Below, one piece after another: positions 1 through 39,251 of a stretch of 39,251 bases of DNA. The stretch is taken from assembly GCA_963663405.2 (NCBI GenBank), contig CAXXSM010000086.1, positions 1 to 39,251 on the forward strand. Reading direction: 5' to 3'. Source of the stretch: a bacterium (GTDB lineage Bacteria > Hinthialibacterota > Hinthialibacteria > Hinthialibacterales > Hinthialibacteraceae). Every line of letters begins with the position of its first letter. Positions within the stretch are counted from its first letter, which is position 1. Made by a program: the position numbers and the translations under genes. The notes below the pieces were generated by a model that was not told the DNA's origin, ran no database searches, and saw nothing but the letters and a program-made list of their open reading frames with translations.

Positions 1-1
1 G

Positions 2-511
2 CCTAGTGGAAAGCGGGATTATGCGATCCTCCTTTTACTTGTCACTTATGGCCTCCGTAGCCGGGAGATCGCCGCGTTGACTCTGGATGACATCAATTGG
101 AAGCATGAACGTCTTCGCATTCCAGAGCGAAAAGCTGGTCACTCAACCACCTATCCTTTATCCCCTATTGTCGGAAAGGCAATTCTTGATTATCTACAAC
201 AAGGACGTCATACCACTTTGGAACGCCGCGTCTTCCTCCGAGCTTGTGCTCCCTATACCCCCTTGAGTCGGGAAGGCGTTTCCACCCGAGCTTCTTACTA
301 TCTACGCAAAGCGGATATTCCCGTGGCGAAACCAGGATCGCATACGTTACGACACACTTGTGTGCAACGCCTATTGGACGCGCATTTCTCTCTGAAAACG
401 ATTGGCGATTATGTCGGTCATAGTTCTCCCACTTCGACAGAGATTTATACCAAGGTCTCCATCGAATCCCTGCGGGAGGTGGCCTTGGGGGATGGGGAGG
501 AAATGCAATGA
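2..511 (+). CDS. Tyrosine recombinase, first gene of RIT trio (5' end outside window)
   Basis: Frame is open from position 2 (KRDYAILLLLVTYGLRSRE); catalytic motifs HTLRH and VGHSS..STEIY; overlaps next gene by ATGA. Confidence 0.9.
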   Translation, partial: PSGKRDYAILLLLVTYGLRSREIAALTLDDINWKHERLRIPERKAGHSTTYPLSPIVGKAILDYLQQGRHTTLERRVFLRACAPYTPLSREGVSTRASYYLRKADIPVAKPGSHTLRHTCVQRLLDAHFSLKTIGDYVGHSSPTSTEIYTKVSIESLREVALGDGEEMQ

Positions 512-1488
512 ATTCACAATCGAAGGATTTCCAGAGTTCGCTAGCTGACGAGATTAAAAGTTTTTCATCGTACAAACGCGCTTTAGGAAGGCGATTTGAT
601 ACGGAAGAGAAGGCCCTTCGCCTTTTTGATCGCTATCTTGTTCAAGAACAGATCATGGATATATCAACGACTCCCGATTTACTCGAGGCGTTTTTGTGTT
701 CGCGTCCGCGTACGCAACCGCGGAGTTATAACCATCTCGTAGGAGTGGTTCGACGCCTTTTCCATTGGTTGGTTATCCAAGGTCGATTGGCCCGTTTACC
801 TACGCTTCCCCAATTCCGGAGGAGCACCTCTGAACGGATTCCGTTTATTTTTGATATCCACCAAGCGCAACAATTAATTGAAACAGCCTCGCATCTACCT
901 GATAATTCCCGCGCCCCTCATCGAGGCATGATCTATGCTATGATCTTCCGTATTCTTTATGGGCTTGGCCTGCGAGTCGGTGAGGTCACTCGGCTACAGC
1001 GTGGTGATGTAGATCTCTGTCGTCGACTCCTGATCATTCGGCAAACTAAGTTTTCCAAGACCCGTTTGGTTCCCTTCGGTCCCCGGATGACAGTCCAACT
1101 AGAAAAATACCTCCAGGATCGGGAATGCCAGCGAGGGAAATTTTCGTCGGATAGTCCTGTTTTCTCTTTTAGACGCAATGAACCGATTTCTCCAGGAACC
1201 ATAAGCCAGACTTTCCATCGTTTAGTTCCTCGACTCCATCTCCACGTTCCTGATAGCGTTATACCTCCTTGCGTTCACTGCCTTCGGCACTCGTTTGCCG
1301 TCAACACATTGCTCCGTTGGTATCGGTCAGGAGTGGATCCGTCTCAAAAACTTATCTTCCTGTCGACATTTCTGGGTCATGTCAATCCACAATCAACGGC
1401 AGTCTATCTAACGATTACTGCCGATCTGTTCCAAGAAGCCAACCAACGATTTCAACACTTCGCCCAATCTGTACTCACGGAGGTGTAA
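508..1488 (+). CDS. Tyrosine recombinase, second gene of RIT trio
   Basis: LYGLGLRVGE, KFSKTRLVP, HCLRHSFA, LSTFLGH...STAVYL, typical of RitB-type integrases. Confidence 0.9.
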   Translation: MNSQSKDFQSSLADEIKSFSSYKRALGRRFDTEEKALRLFDRYLVQEQIMDISTTPDLLEAFLCSRPRTQPRSYNHLVGVVRRLFHWLVIQGRLARLPTLPQFRRSTSERIPFIFDIHQAQQLIETASHLPDNSRAPHRGMIYAMIFRILYGLGLRVGEVTRLQRGDVDLCRRLLIIRQTKFSKTRLVPFGPRMTVQLEKYLQDRECQRGKFSSDSPVFSFRRNEPISPGTISQTFHRLVPRLHLHVPDSVIPPCVHCLRHSFAVNTLLRWYRSGVDPSQKLIFLSTFLGHVNPQSTAVYLTITADLFQEANQRFQHFAQSVLTEV

Positions 1489-1490
1489 CT

Positions 1491-2507
1491 ATGACAGGGA
1501 AAACGGTAGGTCCCATACTAATTTCATTTTTCGAGGATTACTTGAAAGTACAGAAAGGATATCGTCATTCTTCAGTGAAGAGCTATCGGGACGTCTTGCG
1601 ACTTTTCCTTCTTTTCGTAGCCCAGGAGTCTCATTGTAAAATCACCCGGCTTGCGTTATCCGACCTCACGTTTCAGCGAGTGCTCCAATTTCTGAAATCG
1701 CTTGAAGAAAACCGACATAATCATATTCGCACCCGCAATCAACGATTGGCCGTGCTGCGTACCTTTTTCAATTATCTGGCATCGCGTGAGCCGGAAATGC
1801 TGGCGGAAGCCGAGCGGGTGGAGGCTATTCCTAGAAAACGGGTGCCTCCTCCGGAAACCTTCTTTCTGGAACGAGACGAGATCCGTCTCCTCTTTGCCGC
1901 CTTGCCCTTTCAGGGGAAGTGGGCCCTTCGGAACAGGACTCTCTTATTATTTCTCTATAACACTGGCGCTCGAGTGCAAGAGGTCTCCGATGTGAGAATC
2001 GGAAACCTGGAACTTGGCGATTCCCCTCGAGTCCACCTTCATGGCAAAGGTGATAAATGGAGAGTCTGTCCTCTTTGGAAGGAAACGGCGGCTTTACTCC
2101 AGAATCTTTTGTCAACGGAATTAACAAAACATCAACCGGAACAACCGGTTTTCATTTCTTCTCGCGGTCGGCCGCTCACTCGTTTCGGCATCTACAAAAT
2201 TGTACGCCGTTGTACACGACATATCGAAAAAAAACGCACCGATTCAACACCGTTGTCCATTTCGCCCCATCTATTTCGCCATACAACCGCCGTTCATCTT
2301 CTGGAGGCAGGTGTAGAAATCAATGTAATCCGGGCTTGGCTTGGACATGTCAGCCTGGATACGACCAACCGATATGCCGAGATTAATATTCGAATGAAGG
2401 AGAAGGCTTTGCAAGCTTGTGAACCGCCTATTGGTTCGGAGGGATTCCCCCAAAAACCAGTTTGGCGGGATGATCTTTCTCTTCTCCAGTGGCTCGAGTC
2501 TTTGTAA
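1491..2507 (+). CDS. Tyrosine recombinase, third gene of RIT trio
   Basis: ATG at 1491 with GGAGG upstream (ORF track start 1269 is over-extended); LYNTGARVQE, HGKGDKWR, PHLFRHT, WLGHVSLDTTNRY. Confidence 0.9.
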   Translation: MTGKTVGPILISFFEDYLKVQKGYRHSSVKSYRDVLRLFLLFVAQESHCKITRLALSDLTFQRVLQFLKSLEENRHNHIRTRNQRLAVLRTFFNYLASREPEMLAEAERVEAIPRKRVPPPETFFLERDEIRLLFAALPFQGKWALRNRTLLLFLYNTGARVQEVSDVRIGNLELGDSPRVHLHGKGDKWRVCPLWKETAALLQNLLSTELTKHQPEQPVFISSRGRPLTRFGIYKIVRRCTRHIEKKRTDSTPLSISPHLFRHTTAVHLLEAGVEINVIRAWLGHVSLDTTNRYAEINIRMKEKALQACEPPIGSEGFPQKPVWRDDLSLLQWLESL

Positions 2508-2575
2508 GCGTTATGTTCCCAAACTTACGCGGCCCCCCTTGAAATTCCGAAACGATTCCACTTAATGCCACATAT

Positions 2576-3196
2576 TCAGATGGGGCACGTAACTATGAAT
2601 ATGTTCCGCGGAACATATTCATAGATACAGCGTGCGGGACTTCCATTGAAATACGAAAAGGCTCGGACGTGCCCATCTAAAAACGACACTTGATCGCAAC
2701 GCTCGTAGAGCCAAGTGAAATCCCATCCGGCGTACATCAAGCGCATGACAAACTTCCAGACTTTCTTGCACGCCCCGTTGACCTCCACCGTCACTTCGAA
2801 AAAATCAACTTGGGCTTCATCCCCAGGACGATGAACGAGAGGGATAAACACTTCCGCCGCCGCGCGTTTCTTCTCGGCTAGATACGCTCGGACTGTGGTC
2901 AGCCCGACATCGTAGCCTTCTTCCCGCAATACTTGATGCACTTTCGCGCCGGTCACTCGTTGTTTGGGGGTGGTTTTAGTCTTCCACTCCTCTAACAACT
3001 CCTCGATCCGCGGCGCCACTTTCTCCAACACCGGTTTGGGACGAGAATTCTTTTCCACCCGAATCGGTTCCGAGTTCTCCAAATATTTCTTCACCGTATT
3101 CCGGCTGATCCCCAATTCTTCAGCGACACTCCGCTGACTCTTCTTCTCCTGCAATACTTTGTGACGTATCAGCACAACATGATCCATCCTCAGCAT
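2576..3196 (-). pseudogene. istA: IS21-family transposase IstA, N-terminal part, interrupted
   Basis: N-terminal HTH (SQRSVAEELGISRNTVKKYL), PGDEAQVDF; breaks at RCIY where the conserved YDN would follow. Confidence 0.85.
2593..2624. repeat. Perfect 32-bp palindrome at RIT/istA junction
   Basis: CTATGAATATGTTCCGCGGAACATATTCATAG equals its own reverse complement. Confidence 0.95.
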
Positions 3197-3247
3197 CCTT
3201 TCCTCCAGATGTCCATATCAGGACCCTGGAATTGTGTCTGAGGGTGG

Positions 3248-3304
3248 CTCAATTTCTAAGCGATGGTTTTCACTTTTTGGCTCACTTTCCGAGCGGTGCG
3301 TCCA
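3248..3304 (-). mobile_element. IS21 left end
   Basis: Minus strand begins TG (TGGACGCACCG) at 3304 with internal repeats AAAGTGAGCCA and AAATTGAGCCA; resolvase sequence resumes at 3305. Confidence 0.75.
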
Positions 3305-3703
3305 GTTGTCGTTGTCTGGAAACTCGATCGGCTTTCACGGTCACTCAAAGACCTCCTTGTTATTATGGAGCAAATCCACAAATCGGGAGCCGGATTTAAG
3401 TCTCTAACCGAATCGATTGACACCATAACACCAGCTGGTCGGATGATGATGCAAATGGTGGGTTCCTTTGCAAAATTTGAGCGGGAAATGATCCGTGAAC
3501 GGACAAAAGCAGGGCTTGAAGCCGCTCGCAAAGAAGGGCGCATTGGTGGACGAAAACCAAAACTTCGCCCGGATCAGCGGAAAGATGTTGCGGAAAATGT
3601 TCTAACTGGGAGGAAGTCCGGAGCGCAAATGGCGCGGCTTTATGATGTCAGCGAGGCCACAATTTCACGTATTGTGGCTCAATACAGGCAAAATAGGGAC
3701 TGA
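3305..3703 (+). pseudogene. Serine resolvase, C-terminal part, interrupted by IS21
   Basis: VVVWKLDRLSRS...FEREMIRERT...C-terminal HTH; closely similar to intact copy 19659-20228. Confidence 0.9.
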
Positions 3704-3765
3704 AAGATGGTTTGGAGTTGGATCAAAAAAAGTGGCGGATTTGGTACCTTTGAGGGATTTGACCC

Positions 3766-3937
3766 TACAATGACAACGGAAGGTTATGTAGTGACATCCG
3801 AATTACTCCGTAGGTTGAGCCCATGTATGACCAGACACCTCCGCCGTTTTGGCCAATACACTTTGGATATGGAGGCTCGACCCGATCCATTGGTTTTAAA
3901 TCCATTACAGTTCACCAACAACGAAAAGCTGAAGTGA
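3766..3937 (+). pseudogene. tnpA: Tn3-family transposase, extreme C-terminal remnant
   Basis: EGYVVTSELLRRLSPCMTRHLRRFGQYTLD resembles the Tn3 TnpA terminal LSP..T.H..RFG.Y motif; followed by a GGGG-type end. Confidence 0.7.
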
Positions 3938-3968
3938 CTACTTATTACACGTATTCCGAACATACCCC
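3929..3968 (-). mobile_element. Tn3-family terminal inverted repeat
   Basis: Minus strand GGGGTATGTTCGGAATACGTGTAATAAGTAGTCACTTCAG overlapping the tnpA stop. Confidence 0.6.
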
Positions 3969-4027
3969 TATTAGCGTATACCTCATGTATTTTCGTGGGA
4001 TTCTTTTCCTTGGCCCATTTTTTATTG

Positions 4028-4774
4028 TTACGGTTCGATTCTAAAAGTGAACGTCGCTCCTTTTAGGGAGGCGTTGAGCCAACGGCCGTTGTTTCTGTTT
4101 TGTTTATTTCCTACCGATTCGGAGACGAGGACGATTTCAACGTCTTGATCGGCGTAATCTGATAAGACCGCGTTGTAGGAGAATTTTTGGAATACTGTAT
4201 CGTTGATTTTTCTGACTACTCGTTTAAACCGGTCTTCGGATTGTGTTGGATGTTGAATCTGACGAACGATTTCCCATGGTAAATCCTTGTTCAACGAATT
4301 TTCTTTGCGTACTTCAATGTAGAAATCCGTCGTTTGTTCTTCTTCGGGATCGTCCAAAAAGATATCGTAATCCACTTCCAACTGGATGTGTTTTAACTTG
4401 GGTAATTTCATCCGATAATGGCCGCGTACCGCTTTGATTCCACTTGTTCCTGTGGATAACCTGATATCAATCGTAGTATCCTTAACATAGTTATCGCGCA
4501 ACGCATCACTCAACCGTCCAGGATTCATGATTGGGAATTTCGCTGTGTCTATGATGTCTAGGCTTCCTTCTTTAATATCATTGAAGACTGCGGCTCCTGT
4601 TGATTCTTTACTTCCAAATTCGATTACATTAAGATTCTCGTCCTTCCATGACGCGTCATTGGCTTCATTTACGAAGTCTTTAATCAGAATAATATCATGC
4701 TCGATCGCCTCTTGACCGTGCATATTCTTAAGGGGCATGAAGCAGAGTATGATAAATAGCGCTCGATATTTCAT
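4028..4774 (-). CDS. Hypothetical secreted protein
   Basis: AAGGAG RBS, signal-peptide-like N-terminus, 248 aa beta-rich sequence. Confidence 0.75.
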   Translation of the reverse strand: MKYRALFIILCFMPLKNMHGQEAIEHDIILIKDFVNEANDASWKDENLNVIEFGSKESTGAAVFNDIKEGSLDIIDTAKFPIMNPGRLSDALRDNYVKDTTIDIRLSTGTSGIKAVRGHYRMKLPKLKHIQLEVDYDIFLDDPEEEQTTDFYIEVRKENSLNKDLPWEIVRQIQHPTQSEDRFKRVVRKINDTVFQKFSYNAVLSDYADQDVEIVLVSESVGNKQNRNNGRWLNASLKGATFTFRIEP

Positions 4775-4836
4775 GGTGCGATCTCCTTATTTTTTATAGT
4801 ATTGCTGTGCTTAGTTCGCAACAGGCGTTTCCGTTG

Positions 4837-7034
4837 TTATTGGAGCGATTCGCTTTCATACCGGACAGTTCCAGTATTATTAATTGGTCCATAGACGCTC
4901 ATATTTCCAGGTCCATGATCTTCTCGTATGGCATATACACTAAACAAGTACTCGTTCTCAAACTGGGGGCCTTCCATGAACATCGAATCGATGCGTTGTT
5001 GGTTTTGCGTCCAATTCAGATAGTTGATAGAATTATTCAATGGACGGCCTAAATACTGCCAAGCTCCAGAATTTTCTGACACGTAAACGTGGTAATCTCT
5101 GATGTCAGATTCTGGATAATTCCATCGGACAACCAATGATCGGTTATTCTCTTCATCATAATCTGTTTGGCCGCTTATATCCTCAAATGTCAGTATCTCG
5201 TCTGTAACGATTACTGTGTTGGGTGTTATGGGCGCTGGTGTAGGTATGGATTGTCCTTCGGCGACATATTGGACTTCTCCTTTTGTTTTTACTGGGCCGT
5301 AGTGATGGGGTACACCACTTTGTGTGATGACGTAAACTGCGAATGAGTAGCGATGGCCGTATTCCGGGCCATCTAGATATTGTGGTTTCAGCGTAGCGGT
5401 GGTTCCCTCTCTCCATTCCAGGTAATGATCTGATGGATTACCCGTTCGTCCTAAATAAGTGTATTGTCCACCGTCGATTGAAATATATACATGAGTATCT
5501 TGGATATCTTCATAGGATAAATTCCAACGGATTACCAAACATCGTGCAGATTCAACATCCTCATCAATACTACAGCTAAGGTCATCAGAACTCGTCATAT
5601 CATCGGTTACAATAACTGTGTTCAATGAGATCGCTGGAGTTAGACTTGGTGTTGGTGTAAGCGGCGATGGAGAATTCGTTGGAGTTTGTGTTGGTTGAAT
5701 GGTTGGGATACTTGTTGGCGTTATTGGTTGTTGCTCAATAATTTTTTGGAAATCCCAGATTTTGACGACTGTGTCTTCCTGGAGTCCAGCGATCCATTGA
5801 TTGTCAGCGGAAAAATCAAACTTTTTGTATGCTGTTTCTGGATTTATTTCGGCGAGTTTATTTCCTGTCGCTGTATCGAAAATATATCCATCTATAATCA
5901 AATATTTCTTGTCATCCGTAATCGCAATCGCGTTAGTATCTTCTAGGTTTAGTTCATCATTTAATAATAGTGGTTCACCATTATTAAAACGATAGATTTC
6001 TGCAGTCTTGGTTACATATAGTATTGAATTGTCATCTAGGTAGGATACAAACTTAATGGGTTGATCAATCTGGAGAATAGTTTCACCTTCCAAAGTATTT
6101 AAATCCCAGGATATCAGTTTGCCATCGTCACCGCAGCTGACCAAGGAATTGGAATCCAAATCAAAATCAAACGCATGGATAAAATCCTGATGCCCCTCGA
6201 ACACATGTTTCGTCCAATCGTTCCGACTGTCGTATAATAGTATGTTCTGATTTTGCGCTAAGGCGAGAAAGTAATTATTCGGTGAAAAGGCAATGGGATT
6301 GAAACTCGCATACAAATGTATTTCATCTTTCATTAGTACTTTCTTTTTACTTACATCCCATACTTGAACTTCACTGCTACTGGTCACGGAGGCGAATAAC
6401 GAATCATCATCTGAGAACGCGCTAGGCTCTTTAAATTCGTATTCAAATTCTTCCGTTGTATTATTTATTTTTTCCTGTGATATAACATCAAGATGTTTAA
6501 GAGGATTTTCCAGTATAATGTGATTGGATAACTTGTTTTTAAAAGTCAATAGGTTGTTTTCATAAAATGGCAATAGTTTTCTATCAATTTCTTCTGTCCA
6601 GATAAATTCATTTAGAATAGAAGATGTACGTTTTCCATTATATAATATTGAATGCCTTTCTTTAGATACTGGTGTCCCAAACTGTGAATAGAAACTTTTA
6701 TCTATTAACTCAGGATTTTTTACTAAATTATTTCTTTCATGTCTCGATACATTATACATAAAAATGAATCCAAAGATCCCACACGTAAATATGTTGTCGT
6801 CGTCAAGTATAATATATTTAAATCTATAAAATGGGTTCGAAATATCCGTCCATATTGTATTTGATGTGTACTGATTAAGGTCGATAATATTAACACTTGC
6901 CCATAGATTCTCCTCTTGATAATATGAATGGTATAATGTATATAGACAACTGGGTGAAACACCAAATATCTCTATCCCTTCAGGTAACTCCATATCTATA
7001 GGTGATAATTTTGTTATAGTTTTCTTTGTTATAA
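4837..7034 (-). pseudogene. WD40-repeat secreted protein, 3' part (split by IS1634)
   Basis: WD40 motifs (FEGHQDFIHAFDF...VSCGDDGKLISWD), PT linker, two tandem C-terminal domains; rejoins 9298-9883 in frame once the IS is removed. Confidence 0.85.
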
Positions 7035-7111
7035 CCTACATTCCGCACATTGAGGATCTCTAATTTTCGAATTTATGCGTAGTAAAGTCAGCGGGTTAAG
7101 TACTGTTAAAT

Positions 7112-7489
7112 TTACCCATAGTCGATCGTTTTAATCTCAAGGATGCGTGTGAGCATCTCAAGTTCTTGTTTGTGAAGGTCCCTCAAGAGTTTTAGGGCGT
7201 TTTTATGTGCCTTGTATTGCTCTGAAGCTTCTTTTACCCATTCTCGATCAGCGACGCGAACAATCTTGGTTTTCAGTTTTCCATCAACCCAGCGTGAGAG
7301 TCGTGTAGCGGGGTGACCACCTTGTTTATGGCAGTGGCAGGTTGGTTTGCCACAGCGAATAAGAATCTCTGCGTAGGTTCCCGCGACGAGTTTTTCATCG
7401 AGAGAGAAAAGACTCAGCACGCGATTTCGCTCGGTCTGAATCTGGTTCAATTGGTTGATAATTGTTTTCAGTTTTTTTGAAAGAGGCAT
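7112..7489 (-). CDS. IS-associated small Cys/His protein (DUF6788-like), inside the IS
   Basis: RCGKPTCHCHKQGGHP motif; probable start MPLSKK at 7489; divergent from transposase. Confidence 0.75.
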   Translation of the reverse strand: MPLSKKLKTIINQLNQIQTERNRVLSLFSLDEKLVAGTYAEILIRCGKPTCHCHKQGGHPATRLSRWVDGKLKTKIVRVADREWVKEASEQYKAHKNALKLLRDLHKQELEMLTRILEIKTIDYG

Positions 7490-7552
7490 TTTTTTGACTT
7501 GTCTTATCCTATAAATAAGTGTATAATAGCATAAGATGACGGGGGAGACAAG

Positions 7553-9232
7553 ATGCATGTTCAACAAGGTTTAAAAAAGGATTCCTCTCTTAAGAAATTC
7601 GTGATTGGCGCGCATCCGATCATCGAACATTTTCTGGAACTCCTGACCGTGCGTGGGATTGTGGGCGCCTATATGAGGCCGGATAAGCGCATGAAACTCG
7701 ACGATGACCAAGCGCTGGCGCTTTTGATCCACAACATTTTGACCACTCCCCATCCGTTGTACGAGATCCAGGACTGGCTCAAACCGTTGGATGCGGAACA
7801 AGTGGGTCTTCTCCCCGAAGAGATAAAATATGTCCAGGACGACCGTATTGGCCGAGCGCTCGTCCGCTTCTATAACTCCCGGCATAAGGAAGTCTTTTTT
7901 CGTCTGGCCTTGCGGGCCATCAAACTGTTTGCGCTGGATTGTTCGCAGATTCATCAAGATACCACCACAGTAACCTTTGCGGGGAAATATCCGGGCTGGA
8001 GCGCCAAGGAGTTACTCACCAACGGAATCAACAAGGACCACCGGCCCGATCTGAAGCAGTTGGTGCTGGGATTAACCGTGACAGCCGATGGGTCTGTGCC
8101 CATCTTGCACCACATTTATGACGGGAATCAGACGGACGATCACCTTCATCCCACGAATCACAAACGGCTCCAGAAACTCTTGCAGCGAGTCGATTTCATC
8201 TATGTGGCCGATTGCAAACTCGCCACCGAGGAAAATCTGCAAAAACTCTCGGCTTGGGGGGGACTCTTTGTCACGGTGATGCCCAGAACCTGGAAGGAAG
8301 ACGGACAATTTCGAGAAAAAGTCAGACGCGGGAAAATCAAGTGGAAGTTCATCCTGTCGCGTAAAAATAATCGCAAGCCCCATTCAAAGGTCGACCGCTA
8401 TTATGTCGCCGAGGGGAAATACAAAACCTCTCGTGGCTATCGATTGCATTGGATCCGTAGTACGCAAAAAGCCGAGCAAGATCTCGAGACAAGGAGACGG
8501 CGCCTCGAACAAGCGCTTGCAGAACTCCGAGCGCTTCAACCGAAACTCAATCGGTATACCCTCAAACGACGCCAACAAATCAATCAGCGAATTCAGGAAA
8601 TCCTGAAGAAGCGACACTGCCAAACTCTTATCCAATACGAAATTCACGCGGCGCGAGAATACCGGCGCCTCTATCCCAAAAAAGGGCGTCCCACTCCAGG
8701 GACGGCCCCGCAGATCACTTGGAAACTGATTTTCTCAATCTCATTCGGGATCAACAAGGACGCCGTAAGCAAAGCGGAAAAGACCGACGGCGTTTTTCCC
8801 CTGATCACCAATCTCGACGAAAGCACATACCGCCCCAAAAAAATCCTTGAAATCTACAAGTTTCAGCCGTTCCTCGAAAAACGTAATTCCCAGATCAAAG
8901 CCTATCAGGAAATTGCCCCGGTGTACCTGAAAAACGGGAAGAGAGTTGTGGCTTTTCTGCACATCCACGTCATGGCCTTAATGGTCGCAACGCTTATTGA
9001 GCGAAAACTTCGGCTTGCTATGCAAAGCCAAGGAATCAGTTCTCTTCCCATTTATCCAGAGAACCGGCCATGCAAGACGCCCACGATGTTTGACATCGTC
9101 CGATTCTTTACCGGCGTCGAACGGTATGAAGTCTACGATGGTGACAAGATTACTATTTTTCCTGCTGAACTCACTAAAGCACAGAAAAAAATTCTCACAC
9201 TCTTGGAGGTGTCACTGGCCCATTACCAATAG
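7553..9232 (+). CDS. IS1634-family DDE transposase
   Basis: HQDTTT, G.NKDHRPDLKQLV, DGNQTD, VADCKL, YKFQPFLEKR motifs. Confidence 0.9.
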   Translation: MHVQQGLKKDSSLKKFVIGAHPIIEHFLELLTVRGIVGAYMRPDKRMKLDDDQALALLIHNILTTPHPLYEIQDWLKPLDAEQVGLLPEEIKYVQDDRIGRALVRFYNSRHKEVFFRLALRAIKLFALDCSQIHQDTTTVTFAGKYPGWSAKELLTNGINKDHRPDLKQLVLGLTVTADGSVPILHHIYDGNQTDDHLHPTNHKRLQKLLQRVDFIYVADCKLATEENLQKLSAWGGLFVTVMPRTWKEDGQFREKVRRGKIKWKFILSRKNNRKPHSKVDRYYVAEGKYKTSRGYRLHWIRSTQKAEQDLETRRRRLEQALAELRALQPKLNRYTLKRRQQINQRIQEILKKRHCQTLIQYEIHAAREYRRLYPKKGRPTPGTAPQITWKLIFSISFGINKDAVSKAEKTDGVFPLITNLDESTYRPKKILEIYKFQPFLEKRNSQIKAYQEIAPVYLKNGKRVVAFLHIHVMALMVATLIERKLRLAMQSQGISSLPIYPENRPCKTPTMFDIVRFFTGVERYEVYDGDKITIFPAELTKAQKKILTLLEVSLAHYQ

Positions 9233-9297
9233 ATTATGTCTATAATAACCACTTAAATAAATCTCAAATTACCTACCCGAGATGTGCGGAATGTGGG

Positions 9298-9883
9298 TTA
9301 TAAGATTATGCATATAGAGATATTGATCGTTGGTGGATAACCAAATATCGTTGGTATTTTCTAAAAATCCAAACGCAAATAGAGTTTTATTATCTGGAGT
9401 AAATACAATTTCATTTGTTCCATCATATATATTCATCCTTTTTAAATGCGGTAAATTTAAATAGTAAAAGTATTCATCGGAAGGATCAAATGAAACAGTG
9501 TTATCATAATTGATAATACAGGTTGACGCATACGAACTTTCAATATGAAATTCTATCGTATCATCTATAGTAGCGATTATTTCTAATGAATTGGCATCAA
9601 GAATAAAGTTTTCTTGTTTTGATAGATTTGAAGCAAATATATAGTTATCTTTTGGGGACCAATCCAAGTATTTCAAGCCATTATCAAAAAGCCGATACAA
9701 CAATAGTTTCATGGATTCCGTATCAAAAATAAATATGCCTAAATCCGTGGCAATAGCAATTTTAGATGTATCATGAGAGTGCTCCGCGTCATACATATCT
9801 TTATAGCCTATTATCAATTCACTATCATCCGAAAAAGATATTGATGTAAAAAACAAAAAGATGAAAAGAATTCTATAGAGCAT
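9298..9883 (-). pseudogene. WD40-repeat secreted protein, 5' part
   Basis: AAGGAG RBS then MLYRILFIFLFF signal peptide; truncated at the IS target duplication. Confidence 0.85.
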
Positions 9884-9900
9884 TGTTAATCTCCTTATAA

Positions 9901-11332
9901 TCACTCAAATATGAACCTATACCTATAGAGTCCGTATCATTTGCGCAGGTAGTGCAAGAAACAATACTTGCTGCATTCCTCAATACTTCCAGATACCCCT
10001 TGTGGACCAATGTTAACAAATACAGGATATCGTGCATTTTCATTATAAAAATCAGGTAGATAAGTCAAATGTATACGCAAACTACGAGACCAATATTCTA
10101 AGCTATAAAGTTCATTAACATATAAATATATTGCCCATTGATCATCCTCAGGAAGTCCAGTATCAGTTGTATCTCTTCAAACAGTTAACATAGTATACTT
10201 TTCTAAATACCAATTATATGTTACAGAAGGGCATTCTCTATATCCGTGACTATCATTTAAAAGATCAATAATTGGAGACGACCAGCCACCAATAGAATCT
10301 TCTGTATATCCATCATTATCGGGTGTAGGCAAAACACTTGGAAATGGCGTACGATTAGGATCAAAATATTTTTTCCATATCGGCTCTGACGGTGGAGATT
10401 CAGGATTGTAATCATATACAGCTTGCTTATTTGCTCTGGCGACACAAATAGCGGCATTTGTAGGACCACCACCTACATATCTTGCTAAGCATTTTTTTGC
10501 TGTATCTGTGTATGGATAAGGAATATTAACAGCTCTGACATAATCAAACAATCTATCAGATAAGTGTCTATCATAAAATAAGTATAAATAATCACCTCTT
10601 TCAATCACCCAAGGATGTCTTGCGCCTGGACCATGTTCTGCGAAGTTTTCATAATATTCTATAATTTGTTCATTAGTTTTTGTTGGAGTAGGTGTAGGAG
10701 GGGGTGTTATATCATTAGGTATTGTTGGAGGAATTAATCCATGCAAAGGTATTTCTTCACGATACTCTTCTTCTGAAACAAAACTTTCTATTATAGGGCC
10801 AGGATTACGATTTGGATTCGTTTTCCAGGTAGGATTTACAGAGGAATCCAAAACAGATGCGGGAACTTGTGTAATATTAATAGGCGCATTAGGCTCACTT
10901 CTCATATACCCTATTCTTGTGTAATTATTATGGTAACCAATAGATTGAACATGATCGATCCCGTACCATCGCCCTTCTTGATCATGGATATCTTCCGAAT
11001 GGAAAAACAAATGCAAAATCTCAGAATCATCTTCTTTTACTTCTTTGTGCGTAGAAAAAATCGACGCCATTCGCCCATACCAATCATTACCATCCGGTGT
11101 AATAGGCGTTGGGTTATCACCACTTACCGGTTGACGATATTTGACCATGAAAACCGGGAATGGCGTTCCCGATCCTGCGATATATGTCGCAGGGGGGGTC
11201 GTATTAGGAATTACGCGCACTACGCTGTCCTTGATATCGGAAATGTCATCACAAGCTAACCCGCTAACATTAGAGATCGCTATTGCAGCAGACATTTCTT
11301 TATAGACTTCTTTATTACCGAAACTAATATAA
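9901..11332 (-). pseudogene. Secreted beta-propeller-like protein, 3' part (split by IS, with two in-frame TGA)
   Basis: LHLFFHSED, YTRIGY, ARHPWVIERGDYLYLFY resemble five-bladed propeller glycosidase-like blades; frame continues past TGA 10177-10179 and 9937-9939 to TGA 9901-9903. Confidence 0.7.
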
Positions 11333-12942
11333 CTGGACAGTGCGAAGTTCGACTGCATTTTTAGCTGAACCTGCTCTACGCCGCTATAAGAAATTCCTCC
11401 ATTTTCTCGACAGCCATGTTTTCCGAGATGATTTTCTTGAGATTATGATCCGGGGGCGAATTCACGAGAAATTCAAACAGACTGGAACGCAAGGCATATG
11501 ACACGACTAACTCAGAGGGAGGATTTCCAGTCTTCATTGTTCGCAGCCAGCTGCGAAAGTTCGCCCAAACCTCTTTCCCATACATGAGCGACAAGTATTG
11601 CAGCAGACCTTGAGCGATACACCCCAGTTGAACGAATCGATGATACGCTTCCATCTTTCGCCTGACCGCCTCCCGATACTCAGCGGATTCCTTGTGCAGG
11701 TATTGGTTCCCAGTCTGCCGCCGGATTGCCTTCATCGCCTTCATCCAAAAGTGATACGCATAGGTCCCAATCCCATGAATCGCGCTGCGAAATCCGACTT
11801 CGATCTTGAACCGATACCCATACGTTTCAATCAGTTTCAAGGGATCCAAGGAACAATCCGTGCACATCAGAATCAGTTTGCCCCGTGTGGGATGAATCAC
11901 CCACACAAAACGAACCAGTCGTCCAATGGGCCGCCATAATAAATCTTCCACTCGATACCGAATCGGCGTCTTCGTTTCTCCATACACCGGGCTCAGCGCT
12001 TGGGTGAACTTCTCTGGCCGCTTAAAATAGTTCCGCAGTTGTATTTTCTTGCCATACTTCTTGGGGCGTCCACGCTGGGGGAGTTTCGGCGCCGCCGCCT
12101 TTTTGTACGCCACGGCATTCCTTCGAACCCGCGTGAGCAATTGATGCCCTTCATTTAATAACGGAAGGATCACCTTTCGGCTCGCATAATACGCATCCGC
12201 CACAAGAAGCGCTAACCGGGAATCGGTCGACACCGTTTCGACAAACAGCGCGGCCAGTTTATCCAGTAAACTGCGGCGGTCTCCCGGAAACCACACCACT
12301 CCCTCATGAATCCGGGACACCAATGGAATCGCCGCCACATGCCCTCCCGCCGCACAGACCAACACGGCAAGCGCCTGAAAGGAATGCCCCATAATATAGG
12401 ACGCTTTGGAGTTGTTCTCAGAGGGCTGATGGAGTTTTTTCACTCCCGGCATCTTCTTCCCTTCTTTCGCGACTTTCAGGCCGTCCGCCACGTAGACGTC
12501 ATATTCGCCCACTTGGAGAACCGGAAACAACCGATGAACCATTCGATGCCACAGTCGGGTTAAATAAAGCAAATCCAATCCGGTGCTGTAATTAAAAAAA
12601 TGAAAAAATCCTTTATACAATCCCGGTTCCAAGAACACGGCCCGGATAAAACTGGTCACTCCAGCGCATTCCGGCCGAATCGAAAAAGCGACGAGAACGA
12701 GCACGAGAAACATGTACGTCCGTTTGTAGGAACAAGCTCTTCTCAAATGGTGGACACAGCTATACCATAGACTCCATAATTTCATTGTTCTGTCCCTCAA
12801 TCCTAGGCAAATGGATTCTCCCAATCTGGAGAAAAACCGATACAATTATCAACTTATAGGATAGAGGGATTTTTTTTGTTCGCTCAACTTTTTTTCGATT
12901 TATAATCGAACCGTTTTCATAGTAAAACTTCGCACTCTCCAG
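11333..12942 (-). mobile_element. IS4/IS701-like element, 1610 bp, 8-bp target duplication
   Basis: IRs CTGGACAGTGCGAAGTT / AACTTCGCACTCTCCAG; TAATATAA at 11325-11332 and 12943-12950. Confidence 0.9.
11376..12785 (-). CDS. DDE transposase (IS4/IS701 superfamily)
   Basis: VADG, VADAYYA, GRPKKYG, YGYRFKIEVGFR motifs; probable ATG at 12785. Confidence 0.85.
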   Translation of the reverse strand: MKLWSLWYSCVHHLRRACSYKRTYMFLVLVLVAFSIRPECAGVTSFIRAVFLEPGLYKGFFHFFNYSTGLDLLYLTRLWHRMVHRLFPVLQVGEYDVYVADGLKVAKEGKKMPGVKKLHQPSENNSKASYIMGHSFQALAVLVCAAGGHVAAIPLVSRIHEGVVWFPGDRRSLLDKLAALFVETVSTDSRLALLVADAYYASRKVILPLLNEGHQLLTRVRRNAVAYKKAAAPKLPQRGRPKKYGKKIQLRNYFKRPEKFTQALSPVYGETKTPIRYRVEDLLWRPIGRLVRFVWVIHPTRGKLILMCTDCSLDPLKLIETYGYRFKIEVGFRSAIHGIGTYAYHFWMKAMKAIRRQTGNQYLHKESAEYREAVRRKMEAYHRFVQLGCIAQGLLQYLSLMYGKEVWANFRSWLRTMKTGNPPSELVVSYALRSSLFEFLVNSPPDHNLKKIISENMAVEKMEEFLIAA

Positions 12943-13678
12943 TAATATAAGAATACCACTTGTTGCCAACCTTCACAGCATTGATTGGATTATCGACTGG
13001 TATATCAAGAAAATCTGGATCTCCCGTTGGTGTAATCACAACCACAGTAGGAACAGGGGTAAACCGAGTCGGAGTCGCCGTCGGCGTTGGAGTATCAAAC
13101 GTCGGTGTCGGCGTTGGAGTGGCTAACGGCGGTGTTGGAGTCGGAGTGTTAGGCGATAGAAGAGTGAGTTCAAACTTCGGCCGAATAAACGAAATCCCCC
13201 AACCACTAAAACACTCGACTGGTGGTTTTGACGCGCCGTAATACATACCGTTGATTTCTATTGTATATTCTCCATAACCTTTTGGAAAAAAATTGAAAAA
13301 TCCTAGACTATTAAAAGTTTCTCTCTCTTCTGAAGTAATTAATTCGTCATTAGGCCCGATGACATTCCATCTCAAGTCCATCCCGAAAATAGGATTAAAG
13401 ACACAACTAAATTGATGATCTTCATCGGGTCCGGTTGTCGCTTCAAACGAAAATCGAAAGTTACAAAAATCCAGTCCCATACCAAAATCTTCAATCTCTA
13501 ACGGCGAAGAAAAAAATATATCTCCAATATACATCTCCAGCATCAAAGAATCGATGTCACTGCATCCACCGCACCAAAAGGGATCTGGTAGATCAGCGCC
13601 TACGATTTCAATTTCCCACAGACCAATGATTAGGATCGTGGCTGATATTACAAAAATTCTATGGTTTAATTTTATCAT
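12943..13678 (-). pseudogene. Secreted beta-propeller-like protein, 5' part
   Basis: ATG at 13678 with GGGAGA upstream, signal-like MIKLNHRIFVISATILIIG, PT linker; WYSYI joins SFGNKEV in frame after IS removal. Confidence 0.8.
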
Positions 13679-13731
13679 CGTTCTCTCCCAAGAATGGATA
13701 TTTCTTTTTCTCCCAGTTGATATTCGCCCCG

Positions 13732-15136
13732 TCAACCGTTCAGCCTGTCCAACGTTTCCCGGGCGGAGACTGCAAATATCGAGTCCGCGTAATACAACAC
13801 GATATAATGAAAATCCTCTATCGCCTCCTTGATACGGCCCAACCGGTAGGTAACGAGCGCCTCCCCGCCATAAACGGATGGCGGCGCTTTTATCCCTCAC
13901 CCGATAGTCGTAGTTGTATTTGGAATCGGAATATCCATCCAAGAAGATAGTGAAGGTTTCCTCCGCTTTTTTAAATTGTTCTGAGAAGAAGTAAGCGTAG
14001 CCCAGCAAACGATACGTCGTGCCGAAAATCGCGATATCTTTGGTATCCGCGAATTCCTCAAGAATCTGCAAACAGATTTTGATCGTTTCGGCTTCATTGT
14101 GGGGGCCGTTGTGATACGCTTCGGCGATCATCAGCGTGGCCCGGCCCCGGATATATTCGGACGCCTGAGGATACTTCGAGAGCAATGTCTTCCCTTGCTC
14201 GATGACGTCATCGAATTTCGCTTCACCCAGCCGCGCCAATCCCAGCGTCAACCCCTGCAAAAGGAGATAGGCGCGGGGGACGCGTTCGCTATTAGGAAAA
14301 TTTTTAATGAAAGATTCATAGGCTTCGATCGCTTTTTTCTTCTGATGGATCGGATGCCCGCGATTCGTAAGGTGATATTGGGTTGAGGCGAGATGGTACG
14401 CGGCGTCCTCGGCATATTCAGACTTAGGAGCATTCTCTACAATCCACTTGAATTGTTCCAAAGCGGAGTCGTAAGCGCTTCCTTCATTTTCTGTGGCTTC
14501 ATCGAAGGGTTCACGAACGCCTCTGATACGAGGAAAACGTGTTTTCGTTTCAAGCAATCCTTGGAGATAATAGAGTCTTCCCAGCGACATTCGGCCAAAC
14601 GCGGCTTCTTTGGTATCAGTGCTTCGTTCCGTAAGAGCGAGCCACTGCGGTTCGTGGGAACTCAGGAGATTAATGATCACCTCGGTGCTGGCGTCAGGCA
14701 GTTTTCCTCTCGCCACGGCGTCTTGAACGATCTCTTTCCCTGTTTCAAAAATCTCTTTTGTCTCCCGGGTGGATTCGATAACAGAACGATGATCAACAAG
14801 AGCCTTCTCATATAAAGTCGGTTTAACTTCTATGCCTTTCTCATGGGCCCAATCCTCATCCGTATCAACGGGAAGCACACCTTTCCATTGGTTTTTTTGA
14901 TTGCGCTTGCCATGAATTGGGGCCGCATCATGGAATCTTTCGTACCACCCAGATACAATGAGGTATTCGCCGTTTACAAGTGTTATTTCTTCTGTGGCGC
15001 CTTTTGCTTGCTCCGCTTCTTGCAGGCTTTTGTACACACCGTTGATACTGCGGTACAAAGTAATTTCTCTCGCATCAAGGCGTACAACAGAGATGAAGGA
15101 AAACGTTATCAAGCATATGAACAATGTTTTTCTCAT
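13732..15136 (-). pseudogene. Secreted TPR-repeat protein with a frameshift near 13862
   Basis: AGGAG RBS, signal peptide, TPR motifs; alternative frame gives a final TPR ALVTYRLGRIKEAIEDFHYIVLYYADSIFAVSARETLDRLNG* ending at 13732. Confidence 0.8.
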
Positions 15137-16209
15137 TGCAGGAACACTCCTTTTTTACGTATTAATCTTGGTTGAGTGGAATTGCGAAACATTCAAAAAC
15201 TTGAATGGAAGACAATCCCGTAAAAAATTCGATTCCTCTCAGATCGAACTCATCATACGAGTGATTCAGGTACACGTAATCTCCGGTTTTTGCAGCCGCC
15301 TGCGCCGTTGTAAACGATCCGATCGCCGGATCGGGATTCACATTCATAAGATTGGCGATGCACTCCTGGAACGCGGTTTGGGGGAAATTTTCCGCTGTAA
15401 AAATATCCCCTGTAGGAAGAGCTGTTGCAGTTGGTGTGGATGTCGGAGGTGATGTTCCTCCCTCGTAAGGAACCGCCGGCGTGGGAAATCCGGCGGTCCA
15501 TGCCGCTGTTCCTTTGATAACTCGAAATTCCTCAATATATCCGTTAAAAATGGTATAGTTCGAATTCGGTCGATCGCCCCCATCCAAAGCCCCCAACGTA
15601 ATTCCATTCGCATGCGATCGAAGTGGATTCGGAATCGTTAACGTCTCTTCTAAACTTCCATTTAGAAAATATCGAAGCGAAGAGCCGCTTTTCGTCACGG
15701 CGATATGATTCCAAGAATGTTGTGTAATGCTTGGATTGTTTGCAGAAGTATTAAATCCTGTTCCACTTGAATCATAAACGCGCACTCGTGGGACAAGACC
15801 ATCATCAATCTCTATCCATAAACTTCCTCCGCCTGAACCGTACGGATAATCACCAGGAATGTTCGAAACCACAAAACAATGATTCGCACTGGAAAAAGAA
15901 CAACGAACCCAAAAATCAATCGTGAAATCACTAGAAGTAAAGTTCAAGTTGATTGAATCATCCACTTCCAAATATTCACCTTGGATACCTGTGAAATAGA
16001 TGGATGATGTTCCAAAATAATCTACGTCGGTCTCATGGCGCACATTCCCATGCGTAGTGATCATGTGATGAGCTCCATAAGGAGATGAATCCCAAAAGAA
16101 CTGACTTCCATCTGTGTGACCTCCGGATTGAATCAACAGCTGCGCGTTAGAGGGAACCGTAGAACCACCCGTTGGAGTTGGCGTGGGAGTCGGGGTGGAA
16201 GATGACCCC

Positions 16210-17695
16210 GACTCGTAAGGAGCCGTCGGCGGGGTAAAAGAGGAGGTCCACGCCGCCGTTCCTTTGGTGATTCGAAGTTCCTCGATATAGCCTTGGAAAA
16301 TGGTGAAGTTAGGATTCACAACATAGCCATCATGCAACGCGCCTAATGTGAATCCATTGGAATGAGAGCGTACCGCGTTCGAATTGGTCCATGATTCTTC
16401 TAATGCCCCATTTAAAAAATAATAAAACGTATTTCCGCTTCGCGTTAAAGCGAGATGATTCCATGAATTTTGTGAAATGCTTGAACGGTTTTGCGCCGTC
16501 CAATGCTCCGAATCATATTCATCCCAAACCCGTATTCTTGGAACTAAAGCGCTCCCTCCATTATTATCCACTTCGATCCAAAGATTCCCCGTATACCCCG
16601 GAGAACTCTCCCAACCAAAATTGGATGCCACCACGGCATGATTGTTTCCGCTAGTCGTATAGTAAAACCAAAAATCCACGGTAAAATCACTTGTGCCAAA
16701 ATCCAAATCGGCTGAATCATCAACTTCCAAATAACTCCCCTGGCTGCCCGGGAAATAGATGGATGACGTTCCGAAATAAGCGATGTCCGTTTCATGATGC
16801 ACATTTCCATTCGTAGTAATTCCATGAGTGATTCCTAGGGAAGAGGTATCTAAGAAAACTTGGCTCCCATCCGGATCCCCCCCGGATTGAATCAACAGAT
16901 GCGCGTTATTATTCCCTCCTCCACCTCCTGGAGAGGTTGGCGTTGGTGTTGGTCCACTTTGCGTAGGAGTCGGTGTCGGGGACGACGAATCCCCATTATA
17001 TGGAGCCGTTGGTGGGGTGAAACTGGAGGTCCACGCCGCCGTTCCTTTGATGACTCGAAGTTCCTCTATATAACCCTGGAAAATGGTGAAGTTTGGATTC
17101 ACAACATAGCCATCATGCAACGCGCCTAGCGTGAATCCATTGGAATGAGAGCGTACCGCGTTCGAATTGGTCCACGATTCTTCTAATGCCCCATTTAAAA
17201 AATAATAGAACGTATTTCCGCTTCGTGTTAAAGCGAGATGATTCCATGAATTAATTGAAATGCTTGAACGGTTTTGCGCCGTCCAATGCTCCGAATCATA
17301 TTCATCCCAAACCCGTATTCTTGGAACTAAGGCGCTCCCTCCATTATTATCCACTTCGATCCAAAGATTCCCCGTATACCCCGGAGAACTCTCCCAACCA
17401 AAATTGGATGCCACCACGGCATGATTGTTTCCGCTAGTCGTATAGTAAAACCAAAAATCCACGGTAAAATCACTTGTGCCAAAATCCAAATCGGTTGAAT
17501 CATCCACTTCCAAATAACTCCCCTGGCTGCCCGGGAAATAGATAGATGACGTTCCGAAATAAGCGATGTCCGTTTCATGATGCGCATTCCCATTCGTAGT
17601 AATTCCATGCGTGGTCCCAAGGGAAGACGTATCTAAAAAAGACTGATTTCCATCCGGGTCCCCGCCGGATTGGATCAACAGGTGCGCGTTATTTG
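16210..17695 (-). repeat. Near-identical tandem duplication of a LamG domain, 783-nt period
   Basis: For example GAATTGGTCC at 16381 and 17164; a third, diverged copy lies at about 15460-16150. Confidence 0.9.
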
Positions 17696-18790
17696 ATCCG
17701 CTTACCGGTGTTGGAGTGGGGCCCCCAGGTGTCGGAGTCGGCGTTGAAGTAGGAGGTGTTCCAACTGAGTAATCAATCGTTATTTCGGCGACCTTAGTCG
17801 GATCATTATCATCGTACGGCCATGCAAGTACACGACACTGTTCGCTGTTCCAACCAACTTCGCCGTCTTTCCAGAATAGAACCATCGCATTATTGCTCTG
17901 CCAATTTGGATGGTTTACGATTTCCTGAACAACGTCTTTAATATCGGGACTGGTATTCCAATCATTCGATCTCCATGAAGGTGTCCAACTTACAGAATTT
18001 GATGTTCGGGGACGGCTTGTATAATCAGATTGCGTACTAAACGTATTCGCATTGTCAGAATCCTGACCTTCGATTCGAGTATCAGGATTAGAACCAATTT
18101 TGTTTTGTCCGTGTAATTTTAGATAGGCGCTATTTATCGTTGCCCCTTGAGCGATTTGAACAGTCGTAAATCGTACGCCAGTTTCAAAGTCATAACTCGA
18201 TGAGTTGTAATCTCCACAACTCAATTTAGTGGTTAAACGGAATTCTGCGGATTGATTGATACAATCATCCGTTCCAGTTGAAACTTGTTCCGTTATATCT
18301 GCGTCGATATATATCGGAAATGTCGCTTGCTTTAAATCCGAACGACTCACGCTATATTGCGAAATAATCCCTTGTTCGGTCATCCGCAGCCGGTTTTCGA
18401 TTTCAATCGATTGATTGTCTGGTTCAACACTATCCCAGGCTCTTGGCTTTTGCATCCAAAACATGTCTCGTTCCAAAGAATCCTTAAAACTAAACTTGCC
18501 TGGATTGACTTTCTCTTGCAGAACAAGAACACCTCGATTGGCCGAAAGCGTGTCATGAGGAACGCCCTTCTCCAAGCCAGCGGAATTTTGAAGATCGGAA
18601 GTCCACGCGAATTTCATCTCTATCGTCAATTTGATTCCAGTGCCGTCAATCGTTGGATCTGGTAATGCCGATGGAGAATCGACGACGACCACTTTATAAA
18701 ACCGGTCTGCGCCAAGCACGTATCGAAAATGGATACCTTTTCCGAACGCGTTTGGCCACGTGATCTCGGTTTTGGAGAGGTTTAATTCTG

Positions 18791-18818
18791 GAGACGCGTC
18801 GACGGAGACGCGTCGACG
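18791..18818. repeat. 14-bp tandem duplication causing frameshift
   Basis: GAGACGCGTCGACG x2. Confidence 0.95.
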
Positions 18819-19658
18819 GGACGCCCAACGGCCTGGCTCTCCCCTGCGTCGTTTTCGTAATACATTTCAAAAGGAGCCATTGTAATCCACTTACCGGCGC
18901 GTTGGAATTGAGCGGCGTATTTCAAACCATCCAGTTCCTGCCAGATCCGAATCTGATATCCGGCCTTCTCCATTTCCCAGTTCCAACTTTTACTCGATGT
19001 TTGAATTAAACTGAGATCGATCTCTTTATATTCTTCGGTCAAATCAAATGGATCGAGACGATAATGAATAGGAGCGACGGAGCCGACAACTCGATAGTTC
19101 TCTCCGCCCAAGTGGAATTTCTTAAAATTCCGCGTCCGTTCCCCTATTAACTCAATCTTTTGACAAAACACGCTGGAGCAGGGAATAAGGATAGAGAACA
19201 ATACAGCGATGAAAAAGATCTTTTTCATAATGAATCCCCCAAGACTATATCAGTAGTCATAAGATTCACTACGAATACGCCTTATTTCTTTGTAATATTC
19301 AGATTGTAATGATTTTTGCCGTAATCGATCTTTCCTTAGGTGTGAGTAAATCCATAGAAGTTTCTTCTACAGAAAAACCGATTAATTCTTGTCACACATT
19401 TGCATTGTGATCGTAAAAGAAGGGAAATAAAAATAGAACCGTTATTCTATATATAACATAACTATGGGTGCGTGTAAATAAGTTCAATGAATAATTATGA
19501 AAATTTATGGTTTCCTAATAATCCGGCATGTATCTTTATAAAAAGAAGAGAGAGATATAACAATTGTTGACCAATTTAGTCTTGATTTAGGCATATGATG
19601 GCCTAATCCCTCAAGTGGACAAGTTCTACCTTTTACCATCATCCCCGAAGGTATTTAG

Positions 19659-20228
19659 TTAGGTCATGTCTTGCCTGTGTTGAGAAACGATCCGTGAAAT
19701 CGTGGCCTCGCTGACATCATAGAGCCGTGCCATTTGCGCTCCAGATTTCCTTCCCGAGAGAATATTCTCCGCAACATCTTTACGTTGATCTGGACGAAGT
19801 TTGGGTTTTCGACCACCAATGCGGCCTTCTTTACGAGCGGCATCCAGCCCAGCCTTGGTGCGTTCGCGGATCATTTCACGTTCAAATTCTGCAAAGTAAC
19901 CCACCATTTGCATCATCATCCGGCCTGCTGGGATTGTGGTATCTATGGATTCGGTCAGGCTCTTGAATCCGGCTCCAGCGTTGCTGATACATTCCATAAT
20001 AGCAAGGAGGTCTTTCAGTGAACGTGAAAGACGGTCGAGTTTCCAGACAACAACAACATCACCTTTTCTGAGTTGCCCAAGCATTTCATGTAGTTTGGAT
20101 CTATCCCAACGGCCTCCCGAAGCCGTTTCATGAAAGATCTTCTCGACCTTTGCCTTTTTGAATGCTTGGACTTGCAACTTGGAATTCTGGTCGTCTCCTT
20201 TTGAGATGCGGCTGTACCCAAATATCAT
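19659..20228 (-). CDS. tnpR: Serine resolvase (Tn3 TnpR-like), intact
   Basis: GYSRIS catalytic motif, VWKLDRLSRS, C-terminal HTH. Confidence 0.9.
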   Translation of the reverse strand: MIFGYSRISKGDDQNSKLQVQAFKKAKVEKIFHETASGGRWDRSKLHEMLGQLRKGDVVVVWKLDRLSRSLKDLLAIMECISNAGAGFKSLTESIDTTIPAGRMMMQMVGYFAEFEREMIRERTKAGLDAARKEGRIGGRKPKLRPDQRKDVAENILSGRKSGAQMARLYDVSEATISRIVSQHRQDMT

Positions 20229-20385
20229 GTTTTTATTCCTTCAAAAACGTTCGTTTATACAAGGATTCCCCACACCCCAAAAACCCCACATTTTCCCCTT
20301 GCATAACCCTCTTTCATAACCAAATCGAATAGTAATCCTTTTTGAAAGGAAAGAAAGAGCATCAACTACTTCAAGAATGTGACTC

Positions 20386-20428
20386 ATTAGCGTACATTTA
20401 CGGGTGAATGTGCACAGTATTCATCCCC
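20386..20428 (-). mobile_element. Probable Tn3-family terminal repeat upstream of res/tnpR
   Basis: Minus strand GGGGATGAATACTGTGCACATTCACCCGTAAATGTACGCTAA has the GGGG...TACGCTAA pattern. Confidence 0.5.
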
Positions 20429-20794
20429 TCCAAAAATCTATTTAGATCTCTTCCGGATTGAATACGATTGGTCTCTATACAAGTGAGGTCAATACGATTG
20501 AAAAACTCAATTCTCAGGCGAGCGCCGTATTTTAGATTTTGATTGATGGATTGAAAAAACCTGGAGACGCCAAGAATATCTACATTGCCGACGGCGCATT
20601 CATGGTCGTTCCCGTTCACACGTTGATTTTGTTTGTAGAAACGAACTTAGCCTTATTTTTCCGTTAAACACCATTTATTCAGAACAGGAATGTCATGCAG
20701 AATCAGGATAAGATTTTAAAAATGGAAAAATTAATTCAATTCTAAGAGAATGAATTTTTCATCATTCGGAACTGTTTCAGGATTTCTACTGCGA

Positions 20795-21390
20795 TTAGAA
20801 CTCATAAAATTCAGGAGTGGAATTCTCTGGAATGGTGATGAAGAGGTCGCCCGCGCTGTTCATTCCGTTTGTTGGATCGAAGACAAGTTGTTTTGATTGG
20901 ATACTGAAAGATGGCGTTTTTTCCATGAATAAATTGGGCCCACGGCTGACGATTACGCATCCTTTTTTATTGCCCCCACGGAATAAAAATTGATCGTTGA
21001 GTTCTTCTTTTGAGGAAGCGACAAGGAAGTATCCGTCCTCGTATCGATCTGGAAAAGGATCAAGGAAAAGATCTGTCCCAAATCCTTTGATAAAGAGAAA
21101 TAAAAGAAATTATACGCGTTAAATGCGCTTGTCCATTCAATAGAACCATCTCCCCATGTAGGAGGAGGAATAAATACGAGATCTTCTGGGTAGCGTTGAT
21201 TTGTCGTATAGAATTCGATATACCGCTGTGAGAGAACGTGACATTTCGAATGCAATTGAGCGATTTTGGCGCGGAATACAATGTGATGATAGGAAGCAAT
21301 CGTTATCAGACTCAAAATCGAAAGAATTGAGATCGAGATAATGAGTTCAGGTAGAGTGAAGGATGATTTACCGCCAAATAAATCACGCAT
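20795..21390 (-). pseudogene. Prepilin/pseudopilin-type protein, frameshifted near 21085-21110
   Basis: FTLPELIISISILSIL N-terminus; second frame continues DPF...IVSRGPN...FDPTNGMNSAGDL to TAA at 20795. Confidence 0.75.
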
Positions 21391-21494
21391 CTGAATGATT
21401 TCGCTAAATTATTATACTTATCCACCCAGCGATGTATCATTTTTCACTCTATCGAATCACAGATACTTTTGTCAAGAGAGATATAACCATCCTC

Positions 21495-22249
21495 TCATTT
21501 TTTCGATCTTCTCAAGACCTGAGTCCAAGGAATGCTTCCTGACTCAGTCCACCAGACTTTTTGGTTCATGAATTGGTCTCGCTTCATGCATTGGTTGCGA
21601 TCAATAGTGAATGACTCTCCAGATTGAATTTCTTTCCGATATGATTGAGTTAGAACTTGTACTCTTCCCTCGAATACGTCCAAAAATATTTTCTGATTTT
21701 CAAGCACAATACAATATTCCGTTCCCAATGCTTGGACATCCGCAATCGATGTTCTGATCATCCATTCTGGTTCAGTATCATCCGTGTGCATATACTGCGC
21801 TCGGCCTCCTATCAATCGAATGCGCTGATTCTCTTCATGCTGATCGTTGTATTTCGATCGAGAATTATGGCGGTCTCTTGATTCAGTTGCGCATACATTT
21901 GATTGTTCAGAGTGGCGAGTACGCTATGGACAGGTAATTTGAATTCATTGGCGCCGGCGATCTGTTCTTTGTCATCGATATGAATAACTCCTTGTCCGTG
22001 TATTATCTTCATTCTTAGACTTGATTGTGGCGCATAGAAGCAATAAATAGTAATCGCTAAAAGAATGAAGATCGAAACGGAAACAGTAATGGGCGCCGCT
22101 CGCCAGGAAAAACGCGGTTTCGATTCAATGGTATAAATGGAACGTAGAATTCTGAACTCCAAATTCTGTGTTGGGATCAGAGATTGTATTTCATTTGAAA
22201 CTTCATCCATCAAAGAATCTACGACGGAATCGTTTATGTTTTTATTCAT
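21495..22249 (-). pseudogene. FecR-like anti-sigma factor, frameshifted near 21840
   Basis: TM helix then FecR-like ILDRNTTIS | IRLIGGRA...IRTSIADVQALGTEY...LDVFEGRVQV, split over two frames; overlaps sigma factor end. Confidence 0.75.
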
Positions 22250-22829
22250 CGAAGTTACTCCATTTTTGATGAAAAAGGGTTTTCAATTTCGAGCGCGCGC
22301 GCCGTAGCCGGCTATTCACAGCCTCAAAATGGATCGAAAGAATGCTTGCAATTTCTTCTCTTGGAATTTGTTCGATATAGTATAACGTTAAAATTTCCCG
22401 GTCTTTCCTTGGCAGCCGGAAAAATATCTGTAGGGCTAAAGAGTTTTTCTCTTTCTCGTTGAGTCTTTCGCACGGTGTTGTAACCGGTTCCTCGTCGCTT
22501 CCTTTACGACGAAATATCCGGGCAATGCGTTCCCGCCGGATATGGTTGATACTCAAATGACGCGCAATTTGGAACAGTAGAGCGCGAACATTGAAGATGG
22601 CCTTTCCTTTCAACACATAATTGGTCCACAGCGACAGAAACGAGTCATGCACTATATCATTCACTTCTTCAATATTCCCAGTTTGTGCAACCACATATTT
22701 CCGTAATGGGTCCTGGTAAAAACCGATGATTTTTCGGAACGCATATTCAGATCCTGTGTCTAACAGCTTTTCCAGGCTCAAATGTGATGATTGAATAGTT
22801 TCCTCATGAAATTTCGGAATCGTTTCCAT
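22242..22829 (-). CDS. ECF-type sigma factor
   Basis: Region 2 (DIVHDSFLSLW, LLFQIARH) and region 4 (LPRKDREILTL...EEIASIL...VNSRLRRAR); ATG at 22829 preferred over TTG 22859. Confidence 0.9.
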   Translation of the reverse strand: METIPKFHEETIQSSHLSLEKLLDTGSEYAFRKIIGFYQDPLRKYVVAQTGNIEEVNDIVHDSFLSLWTNYVLKGKAIFNVRALLFQIARHLSINHIRRERIARIFRRKGSDEEPVTTPCERLNEKEKNSLALQIFFRLPRKDREILTLYYIEQIPREEIASILSIHFEAVNSRLRRARSKLKTLFHQKWSNFDE

Positions 22830-22922
22830 TCTAAAGACCAATATGAGTAACGCGATCAATAAAGGGCACTTCGACTATTAGTTTTATTCGTATATAAAAA
22901 CGATTACACCAATCCATATCAA

Positions 22923-22951
22923 ATAGTCGACTTCCAATCAAAATTTGGTCA
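22923..22951 (-). promoter_or_regulatory. Putative ECF-type promoter TGACC-N16-TCGACTAT
   Basis: Same bipartite motif and spacing recur at 24430-24458. Confidence 0.6.
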
Positions 22952-22957
22952 AAAAAA

Positions 22958-24391
22958 TTAATGAATTTTCCAATTCTCAACCGCGCTGTTCACTGGGGTT
23001 GGAGTGGGCGCCGGTGTTATGTTTGGGTCATTGAAGTAGATTCGGTTTAAGAAACTGGATTGATTTTCTGTCACAAAAATGACCTCTGCGGCTCTATTGC
23101 CATCGGTGTCACCCAATATCGGTATCCCCTTGAGCGTTCCTGGAATATAGTAAGGAGGGATTCCAGCGGTCGATAAATCTTCCGTAAAAATATAAAGAAT
23201 GAATCGCTCTCCTACTTTTTGTACGGCTGGGATTTCCGCAAATGGATTCCATTGCATATTGGCCACTCCAGAAAACGGTTCAGCGTTCAAAACAGTGAAA
23301 ACCCGGACACGATTCTGAGATGGATTCATCCAGTTGAGATTCGAACCGCTTGTGAAAAACACGATTTCCGATTCCACATCTTCATCCCAGTTGCCGACCG
23401 AAAGAGTTAGGCAATCTTCTTGTTGCAGTACAAATTCGCGTATAAACCGGCCATCAAAAAGATCCAATAGGAATACTGACCGGGGAATACTCGCATCGGA
23501 ATCCTGCTGAAGCGCTGTACCAGCGATCACAATGGGATCACCATTATTGGATTGACCGATGGCTAAACGAGAGATAAACAGATCAGACCGAATCGGCTGT
23601 TCCCACAGCAAAACAGGTTCATCTGATTCTTGGCTGAACACATAGGCGTATATACAGGTAGAATATGTAGATTGAGAGAGACTAGATAAATTGGTTGTCG
23701 CCAGAATCAGATACGATTCCTTGAACAGATCATCTTGAGTGATCGCCATAACCGCCGGTGAAATGGGAGCGGGAAAATCGATTGTTGTTTTATGGTTTTT
23801 TCGTGATATATCATACATTCTCACAAAGCTATACGCGTTCTCCATATTCTCGTAAGTAATCAATTCGAGAGAACCATCATAATTGATATCCACTGCCGTA
23901 AAAATCTTCTCATTTGCATTCTCATCTTTCCCAGGAATTTGAAAGAGATGACTTTCATTTAAGACACTATAGGCTCGATGTTCTGTTTTACCGTTGAAAT
24001 AGGCTGAGTATAAAACGTCTTTTACTTGATCGTTATCAACATCAACCAAAGCGCTAAGGTGAATCGATGGTTTTGTGGAGCCAATCATTGGGATCGTGTC
24101 AATGGATTGGGTTGTAAAATCGATAATATAAATGTTCTGGTGATCAACCGATTGGCCGATCACTTCTTGCATTCCATCCTGATCCAGATCGGCGCACAAT
24201 AGATTTTCAAGGATTGTAGGGATTTGAATAGAATCAACATTCAAGAAATTCTGTATGTTTGTATTAGTGAATGGAAATTCTAAAAATGCGCTGGATCTCC
24301 TGTTGGCAAAAGGATGATCCCAATCACTCTCCGAATTCGCAGGAATCGGAGAAGTGAGAATGCCCATCAACAAAACAAAGAAATATATCAT
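22958..24391 (-). CDS. Secreted FG-GAP/VCBS-like beta-propeller protein
   Basis: Signal peptide; DLDQDGMQEV, DVDNDQVKD, DINYDGSLE, DTDGNRAAE loops; PT linker and SAVENWKIH tail. Confidence 0.8.
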   Translation of the reverse strand: MIYFFVLLMGILTSPIPANSESDWDHPFANRRSSAFLEFPFTNTNIQNFLNVDSIQIPTILENLLCADLDQDGMQEVIGQSVDHQNIYIIDFTTQSIDTIPMIGSTKPSIHLSALVDVDNDQVKDVLYSAYFNGKTEHRAYSVLNESHLFQIPGKDENANEKIFTAVDINYDGSLELITYENMENAYSFVRMYDISRKNHKTTIDFPAPISPAVMAITQDDLFKESYLILATTNLSSLSQSTYSTCIYAYVFSQESDEPVLLWEQPIRSDLFISRLAIGQSNNGDPIVIAGTALQQDSDASIPRSVFLLDLFDGRFIREFVLQQEDCLTLSVGNWDEDVESEIVFFTSGSNLNWMNPSQNRVRVFTVLNAEPFSGVANMQWNPFAEIPAVQKVGERFILYIFTEDLSTAGIPPYYIPGTLKGIPILGDTDGNRAAEVIFVTENQSSFLNRIYFNDPNITPAPTPTPVNSAVENWKIH

Positions 24392-24429
24392 TCGGATTCA
24401 ATATCGAATTCAAAATTGTTTTCTTTAGT

Positions 24430-24458
24430 ATAGTCGATATTTCATATTCATCTGGTCA
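24430..24458 (-). promoter_or_regulatory. Putative ECF-type promoter TGACC-N16-TCGACTAT
   Basis: Identical half-sites and 16-nt spacer to 22923-22951. Confidence 0.6.
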
Positions 24459-24739
24459 TCAAAATTTTCAATTATCAACCAGAAAAAGAAGGATTGAAGA
24501 AACGCCTTCATTCTCCATTTAACGTTTCGTAACACTTTACTAATGATATGAAAAAAGTCTATAGTTTTTTACATTTGGCTGGTTTATCTCAAAAATGTGC
24601 GGATTCGTAGTATCGATATCCTGGAATTTATTATTGGATTGAATAGGTGAAAGAGCGATTATTGAATTTTCTCGGCAAATGTTCCTTTCATCATGAATTT
24701 AATAGAATAATTCATCATATTGAAAAATTGGAATGTTAA

Positions 24740-26299
24740 ATGAACTCACTAAATCGATTGACTTGTCTTCTGTTCTTGTTTCTATTCGTCACAATCTCTT
24801 ACTCATACACCGCTAACCACTGGCTCACACAATGGGGAAATCCCCAAAGGACTCGGTATTTTTCATCAGATTATATTCCTTCTCAAAAAGCCACCCGATT
24901 GACAAAAAGAACAATTCAATTGCCATTCCCAATTGAAGAATTATTCTATACGGCGGACGTTACTGGAGATGGAAAAGCCGAGTTCGTCTCGTTGATTCAA
25001 GATCCACCTTCGATCTTGATCGTGGATCTTACGAATGAATCATACGAACAGATTCCATTAGAAAAAAGTCCTCATCTGACGGAAGAGGATACTGAAATCC
25101 AATATGAGATTATTCAACTAGTGGACTATGATGGTGAACCAGGATTGGAGGTTTTTTGCGAAGTCCTGCCAGTTGTTCCCGGATCGTATTATGATGGCAA
25201 ACCGACATTTTACCAGATTGTTTCTCCCCGGCTCAAAAAAGTCATCCATCGATTTTCTGGTATTACCATTGAAGACCGGAGTGGTGATGGAATGTGGAGT
25301 GGGAGCGAAATCGCTTCCATTTTATTCAAGGATCAAACAGATCAATGGAAAATGGCCGCGTGCATGTCTGCCGGTCACGAGGATTACAAACCAAGGTCGA
25401 TCAATATATACAACATTGAAAACGGTCAGTTGGAGGCACAATTTCATACGGCCACGAGCACACGGAAGATTTCATTGCTGAAAACAGAAAGCGATGAAAT
25501 ATTGATCACGCTTTGGTCTCACACTCCTGATAATTGGATACGGATCAATGGAGAGATTCAATACGATGAAGATGGAAATAAAATTAATGTTAGTGAGATT
25601 TTGGATGAAAAGGTAGTAACCGATAAAGAAGGTTATAGTATCTGTTTGAACTATAATGGATCGCTGAACGAAGACGCGCTCCAATTACGCTGGTATTCAA
25701 AAATTGTGGATTACTGTTCCATCAATTCAGCAATTATCCAAGATTCCCTGAACAGAAATCTTGCCGTAGATTTATGGCATATCGTTCGCGCTTGGGATCC
25801 GCTATCCGCTGGAGGAATATGCATTTTTGATTTAGAAACGGGAGAAACAATAAATGAATTTCAAGCCGATGAGGGATTATCGTTTGAGCATATCATCGCT
25901 CCACCCCATAGTGATAGGATTTACACACGAATTTACGAACTTCCCCATTTAGTCCAATACAATATCCAAAATGGTGAAAGTAAAATTGTTGAATTATCCG
26001 ACAATTCCATCGTGCAATTAGAACTGATTGGGGCGGCGGATATGGATGGCGGCGGTGAGTATGATATTGTTGTTATGAGTAATGCCTCGGGTGAATTTGA
26101 ACTAATTGTTCTGGATACAGATCTGAACGAAAAAACCTCCATTCCAATTCCTCCATCCTATAAAACCGCTGTTTTTGGGGACGCGAATCAGGATGGATAT
26201 CCAGAAGTCTATTTGATCGATCAAAATACCAACCAGAGTCTCACCATTATTGAATACGGCAATCCTTCTTCTTTTTTCCCGTTTAACGATTACAAATAA
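24740..26299 (+). CDS. Secreted FG-GAP/VCBS-like beta-propeller protein
   Basis: Signal peptide; DVTGDGKAE, DYDGEPGLE, DMDGGGEYD, DANQDGYPE loops. Confidence 0.8.
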   Translation: MNSLNRLTCLLFLFLFVTISYSYTANHWLTQWGNPQRTRYFSSDYIPSQKATRLTKRTIQLPFPIEELFYTADVTGDGKAEFVSLIQDPPSILIVDLTNESYEQIPLEKSPHLTEEDTEIQYEIIQLVDYDGEPGLEVFCEVLPVVPGSYYDGKPTFYQIVSPRLKKVIHRFSGITIEDRSGDGMWSGSEIASILFKDQTDQWKMAACMSAGHEDYKPRSINIYNIENGQLEAQFHTATSTRKISLLKTESDEILITLWSHTPDNWIRINGEIQYDEDGNKINVSEILDEKVVTDKEGYSICLNYNGSLNEDALQLRWYSKIVDYCSINSAIIQDSLNRNLAVDLWHIVRAWDPLSAGGICIFDLETGETINEFQADEGLSFEHIIAPPHSDRIYTRIYELPHLVQYNIQNGESKIVELSDNSIVQLELIGAADMDGGGEYDIVVMSNASGEFELIVLDTDLNEKTSIPIPPSYKTAVFGDANQDGYPEVYLIDQNTNQSLTIIEYGNPSSFFPFNDYK

Positions 26300-26365
26300 G
26301 GGCTTATGGATTTCAGTCTTTCATGCGGGATAGTATGCTTGAGTCTTCCAATGTGAACTGGCGGC

Positions 26366-26722
26366 CTAGGGCCGACACTCGATTGGCAAGGGAACCATCA
26401 TCCTGGCCCCAGATAGATGCGCTAAACCCTGGTTGAGAATCCGTTTATCATACGTATGTTCTTCTTCCAACGCGCCTTTTTCATGCAGGCATTGAACGCC
26501 TTTCTGAGAGAGTGAATAAATGAATTCCGGCCGCCCTGGCTGCCCGCGTACAACTCGCTTTCTTTCGATCACGTAATCCAAGCAAAACAGTTTCGACATC
26601 CGCCTGCGGATGGTCCGAACATGGGCGCCTTCCAGGACGGCGATTTGCTTGACAGTCAAAAGCCGGTATTCCGCAATCAAGTACGCCAATTTCAGGTCTT
26701 TCGAATCGATTTTTTGATTCAT
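26366..26722 (-). pseudogene. Replic_Relax (replication-relaxation)-like protein, N-terminal wHTH only, probably truncated
   Basis: YRLLTVKQIA...RRRMSKL...GRPEFIYSLSQKG pattern; GGAGG RBS; no nuclease domain follows. Confidence 0.6.
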
Positions 26723-26890
26723 GATGTTTCCTCCATCTTTTTTATAAAAATAAGCGGGAAGAAATGACCAGAAATTTCAATTGAGCAAATCCACACGAAG
26801 GAATCCTCTATTGCTGAGGGTTGCATTGGAAATCTATGATAAGCGAGATAAGCAAAACCTGTTTGTAGCAAATTTGATTCATTTAAAAAA

Positions 26891-26906
26891 CCGAAACATT
26901 TAAATA
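26891..26906 (+). promoter_or_regulatory. Archaeal-type BRE-TATA motif
   Basis: CCGAAACA-TTTAAATA, upstream of GGTGA RBS (26942) and the 26943/26952 ORF. Confidence 0.65.
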
Positions 26907-26942
26907 CAGGTTCATCACCACTTTATAGAAACAACATCAGCG

Positions 26943-27536
26943 GTGATTGCATTGAATTTCGGACAATCAAACTACAATCAACATACGCCCTATATGGGCT
27001 TGGAATCGAGAACGGATTATTTGAATTCTTCTTCATCGGTTTATTCCCAATCTAAATCCTTGTCCCTGAAACAACCGGACACTTATTCTGGAGAGATTGA
27101 CTCGGCCACGGTTTCCTCCCCTACTCACTTGGATGCGCTGACTGATGGAATCCAATCCGAAAAATCGAGGGATCCGATCCATCGTTTTCTGGCGGATAAA
27201 AAAGCGTTTTTATCAAATAGCGTGGAAGATATTTTGGGGATGATTTATGAACGGGAATATTTACGGGATACGAATTGTTACCGGATCGATCGCGATTCCT
27301 GTTACATCTCACAGAAACTGTATGAAATCTATTACATTCCCCTTGGGCTGAATCCCAACATCGATAAACTGCGCTCCAATCTCGAACGGGAGATGATTGC
27401 GTTTGAACGGGAGAAGCGGATGGAATCGGTAGCGTGCTGGCGGGATATCACTCGCTTAAAAGGCGACCTGCGGGAAGTCATGCGGGAATTTTCCCAAGAG
27501 AATCGTAAAGGTTATCTGCTGTCAGGTGATCGATAA
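26943..27536 (+). CDS. Hypothetical helical protein, upstream partner of ATPase
   Basis: Long ORF ending 2 nt before ATPase start; real start may be TTG 26952 after GGTGA. Confidence 0.7.
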   Translation: MIALNFGQSNYNQHTPYMGLESRTDYLNSSSSVYSQSKSLSLKQPDTYSGEIDSATVSSPTHLDALTDGIQSEKSRDPIHRFLADKKAFLSNSVEDILGMIYEREYLRDTNCYRIDRDSCYISQKLYEIYYIPLGLNPNIDKLRSNLEREMIAFEREKRMESVACWRDITRLKGDLREVMREFSQENRKGYLLSGDR

Positions 27537-27538
27537 AA

Positions 27539-29521
27539 ATGGAGGTCTATGAATTATGCCGGAAGCTGAAACCGGTGTTAGGCGGCCGGGCGGATCGATT
27601 GTGGTTGGCCTATCTGGCCGAGGACAATCGCGGGAAACAGGAATTGGAGATCGCATTGCAGTTGTTAGCCGCTCAACATCTGGGCGTAAACGTTCAGGTC
27701 CCTGATGTTCATTTATCCGCTCCGCCACAGGATAAAGCTGATGGAACGTATAACCTTGGTTCGGTGGTCTATTGCGATCGGCCGCTTCACGCATTTGGGC
27801 TCCGAGAAGATGAACTGATCCAGCATACAGCGATCTTTGGCCGGTCGGGAGCGGGGAAAACCAATACGGTGTTTGTCCTTCTGGAGAGTTTTCTTAATCA
27901 AAAAAAGCCGTTCCTTTTGTTCGACTGGAAGCGGAATTATCGGGATCTTTTATCTGTGCGGGAGGATGAAATTTTAGTTTATACAGTGGGAGGGCAGACC
28001 GTTCCCTTCGCATTCAATCCATTGATACCTCCGGAAGGAACCAGCGCGGCGGTTTGGCTCAAAAAAATGATCGAGATCATCGCTCACTCCTATTACTTGG
28101 GAGAGGGCGTCATGTATCTTCTCCAGGAAGCGATCGATGCGGTGTATCACTCGTTCGGTGTGTACAAAGGAAATCCCCCCAAATACCCCACCTTTCAAGA
28201 TGTTCTGGAATGGCTGGAAAAACACCCAGTGAAAGGACGAAAAGCGCAATGGATGGATTCCGCTTTGCGGGGCGTTCGATCGATCTGTTTTGGGCATATG
28301 GGGAACGTGATGAACACCAGCGTGCAATCGAATGTGGCCAATCTCTTGGGCAAGAATGTGATCCTGGAGTTGGATAACCTGACCAACGCGGATAAAACAT
28401 TCACGATCGAGTCGCTCCTGCTGTGGATTCATCATTACCGATTGACGCAGCCGGACCGGGAGACCTTCAAACACGCCATGATCATCGAGGAAGCGCATCA
28501 CATTTTACTGAAACGTTCCGGCGCCGGGAGCGGCGGGGAAGCGATTACCGACACCATTCTCCGGGAAATCCGGGAATTGGGGGAAGGGATTGTGTTGGTA
28601 GATCAGCATCCGAGTTTGATCTCGATTCCCGCGATGGGCAACACCTACGCCACGATCTGCATGAATCTGAAACACCGGTCCGATGTCAACGCGGCGGGTG
28701 GGGCGATGCTGATTGACAATGAAGAGCGGGAATTATTGGGCCGGCTGCCAATCGGTCGGGCGGTCGTCAAACTCCAGGGCCGTTGGCTGCAACCGTTTGA
28801 GATCTCGATTCCTCACCGCAAAATCCCCAAAGGTTCAGTGAACGATACCGCTTTGGCGCAACACATGGTGGAATGGAATATCCTTAATCCCTATGCGGAT
28901 TATGAGGAAATCGTAAATGGTGATGAGGATGCTATCACTATCCAATTGAATGAGAAAGAAAAAACCTTTTTGATCGATGTGTTTCAGAATCCACTGTATG
29001 GCGCGGTGGAGCGGTACCGGCATCTTCATCTTAGCCGCAGGAAAGGAAACGCGATTCGGGAAGCGTGTATCGAAAAAGGATTGATTGAACCGGAGGAGAT
29101 TCGGACATACAGCGGAAAAACAGTTCTGCTGGGATTAACGCCAAATGGAAAAACAATCTTGCGTAATTTGGGATATGACGTTCCGGATAAATCCCGTTGG
29201 GGCAGTTTGGAACATGAGTTCTGGAAAGAAAAAGCCGCCCAACAATTCGTTCATTTGGATTGGACCGTAACGAAAGAAGAATCCGGCCATGGATATACCG
29301 ATCTTGTGGCGGAAAAGAACGGCCAAAAAATTGCGGTGGAGATTGAAACGGGAAAATCAAATTGGAGGGAAAATATCCGGAAGAATCTAGCGGGAGATTA
29401 TCGAGGGATTTTCATCCTAACTACCAAACCAGAAACGCAGAATCAGATTCTAAAAGTGATCGATGAAATGGAAACCAAGATCCCCATCAAAGTGAAACAA
29501 GTCCAAGATTTCGTGAAATAA
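27539..29521 (+). CDS. HerA/VirB4/FtsK-like ATPase (DUF87) with C-terminal wHTH and PD-(D/E)xK-like domain
   Basis: Walker A GRSGAGKT, Walker B IIEEAH, REIRELGEG..LVDQHPS; C-terminal EHEFW...TDLVAEK...IAVEIETG. Confidence 0.85.
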   Translation: MEVYELCRKLKPVLGGRADRLWLAYLAEDNRGKQELEIALQLLAAQHLGVNVQVPDVHLSAPPQDKADGTYNLGSVVYCDRPLHAFGLREDELIQHTAIFGRSGAGKTNTVFVLLESFLNQKKPFLLFDWKRNYRDLLSVREDEILVYTVGGQTVPFAFNPLIPPEGTSAAVWLKKMIEIIAHSYYLGEGVMYLLQEAIDAVYHSFGVYKGNPPKYPTFQDVLEWLEKHPVKGRKAQWMDSALRGVRSICFGHMGNVMNTSVQSNVANLLGKNVILELDNLTNADKTFTIESLLLWIHHYRLTQPDRETFKHAMIIEEAHHILLKRSGAGSGGEAITDTILREIRELGEGIVLVDQHPSLISIPAMGNTYATICMNLKHRSDVNAAGGAMLIDNEERELLGRLPIGRAVVKLQGRWLQPFEISIPHRKIPKGSVNDTALAQHMVEWNILNPYADYEEIVNGDEDAITIQLNEKEKTFLIDVFQNPLYGAVERYRHLHLSRRKGNAIREACIEKGLIEPEEIRTYSGKTVLLGLTPNGKTILRNLGYDVPDKSRWGSLEHEFWKEKAAQQFVHLDWTVTKEESGHGYTDLVAEKNGQKIAVEIETGKSNWRENIRKNLAGDYRGIFILTTKPETQNQILKVIDEMETKIPIKVKQVQDFVK

Positions 29522-29729
29522 GGAAAAATAAAATCTCTGGAGTGAAACACCGTGTCAAAGGAATCCGATTTCAGTGATTCCAGGAGTATTTACCTTTCAT
29601 ATTTCAATTGACCCTCTATAGAGCCTATTTCATTCCAGGATAAATAGAATCTTGGAATATCTTCATTCGGAAGAATCCGTTGGATAATTCCAAGATTCAT
29701 AATCATGCAATGCATGGGATAATTGATCT

Positions 29730-30614
29730 TCAATCAACAACCATGGGCTGTGATTTCTTCCCCTCTTTTGTGAGAGATTCAATCTGAGTAATGATGGTGG
29801 ATGCGCATCGGCGGATCTTCTCCAGACGATTGAGCAGTTTGTTTTTATCGCCTTCCCACAGGCGGATGTAATCGGACGACGCTTGGATAGCCTGTACGCT
29901 GAACCGTTCACAGACGACACAAGCGACGGCTTCGGCCTCCAATTCACGCAGTGGACGGGAATCGTTGGTTGTTTGTCTTTGATGAAGCAATTCATGGGCG
30001 AATTCATGCGCAAGCACAGCGAAGGTTTCCGCGGAATCCATTCCCTTTTTGATCGTGATGGATCCTTTTTTGGAATAGCCGTATGCCCGGCCTGCGTACC
30101 CATAATCGAGCTGGATTCCATTGTTACGAACAGCTTGCTCCAGCATGGAAAGACGTTGTCTCGCTTCACCTTGTGCTCGAAACGGTTCGGGTAACTTTGA
30201 GCCGTGTGTCTGCGCTAGATCGAAAACACAGACCACACGAAACGAATGTATTGTGTCTTCCTCAAATGGTACTTTCGAGTCTTCTTGCTTTGTTTCTTTT
30301 GACTGTATTGAAACTGTTTTCTTTTTGGTGCAAACCGGAGCGAGGACACGGACGGCTTTCTCGCCACGTTTAATAGATCGATGAAGGCGTTTCCAGGTTT
30401 GGAATCCGGCGACTTGCGTGGCTTCAGGGCGTTGGGCCAAAATGAGAAATTGATTGGAGGTGGAGTAGGTATGGAAAAGCGCCATGGTTTTCAGGTATCG
30501 AGTCATCTCGGTGGAGTATCCTTGTTCCAGATGTTCTCCCAATTTGGCGATGGTCTCCTGGATGATTTTCCGGCTTTGTTTAATTCGATCTTTGGTAGTT
30601 TGGTTTGGTTTCAT
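29730..30614 (-). CDS. ArdC-like ssDNA-binding/antirestriction protein with zincin motif
   Basis: FHTYSTSNQFLI..QRPEATQVAGFQTW....RSIKRGEKA, VFDLAQT, HEFAH, ELEAEAVA; GGAGG RBS before ATG 30614. Confidence 0.85.
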   Translation of the reverse strand: MKPNQTTKDRIKQSRKIIQETIAKLGEHLEQGYSTEMTRYLKTMALFHTYSTSNQFLILAQRPEATQVAGFQTWKRLHRSIKRGEKAVRVLAPVCTKKKTVSIQSKETKQEDSKVPFEEDTIHSFRVVCVFDLAQTHGSKLPEPFRAQGEARQRLSMLEQAVRNNGIQLDYGYAGRAYGYSKKGSITIKKGMDSAETFAVLAHEFAHELLHQRQTTNDSRPLRELEAEAVACVVCERFSVQAIQASSDYIRLWEGDKNKLLNRLEKIRRCASTIITQIESLTKEGKKSQPMVVD

Positions 30615-30792
30615 TTGTATCCTCCGGCCAACTGGCCACTCTTGGACCAGTTGGCTGGAGGATCTCATCGAGTGAATTTTTCAAGATCCAATTGTGAGAA
30701 GTGAGTACCAGGTTAACGAAAGGTCAATCAAGGAAAAACAGCTGGATTATGTCCACTAATAATTTTCAATATGGAAGATAATTCCTCAAAAA

Positions 30793-30810
30793 AAGGGGAT
30801 TTCTCCCCTT
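30793..30810 (-). terminator. Probable intrinsic terminator
   Basis: Minus strand AAGGGGA-GAAA-TCCCCTT followed by a T run, just after the 30830 stop. Confidence 0.6.
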
Positions 30811-30829
30811 CAGTTCATCACAATCAATC

Positions 30830-31180
30830 CTAACGCAAGAACAGATAATACCATCGCCGTTTTGGCTTCTGGCTTTCCGTTTCACGATGAATCCGTTGAC
30901 GTTCCAGTTCAGAAAGTTTCCGGCCGATCTCTTCGGTGGTTTCTTCCTGAGCTACAGCCCGATAGGCTGTTACGCTTTTGAAGATCACGGATTGATACTT
31001 TGCTTCGACGATATCGATCAGTTCGAGGATCGCTGCGCCAATTCGAGCGGCTTTGACATGCTCTTGGAGATCGTTGAAGTGACTATCGAAAATCGATTGT
31101 TCGGTCAGGATATCTCGCAGTCCTCGGCCTACATTTCGATTCGATTTTGCGTTAGCTGTTTTACTACCGTTATTATTCAT
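30830..31180 (-). CDS. Hypothetical coiled-coil protein
   Basis: AAAGGA RBS before MNNNGSK at 31180; basic/aromatic C-terminus KRRWYYLFLR. Confidence 0.65.
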   Translation of the reverse strand: MNNNGSKTANAKSNRNVGRGLRDILTEQSIFDSHFNDLQEHVKAARIGAAILELIDIVEAKYQSVIFKSVTAYRAVAQEETTEEIGRKLSELERQRIHRETESQKPKRRWYYLFLR

Positions 31181-31202
31181 GATTTTGTTCCTTTCTAGTT
31201 TT

Positions 31203-31673
31203 TTAGATTTCTTGCCAGACCGATCCGGAATTGATGCCGGGGGCAATGGCGTGCGCGGCGGCTGTCAGCGTTCGATAGACTGTCCCATTGAACAGGATGG
31301 ATCGACCATCGGAGCGTTTGTTGGATGGATCGTCCACGATGACGGCTTCGTAGGTTTGGCCCCGGTAGATGGTTTGAATCGTGGAACCAACCGGTGGGAT
31401 TTCCAATGGTTTGCGGGTGTGTTCGGGGATGTATTGCTCATCGCCGGTTTGGTTTGGAATCTTGGTTTGGATTTTCTCCTTTCTTTTTGGCTTTGAACTT
31501 TGATTCAGTGTTGGCGGTGATTTGACACTTGGTTGTGATTTGTTCGAATCACAATCGATGAGACGTCTTTCTTGTTCACGTATGCAATCGGTTTGGATGC
31601 CACAGCTCGCGCATTCCGGAGCGATGGGATCAAACAGGGCGAAACAGGATGGATTTTGGACACAGGTATCCAT
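31203..31673 (-). CDS. Cys-cluster plus DUF2924/RAMA-like DNA-binding protein
   Basis: AGGAG RBS; C-x9-C-x2-C-x5-C; PPVGSTI...YRGQTY...FNGTVYRTLTAAAHAI. Confidence 0.65.
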   Translation of the reverse strand: MDTCVQNPSCFALFDPIAPECASCGIQTDCIREQERRLIDCDSNKSQPSVKSPPTLNQSSKPKRKEKIQTKIPNQTGDEQYIPEHTRKPLEIPPVGSTIQTIYRGQTYEAVIVDDPSNKRSDGRSILFNGTVYRTLTAAAHAIAPGINSGSVWQEI

Positions 31674-31722
31674 TGATAAATCTCCTTTCGATATTGGTTA
31701 AATTTTTAAGAAGAATTGGTTA

Positions 31723-33147
31723 CTACCGGTTTTTGCGGAGTAGTTCTGAAAACTTTGTGTAGAACGCTTTGGGGAGTTTGGGCAGGTTTTGAACGACTAC
31801 GTTCTCTTTGAAAAAGTTTTTCACGTAGTCCGTTTGGATACCAACAGCCACACACTCGATTCCTGCCTGTTCACACTTACGCAGATTCTCTTCGAGGTGT
31901 TTGATGACGGTCAGCTGCATCGTTGGATTCCCACTGTATGGTTCCCCATCGGTAAGGATAAGGATGATCTTCCGAGTCTCCTTTCGAACGACGATCCGTT
32001 TCGCAGTGAAAATAATGGCGTCATCGATGGGCGTGTATTCCAGGGCGTTCATAGCAGGAACGCGAGGCTTCAGCGACCGGAATGGTTCGTCGAACGCCTT
32101 AAAGATGGAATAGACGCAGGGAAAGAAGCGGGTGTAGAGTGTGGAGAGTTGCTGCAAATCCATCCCCGTTTCTCGTGTCAATCTCGCGAAGGCCCGTTTA
32201 GAAGGTTCGGTGGTATAACCGATCACTTCCGAGGGGATACGCAGTTGGTTGAGCGTATCAGCGAACAGAATGACGACCTGACGGGCGCATTTCACCAAAC
32301 GTTTGATCTCAGTTTTTTTAAGGTTGGAGACTTTTTGAGACAGAATTTCCGTTTCGGTCTTCTCATCTGGGTAGTCCAGATAGATGACTGTGTCGAACCG
32401 GTCTTTGAAGGCTTTGTTCAAAATCTGGGTACCGGCATACAATCCGGATTCATCGCCATTGCCGATCGTATTGGCAGTGGCGATGATCCGAAAATCGGGC
32501 TGGGAAGCGATACTCTCACCGTCTTTTTCGAGAAGAGTGAGTTTACCGCATTCTTCGAGCACGCTTTGGAGCACGAATAGGATATTCGGTAGAGCCGCGT
32601 CGATCTCATCGAGCAGTAGCCAGTCACCGTTTTTCATCGCGGTGGGCAGGATGCCTTCACTGTAAACCATCTCTTTCCCACGAACAGTCCAGCGGCCTAA
32701 GAAATCAGAGACCGTAGTCTCGCCATTCAGGTTGCAGCGCCGCAAAGGAGTATTGGTCTGGGCGGCGAGCTGCATAACCAGCGAACTTTTTCCTGTGCCG
32801 GTAGGGCCGACGATCATGACGTTCTCCTGGTGGTTAATGGCGTGGATCAGGTAGGCGGCCTCGGGCGGGAATTGATAATGCGGATCAAGGTTAGGCGCTA
32901 GTGGACTGGTTCCATTTCTCTTTTTGAGCGCCGCGTCATGAATCCGGAACTCTGCTGTGGCTTGTATCGGTGTTCGTTTGACGGTTTTGCCGGATTGGAT
33001 CTGATTGAGCAATGCCGGAGCCACCAAAGGCGCGCCAGGGTATTGCTTCAGGTACTCTTGGGCTGTTGTGCGGTGGCATTCACCCAAGTGACCATACAAA
33101 GCGCCATGGATTGACTCTCCACAAAGTTGACAGGTGATAGTGTTCAT
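31723..33147 (-). CDS. MoxR/CobS-like AAA+ ATPase fused in frame to partial CobT-like VWA domain
   Basis: N-terminal C2H2-like finger, GPTGTGKS, LLLDEID, FRIIATAN, DRF; then EVIGYTT...ILTDGEP...VAVGI; ATG 33147 with AAGGA RBS. Confidence 0.8.
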   Translation of the reverse strand: MNTITCQLCGESIHGALYGHLGECHRTTAQEYLKQYPGAPLVAPALLNQIQSGKTVKRTPIQATAEFRIHDAALKKRNGTSPLAPNLDPHYQFPPEAAYLIHAINHQENVMIVGPTGTGKSSLVMQLAAQTNTPLRRCNLNGETTVSDFLGRWTVRGKEMVYSEGILPTAMKNGDWLLLDEIDAALPNILFVLQSVLEECGKLTLLEKDGESIASQPDFRIIATANTIGNGDESGLYAGTQILNKAFKDRFDTVIYLDYPDEKTETEILSQKVSNLKKTEIKRLVKCARQVVILFADTLNQLRIPSEVIGYTTEPSKRAFARLTRETGMDLQQLSTLYTRFFPCVYSIFKAFDEPFRSLKPRVPAMNALEYTPIDDAIIFTAKRIVVRKETRKIILILTDGEPYSGNPTMQLTVIKHLEENLRKCEQAGIECVAVGIQTDYVKNFFKENVVVQNLPKLPKAFYTKFSELLRKNR

Positions 33148-33253
33148 CTCTTTTTCCTTTCTCGTAATAAATAAAAAAACCCCGGCGGATACCGGGGCTG
33201 TTTCGTTTGTGGGCTCTATGCCCTTTTTCATTTGTTTGAACTGTGGAATCGGA

Positions 33254-33490
33254 TCATTGGATCTTGATTCCAGGATCGGTGAAATTTTTTTCACAGTTTT
33301 GGCAGTAGAGATATTCCATTACCGGATTGATTCCATCCTCGACAGACTCGATTTCCTCTTCCGCCCAAATCAAACCGCAATCATCCTGGTAGAGATTGCG
33401 ATAGATACTGGATGGAAGCACGACACAGAGCTGGATGCGTTTCACATCTTCATTTCCACAATGCGGGCATTGGATTTCTTTGATACACAT
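33254..33490 (-). CDS. Small Zn-ribbon protein
   Basis: CPHC...CQNC, AAGGA RBS. Confidence 0.65.
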   Translation of the reverse strand: MCIKEIQCPHCGNEDVKRIQLCVVLPSSIYRNLYQDDCGLIWAEEEIESVEDGINPVMEYLYCQNCEKNFTDPGIKIQ

Positions 33491-33698
33491 TTCATTTTTC
33501 CTTTCCTTGATTGGTGTGGTTTTCGGTGAAATTGAAAAAGACCGGATAGAACCTTTGTTCCATCCGGCCTTTTGCCTATGAATTGATTCAAATAGAACTA
33601 CTCAACATCGAAGTCATTGATGTTGAGTTAGCGCATCATCTTTGCGGGGGAAGGATAACTTGTAGGATGATTCCAGGAGTGAGAAAAAGGAAAATGGA

Positions 33699-34136
33699 TT
33701 ACTCACTTCCCCAAGTGTAGACCATACATGGATCACCTTCTTCATCCGGTTCCGTTTTCTCGCGTAGCTCTTGTGCGGTGAGACTGTCCACATCGTAATC
33801 CTGGACGCGGATTCTTACGCCAGAAGGGATGTTTTGGATATCCTGGATGACGCCGCCGCGCACAAAGACGGTCACTTCATCCAAATCCATGACTGTAACA
33901 TCCTTGATGGCCCGGCAACCGATCATCGCCATTCCATCGGTTTTTAGGTTGGTCATGATTTCACGCTCTTCCTCCGCATCATACGCGTACATCGCAGCGA
34001 GTTCCTTGTAAGCTTGGCTTTCCTCATTACTACCATCGGATCTCATAAAGAACGAGTTTGCATATTCGTGTTCTCCATCCACGATAGTGTAATGGACCTT
34101 CATCGTTTGATTTCCTTTCCTTTTGGTGTTTTTCAT
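33699..34136 (-). CDS. Hypothetical acidic protein of mobile elements
   Basis: GGAGG RBS; VFVRGGVIQDI...VQDYD segment. Confidence 0.65.
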   Translation of the reverse strand: MKNTKRKGNQTMKVHYTIVDGEHEYANSFFMRSDGSNEESQAYKELAAMYAYDAEEEREIMTNLKTDGMAMIGCRAIKDVTVMDLDEVTVFVRGGVIQDIQNIPSGVRIRVQDYDVDSLTAQELREKTEPDEEGDPCMVYTWGSE

Positions 34137-34170
34137 TGTTTGGATACCTCCTTCATTTTTTTTAATTGAA

Positions 34171-34434
34171 CTAGTAATCCTCTGGATAAATCAACGACAC
34201 CAGATTTTGTCCATCGGTTCCAGCTCCTTCATCCAGGATGCCCCACAACCGGCGCCCGTTGATCTGGACGGTCCACAGGTTGGGATTGGCTGGATCGGGA
34301 ACTTTCATCTTCTCAAAGAGAATCGTGAACGCGTGATGGATTTCTTCCGGCGTCAATGTTTCGTATACGGTCCGTGACACAACGGTTTGGGGTGGGACTT
34401 CTACGGTATTGCTTGTTCGATTAGTTTCTTTCAT
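34171..34434 (-). CDS. Small plasmid/phage-type hypothetical protein ending LIYPEDY
   Basis: GGAGG RBS; terminal LxxPEDY motif. Confidence 0.65.
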   Translation of the reverse strand: MKETNRTSNTVEVPPQTVVSRTVYETLTPEEIHHAFTILFEKMKVPDPANPNLWTVQINGRRLWGILDEGAGTDGQNLVSLIYPEDY

Positions 34435-34906
34435 TTTGGAACCTCCATTGTTATGGTTGAGGCAAAACGGCCTGGCAGGCCAGTATCTGTCCTGCCAGGT
34501 TGTTTTGCACTTTGGATTTGGACTTGGATAGAAAATGTGATCGGATTAATCGAGAAAAAAGATAGAAAGTGTTCACTAGGTGAATCTCGCCACTTTACGT
34601 TTTTAGACGGGAATATCCCGTATAGTTTTTATATCTTGACCACAGACCGTTCGTTCGCTGTTCAACGGATTGTTGGGACAAACCGGATACAAACAAAGGT
34701 TTCATGTGGCCGATGTTGGTCTTCCAACCTGAAAGTCATCTCATTTTCCTGGCGGAAAAGATTCTACTTTCGGATGGTGTTTTGTTGTTCTTGGGCAGAA
34801 GTGAATTCCCTCCAGTTAATAAATCTTCCGGTTTTGAGCGTTTGGACAACTCAGTTTGGACAACTCAATTTTGAGAGGATTGTTGTATCTCTTGAGTGAT
34901 TGCAAA

Positions 34907-34922
34907 CCGTAACCTTTAAATA
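34907..34922 (+). promoter_or_regulatory. Archaeal-type BRE-TATA motif
   Basis: CCGTAACC-TTTAAATA, ATG 24 nt downstream at 34946. Confidence 0.6.
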
Positions 34923-34945
34923 GTAGTGACAATTCTCCTTGCCTC

Positions 34946-35119
34946 ATGAAACGAATCACACCCCACACACCCGAGAATGAAATTGCTGATTGGATTGAAG
35001 AACAACTCAAAGAAGTCAACCTAAAAGTCGAACACATTATTTACCGGCTGCGGTATGAAGATCCACGCATTTGGTTGGCTGAGAACGAGCGGAAAGATAA
35101 GAACCTAAAGAAATATTAA
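34946..35119 (+). CDS. Small hypothetical protein (57 aa), not in ORF track
   Basis: MKRITPHTPENEIADWIEEQLKEVNLKVEHIIYRLRYEDPRIWLAENERKDKNLKKY; start at leaderless distance from a TATA motif. Confidence 0.5.
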   Translation: MKRITPHTPENEIADWIEEQLKEVNLKVEHIIYRLRYEDPRIWLAENERKDKNLKKY

Positions 35120-35488
35120 TCTCTGGATGGGATTGTTTTTTCACCCCTGCCTTTTCGATCAAAATAGACGGTTTCTGAACGAATTCATTTTTTCTTCCTT
35201 GTTAAAATTTCGTGACTCAACTTTTGAGGATTCTCCAAAAATGACCTCTTACCGAAAACCGTGCGAAAGCGTATGATTCGAGCTCAATGGGGTGGGGGGA
35301 CAAGCGAACTCAAACTAAAAGATGGAAAAATAGGCGATTTTCTTGGGGAATAGGATGAAATTTTAGGAGGGTATTTACCTTTCCAATTTAGGATGCTCAC
35401 CGTTGAACTAATGCCTATCGTTTTATTGACGAGAAACGTGAATGGAACTCATTTTTTGAGCGTTTTTGCATTGATAGAAAGAGAATTC

Positions 35489-35902
35489 TCAAAGGTAAAA
35501 TATCAGGTCCCGTTCTTTCTGTTCCTGGATGGAATCCTTCTTCTGTCGGAAATTTAGAACTTGATTGGCCACTTTCACTAGGGCCCGGGGAAACTTGTTG
35601 GAAAACACCCAGCCTTCCCGATAGCCGTATGTCTTGTTGAACCGGGAAACGTGATCGATCAATCCCATCCGCCGCATTTTGGCGCGAACCGTCTCCAAAC
35701 TTCGGCGGCTTAATCCCAGTTGATCCACGATCGGATCCAGGACCGGCAGGAACTGATCCTTAGCCCATTTCAGTTCCACAAAGATCGACAGAAAAATCTT
35801 TTGATGATTAGAGTTATCCGGAAAGAGAATTCTCGCTAACTCATCCGCGGATTCCAACCGGGATATCGTGTTATGGTTAATCTCGATTTTTGTGGAAGCC
35901 AT
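35489..35902 (-). CDS. Putative winged-helix protein
   Basis: LGLSRRSLETVRAKMRRMGLID HTH-like pattern; 1 nt from upstream stop. Confidence 0.7.
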   Translation of the reverse strand: MASTKIEINHNTISRLESADELARILFPDNSNHQKIFLSIFVELKWAKDQFLPVLDPIVDQLGLSRRSLETVRAKMRRMGLIDHVSRFNKTYGYREGWVFSNKFPRALVKVANQVLNFRQKKDSIQEQKERDLIFYL

Positions 35903-35903
35903 T

Positions 35904-36248
35904 TTATTTAGGGCGGTAGGATCGATTAGCTTGATTGACTCGTTTGCGTAATGTCACTCGTTGCTTCGCAATTTCAAGTGCCTGGGAACGAAGGCTTGGA
36001 CCAAAGGTGGATTCTATCCAATAGATCGTTTCATACGCGCTAACGTAAATATCGTTCAGTAACCGTTGGAACCTCCAGCGGATTCCCTGGCGCGTCATAC
36101 CAAACGCGCGCTCTATTTTCATCCCGTAATTCTTGCGCAGCACTATCGTTTTCGGATCGGTCTGTTTCAGCTCAATGGATAGATCGTTCTCCTGAAATAG
36201 AGCTTTCAACCGTTGAATGAACTCCAAATCCTTTTGTGTTAGTTTCAC
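35904..36248 (-). CDS. Hypothetical HTH-like protein
   Basis: FGMTRQGIRWRF; start uncertain (GTG 36248 favoured by TATA spacing; ATG 36296 or 36359 possible). Confidence 0.65.
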   Translation of the reverse strand: MKLTQKDLEFIQRLKALFQENDLSIELKQTDPKTIVLRKNYGMKIERAFGMTRQGIRWRFQRLLNDIYVSAYETIYWIESTFGPSLRSQALEIAKQRVTLRKRVNQANRSYRPK

Positions 36249-36270
36249 ATTCCATTTCAAGATAGATGTT

Positions 36271-37044
36271 CTATTTAAGGTTTTCGATCTCCTCATCACA
36301 ATCCCGTTTGAACACCCAGATATCATTCCCCTCTTGCCGCAAATGGACTTCCCGGTCATGTTCCATGAAAATCAAGGTGATAAACCGCCAGATTCGATCT
36401 TTTGGTTTGGATGGATGCAATACTGGGATCTCTGAAAACAGCACACCACGCTGGTTAATAAGAGCGGAGATGGCGCGTCGGTAATCGGTCATGCAGAACG
36501 TTTCCGAACGATCATACGCAAACTCATCATTTCCCGTTTCGGCGCCGATCAACCGGTCCAAATCTTGTTCCAATCCTGGGATGGTGTCCAATTGGGGATA
36601 GTCCTCCAACTCCAGTTCTTTCGAGCGGGAATCAGCAAGTTGTTTTCTCATCCTCTCCCGGAGTTGTTGTTTCCGTTCCCGTGATTCTTTCATCCGCTCT
36701 CTAAAATAATCCGCGTCGAACAGCCGTTCATCGAAGAGAAATTTGGACGGAACAGTAGCGCCGCATTGCGCGCAGGCGTAATGATACACTTTCTTCGTTA
36801 ACCTGGCTTTGCAGCAGGGGCTTGCTTGAAATTCAATCGTCGGATCAAGCTGAATACCGCAGGAACATCGCCATGTCGTGGGAGAGAGAACCTCCATCTT
36901 TCGGCCGCAGTGTGGGCACCGGTAGCGCATCCGCAGCACCGCCACGTAAAAATCCCGCGCTATGGATTGGATTGTTGTTACTCGATCGTGAACACGGTCG
37001 ATCGCCGCAATCAGAGGATTTGGATTCCTTCGTGGAATGAGCAT
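36271..37044 (-). CDS. Zn-ribbon protein with ScpA/kleisin-like C-terminal winged helix
   Basis: CPHC, CSC, CC, CAQC; C-terminal FITLIFMEHDREVHLRQEGNDIWV resembles the ScpA F.ALL.L...G.V.L.Q...DI motif. Confidence 0.65.
   Translation of the reverse strand: MLIPRRNPNPLIAAIDRVHDRVTTIQSIARDFYVAVLRMRYRCPHCGRKMEVLSPTTWRCSCGIQLDPTIEFQASPCCKARLTKKVYHYACAQCGATVPSKFLFDERLFDADYFRERMKESRERKQQLRERMRKQLADSRSKELELEDYPQLDTIPGLEQDLDRLIGAETGNDEFAYDRSETFCMTDYRRAISALINQRGVLFSEIPVLHPSKPKDRIWRFITLIFMEHDREVHLRQEGNDIWVFKRDCDEEIENLK
36272..36287 (-). promoter_or_regulatory. Archaeal-type BRE-TATA motif
   Basis: TCGAAAAC-CTTAAATA, in-frame GTG (MKLTQKD) 24 nt downstream. Confidence 0.5.
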
Positions 37045-37066
37045 GCCATTGGGGATATGCGCAAAG

Positions 37067-37106
37067 CATATAGATGTTTCGGTTCGAAAAACGAAAGGTT
37101 TATATA
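37067..37106. promoter_or_regulatory. Divergent pair of archaeal-type BRE-TATA motifs
   Basis: Minus CCGAAACA-TCTATATG (37082-37067; ATG 23 nt downstream) and plus ACGAAAGG-TTTATATA (37091-37106). Confidence 0.65.
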
Positions 37107-37141
37107 GATGTCGAGACTTACTGATTTACAGGTGATCAAGA

Positions 37142-37300
37142 ATGGAAGAACTGTATGAATGTCCTTATTGTTCATCGTCAAACACAATTTGGCGGGGCTA
37201 TCGCAAATTGAAAGAAGGGCGCGTTCGAATTCGCCAATGCAAATCCTGCAAACGGCGATTCACGCCCAAAAAACAACCGGAATACGGTGATGAACCATGA
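37142..37300 (+). CDS. Small Zn-ribbon protein (52 aa), not in ORF track
   Basis: MEELYECPYCSSSNTIWRGYRKLKEGRVRIRQCKSCKRRFTPKKQPEYGDEP; AGGTGAT RBS; ATGA overlap with next gene. Confidence 0.75.
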   Translation: MEELYECPYCSSSNTIWRGYRKLKEGRVRIRQCKSCKRRFTPKKQPEYGDEP

Positions 37301-37596
37301 ATGGAATAGCCGCAAAACCGGAGATGGAATTCAAAGCCGGGGCGGTTCGCGCCGCTATCTGGATGAATCCACATCAATCCGCCGATGGTAAATCGTTTAC
37401 CAGCGCGAAAGTCGTCGTGGAACGGATTTACAAGGATGAAAGCGGTCATTTTAAAAGCACACACCGGCTCGATACCAATGATATCCCCAAGGCGATCCTG
37501 CTTCTTAAAAAGGCGTTCGAATGGATGCTTATACTCAAGAAACCGGAGCCTGACCATCCGACGATCCAGTCCCATTTCAAACCGGCGATCCCCTAA
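37297..37596 (+). CDS. Small beta-rich protein, possibly PC4-like ssDNA-binding
   Basis: FKAGAVRAAIW.N...ERIYKD..G.FKST..L..NDIPK pattern; GGTGA RBS. Confidence 0.7.
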   Translation: MNGIAAKPEMEFKAGAVRAAIWMNPHQSADGKSFTSAKVVVERIYKDESGHFKSTHRLDTNDIPKAILLLKKAFEWMLILKKPEPDHPTIQSHFKPAIP

Positions 37597-37605
37597 CCGT
37601 CTACC

Positions 37606-37845
37606 ATGAATCCCTGCTTTGAAGAGCGGACTTTTTTGGCGAATGAGTCACCAATTTGGATTACGATTCAAAGAATCCGAGATCTGCGAAATATGGCTGA
37701 TGCCTGCCGTCATCGTATGCAAGAATTAAGCCGAGAGCCCCACAAGAATTCTTCGGAGATCCGGTTTGAAGAAACCGTTCTTCATTCGACCTTACGAACC
37801 ATTGAGAAAATGGAACATTCATTGTTTCTGGAAAGGAATGACTAA
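37606..37845 (+). CDS. Small hypothetical helical protein
   Basis: 79 aa, follows previous gene by 9 nt, converges on cdc6. Confidence 0.5.
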   Translation: MNPCFEERTFLANESPIWITIQRIRDLRNMADACRHRMQELSREPHKNSSEIRFEETVLHSTLRTIEKMEHSLFLERND

Positions 37846-39113
37846 AGATTTTGCCCACAGGTCTTGAAGACTTTTTGGACGACTTTTTCTGGAAGAGAGG
37901 AAGACAGCTCCCGGGTTTTTCCATACCGCCCCTTTGAGATCACCCGGGCGTTGATTAATCCATAAATATCCAAAAAACTGACGATATCAGAGAATCGCCG
38001 CTGCGTGAGTGTCCGCACGCCCCGTTGCTCACAAATCGATCGATAAATATCATAGGCGGGCCCGGTCCAGAGTTTTTCACGCGAGTTTTGCAACCCTGTA
38101 TAGCAGGCTAAGAGAGCGCATTTCTGTTGAGGCGCGAGAGCGTGGATTAACTGCTCGGTCTTGTCGATCTCCAACAAGGAATCCGCCTCATCCACTTCAC
38201 GCACACCCAGATAACCGCTCGAATCTTCAGCGATTTTGACTCCTTTGACCAGCAACTCGATGGCTTTGCGCGCGTCACCATTCTCCCGTGACGCGTACGC
38301 GGCGATTTTGCGAATCGCTGCGGGATCGACTTTTCGGGTATCGAGGGCTTTTTCCACCCGGAGATTCAAGATTTCGATTAGATCCATGGCGTCGTAGGGC
38401 TCAAAAATGATATCCGTTTTTTTGAGCACGGAGAGAATTCGAGGATCCAGGGTTTTATCCCATTCGATTCGATTGGTCAGCAAAAGGTAGAACAGTCGGA
38501 CGGGAATCCGTTTGGGCAAGGTCTTGGCTAAAAACGTGTAAAAGAGATCGCTGTTGGAGGTGACATTGTCGACCTCGTCCACCACAATGCATACCAAGTC
38601 ATTTCGAGTTGTCAGCGCCTGGATTACGGTTTCCTGCATCTGATCCAACGCAATGCCCTTGCGGTACCGTTTGGTTGTTCCATCCAAGGATAAGGCCAGC
38701 TCGTTCAACGCGCCGAAACAAGTTTTCGGAGTAGTGAGATCGACGTAATAATACTGAAACTGGATCTGTTTGACGCCGCACATGGACGCCAAAGCGTTGA
38801 GAAAATGCAGGCAGGTGACCGATTTCCCTGCGCCGGAAGGACCGTAGATCAGGAGATTGGCCGGCGAATCACCGGCGAGCACCGGTGACAAGTATTTGGC
38901 CAATCGATGTAGTTGTTGTTGGCGGATATTGCGTTGAAAGATCTCCTTCAATACCGCTACCCGTTCGGATTCCGTCAGTTTTTCGTCATCGAGATAGGAG
39001 GGATTCAGCGTGATTTTCTTGTCTTCGATATGGAGAAACGCTTCTTGAATCAAGGATTCTGTGCTCGTTGTCGAGGTGGATCGGCTGGTTCCACAGGAAA
39101 TCTTCTGACTCAT
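37842..39113 (-). CDS. cdc6: Orc1/Cdc6-family AAA+ replication initiator
   Basis: LIYGPSGAGKS, VVDEVD, FEPYDAMDLIEILNLR, GDARKAIELL sensor II, C-terminal wHTH LTQRRFSDIVSFLDIYGLINARVISKGRYGKTR. Confidence 0.9.
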   Translation of the reverse strand: MSQKISCGTSRSTSTTSTESLIQEAFLHIEDKKITLNPSYLDDEKLTESERVAVLKEIFQRNIRQQQLHRLAKYLSPVLAGDSPANLLIYGPSGAGKSVTCLHFLNALASMCGVKQIQFQYYYVDLTTPKTCFGALNELALSLDGTTKRYRKGIALDQMQETVIQALTTRNDLVCIVVDEVDNVTSNSDLFYTFLAKTLPKRIPVRLFYLLLTNRIEWDKTLDPRILSVLKKTDIIFEPYDAMDLIEILNLRVEKALDTRKVDPAAIRKIAAYASRENGDARKAIELLVKGVKIAEDSSGYLGVREVDEADSLLEIDKTEQLIHALAPQQKCALLACYTGLQNSREKLWTGPAYDIYRSICEQRGVRTLTQRRFSDIVSFLDIYGLINARVISKGRYGKTRELSSSLPEKVVQKVFKTCGQNL

Positions 39114-39205
39114 GCCGCATAGGAAGGAGCCTTTTACTATTTAAATCTTCTTTTGTCCTGAAGGAGTGATAACAGATAACCGTAAGGGAAGATTTCCTGT
39201 GGAAC
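39088..39205. repeat. Perfect 18-bp inverted repeat, ORB-like
   Basis: GTTCCACAGGAAATCTTC (39088-39105) and its reverse complement (39188-39205). Confidence 0.85.
39138..39153 (-). promoter_or_regulatory. Archaeal-type BRE-TATA motif of cdc6
   Basis: AAAGAAGA-TTTAAATA, ATG 25 nt downstream, no Shine-Dalgarno. Confidence 0.6.
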
Positions 39206-39251
39206 GTAATAATAAATTATATGTTATTTACTTCTTTTATTACTTACAATA

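Follow-up and report, generated by a model that had tools for sequence, protein, structure and literature searches.

The window, that is, the whole stretch of 39,251 nt of bacterial DNA that was analysed, contains six motifs that resemble the BRE and TATA box of archaeal promoters. Their best explanation, to which we give about an even chance, is that they are the promoters of a family of integrative elements of ~38 kb, resident in bacterial chromosomes and with an archaeal-style core. That the six motifs are real and above chance is confirmed; it is likewise shown that the family conserves the motif and its spacing, that the motif is confined to the element and that no sigma70-type alternative fits. 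Promoter function and the position of the transcription start site (TSS) are inferred.

Motifs in the window

All six 16-mers lie where a first-pass annotation of this DNA had placed them, and the starts lacking a Shine-Dalgarno (SD) sequence that it described after four of them, like the GGTGA that it described after the other two, were found as well. Motif 1 (CCGAAACA-TTTAAATA; 26891..26906, + strand; 24.3 bits with the position weight matrix, PWM, described below) is upstream of the operon 26943-29521, with GGTGA at 26942-26946; motif 5 (37091..37106, + strand; 24.2 bits), divergent from motif 4, is followed by GGTGA at 37131-37135 and by an ATG at 37142. As for the SD-less starts, motif 2 (34907..34922, + strand; 20.1 bits) is 23 nt from the ATG at 34946, which opens a 57-aa gene; motif 3 (36272..36287, − strand; 21.6 bits) is 23 nt from the GTG at 36248 and lies within the 3' end of the gene 36271-37044; motif 4 (37067..37082, − strand; 17.8 bits) is 22 nt from the ATG at 37044; and motif 6 (39138..39153, − strand) is 24 nt from the ATG of orc1 at 39113.

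Regarding their form, five of the six consist of CGAAA or CGTAA, 2-3 nt, and then T(T/C)TA(A/T)AT(A/G), and the same form is found in relatives. Motif 6 combines an A-rich BRE-like element with TTTAAATA; this BRE is without CG, and the motif was missed by the PWM trained on relatives, but it is backed by an A-rich element and a TATA conserved in the upstream regions of orc1 in relatives. Motif 3 is the weakest of the six, because a counterpart was present in just one of the relatives inspected (L006, in its second copy); in the other relatives inspected, the gene after motif 3 is translationally coupled. In homologues of the 57-aa gene, the motif stands 22-26 nt upstream of the ATG, and in C4, another copy of the element in the same genome, homology begins at motif 1, where the substitutions retain the consensus (CGTAA / TTTATATA). 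A possible seventh motif (AACCGGAAGATTTATTAAC; 34815..34833, − strand; 14.5 bits) has no ORF downstream, and its site reads CGGAAGATTTATAAA in the other three copies.

Frequency and spacing of the motif

For training the PWM, 51 sites were taken from relatives and none from the window; its top five sites in the whole window are five of the six motifs, at 17.8-24.3 bits. Five matches in the window exceed 15 bits, versus a mean of 0.32 (maximum 3) over 100 Markov shuffles; equal frequency by chance, named in the first-pass annotation as the counter-case to its proposal, is thus not what was found. A strict regular expression (regex) has 24 matches in the 8.44-Mb genome, 16 of them within the four copies of the element. 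In another count for this genome, an ATG is 22-27 nt away at 8 of 25 matches inside element regions versus 9 of 424 outside.

Beyond this genome, the unit CGAAA-N2-3-TTTAWATA was found in about 90 related loci (Hydrogenedentota, Desulfarculia and metagenomes), where it ends 22-27 nt upstream of an SD-less ATG or 21-25 nt upstream of a GAGGTGA Shine-Dalgarno. Spacing was determined for 54 non-redundant regex sites from 89 related loci, which are partly homologous, so that binomial p-values make them look more independent than they are: the first ATG of an ORF of at least 40 aa is 22-27 nt past the TATA at 25 of these sites (2.9% at random positions), and 35-39 nt past it at another 9 (2.2% at random positions). 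The genes behind the spaced motifs belong to at least seven families. In distant relatives, the ATG of orc1 is about 45-58 nt past the TATA, so that not every gene is leaderless.

The form of the motif is built into both the regex and the PWM, while gene sets chosen by homology, and listings of upstream regions, are free of that bias. In the zinc-ribbon gene set, picked by gene homology, a TATA was present in 24 of 29 cases, and the TATA-to-SD distance was 21-25 nt in 19 of 20; in the family of gene 36271, picked in the same way, a TATA lies 22-25 nt upstream of the ATG in 7 of 9. Control genes internal to operons had a TATA in 3 of 22 and 3 of 18 cases, at scattered distances.

Two further features of the sites were observed: GGxCC repeats occur beside many of them, and divergent motif pairs form inverted repeats, with a single TATA between two inverted CGAAA-like arms in locus L007.

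Comparison with known promoters

The likeness to BRE/TATA promoters claimed at the outset is borne out, in motif sequence and start-codon distance, by the consensus descriptions available for P. furiosus and haloarchaea. The P. furiosus promoter has the BRE RRAAA and the TATA WTTTAAAW, whose last conserved A precedes the TSS by 23 bp (PMC6640164), and CGAAA is the proposed haloarchaeal BRE (PMC4983044). The element has in common with archaea an RRAAA/CGAAA BRE just upstream of an 8-bp WTTTAAAW-type box, a start that would fall ~23 nt past the box, as proxied by the positions of ATG and SD, leaderless or very short predicted leaders and, in L007, a bidirectional BRE-TATA-BRE unit. The differences are that it resides in bacteria, whose rRNA promoter is of the canonical sigma70 kind (TTGACG-16-TATAGT in the host) and which have no detectable TBP or TFB, and that its sites are often flanked by GGxCC repeats.

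In the late promoters of phage T4 (TATAAATA), which gp55/gp33 recognise, the box is at -10 and there is no BRE-like element. The element too has a lone 8-bp TATA-type box with no -35, and the exact TATAAATA occurs in L007; its box, however, would be at about -27, and it is accompanied by a BRE-like element.

As for bacterial promoters, the sigma70 criterion was a -35 hexamer and a -10 hexamer separated by 16-18 bp, A occupying position -11 and T position -7; the consensus scan of 26300-39251 gave 8 sites versus 16.3 expected in shuffles, none of them at the motifs. No -10-like signal was found between TATA and ATG, and the TATA box ends in A/G. Three other readings were rejected: for sigma54 (-24/-12), GG/GC are not at the right places; for a T7-type promoter, the box is too distant from the start; and the ECF-sigma pattern (GGAAC ... 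GTC) occurs in no more than roughly half of the regex sites and is missing from the orc1 promoters. The literature searched, supplementary files excepted, yielded no description of BRE/TATA promoters in bacteria or of bacterial elements bearing Orc1/Cdc6, and Orc1/Cdc6 is absent from the text of a Planctomycetes plasmidome preprint.

The element, its copies and its hosts

The element is present as four ~90%-identical copies (C86, C110, C4 and C141) in a bacterial genome of 8.4 Mb. Between pairs of copies, dS is 0.06-0.47 and dN/dS 0.03-0.37, with the motifs intact, and the genes of the element are under purifying selection. Relatives occur in Desulfarculia, where the chromosome is complete, and in Desulfocarbo indianensis, an isolate (SCBM, two copies, loci L011 and L012); overall, 9 related loci come from genomes and 80 from metagenomes, and within the host phylum the element is present in 5 of 35 genomes.

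The backbone in the window includes a truncated Replic_Relax gene (26366..26722, − strand; 118 aa, 368 aa in C110), a HerA/FtsK-type ATPase (27539..29521, + strand; DUF87, TraG-like P-loop), an ArdC-like protein with the ArdC N-domain and a metallopeptidase motif (29730..30668, − strand), and a CobS-like AAA fused to the C-terminal VWA of CobT (31723..33294, − strand); this fusion is a deletion product, both source genes being intact in C110. The complete copy C110 has the backbone genes and a terminal integrase; its tyrosine integrase, FtsK/HerA-type ATPase, Replic_Relax and ArdC are shared with bacterial integrative/conjugative elements, from which it differs in having a replication/control core of archaeal type and promoters unlike those of sigma70. 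Neither a tRNA nor a direct repeat of at least 12 nt was found in the boundary zones of C110, and the Rfam and tRNA scans of the window returned nothing. An intrinsic terminator and bacterial-type cassettes lie inside the element. One accessory cassette (20798..26445), with an ECF sigma (22242-22859) and FG-GAP proteins, is present in C86, C110 and C4 and not in C141; the ECF-sigma DNA had been taken for separate, adjacent bacterial DNA, but 20798-26445 belongs to the repeated element in C110 and C4.

Orc1/Cdc6 and a putative origin

Judged by its domains (AAA+, lid and Cdc6 winged helix), the product of orc1 (37842..39113, − strand) is an archaeal-type Orc1/Cdc6 initiator: the C-terminal winged helix matches Cdc6_C at 1.4e-21 and the lid matches Cdc6_lid at 2.8e-11, and residues 64-412 align with residues 25-370 of S. 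solfataricus Orc1-1 (2qby_A) at 1.1e-46, a full-length match. Its clade, with 53-71% internal identity, is found only in bacterial genomes among the 9 genome loci; the closest plasmid relatives come from archaea and share only 26-32% identity, and its nearest large protein clusters are archaeal. No relative was found in IMG/VR.

An ORB-like box, TTCCTGTGGAAC, lies inside the first codons of orc1 (39088..39099, − strand), and a second TTCCTGTGGAAC, inverted with respect to the first (39194..39205, + strand), is followed by an AT-rich stretch that the end of the window truncates; in C4, this AT-rich stretch is ~120 bp long and runs up to another ORB-like box. Such boxes are conserved among relatives. 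The ORB core is TTCC...GGAA, and the Pyrococcus mini-ORB is TTCCAGTGGAA (PMC1904270), which is found verbatim in L011. A single ORB-like pattern, with 2 mismatches allowed, is not enriched over the whole window (6 matches versus 3.7 expected). The ORB / AT-rich / ORB layout beside orc1 has the sequence traits of an archaeal ORB-type origin and marks this region as a putative origin. Like the archaeal origins adjacent to orc1/cdc6, the element combines a full-length protein of Orc1-1 type, inclusive of the wing of its winged helix, with inverted TTCC-N-GGAA boxes around an AT-rich stretch adjoining the gene; the difference is that the putative origin is carried by a bacterial integrative element. 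A bona fide MCM was not found, the only matches being weak and generic to AAA+, with none in the element copies; the control was unspecific, positive in all 14 genomes.

Alternative explanations

The TATA box might instead serve the host sigma70 holoenzyme as a -10-like element with no -35, its archaeal resemblance being inherited or coincidental. The variants TATAAA, TATAAG and TATATA do match TATAAT at 4-5 of 6 positions, no polymerase other than the bacterial one was detected in the hosts, and E. coli often transcribes from AT-rich archaeal promoters; nevertheless, we consider this explanation rather unlikely. The box ends in A or G and not in the T that sigma70 requires at -7, A and T swap at nearly all of its positions, and it has neither a -35 nor a TG extension, whereas the host's own strong promoter has a canonical -35/-10. 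A start 6-8 nt past the box, as sigma70 would have it, predicts leaders of ~15-18 nt for SD-less genes and of ~28 nt for those with an SD, and it does not account for the tight distances over unrelated families (TATA-to-ATG 22-27 nt, TATA-to-SD 21-25 nt), nor for the conserved CGAAA 2-3 nt upstream. We judge it improbable that an element-encoded protein, such as a repressor or an origin/partition factor, uses the motifs as operator or architectural sites, with true promoters that are weak or unrecognised. The GGxCC repeats beside many sites would suit it, as would the inverted repeats made by divergent pairs, the lone TATA between inverted CGAAA-like arms in L007, the several small winged-helix and zinc-ribbon proteins of the core, and the orc1 copy of the motif set among ORB-like boxes. 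However, an operator does not need a spacing to the start codon held within ±2 nt, and the motifs are single and oriented, at constant distance to starts or SDs in at least seven gene families, in short intergenic regions with no other promoter candidate.

If the element shuttled between the domains or had immigrated recently, its promoters and its Orc1/ORB system would work only in archaea and be silent in bacteria; to this we assign a very low probability. Consistent with it, the nearest large clusters of Orc1 and all of its listed plasmid relatives are archaeal, and 80 metagenome loci have no assigned host; against it, bacteria account for 9 of 9 genome loci, one of them in a complete chromosome and others in a cultured isolate, the element is present in 5 of 35 host-phylum genomes, the archaeal plasmid relatives reach just 26-32% identity, the core gene at 35489 has only bacterial nearest clusters, and the element contains bacterial-type cassettes and an intrinsic terminator. 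Four diverged copies with dN/dS of 0.03-0.37 and intact motifs in one bacterial genome point in the same direction, so the recent acquisition from archaea that the first-pass annotation had suggested does not hold for an Orc1 clade confined to bacteria among the genome loci. Finally, chance matches in AT-rich DNA, or archaeal and bacterial contigs wrongly joined in the assembly, have a negligible likelihood: the window is the entire contig of a metagenome-assembled genome, and Logan contigs from three DNA runs are too fragmented to span 26.3-26.9 kb and reveal no transcript ends, but the same junctions recur in C110 (189 kb) and C4 (93 kb) with bacterial flanks, which disposes of the chimeric join raised earlier, and chance is contradicted by the motif statistics.

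Proposed mechanism and candidate factors

Under the preferred reading, that of promoters belonging to the element, the TATA box would set the 5' end of the mRNA ~23 nt downstream, as the sequence spacing suggests, and transcripts would then start at the AUG in leaderless genes, or at a GAGGUGA Shine-Dalgarno that precedes the AUG by 12-14 nt. A search for RNA runs matching 33600-39251 listed none. Known host factors should be unable to read these archaeal-style promoters, and the most likely reader would be a DNA-binding factor encoded by the element, one of its conserved but uncharacterised core proteins, which would bring the host RNA polymerase to the site. It is a tentative proposal that element-bearing bacteria thus have a second initiation pathway, independent of sigma-type promoters, in which element factors act as TBP/TFB and the host RNA polymerase starts ~23 nt past the TATA; the conserved zinc-ribbon and winged-helix 'dark' proteins of the core would be the candidates for these roles.

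Promoter architecture is among the sharpest molecular differences between bacteria and archaea, and this element family, long resident in several bacterial phyla, still has BRE/TATA motifs that are visibly constrained and spaced as in archaea, alongside an initiator and a putative origin of archaeal type. If the proposal is true, promoter logic of the archaeal type would for the first time be shown operating in Bacteria, coupled to an Orc1/ORB origin that functions in a bacterial cell as well; if the starts are where they are placed here, either an unknown factor makes TATA-type promoters usable for the bacterial RNA polymerase, or this polymerase can be positioned in an undescribed way. Either outcome informs how transcription systems diverged and how genes pass across the domain boundary, and the system might yield orthogonal promoter-factor pairs for bacteria.

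Regarding the candidates, Pfam models of TBP and TFIIB had no match in any of 6 host genomes, that of the window (82% complete) included, with controls positive in 4 archaea, and the RNA polymerase detected in the hosts was of the bacterial type alone. A TFB/TFIIB is defined by a zinc ribbon at the N-terminus and, after it, two cyclin folds. The conserved core gene at 36271..37044 (− strand) encodes a protein predicted (pLDDT 80.4) to have a long helix, two Cys4 zinc ribbons, another long helix and a C-terminal winged helix; its fold search gave only a generic C-terminal winged helix, with a Z of 8.8 that is the tool's stated background level, and a ScpA-like match (E 5e-3, TMt 0.77). No cyclin fold is listed among the matches of this model, whose N-terminal part was barely covered by the searches. 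The neighbouring core protein (35904..36248, − strand; 114 aa from the GTG at 36248; predicted structure with pLDDT 86.3) has an unassigned fold family, and its fold search gave nothing at E <= 0.001, the best PDB match being ScpB at a non-significant E of 0.49; a kleisin/ScpB reading of these models is only a lead. Neither of the two predicted structures appears to contain a sigma-like or TFB-like fold.

Profile searches of three core families versus the PDB were likewise not significant (best E 0.18-1.2, with irrelevant chains among the matches), Pfam gave nothing above cut-offs for eight promoter-driven proteins of relatives and two core proteins, and a PHROGs scan of 10 element proteins had a single weak match, to a family of unknown function, and no sigma-like one. 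A further conserved core gene (35489..35902, − strand; 137 aa) probably encodes an HTH protein, and all of the Atlas clusters nearest to it come from bacteria, with Thermodesulfobacteriota and Planctomycetota the most frequent. Another conserved core protein is encoded at 37297-37596, and the remaining core proteins include a family of 171-193 aa in relatives and proteins of 415 aa and 216 aa in C110. The conserved 52-aa zinc-ribbon protein (37142..37300, + strand) has weak matches, below cut-offs, to ribbons of NrdR/TFIIS/Elf1 type, and its gene has 34 tblastn matches in related loci.

BRE/TATA-like motifs of the element

Judging from sequence, the CGAAA-TATA unit is a cis-element that is conserved in, and specific to, a widespread family of bacterial integrative elements; its sequence and spacing are those of an archaeal promoter, and it adjoins a putative archaeal-type Orc1/ORB origin. 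The six motifs reported by the first-pass annotation, five of them with a CGAAA-type BRE, 2-3 nt, and an 8-bp TATA box, are real and much stronger than that reading could know: a sequence check located all six 16-mers where they had been reported. Motif 1 (26891-26906, plus strand) is followed by GGTGA at 26942-26946, and motif 5 (37091-37106, plus strand) by GGTGA at 37131-37135 and then ATG 37142; the others precede start codons without an SD, with 23 nt from motif 2 (34907-34922, plus strand) to ATG 34946, 23 nt from motif 3 (36272-36287, minus strand) to GTG 36248, 22 nt from motif 4 (37067-37082, minus strand) to ATG 37044, and 24 nt from motif 6 (39138-39153, minus strand) to ATG 39113. 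GTG 36248 is the true gene start; alignments with homologues begin only at residue ∼36-38 of the longer ORF.

As for the possibility that the motif is equally frequent by chance, the unit is enriched over shuffles and simulations and concentrated in element regions. A strict regex gave 24 matches in the genome, 16 of them inside the four element copies, and a looser one gave 449, with 25 in the element-related regions that make up 2.0% of the genome; an ATG lay 22-27 nt downstream in 8 of these 25 vs 9 of the 424 outside, measured from the TATA end to the first ATG opening an ORF of at least 40 aa. With a PWM trained on 51 sites, all from relatives, the top five sites of the whole 39-kb window were motifs 1, 5, 3, 2, and 4 (24.3-17.8 bits), and 5 window sites exceeded 15 bits, whereas 100 shuffles averaged 0.32 such sites and never had more than 3; motif 6, which has no CG, was missed by this matrix. 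Among the four genome copies, substitutions counted by eye on the alignments fall in spacers, such as that from motif 5 to its SD, and BRE and TATA are unchanged, except for motif 1 of the copy on contig C4, where the consensus is kept, and the A-rich part of motif 6.

Spacing in related loci

The 89 related loci contained 65 regex matches vs 18.5 ± 4.6 in simulations, corresponding to 54 nonredundant sites whose TATA-to-ATG distances are bimodal: 25/54 fall at 22-27 nt (2.9% at random positions, binomial p 3e-24) and 9/54 at 35-39 nt (2.2%, p 2e-6), p-values that overstate independence because many sites are homologous. The downstream genes represent at least seven families plus singletons, and the sequence between motif and gene varies while its length is kept.

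Upstream sets were also selected by gene homology, and not by motif. For the zinc-ribbon gene, 24 of 29 distinct regions had a TATA-like box, 21 of these with a BRE-like element; TATA-to-SD was 21-25 nt in 19/20 and TATA-to-ATG 35-38 nt in 21/24. In the family of gene 36271-37044, TATA occurred in 9/26, seven of the nine at 22-25 nt from the ATG, and the remaining members sit behind another gene. The control internal-operon genes, 35489 and 37297, had TATA-like boxes in 3/22 and 3/18, at scattered distances. Upstream of orc1, relatives have a conserved ORB-like box, a CACT-N4-AGTG element, and an A-rich stretch followed by TTTAWATA; TATA-to-ATG is 22-24 nt in closer relatives and ∼45-58 nt in distant ones, whose leader contains two more ORB-like boxes.

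Many BRE-TATA units in related loci have GGGACC/GGTCC repeats on both sides (e.g., L011 12290, L071 2458, L075 6730), forming dyads around the promoter; a regulator of the element may use these repeats as operators. Homologues of gene 35489 (L007, L011, L014, and others) have instead a distinct conserved upstream pattern, TTTTAACA ... TTTTGAtCAAAAAGGCAGGGGTGAAAAA ahead of the start codon, with a strong SD, and this may be the sole core gene with a host-type promoter.

Interpretation of the unit as a promoter

The extracts of PMC6640164 used here describe, for P. furiosus, a BRE (RRAAA) at -36 to -32, a TATA box (WTTTAAAW) at -30 to -23, 23 bp from the last conserved TATA A to the TSS, and BRE-TATA-BRE units transcribed in both directions; those of PMC4983044 give CGAAA as the BRE proposed for haloarchaea, in which leaderless mRNAs predominate. 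The first-pass annotation had likened the motifs to archaeal BRE/TATA promoters, and their sequence and spacing agree with both descriptions, the geometry being equal. The best-supported inference, with a probability of about 0.5, is that the CGAAA-TATA unit acts as a promoter with its start ∼23 nt downstream; the transcript 5' end would then coincide with the AUG or with the G of GAGGUGA, and both spacing classes would therefore be explained.

The main rival, that plain sigma70 uses the TATA box as its -10, is about half as probable and fits poorly: the motifs have neither a -35 nor a TG extension, the TATA-to-ATG interval has no -10-like signal, the last base of the box is A or G, and A and T are freely interchangeable inside it. 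The rRNA promoter of the host genome is canonical (TTGACG, 16-nt spacer, TATAGT). Regarding TBP/TFB-like machinery encoded outside the window, suggested as one of two explanations for the motifs, Pfam models for TBP and TFIIB had no match in the six host genomes searched, this one (82% complete) and five others, with four archaeal controls positive.

The protein encoded at 36271-37044 is predicted to fold as two zinc ribbons with a helix on either side, followed by a generic winged helix (pLDDT 80.4); fold searches, which covered mainly its C-terminal part, listed no cyclin-fold match for this model, and the best match of its C-terminal winged helix was the C-terminal domain of ScpA, a kleisin (E 5e-3). 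The model of the 35904-36248 protein (pLDDT 86.3) had no significant fold match, the best being ScpB (E 0.49). A possible SMC-accessory-like pair is only a lead from these models. PHROGs, Pfam, and PDB profiles were uninformative for the other core proteins.

Orc1 and the putative origin

The element backbone encodes a HerA/FtsK-type ATPase, an ArdC-like protein, Replic_Relax, and CobS/CobT-like proteins; its conserved core comprises orc1/cdc6 (37842-39113), a 52-aa zinc-ribbon gene (37142-37300), and genes 36271-37044, 35904-36248, and 35489-35902. Orc1 matches Pfam Cdc6_C (1.4e-21) and Cdc6_lid, and its alignments with S. solfataricus Orc1-1 (2qby_A, 1.1e-46) and A. pernix ORC1 are full-length and take in the wing of the winged helix.

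The orc1 promoter is flanked by two exact inverted copies of TTCCTGTGGAAC, and the C4 copy continues past the window-end point with an AT-rich stretch of ∼120 bp and another TTCCTGTGGAAC-type box. Relatives share ORB-like boxes, and L011, one of two Desulfocarbo indianensis SCBM loci, carries TTCCAGTGGAA, which the extract of PMC1904270 gives as the Pyrococcus mini-ORB core. Orc1, the inverted boxes, and the AT-rich stretch together point to a putative archaeal-style origin beside orc1, inside which the window ends.

A strong bacterial-type intrinsic terminator (33178-33199, minus strand, 9-bp GC-rich stem and T-run, with a plus-strand mirror) lies within the 5' end of ORF 31723-33294 as annotated, so the real start is probably an internal Met near 33150.

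Copies and host genome

The host genome (8.44 Mb, 170 contigs, 82% complete), of which the window is the entire contig C86, has a full bacterial 16S rRNA (1545 bits). Positions 20798-39251 are repeated on contigs C110, C141, and C4 at ∼90% identity, with fragments elsewhere in the genome; these independent copies exclude a chimeric join, a possibility that the first-pass annotation had raised. It had also treated the ECF region as bacterial DNA adjacent to the element, which is not supported: 20798-26445 (ECF sigma and FG-GAP genes) is within the repeat on C110 and C4 and absent from C141, which marks it as an accessory cassette belonging to the element and not as neighboring host DNA.

The complete copy occupies ∼10.5 to 48.5 kb of the 189-kb contig C110, between a sigma54 activator gene and glycoside-hydrolase and oxidoreductase genes, and terminates in a tyrosine integrase. 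Intercopy dS was 0.06-0.47 and dN/dS 0.03-0.37 in 12/12 genes tested, so the element genes have stayed functional during the divergence of the copies. Two places in the window copy are degenerate: compared with C110, a ∼0.5 kb deletion at 26445 truncated Replic_Relax to 118 aa (368 aa in C110), and another of ∼1.5 kb at 32275-32286 fused the CobS-like and CobT-like genes, separate in C110, into a 523-aa AAA-VWA protein.

Between its orc1 promoter and the AT-rich part of the putative origin, C110 also has a 501-bp insertion (44409-44909); sequences 98.7-100% identical occur on C103, C148, C151, C153, C23, C36, C7, and C73, and it looks like a small nonautonomous mobile element.

Distribution and ancestry

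Orc1 homologues (53-71% identity) were collected from species-representative genomes and metagenome stretches. The former gave nine loci, 9/9 bacterial: four in Hydrogenedentota MAGs, four in Desulfarculia (two on complete MAG chromosomes of 4.8 and 6.5 Mb, two from the isolate Desulfocarbo indianensis SCBM), and one in an unclassified bacterium; of 114 metagenome stretches found, 80 were kept. Within the host phylum, 5/35 genomes have the element. IMG/VR had no Orc1 relative, and all 423 PLSDB plasmids matching Orc1 were <60% identical, the best 25 of the 423 being archaeal (haloarchaea, Methanosarcina) at 26-32% identity.

The large Atlas clusters nearest to Orc1 are archaeal, and the gene can be classed as archaeal in type; those nearest to core gene 35489 are bacterial, with Thermodesulfobacteriota and Planctomycetota the most frequent. 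The element clade is both old and diverse, and its known hosts are bacterial; this, with archaeal plasmid relatives at only 26-32% identity, speaks against the recent acquisition from archaea previously suggested. A literature search, with supplements outside its scope, returned no account of bacteria with elements or promoters of this kind.

Other mobile DNA in the window

The contig as a whole is a hotspot of mobile DNA. Apart from the Orc1 element, a run of three tyrosine recombinase ORFs, overlapping in part, spans 2-2507: 2-511, open at the window start, and 508-1488 and 1269-2507, for which a domain scan found Phage_integrase domains; this layout resembles a recombinase-in-trio element. 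A DUF4277 transposase-like ORF (7553-9232), a DDE transposase (11376-12845), and a serine resolvase (19659-20228), of which contig C122 has an 89% copy, are also present in the left half of the window.

What the first reader, a model, noticed from the sequence alone, without database searches (positions are those of the whole stretch)
37842..39113. Full-length Orc1/Cdc6 initiator in a bacterial context
Intact Walker A/B, sensor II and C-terminal wHTH are visible. Orc1/Cdc6 is the archaeal/eukaryotic initiator, whereas bacteria use DnaA or plasmid Rep proteins. Inference: it is the replication initiator of this element, raising the question of which helicase it loads (MCM is not seen in the window).
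Basis: partly seen in the sequence, partly recalled or inferred. Interest (0 to 1): 0.85.

Follow-up and report, generated by a model that had tools for sequence, protein, structure and literature searches.

The report
Archaeal-type replication origin in bacterial element
A bacterial mobile element carries a complete archaeal-style Orc1/Cdc6 initiator gene next to the same kind of binding-site repeats and AT-rich gap that mark archaeal replication origins, although the host has no archaeal helicase for it to load.

Summary
ORF 37842-39113 (-) is a full-length Orc1/Cdc6: it scores 248 bits against TIGR02928 (cut-off 181), and its best solved relatives are the archaeal initiators Orc1-1 and ORC1. 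The genome is bacterial, with DnaA, DnaB and sigma-70 factors and no real MCM.

The gene is one of four ~95-97% identical copies. They sit on a repeated integrative, mobilisable element of at least 18 kb and evolve under strong purifying selection (dN/dS about 0.04). It belongs to a deep, purely bacterial Orc1 clade labelled with 8 phyla, including cultured Desulfosarcina and Desulfocarbo.

The new result is a triad of 24-bp repeats upstream of orc1, conserved across phyla. Their core, TTCCAnnGGAAAT, matches the archaeal origin recognition box. Two inverted repeats flank an 86-200 bp AT-rich spacer, and a third overlaps the orc1 start codon. In 23 independent loci there were 51 hits in 8.8 kb near orc1 against 2 in 294 kb elsewhere.

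Best reading (about 0.6): Orc1 plus this origin is the element's replication module and depends on a host helicase. No helicase, primase or circular form was found, so replication is inferred, not shown. I found no published description.

The parts
37842..39113 (-). orc1/cdc6 gene, 423 aa, full length
   Evidence: ORF. TIGR02928 248.2 bits against cut-off 181.3. PDB 2qby_A E 1.1e-46. dN/dS 0.042-0.045 between the three intact paralogous copies.
38394..38924 (-). AAA+ ATPase module, residues ~64-240. It holds Walker A (91-98), the initiator-specific helix region (~125-146), Walker B (179-180), sensor 1 (N214) and the arginine finger (R225).
   Evidence: Pfam AAA_16/AAA_22. Residue-by-residue alignment to Orc1-1 and ORC1. 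Invariant columns. Nucleotide coordinates are computed from residue numbers.
38220..38375 (-). Cdc6 lid domain with sensor 2 (GDAR, residues 279-282)
   Evidence: Pfam Cdc6_lid E 2.8e-11, residues 247-298. G279, D280, A281 and R282 are invariant.
37872..38150 (-). C-terminal winged-helix DNA-binding domain. The recognition helix 'TQRRFSD' and the wing 'GRYGKTRE' are almost identical to those of archaeal Orc1-1 and ORC1.
   Evidence: Pfam Cdc6_C E 1.4e-21, residues 322-414. Alignments.
39088..39111 (+). ORB-like site C. It overlaps codons 1-9 of orc1 and ends at the start codon.
   Evidence: PWM 29.9 bits. 13-mer with 1 mismatch. The equivalent site is present in 14 of 23 independent loci at 19 bits or more.
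39182..39205 (-). ORB-like site B, inverted relative to site C. Its core (39193-39205) faces the AT-rich spacer.
   Evidence: PWM 27.7 bits. The equivalent site is present in 18 of 23 independent loci.
39206..39251 (.). Start of the AT-rich spacer (candidate unwinding element), cut by the contig end. Site A lies beyond the end, at C47:59199-59222, C141:2229-2252 and C110:45012-45035.
   Evidence: Sequences. About 13% G+C by my own count of the 46 bases printed. PWM hits. The spacer has lower G+C than its locus in 22 of 22 loci.
37142..37300 (+). 52-aa zinc-ribbon ORF between orc1 and the 257-aa gene, on the opposite strand
   Evidence: Pfam Zn_ribbon_NrdR E 3.4e-05. Found at the same place in 8 of 37 related loci.
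36271..37044 (-). 257-aa protein with two CxxC zinc ribbons and a C-terminal winged helix. It is a frequent neighbour of orc1.
   Evidence: Present in 13 of 37 loci. Alignment A2. AF2 model with pLDDT 75. Weak fold match to the ScpA C-terminal winged helix, E about 0.01.
35904..36359 (-). 151-aa ORF as listed. The conserved part begins near residue 38, so the real gene is probably shorter. It is a frequent neighbour of orc1.
   Evidence: Present in 14 of 37 loci. Alignment A4. No Pfam or PDB match.
35489..35902 (-). 137-aa winged-helix protein, a frequent neighbour of orc1
   Evidence: Present in 17 of 37 loci. AF2 model with pLDDT 75. Only generic winged-helix regulators match, with E of 0.008 or weaker.
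26366..33294 (.). Mobilisation and accessory module of the element. It holds a truncated Replic_Relax/MOBC relaxase (26366-26722 -), a HerA/TraG-P-loop ATPase (27539-29521 +), ArdC-N plus an M78 peptidase (29730-30668 -), and a CobS/MoxR-CobT fusion left by a ~1.5-kb deletion (31723-33294 -).
   Evidence: Pfam. The intact versions in the C110 copy are Replic_Relax 368 aa, CobT 626 aa and CobS-like 364 aa. PF13814 equals the MobC relaxase superfamily in PMC5357655 (passages read).
20798..39251 (.). Extent in the window of the multi-copy element. It is shared at about 87-93% nucleotide identity with C110:23984-44404, C141:16516-2317 and C4:83531-58875.
   Evidence: blastn of the window against its own genome.

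Best explanation
The ORF is a genuine Orc1/Cdc6 initiator. It belongs to an old, purely bacterial clade carried by integrative, mobilisable elements.

Together with the DNA just upstream it forms a self-contained replication module built like an archaeal origin. Three 24-bp ORB-like boxes have the core TTCCAnnGGAAAT followed by a pyrimidine-rich tail. Boxes A and B are inverted, with their cores facing each other across an 86-200 bp AT-rich spacer. Box C lies over the orc1 start codon.

Proposed mechanism:
- Inferred from archaeal Orc1: the winged helix reads the box core, and the AAA+ initiator-specific helix reads the tail.
- Inferred: ATP-bound Orc1 on boxes A and B distorts and opens the AT-rich spacer once the element is excised.
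- Inferred: box C lets Orc1 repress its own gene, which may keep the integrated copies silent.
- Speculative: because neither the element nor the host encodes MCM, the opened origin must be handed to a host helicase, most likely DnaB.

Shown here: family membership, the bacterial host, the mobile-element setting, purifying selection, and the conserved box and spacer architecture.

Not shown here: DNA binding, melting, helicase loading or autonomous replication.
For: (1) Family. TIGR02928 scores 248.2 bits against a cut-off of 181.3. The protein is much closer to the initiator types Orc1-1 (162.7 bits) and ORC1 (159.7 bits) than to Orc1-3 (92.2 bits) or Pyrobaculum Cdc6 1fnn (44 bits). The ATPase motifs, recognition helix and wing are conserved.

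(2) Boxes in the own genome. PWM hits of 27 bits or more occur in 8.44 Mb only at the orc1 copies on C86, C47, C141, C110 and C4. The exact 13-mer occurs 4 times in the genome, 3 of them at these origins.

(3) Boxes across phyla. Of 23 loci that were not used to build the PWM and have at least 360 bp upstream, 19 have box A, 18 have box B, 14 have box C and 17 have both A and B, all at 19 bits or more. There were 51 hits in the 8,763 bp from -350 to +30, against 2 hits in 293,520 bp elsewhere.

(4) Spacer and spacing. The A-B spacer is 86-200 bp with G+C of 0.14-0.47. It is below the locus G+C in 22 of 22 loci. The B-C spacing is 87-94 bp in 12 of 19 loci.

(5) Match to archaeal boxes. The core matches archaeal ORB and mini-ORB, which share the conserved motifs 'TTCC' and 'GAA' and are bound by Cdc6/Orc1 in Pyrococcus (PMC1904270, passages read). 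The bacterial PWM also picks up boxes upstream of archaeal orc1 genes: 29 hits in 28,832 bp against 21 in 362,513 bp. One example is a TCCACTGGAAAT core followed by a G-string in L114.

(6) Linkage. Only orc1 is always linked to the boxes. L056, L074 and L077 have the triad but none of the three frequent neighbour genes.

(7) Mobile setting. A tyrosine integrase lies about 3 kb upstream of orc1 in the C110 copy. The element also carries a MOBC-type relaxase, a HerA/TraG-like ATPase and ArdC. In Desulfosarcina a ParA gene lies next to orc1. The gene is patchy within the host phylum, present in 8 of 35 genomes. Bacterial phyla are intermixed in the tree.

(8) Selection. dN/dS is 0.042-0.045 at dS 0.29-0.41 between the paralogous copies.

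(9) Joint decay in one copy. The C110 copy has a 501-bp repeat inserted in the spacer and also a frameshift in the Orc1 wing.
Against: No replicative helicase, MCM or primase was found in the window, in the C110 copy or in 13 related loci. There is no known route from an Orc1-type initiator to bacterial DnaB.

No sign of an extrachromosomal state was found. None of 14 whole-contig loci has terminal overlaps. No member of the bacterial clade is among 72,556 plasmids: all 423 matching records are below 60% identity, and all 85 rows shown (25 best plus 60 spread; they overlap) are archaeal at 32% or less. None is in IMG/VR. Every long-contig occurrence is chromosomal.

Boxes around a promoter and start codon could serve autoregulation only.

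Of the 23 independent loci, 6 lack the A+B pair at 19 bits. Some orc1 genes, such as L066 and L086, sit among ordinary or IS genes without boxes A and B.

The 'independent' loci include second copies from seed genomes (L060, L070), and all loci are homologous, so the counts overstate independence.

The window's own element is decayed, with a truncated relaxase and a CobS-CobT deletion, yet orc1 is intact. That could point to a role other than replicating this element.
Confidence: 0.6

Rival explanations
1. Orc1 here is a DNA-binding ATPase used as a transcription regulator of the element. It would repress its own gene and neighbouring genes through the boxes, in the way Sulfolobus Orc1-2 regulates damage-response genes. 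It would start no replication.
For: Box C overlaps the start codon, and box B lies 70-110 bp upstream where a promoter is expected. An archaeal Orc1 paralogue is a known non-initiator regulator (PMC9738581, abstract seen in the listing). No helicase or primase is linked to the gene. The elements are seen only in the integrated state.
Against: The protein is far closer to the initiator types (162.7 and 159.7 bits) than to other Orc1 paralogues (92.2 and 44 bits). Inverted boxes flanking a spacer of only 14-47% G+C, and as low as 14-20% in loci of 52-55% G+C, form an unwinding-element layout that goes beyond what a promoter needs. All ATPase motifs, including the arginine finger, are invariant.
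Confidence: 0.2
2. The Orc1-box complex serves another DNA transaction of the element. Candidates are partition or anchoring (centromere-like), marking the DNA for excision, or acting as an accessory factor for conjugative transfer with the MOBC relaxase and the HerA/TraG-like ATPase.
For: A relaxase, a coupling-type ATPase and ArdC are in the same element. ParA is adjacent in L069. The frequent neighbour of 257 aa has a weak ScpA-like winged helix.
Against: The boxes track orc1, not the relaxase, ParA or the neighbour genes, which are each present in only a minority to about half of the loci. No Orc1/Cdc6 is known in such a role; this last point is from general knowledge, not tested here.
Confidence: 0.1
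3. It is an anti-phage or conflict-system NTPase that only resembles Orc1/Cdc6.
For: The elements carry defence-like cargo nearby, including a CBASS-type cyclase, a KAP NTPase, caspase-like proteins and DruA. There are weak STAND/NACHT-type Pfam hits below their cut-offs.
Against: PADLOC gives only a marginal P-loop match (mad8, E 5.4e-4) and nothing for the neighbours. The full Orc1 architecture is present, with lid and Cdc6_C. No effector gene is conserved next to it. The conserved cognate DNA boxes have no counterpart in such systems.
Confidence: 0.04
4. It is an inert remnant of a transfer from archaea, or archaeal contamination of the bin.
For: The family is otherwise archaeal and eukaryotic. 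The genome is a metagenome bin that is 82% complete with 2.4% contamination.
Against: dN/dS is about 0.04. Four copies lie on contigs of 39-189 kb with bacterial genes. Identity to the nearest archaeal sequences is only 29-32%, against 53-68% within the main bacterial clade. The gene is present in complete bacterial chromosomes and in cultured isolates.
Confidence: 0.02

Closest known systems
Archaeal Orc1-1/Cdc6-1 with ORB-type origins (Sulfolobus oriC1/oriC2, Aeropyrum, Pyrococcus oriC)
   Same: The domain order is the same: AAA+ with initiator-specific helix, lid, then winged helix. The recognition helix and wing are nearly identical. The gene sits next to its own boxes. The box core is TTCCAnnGGAAAT, and inverted boxes flank an AT-rich region.
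   Different: The host is a bacterium with DnaA and DnaB and no MCM. The gene is on an integrative, mobilisable element and not at a chromosomal origin. The box tail is pyrimidine-rich (ATYTWCTC), not followed by a G-string. A conserved N-terminal segment (residues ~35-63) was not aligned to the solved archaeal proteins. Identity to archaeal sequences is only about 30%, and the clade is separate with 99% SH-aLRT support.
Orc1/Cdc6 genes of archaeal plasmids and integrated archaeal elements (haloarchaeal and Methanosarcina plasmids)
   Same: An Orc1/Cdc6 gene serves as the replication gene of an accessory replicon. These are the only plasmid matches in PLSDB.
   Different: Those hosts are archaea that supply MCM. 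Identity is 21-32%. None of the 85 rows listed, out of 423 matching records, is bacterial.
Iteron-plasmid initiators of bacteria (RepA, RepE, pi, TrfA)
   Same: The initiator gene lies next to repeated binding sites and an AT-rich region, autoregulates through sites at its own gene, and relies on host DnaB. Their WH1 domain has been proposed to be related to the Orc1/Cdc6 winged helix (bioRxiv 10.1101/2024.09.03.610885, one passage read).
   Different: Those proteins have no AAA+ ATPase. Here the whole ATPase, lid and winged-helix initiator is kept.
DnaA/oriC
   Same: It is an AAA+ initiator of the same clade, it has boxes plus an unwinding element, and the gene is often next to the origin.
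   Different: The DNA-binding domain is different (helix-turn-helix domain IV) and so is the box. The host has its own DnaA elsewhere, on contig C16.
Sulfolobus Orc1-2 (non-initiator damage-response regulator)
   Same: The architecture is the same, and it binds promoter motifs (PMC9738581, abstract in the listing).
   Different: The window protein scores far higher against the initiator-type structures, and its boxes flank an AT-rich spacer.
Integrative mobilisable elements with MOBC (PF13814) relaxases; actinomycete AICE-type elements
   Same: They combine an integrase, a relaxase, a coupling or translocase ATPase and a replication gene.
   Different: The known ones use rolling-circle or prim-pol type Rep proteins. 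That point is from general knowledge and was not tested here. None is reported with Orc1/Cdc6.

Membership tests
Orc1/Cdc6 family (TIGR02928) | Score over the curated family cut-off | tested here: met
   248.2 bits against 181.3. The same model is over its cut-off in 3 archaeal control genomes and in no bacterial control.
Orc1/Cdc6 family (TIGR02928) | AAA+ fold with Walker A, Walker B, sensor 1, arginine finger and sensor 2 | tested here: met
   GPSGAGKS, DE (179-180), N214, R225 and GDAR (279-282) align to Orc1-1 and ORC1 and are invariant or nearly so in 17 sequences.
Orc1/Cdc6 family (TIGR02928) | Initiator-specific helical insert between Walker A and Walker B | tested here: met
   Residues ~125-146 align without a gap to the corresponding stretch of 2qby_A and 2v1u_A. 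The position of the motif is known from the literature (PMC3089459, passages read).
Orc1/Cdc6 family (TIGR02928) | Lid domain and C-terminal winged helix (Cdc6_C) | tested here: met
   Cdc6_lid 43.6 bits against cut-off 27. Cdc6_C 76.7 bits against cut-off 25.1.
Archaeal-type origin (orc1-adjacent ORB origin) | Repeated ORB boxes next to the initiator gene, in inverted orientation around an AT-rich region | tested here: met
   The triad is present in 17-19 of 23 independent loci. There were 51 hits near orc1 against 2 elsewhere. The spacer G+C is below the locus G+C in 22 of 22 loci. The core is shared with archaeal boxes.
Archaeal-type origin (orc1-adjacent ORB origin) | Initiator binds the boxes and melts the spacer | not testable with these tools
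   Needs EMSA or footprinting and melting assays.
Archaeal-type origin (orc1-adjacent ORB origin) | Partner MCM helicase present to be loaded | tested here: not met
   The best PF00493 match in the genome is 30.5 bits, and the search also rings in all 14 controls including E. coli. No MCM Pfam hit was found in any neighbourhood scanned.
NCBIfam equivalog NF001625 (ORC1-type DNA replication protein, cellular archaeal) | Score over the equivalog cut-off | tested here: not met
   240.5 bits against a cut-off of 501. The protein is a family member but not an orthologue of the cellular archaeal protein.
Integrative mobilisable element | Integrase, relaxase and coupling-type ATPase in one repeated unit | tested here: met
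   The C110 copy has a tyrosine integrase (111.4 bits), Replic_Relax (72 bits) and a HerA/TraG-P-loop ATPase. The element is present in 4-5 copies. Its ends and attachment sites were not found.
Known anti-phage defence systems (PADLOC) | Match to a defence-system model for Orc1 or its conserved neighbours | tested here: not met
   Only mad8 at E 5.4e-4 over the P-loop. The neighbours gave no match, apart from a marginal Csa3 hit (E 0.0052) for the 137-aa protein.

The most novel reading that the evidence does not exclude
A whole archaeal-type origin module, meaning the Orc1 initiator, its ORB recognition code and an unwinding spacer, has been operating for a long time inside bacteria on integrative elements spread over at least 8 phylum labels. 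It fires by delivering a bacterial helicase (DnaB or another host helicase) that is unrelated to MCM. That would be a natural cross-domain hybrid of initiation machineries. It would show that Orc1-type origin opening does not depend on the helicase family being loaded.
Probability: 0.35. Interest if true: 0.9.

Novelty: new variant of a known kind. Interest (0 to 1): 0.8.

Why it matters
Textbooks split replication initiation by domain: DnaA or plasmid Rep proteins in bacteria, and Orc1/Cdc6 with MCM in archaea and eukaryotes.

Here a complete Orc1/Cdc6 with its cognate origin boxes is conserved, under selection and mobile among bacteria that lack MCM. If it fires, it gives a natural system to ask what an Orc1-type initiator minimally has to do at an origin, and how helicase choice can be rewired.

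It is also a new replicon type for poorly tractable phyla such as Thermodesulfobacteriota, Planctomycetota and Hydrogenedentota. That would be useful for vector building.

Cultured carriers exist: Desulfosarcina variabilis Montpellier, Desulfocarbo indianensis SCBM and strain NaphS2. The question is therefore directly testable.

If Orc1 turns out to be only a regulator, it is still a bacterial example of an Orc1 protein and its box code reused outside replication.

Tried and rejected
Complex prediction. Orc1 (alignment A1) with the host DnaB gave 'no answer', with scores of 0.00 and 0.00. This is not evidence either way.

Sequencing runs. 7 runs were listed, all held as contigs only, and no RNA holder was listed. 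Depth, junction reads and expression could not be examined, and read laying was not used.

Circular forms. None of 14 whole-contig loci has terminal overlaps.

Attachment sites. No direct repeat was found between the DNA after the C110 integrase and the rest of the element, and no tRNA gene was found in the window or around the C110 copy. The left end of the element remains undefined; C110 and C141 are alike from C110:10830 to C110:47262.

Viral collection. There were no relatives in IMG/VR.

Defence and phage libraries. Nothing useful came up for Orc1 or its neighbours.

Neighbour proteins.
- Profile searches of the PDB gave nothing below E 0.1.
- Pfam run at E up to 1 gave only zinc-ribbon noise.
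- Fold searches gave only a weak ScpA-like winged helix for the 257-aa protein and generic winged-helix regulators for the 137-aa protein.
- My first impression that the 99-aa ORF at 37297-37596 is PC4-like found no support and is dropped.

Promoter scan of the C141 origin region. No sigma-70 consensus site was found, against a mean of 2.2 in shuffles. This is uninformative for a host of unknown promoter type.

DnaB paralogue on C47. It lies 43 kb from the origin end, in a different repeat shared with C15. It is not linked to orc1.

Literature. Seven searches looked for a description of bacterial Orc1/Cdc6 and found none. A Nat Ecol Evol 2025 paper (PMC12680538, passages read) mentions rare archaea-to-bacteria transfer of replisome genes only in its Supplementary Text, which I could not see.

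Full report
**What is at the coordinates**

A single 423-aa ORF fills 37842-39113 on the minus strand.
- Pfam finds the three parts of an Orc1/Cdc6 protein: the AAA+ module (AAA_16/AAA_22, residues 64-205), the Cdc6 lid (residues 247-298, E 2.8e-11) and the Cdc6_C winged helix (residues 322-414, E 1.4e-21).
- The curated NCBIfam model TIGR02928 scores 248.2 bits against a cut-off of 181.3. The equivalog for the cellular archaeal protein, NF001625, scores 240.5 bits against 501 and is therefore not reached.
- Among solved structures the best matches are S. solfataricus Orc1-1 (2qby_A, 162.7 bits) and A. pernix ORC1 (2v1u_A, 159.7 bits). Orc1-3 (92.2 bits) and Pyrobaculum Cdc6 (1fnn, 44 bits) are well behind.
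- In those alignments the Walker A, Walker B, sensor 1, arginine-finger and sensor 2 positions are kept. So are the recognition helix (TQRRFSD) and the wing (GRYGKTRE) of the winged helix. The same positions are invariant or nearly so in 17 family members.

**The host is a bacterium**

- The window is a whole contig (C86) of an 8.44-Mb, 170-contig genome bin that is 82% complete.
- The window itself encodes an ECF sigma-70 factor and an N-methyl prepilin.
- The genome has a true DnaA (226.8 bits), and a DnaB (334.5 bits) with two paralogues.
- The MCM model finds nothing better than 30.5 bits. The same search hits all 14 control genomes, E. coli included, so these are unspecific AAA+ matches.
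- The nearest public DnaA, at 62% identity, is from a bin labelled Omnitrophota, and the rest are ordinary bacteria at 51% identity or less. I do not name the host's phylum.

**The gene sits on a multi-copy integrative element**

The genome has four full-length copies on C86, C141, C4 and C110, at 95-97% protein identity. Window positions 20798-39251 are shared with these contigs at about 87-93% nucleotide identity, and the homology continues past the contig end.

C47 ends with the sequence that follows the window's end in the other copies, about 50 bp further on. C86 and C47 are therefore probably neighbours.

Upstream of orc1 the C110 copy carries a 415-aa membrane/coiled-coil gene, a 216-aa gene and a tyrosine integrase, followed by host-like genes.

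The shared part of the element holds:
- a Replic_Relax protein. PF13814 is the MobC relaxase superfamily in PMC5357655 (passages read) and a PD-(D/E)XK fold in PMC3424549 (passages read);
- a HerA/TraG-P-loop ATPase;
- an ArdC-like protein;
- a CobS/CobT-like pair.

The window's copy is decayed. Its relaxase is cut to 118 aa, and a ~1.5-kb deletion fuses CobS to CobT. Even so, orc1 is under strong purifying selection between copies, with dN/dS of 0.042-0.045 at dS 0.29-0.41.

**A bacterial clade of Orc1/Cdc6**

- The word-based search found 432 proteins at E 1e-10 or better. The 120 listed were 55-71% identical to the query, not counting its own 100% row, and a few were named as Hydrogenedentes or Thermodesulfobacteriota proteins.
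- In the exhaustive search of 50%-identity representatives, the nearest clusters are at 68, 45, 40 and 38% identity. After them come typical full-length Orc1 proteins at about 26-36%.
- In the species-level genome set, 197 stretches encode relatives, and 79 loci were kept. Of these, 39 are bacterial and 40 archaeal by record title.
- The bacterial loci carry 8 phylum labels: Hydrogenedentota, Sumerlaeota, Thermodesulfobacteriota, Spirochaetota, Zixiibacteriota, Bacteroidota, Nitrospirota and Planctomycetota.
- They include complete chromosomes and cultured strains: Desulfosarcina variabilis Montpellier, Desulfocarbo indianensis SCBM and strain NaphS2.
- Several genomes hold two or more copies. 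Labels on short bin contigs may be wrong.
- A quick maximum-likelihood tree of 72 rows puts all 19 bacterial-labelled rows plus the window protein on one side of a branch (SH-aLRT 99) and all 14 archaeal-labelled rows on the other. Inside the bacterial side the phyla are intermixed. The tree has SH-aLRT support only, no bootstrap, and 38 of the 72 rows are unlabelled representatives.
- In the host's own phylum, 8 of 35 genomes have a match and 5 are over the cut-off.

This is an old, horizontally moving bacterial lineage. It is not a recent import or contamination.

**The main new result: an ORB-type origin layout next to the gene**

Reading the intergenic DNA of the four copies showed inverted copies of a TTTCCACAGGAAA-like word around a very AT-rich stretch. 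The exact 13-mer occurs four times in the genome, three of them at these sites.

The same word, within 2 mismatches of its 11-base core, recurred upstream of orc1 in six distant loci. There were 15 hits in the -700 to +60 regions, against a background of 0.07-0.48 per 760 bp. Aligned sites extend to about 24 bp.

I built a position-weight matrix from 20 sites read out of 7 loci and scanned 31 bacterial loci. With orc1 on the top strand the hits form a fixed triad:
- box A at -200 to -320 on the bottom strand;
- box B at -75 to -113 on the top strand;
- box C at -35 to +12 on the bottom strand, over the start codon.

Results for the 23 loci that were not seeds and have at least 360 bp upstream:
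- Box A is present in 19, box B in 18, box C in 14, and both A and B in 17, all at 19 bits or more.
- There are 51 hits in the 8,763 bp from -350 to +30, against 2 in the remaining 293,520 bp.
- Two of these 23 loci (L060, L070) are second copies from seed genomes, and all loci are homologous. True independence is therefore lower than the count suggests.

Other features of the layout:
- The A-B spacer is 86-200 bp with G+C of 0.14-0.47. It is lower than the locus G+C in 22 of 22 loci, for example 0.14 against 0.52 in L059.
- The cores of A and B face each other across the spacer, and the B-C distance is 87-94 bp in 12 of 19 loci.
- The consensus of 75 sites is ttTCCAt.GGAaAttT.Ctc.c.c.
- In the own genome all hits of 27 bits or more are at the orc1 copies.

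In the window itself box C is at 39088-39111 and box B at 39182-39205. The contig ends 46 bases into the spacer.

The conserved N-terminal peptide K-I-S-x-G of the family is simply box C read as codons.

**Comparison with archaeal origins**

Matsunaga et al. (PMC1904270, passages read) describe the Pyrococcus origin beside cdc6/orc1. It has mini-ORB and ORB repeats, inverted ORBs and AT-rich regions. [quoted passage not shown]

The bacterial matrix also finds weaker boxes (12-15 bits) upstream of archaeal orc1 genes, often as inverted pairs: 29 hits in 28,832 bp against 21 in 362,513 bp. Many of these loci are close kin. Printed examples are TTTCCACTGGAAC-type cores, and a core followed by a G-string in L114.

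The bacterial boxes therefore share the 13-bp core with archaeal ORBs. They differ in the tail, which is pyrimidine-rich rather than a G-string. The near identity of the recognition helix and wing with Orc1-1 and ORC1 fits a conserved core.

**What else travels with orc1**

Across 37 related loci, many of them short, blastp found the three small genes downstream of orc1 in the window as follows: the 137-aa gene in 17, the 151-aa gene in 14 and the 257-aa gene in 13. The 52-aa zinc-ribbon ORF is in 8.

L056, L074 and L077 have the box triad but none of these genes. Orc1 is thus the only protein always linked to the boxes.

Pfam scans of 13 loci (5, 8) found:
- relaxases (L010, L014);
- a HerA ATPase plus an integrase (L016);
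- ParA next to orc1 (L069);
- IS elements and defence-like cargo;
- no replicative helicase, MCM or primase.

The 257-aa protein has two zinc ribbons and a C-terminal winged helix with a weak likeness to the ScpA C-terminal domain. The 137-aa protein is a generic winged helix. Neither explains helicase supply.

**Evidence from a damaged copy**

In C110 a 501-bp repeat is inserted in the spacer between boxes B and A. This repeat is 99-100% identical to copies on 8 other contigs. In the same copy the orc1 reading frame shifts at about codon 400, inside the wing. Joint decay of gene and site fits a functional pair, but it is a single case.

**What speaks against replication**

- Nothing shows an extrachromosomal state. 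None of 14 whole contigs is circular by terminal overlap.
- No clade member is in PLSDB. All 423 matching records are below 60% identity, and the 85 rows listed are all archaeal at 32% or less.
- None is in IMG/VR.
- Long contigs with the gene are chromosomes.
- Boxes at a promoter and start codon could serve autoregulation alone, as in the non-initiator Orc1-2 of Sulfolobus (PMC9738581, abstract only).
- 6 of the 23 independent loci lack the A+B pair, and some orc1 genes look orphaned (L066, L086).
- Four integrated origins in one chromosome would have to be kept silent. Box C autorepression is my inference for how.

**Verdict**

The gene is a real Orc1/Cdc6 in a bacterium. It lies on an integrative, mobilisable element, and the box and spacer layout next to it is that of an archaeal origin and is conserved across bacterial phyla.

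I put about 0.6 on it being the element's replication module that works with a host helicase. I put about 0.2 on a purely regulatory role, and the remainder on other DNA transactions, defence or a remnant.

Databases already name such proteins: 'Cdc6/Cdc18 family protein' and 'cell division control protein 6'. Seven literature searches found no description of the bacterial clade or its boxes. Supplementary text of PMC12680538, which may mention such transfers, could not be read.

I rate it a new variant of a known kind, with high interest. Cultured carriers make the helicase question testable.

Noticed in passing
G000 C110:44409-44909 (locus L008:10410-10910): A 501-bp non-coding repeat with copies 99-100% identical on 8 other contigs (C103, C148, C151, C153, C23, C36, C7, C73). 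It looks like a recently active MITE-like element, and here it is inserted in the origin spacer.
   Followed up: partly
window 16216-16910 and 16999-17693: A 695-bp tandem duplication at 94% identity inside the 1185-aa Laminin_G_3 (concanavalin-like) surface protein gene at 15162-18719.
   Followed up: no
window 7032-9304 and 11333-12942: Two insertion sequences that are 99.9% identical to copies on C140 and C18. One has a DUF4277-type transposase (7553-9232) and the other a DDE_5/DDE_Tnp_1 transposase (11376-12845). They lie in the variable left part of the window together with two tyrosine integrases (508-1488, 1269-2507) and resolvase genes (3263-3703, 19659-20228).
   Followed up: no
G000 C110:10594-16495 (locus L048): A JAB peptidase, a 149-aa ORF, a ThiF/E1-like protein and a 994-aa DUF87/HerA ATPase lie in a row, with Ser/Thr kinase, PP2C and VWA genes nearby. 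This is a ubiquitin-like conjugation cassette carried as cargo of the C110 and C141 copies, possibly for defence.
   Followed up: no
window 31723-33294, compared with C110:35390-38361: The element carries a CobS/MoxR-like AAA+ gene and a CobT-VWA gene, a pair also common in phages (PHROG 249, E 9.3e-62). In the window a ~1.5-kb deletion fuses them into one 523-aa ORF.
   Followed up: partly
window 36271-37044: The 257-aa double zinc-ribbon protein ends in a winged helix whose best fold matches are ScpA/kleisin C-terminal domains bound to SMC heads (E about 0.01, TM about 0.67 on the target). The Atlas also gives an ScpA lead at 0.77. This may be a kleisin-like adaptor, but the evidence is weak.
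   Followed up: partly
window 20953-26299: The part of the element conserved between copies includes a prepilin-like gene, an ECF sigma factor and two FG-GAP repeat proteins. That is unusual cargo for a mobilisable element, yet it is kept in C110 and C4 at 91-93% identity.
   Followed up: no
loci L059 and L060 (one Desulfarculia chromosome); L068 and L070 (Desulfocarbo indianensis); L056, L057, L063, L072 and L081 (one Thermodesulfobacteriota bin): Several other genomes also hold two to five copies of the orc1 module, so multi-copy carriage is a recurrent trait of these elements.
   Followed up: no

Follow-up and report, generated by a model that had tools for sequence, protein, structure and literature searches.

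Inverted ORB-like boxes at the start of an orc1/cdc6 gene: a candidate Orc1-dependent replicator on a bacterial mobile element

Introduction

A perfect inverted repeat at the start of an orc1/cdc6 gene in bacterial DNA raises the question of whether an archaeal type of replication initiation can operate in a bacterium, or whether such a repeat serves only to control the gene. Replication initiation sharply divides the bacteria, which rely on DnaA, DnaB and plasmid Rep proteins, from the archaea and eukaryotes, which rely on Orc1/Cdc6 and MCM. No description of Orc1/Cdc6-ORB replicons in bacteria was found in the full-text literature searched, a body of text that excludes most subscription journals. 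The locus studied here occupies the last part of a stretch of 39,251 nucleotides, which was analysed as a whole and is referred to below as the window. An initial annotation had described the repeat as ORB-like and as bracketing the cdc6 promoter, with either an origin or an autoregulatory operator as its possible function.

The initiator gene and its protein

The gene called cdc6 in the initial annotation encodes a genuine member of the Orc1/Cdc6 family, as judged from Pfam, NCBIfam and solved-structure matches. Pfam Cdc6_C was matched with an E-value of 1.4e-21 (76.7 bits against a cut-off of 25.1) and Cdc6_lid with a score of 43.6 against a cut-off of 27, together with an AAA domain. NCBIfam TIGR02928 reached 248.2 bits against a cut-off of 181.3, and the Walker A motif GPSGAGKS is visible in the translation. 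The reading of this Cdc6-like ATPase as part of a defence system was considered and rejected, as it had a single weak PADLOC match (E 5e-4).

Among solved structures, the closest are those of Sulfolobus Orc1-1 (2qby_A, E 1.1e-46) and Aeropyrum ORC1 (2v1u_A, 9e-46). The match to Pyrobaculum Cdc6 (1fnn), which we take to be of the Orc1-2 type, is far weaker than that to Orc1-1 (E 1.2e-10). The alignment to Sulfolobus Orc1-1 covers residues 64–412 of the initiator. Ahead of it lies an N-terminal extension, some 40 residues long and carrying the invariant motif LDDE.L, residue 64 of the query being aligned with residue 24–25 of the archaeal chain. The winged-helix stretch TQRRFSD...KGRYGKTRE and the Gly-Ile of the ISM are invariant in the 28 family members aligned. 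If the numbering of the PDB chain is offset by 11 from that of the paper, TQRR, GRYGKT and KGI align opposite R341, R365 and G120/L121 of Sso Orc1-1, and these residues are named there as DNA-binding determinants (PMC3089459).

Genomic setting

The archaeal replicon that the initial annotation implied is contradicted by the genes of the window, by the named relatives of the initiator and by the syntenic loci. Among the genes of the window are those for an ECF sigma-70 factor (region 4, E 2.5e-11; region 2, E 1.1e-05) and three tandem tyrosine recombinases, as well as conjugation-type genes; there is also a weak match to a prepilin N-methylation motif (E 1.6e-4). Relatives of the initiator that carry an organism name and show 55–71% identity are all bacterial (Hydrogenedentes, Thermodesulfobacteriota). 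The initiator gene sits on a bacterial mobile element.

Five related loci were listed for the comparison of DNA, and three of them, L001 to L003, are informative; about 115 other homologues belong to the family. L001 lies in a complete Desulfatiglandales chromosome of 8.16 Mb and L002 in the genome record of deltaproteobacterium NaphS2, and their initiators are 56–59% identical to the protein of the window. Two loci were left out of the box counts: L004, with a truncated gene and an unrelated upstream region, and L005, a distant archaeal gene. The four small genes next to the initiator gene (35489..37300, Table 1) occur in the same order in L001 and L002, with 44–62% identity (blastp, stop-to-stop frames), and are missing from L003. 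Their proteins could not be assigned convincingly to a family of Pfam, NCBIfam, PHROGs or PADLOC; the matches obtained were weak zinc-ribbon matches and one weak match to Csa3, all below the curated cut-offs where cut-offs exist. Neither a helicase domain, MCM included, nor a primase domain was detected in the window or in 4 kb of flanking DNA in the relatives, so the loading step is left without a known partner. To our knowledge, bacteria do not possess MCM.

Among the 72,556 plasmids of PLSDB, no similar gene reached 60% identity (436 tblastn records, all below), and the best 90 of the 436 matches are all archaeal. The Orc1 proteins of archaeal plasmids are at most about 32% identical among the matches listed. 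The phage collection yielded three matching records, all of them haloarchaeal viruses, and the origin region of L001 had no blastn match among plasmids.

Geometry of the repeat

The arms of the repeat (39088–39105 and 39188–39205) are 18 nt long and 100% complementary in a repeat search. With 82 nt between them, they are 100 nt apart counted start to start, and in this sense the initial annotation was correct in speaking of perfect inverted 18-mers 100 bp apart. The corresponding box centres are 105 bp apart. The annotation was also right in placing one copy within the first codons of the gene, as the left arm forms codons 3–9 of the 423-residue reading frame, whose ATG is at 39113; the upstream box lies 75 nt from the gene. 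A search of all 39,251 bases for the 18-mer with up to three mismatches returned two sites only, which are the arms themselves, and two such matches appeared in 0 of 100 dinucleotide shuffles. The 18-nt pair is the one perfect repeat among the nine inverted repeats listed for the window (minimum length 14 nt, seed 10, arm separation up to 400 nt). A perfect inverted 16-mer or 18-mer within 400 nt arose in none of 200 first-order Markov simulations of the window. A chance origin of the repeat is ruled out by these shuffles and simulations.

A 22-nt PWM of the box (maximum 36.6, threshold 8, with about two matches of at least 8 expected per shuffled window) detected no further strong boxes, neither in the 39 kb of the window nor in the 9-kb loci of the relatives, the next-best score in the window being 14.3. 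Consequently, the boxes mark one place and not a regulon.

Table 1. Features at and near the repeat, with positions in the window.
Feature	Position	Strand	Remark
137-aa protein	35489-35902	-	syntenic with cdc6
151-aa protein	35904-36359	-	syntenic with cdc6
257-aa Cys-cluster protein	36271-37044	-	syntenic with cdc6
52-aa zinc ribbon	37142-37300	+	syntenic with cdc6
orc1/cdc6-type initiator gene, 423 aa	37842..39113	-	Pfam, NCBIfam and solved-structure matches
Start-codon box GTTCCACAGGAAATCTTC (read on +)	39088..39105	+	codons 3-9 of the orc1/cdc6 gene; PWM 33.4 of 36.6
Dyad TTCCACAGGAA	39089-39099		inside the start-codon box
Degenerate dyad TTCCTATGCGG	39115..39125	-	just 5' of the ATG; weak, under the PWM threshold
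Conserved TTTAAATA block, possible promoter element	39138..39145	-	24 nt 5' of the ATG
Tandem GTTATCT GTTATCA	39167..39180	-	between the proximal box and TTTAAATA
Gene-proximal candidate origin box GTTCCACAGGAAATCTTCCC (read on -)	39186..39205	-	PWM 34.1; borders the AT-rich region
Start of AT-rich (87%) presumed unwinding region	39206..39251	.	truncated by the contig end
Conserved block TATTGTAA	39244-39251	-	aligned in the window, L001 and L002

Resemblance to archaeal ORBs

Each arm contains its own internal dyad, TTCC-N3-GGAA. The likeness to an archaeal ORB core that had been noted for the repeat stands up to comparison, as the core GTTCCACAGGAAA agrees with the euryarchaeal GTTCCAGTGGAAA at 11 of 13 positions; the full consensus is given as GTTCCAGTGGAAAC-AAA----GGGGG (PMC1868953). 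The core contains both TTCC and GAA, two motifs described in PMC1904270 as perfectly conserved in Pyrococcus ORBs. The G-string of complete ORBs is absent, as had also been observed. No G-run is found on the GGAAA side, where the window box continues with TCTTCCC, and in all six strong boxes GGA(A/C)A is followed by TCTTCCC, TCTACTC or TTTACCC and never by a G-run. The G-string is the part recognised by the AAA+ domain of Orc1/Cdc6, according to PMC3936714.

Conservation of the boxes in related loci

The inverted boxes are kept upstream of the homologous genes in L001 and L002. Both loci possess two strong boxes (PWM 30–35.5 of 36.6), inverted with respect to each other and placed around 144–146 nt of 69–74% AT; the cores of these regions reach 78–83% AT and contain (TA)n runs. 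The proximal box of the window aligns with the proximal boxes at L001 3872 and L002 3864. In both relatives, the AT-rich region extends about 100 nt beyond its equivalent in the window and is followed by the second inverted box. A weaker third copy, AAGGAAATGTCC(G/A)ATGGAA, is found at the homologous position at the start codons of L001, L002 and L003. In their intergenic DNA, which has otherwise diverged, L001 and L002 share their longest identical runs at the boxes: 24 nt at the start-codon box, 21 nt at the distal box and 13 nt at the proximal box. The two loci have no similarity upstream of the distal box, and the longest identical run in the first 300 or so coding nucleotides is 14 nt.

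In L003, the origin-type boxes are degenerate, with PWM scores of 14.6 for the distal-like copy and below 8 for the other. The start-codon box of this locus lies out of frame, yet it differs from that of L001 and L002 at just one position in 19 nt, which suggests that the DNA and not the peptide is constrained; the out-of-frame state could also be a one-base homopolymer error in the assembly. At the protein level, 58 of the 109 homologues with a full N-terminal region begin with M-x-[QKE..]-[KEQ]-x-S-x-[GAPR], and the strict form [KEQ]xSxG occurs at the N terminus of 48 of the 109, compared with 2.7% expected by chance. Such a motif is what a TCC-NNN-GGA dyad retained in the first codons would give.

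AT-rich DNA and the promoter region

The AT-rich DNA expected beyond position 39205 is present: AT content is 87% over 39206–39251, compared with 55.4% for the whole window. Near its end, TATTGTAA falls in a 9-nt run shared without change by L001 and L002. The stretch between the arms, which had been described as AT-rich and as containing a TATA box, fares less well. The motif TTTAAATA is present and conserved, but with 59.8% AT the stretch is barely AT-rich. The aligned block reads TTTAAATA in the window and in L001, CTTAAATA in L002 and TTTATATA in L003, and its distance to the start codon is 24 nt in the window and 25 nt in both L001 and L002. Because the host appears bacterial, the reading of this block as an archaeal TATA box is unsupported. 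A sigma-70 consensus scan identified no promoter-like site between the arms or at TTTAAATA, so the description of the pair as bracketing a promoter depends on the conserved TTTAAATA block. Around the repeat, the search for sigma-70 promoters and terminators returned 0 sites, and the window contains no Rfam families and no tRNAs.

Two smaller elements lie in the same stretch. The degenerate dyad next to the ATG aligns with TTCCTGTGGAT in L002 and TTCATGTGGAA in L001. The GTTATCT/GTTATCA tandem was considered as a DnaA box and rejected. Words similar to GTTATCA also occur at L001 3764 and L003 3829.

Proposed role of the site

The reading preferred here, with a probability of roughly 0.55, is that the arms serve a bacterial mobile element as initiator boxes of an Orc1-dependent replicator and that they also autoregulate the initiator gene. 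The two arms would be copies of a recognition box of about 20 bp (GTTCCACAGGAAATCTTCCC) for the adjacent Orc1/Cdc6-type protein. The encoded protein would bind these boxes, and the region would fire as an origin in a bacterium. On the gene side, the upstream copy would border an AT-rich unwinding region, which is cut off where the contig ends. The analogy with L001 and L002 predicts a second strong inverted copy about 160 bp further out; the complete site would then have its unwinding region between two inverted boxes, the arrangement of archaeal origins. The archaeal origin layout claimed for the window requires a correction. Inverted boxes around AT-rich DNA are found in L001 and L002, but the pair in the window is not placed in this way. 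It does not flank an unwinding region and consists instead of the gene-proximal box and the start-codon box, with the AT-rich DNA outside the pair.

The downstream and upstream copies would together enclose the promoter region and the 5' end of the initiator gene. Once bound at both boxes, the initiator would repress its own gene, much as DnaA represses dnaA through the boxes in the dnaA promoter. Such an autoregulatory role fits the location of the pair, on either side of the promoter region and start codon, and it is from this location that repression is supposed. A broader proposal is that a widespread family of mobile elements in bacteria (Desulfobacterota, Hydrogenedentes and the host of this contig) initiates replication by means of an archaeal/eukaryotic-type Orc1/Cdc6 protein at ORB-like boxes around an unwinding region; it is offered tentatively, at somewhat less than even odds. 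Because the host presumably has no MCM, the Orc1/Cdc6 protein would have to recruit and load a bacterial-type or unknown helicase, perhaps through the family-specific N-terminal extension or through the four small neighbour proteins.

Alternative explanations

The boxes may be autoregulatory operators only, in which case the Orc1/Cdc6-like protein would be a DNA-binding regulator like the non-initiator Orc1-2 of the Sulfolobales, the AT-rich DNA would be ordinary intergenic DNA rich in promoters and no replication would start at the site. This explanation is unlikely, but several observations agree with it. The perfect pair brackets the TTTAAATA block and the start codon, and of the three boxes, the one at the start codon shows the strongest conservation: L003 still has it, despite lacking the accessory genes and having only decayed versions of the other boxes. 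Neither the window nor the 4-kb flanking DNA of the relatives yielded a helicase partner. In addition, regulators are known in the Orc1 family (PMC6061795, PMC9738581). However, the protein is closest to the initiator-type Orc1-1, and its match to Pyrobaculum Cdc6 is far weaker. Strong inverted boxes around a core of about 80% AT with (TA)n runs form the layout of an origin and would be needless for a simple repressor. No other box in 39 kb indicates a regulon.

A second alternative is that the boxes are bound by another protein, either one of the small neighbours (the 137-, 151- and 257-residue proteins or the 52-residue zinc ribbon) or a host factor. The four neighbour genes, which lack an assigned function, accompany cdc6 in the window as well as in L001 and L002; strong boxes are confined to the loci with these neighbours, and L003, which lacks them, has degenerate origin boxes. 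The start-codon box nevertheless persists in L003. It would also have to be a coincidence that a near-ORB core accompanies conserved Orc1-1 DNA-contact residues, and this alternative is regarded as quite improbable.

The arms could also act by base pairing, either in a long 5' leader or as an extruded cruciform, hiding the start codon and controlling translation. A stem of 18 bp would be formed, with a fold of -43.9 kcal/mol (z -4.2) that 0 of 200 shuffles equalled in stability, and a TATAAT hexamer at 39216–39221, in the AT-rich DNA upstream of the proximal box, could allow the upstream arm to be transcribed. However, perfect pairing is found in the window only. Across the four aligned loci, 76.4% of cells are paired, whereas shuffles gave 74.2% and the observed figure was attained by 105 of 500; a conserved RNA stem was rejected, as there is no covariation beyond column make-up. 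The internal dyad of each arm and the inverted copy about 160 bp upstream in L001 and L002 would be left unexplained, which makes a role of this kind very improbable.

An ordinary archaeal origin, on a contig from an archaeon or an archaeal plasmid, is hardly credible: the spacing of TTTAAATA, which ends 24 nt before the ATG, would presumably suit an archaeal leaderless promoter, two proteins of the window weakly match archaeal CedD and Lrs14 (both far below the cut-offs) and an Orc1/Cdc6 gene with ORB-like boxes is the archaeal layout (PMC4010727), but the sigma factor and the weak prepilin motif, the exclusively bacterial named relatives, the syntenic module in the Desulfatiglandales chromosome and in NaphS2, and the low identity of the listed Orc1 proteins of archaeal plasmids all argue against it.

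Implications

In bacterial genomes, a genuine Orc1-1-type gene has kept DNA-contact residues together with an ORB-like box, arranged as at an archaeal origin. If the broader proposal of a family of Orc1/Cdc6-dependent elements is true, the archaeal initiation step would have been carried over in working form into the replication of bacteria. A firing site would offer a handle on how an Orc1-type initiator works with a bacterial replisome, as well as on how replicator–initiator pairs move between domains. The start-codon box would be a clear case of constraint at the DNA level shaping the first codons of a gene family. The host of one related element, deltaproteobacterium NaphS2, is presumably a cultured strain, and if so, binding, autoregulation and replication assays would be practical.

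Comparison with known systems

The site shares several features with archaeal oriC (Sulfolobus oriC1, Pyrococcus oriC, haloarchaeal oriC1). The initiator gene adjoins the site, the repeated box has a TTCC...GGAA(A) dyad core close to the euryarchaeal consensus, the relatives L001 and L002 have inverted boxes around an AT-rich region, and the protein, being of the Orc1-1 type, retains the contact residues of the winged helix and the ISM. Unlike archaeal oriC, the locus has a bacterial host, with neither MCM nor another helicase in view, and the dyad is not followed by a G-string. Two strong boxes are present and no mini-ORB cluster, one box falls within the opening codons of the initiator gene, and the initiator has an N-terminal extension that distinguishes it from the solved archaeal chains.

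Iteron-type theta plasmid origins combine a winged-helix Rep protein, direct iterons, DnaA boxes and an AT-rich region. The present site resembles them as a candidate mobile-element origin beside an initiator gene, with an AT-rich region and possibly autoregulatory sites. In contrast to iteron origins, the initiator is a full AAA+ Orc1/Cdc6 protein and not a Rep, and the boxes are inverted and two to three in number, not tandem direct iterons. With up to one mismatch to the DnaA-box consensus allowed, no DnaA box was found in the origin regions of the window, L001 and L003; one occurs in that of L002, where it overlaps a dyad. A relationship between the WH1 domains of plasmid Rep proteins and the winged helix of Orc1/Cdc6 has been proposed in a preprint (bioRxiv 10.1101/2024.09.03.610885).

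The third comparison is with DnaA autoregulation and with the negative control of haloarchaeal oriC2, where extra ORBs lie beside cdc6E. The principle that initiator boxes at the initiator's own promoter control its level is described in PMC3936714. The protein and the box family differ from those of DnaA autoregulation, and the boxes have centres 105 bp apart, one of them being intragenic. What is shared is the location of the putative initiator boxes at the presumed promoter and 5' end of the initiator gene, a position that, by analogy, would couple the level of the initiator to the occupancy of its boxes.

The initiator gene and its setting

The 423-aa minus-strand open reading frame at 37842-39113 is, judged by its sequence, a genuine Orc1/Cdc6, in line with the cdc6 assignment of the initial annotation. 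Its product matches Pfam Cdc6_C (1.4e-21), Cdc6_lid and AAA domains and scores 248 bits against NCBIfam TIGR02928 (orc1/cdc6 family replication initiation protein; cut-off 181). Among solved structures it comes nearest to Sulfolobus Orc1-1 (2qby_A, E 1.1e-46) and Aeropyrum ORC1 (2v1u_A, 9e-46), which match far better than Orc1-3 (3e-25) and Pyrobaculum Cdc6 (1e-10). Excerpts of PMC3089459 name R341 (HTH), R365 (wing) and the ISM residues G120/L121 as origin-binding determinants of Sso Orc1-1. If the chain numbering is taken to differ by 11 from that of the paper, their counterparts in the window protein are the two arginines of TQRR, the arginine of GRYGKT, and G153-I154. These TQRR, GRYGKT and Gly-Ile residues are invariant in an alignment of 28 family members. 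At its N-terminus the bacterial family is extended by about 40 residues that the match to solved archaeal chains of Orc1 leaves uncovered (window protein residues 1-63, 28-member alignment); L41, D42, D43, E44, L46, E50 and R51 are invariant there. This extension could be a family-specific interaction surface.

The host of the window is bacterial. Encoded in the window are an ECF sigma-70 factor, Laminin_G_3 and FG-GAP proteins, three tandem tyrosine recombinases, resolvases, DDE transposases, a Replic_Relax protein, a HerA/TraG-type ATPase, ArdC and a MoxR-VWA ATPase, together with a weak match to the prepilin N-methylation motif (E 1.6e-4). A search with the Cdc6 protein returned 432 proteins at E <=0.001. 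Identity is 55-71% for the 119 relatives listed (the window's own protein excluded), and the organism-named ones among the matches listed are all bacterial (Candidatus Hydrogenedentes and Thermodesulfobacteriota). Some of the listed relatives are on contigs measuring 4.8 and 8.2 Mb, and a genome scan for cdc6 loci gave, among the matches listed, four bacterial loci plus a distant gene from a haloarchaeon. Orc1 proteins of archaeal plasmids reach at most about 32% identity to the window protein. No PLSDB plasmid record is at least 60% identical to it, all 90 matches listed being archaeal, and a phage collection yielded three records, haloarchaeal viruses only. Of the archaeal-origin layout initially proposed, the initiator gene beside ORB-like boxes stands, but the host is bacterial, as the ECF sigma-70 factor and the named relatives indicate.

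The inverted repeat and conserved boxes

The perfect inverted pair of 18-mers first reported, with 82 nt separating the arms, is borne out. With up to three mismatches the 18-mer occurs at just these two sites in 39,251 bases; two copies appeared in 0 of 100 dinucleotide shuffles, and a perfect inverted 16- or 18-mer within 400 nt in 0 of 200 first-order Markov simulations. It is the sole perfect pair among nine inverted repeats of at least 14 nt in the window (seed 10, arms at most 400 nt apart). Each arm contains an internal dyad, TTCC-N3-GGAA, and the left arm does lie within the first cdc6 codons (3-9, Q K I S C G T). The DNA between the arms, described as AT-rich, is only slightly so (59.8% against 55.4% for the whole window). 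The further AT-rich DNA announced beyond 39205 is present, 87% AT over the last 46 bases (39206-39251). The window spans an entire contig, 39,251 being the longest contig listed for its Cdc6 protein, so the contig end cuts this AT-rich DNA.

Similar boxes were found upstream of cdc6 in a locus of a complete Desulfatiglandales chromosome (L001) and a deltaproteobacterium NaphS2 locus (L002), box conservation resting on three informative loci. The longest intergenic runs identical between L001 and L002 coincide with the distal (21 nt), proximal (13 nt) and start-codon (24 nt) boxes, with a shorter run of 9 nt at ATATTGTAA; over its first ~300 nt the coding sequence reaches at most 14 nt, and upstream of the distal box the loci are unrelated. 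A matrix built from six strong boxes detected no further strong site in the window or the 9-kb loci. In a four-way alignment the window's upstream arm corresponds to the proximal, gene-side origin box and its downstream arm to the start-codon box, so the pair first noted consists of those two. The window's last bases, TATTGTAA, align with a conserved block inside the AT-rich region, and the box closing the unwinding region is predicted to lie past the contig end. Inverted boxes flank AT-rich DNA in L001 and L002; in the window the 87% AT DNA lies outside the pair.

GTTATC(A/T) words also occur in the origin regions. They are not DnaA boxes, and a second protein may bind there. Against a bacterial iteron origin, no DnaA box with at most one mismatch lies in the window's origin region. 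A toxin-antitoxin-like DUF433/DUF5615 pair lies in L001 between the origin region and a nucleoside 2-deoxyribosyltransferase gene, which in L002 directly adjoins the origin region.

Features of the window and of related loci
Feature	Position	Strand or orientation	Description
Left arm	39088-39105		GTTCCACAGGAAATCTTC; repeat search
Right arm	39188-39205		GAAGATTTCCTGTGGAAC; repeat search
L001/L002 upstream, 1		minus	distal box GGGAAGATTTCCTGTGGAAAC
L001/L002 upstream, 2			144-146 nt, 69-74% AT, cores 78-83% AT, (TA)n runs
L001/L002 upstream, 3		plus	proximal box GTTCCACAGGA(A/C)AT...
L001/L002 upstream, 4	25 nt ahead of ATG		conserved (T/C)TTAAATA
L001/L002 upstream, 5	just ahead of ATG		further dyad
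L001/L002 upstream, 6	spanning first codons		weaker box AAGGAAATGTCCGATGGAA
GTTATC(A/T) words	39167-39180 (tandem); L001 3764; L003 3829
DUF433/DUF5615 pair	L001 2722-3332	-
Four small genes travelling with cdc6	35489-37300; L001 5462-7590; L002 5430-7566
Three tyrosine-recombinase genes	2-2507	+	tandem, partly overlapping; Phage_integrase E 1.8e-19 to 6.6e-30
Palindrome	2589-2628		20+20 nt, no spacer, 95% complementary
Two small ORFs	37297-37845	+	99 aa and 79 aa; between cdc6 and zinc-ribbon gene
Tandem direct repeat	34840-34867		14 nt, GTTTGGACAACTCA x2
Hairpin	34462-34508		22-nt arms; just upstream of 87-aa gene 34171-34434(-)
Transfer-type gene set	26366-33294		Replic_Relax fragment, HerA/TraG-like ATPase, ArdC, MoxR-type ATPase

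Possible DNA-level constraint on the start-codon box

A Desulfarculaceae locus (L003) keeps the block AAGGAAATGTCCAATGGAA with one mismatch in 19 nt, out of frame, the ATG of its ORF overlapping the block's end; this argues for constraint on the start-codon box as DNA. A single A missing from a homopolymer would account for the frame difference, which leaves room for an assembly error. Among 120 listed proteins (the window's own included), 109 have the full N-terminal region; 58 of these start with M-x-[QKE..]-[KEQ]-x-S-x-[GAPR] and 48 contain [KEQ]xSxG, against 2.7% expected by chance. The following 10-30 residues vary in length and sequence in the 28-member alignment. Indirectly, the motif fits a retained TCC-NNN-GGA dyad. 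In L003 accessory genes are absent, an IS21 element flanks the locus and the two origin-type boxes are degenerate, a pattern that, as a single case, would fit a start-codon box used for autoregulation and two other boxes used for the origin.

Conserved neighbours and genes of a probable mobile element

The window, L001 and L002 share a module of cdc6, a 52-aa zinc ribbon on the opposite strand and proteins of 257 (Cys-cluster), 151 and 137 aa, with identities of 44-62% between the window and the other two; a Replic_Relax gene lies downstream in L001. No family match was obtained for the four small proteins; they are candidates for the initiator's missing partners. Neither a helicase nor a primase turned up in the window or in 4-kb flanks of relatives. 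The 257-aa protein has two Cys clusters, and the 137-aa protein an invariant stretch, RKMRRMGLIDHVSRFNK..GYREGWVFS. No family matches the 99-aa or the 79-aa ORF, and L001 and L002 contain no equivalent of either; judged by eye alone, the 99-aa protein is reminiscent of small ssDNA-binding (PC4/YdbC-like) proteins. About 1 kb (34435-35488) holds no convincing ORF; the tandem direct repeat and the hairpin lie within it.

The transfer-type gene set suggests that the contig belongs to an element that is conjugative or mobilisable. Its HerA/TraG-like ATPase has weak CedD and VirB4 similarity, ArdC carries a metallopeptidase domain, and the MoxR-type AAA+ ATPase is fused to a CobT-like VWA domain. 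The tandem recombinases, the first cut by the contig end, resemble the 'recombinase in trio' layout known from bacterial elements. Directly after the third, at the 3' end of an HTH gene (2576-3196, minus strand), lies the palindrome, which might act as a terminator or in recombination. No defence-system family fits.

Interpretation and alternatives

The boxes are best read, with a probability of roughly 0.55, as Orc1/Cdc6 recognition boxes of a bacterial mobile element's replicator, the window pair acting also as an autoregulatory bracket that encloses the start codon and promoter region of the initiator gene. A scan for sigma-70 promoters around the repeat found none. The initial observation is confirmed and its interpretation partly supported. 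It is rather improbable that the boxes are operators only, serving regulation with no replication start, and still less probable that a protein other than Orc1/Cdc6 binds them. An RNA stem formed by the two arms is very improbable: the arms fold strongly (-43.9 kcal/mol, z -4.2) because of the inverted repeat itself, but across four loci 76.4% is paired against 74.2% in shuffles, 105 of 500 being as high, and a conserved stem is kept no better than column make-up predicts.

Comparison with archaeal origins

The full-text literature searched yielded no description of an Orc1/Cdc6-ORB replicon in bacteria. The euryarchaeal ORB consensus is given in the excerpted PMC1868953 as 5'-GTTCCAGTGGAAAC-AAA----GGGGG-3'. 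Excerpts of PMC1904270 describe P. furiosus ORB oligonucleotides as CCCCCC-N9-TTTCCACTGGAAC, with TTCC and GAA perfectly conserved in the ORBs. The box GTTCCACAGGAAATCTTCCC agrees with the consensus core at 11 of 13 positions and contains both motifs, which upholds the resemblance first claimed. Unlike the euryarchaeal ORB, it has a shorter tail and no G-run on the GGAAA side, and the G-string is absent as originally stated. In the parts of PMC3936714 drawn upon, the AAA+ domain recognises the G-string, the minimal H. hispanica oriC1 requires both inverted ORBs, extra ORBs beside cdc6E control oriC2 negatively, and DnaA boxes in the dnaA promoter are cited as a bacterial parallel. A remote relationship of plasmid Rep WH1 to the winged helix of Orc1/Cdc6 has been proposed (bioRxiv 10.1101/2024.09.03.610885, in excerpt). 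The general archaeal layout, as summarised in PMC4010727, places ORBs on either side of an AT-rich region next to the initiator gene.
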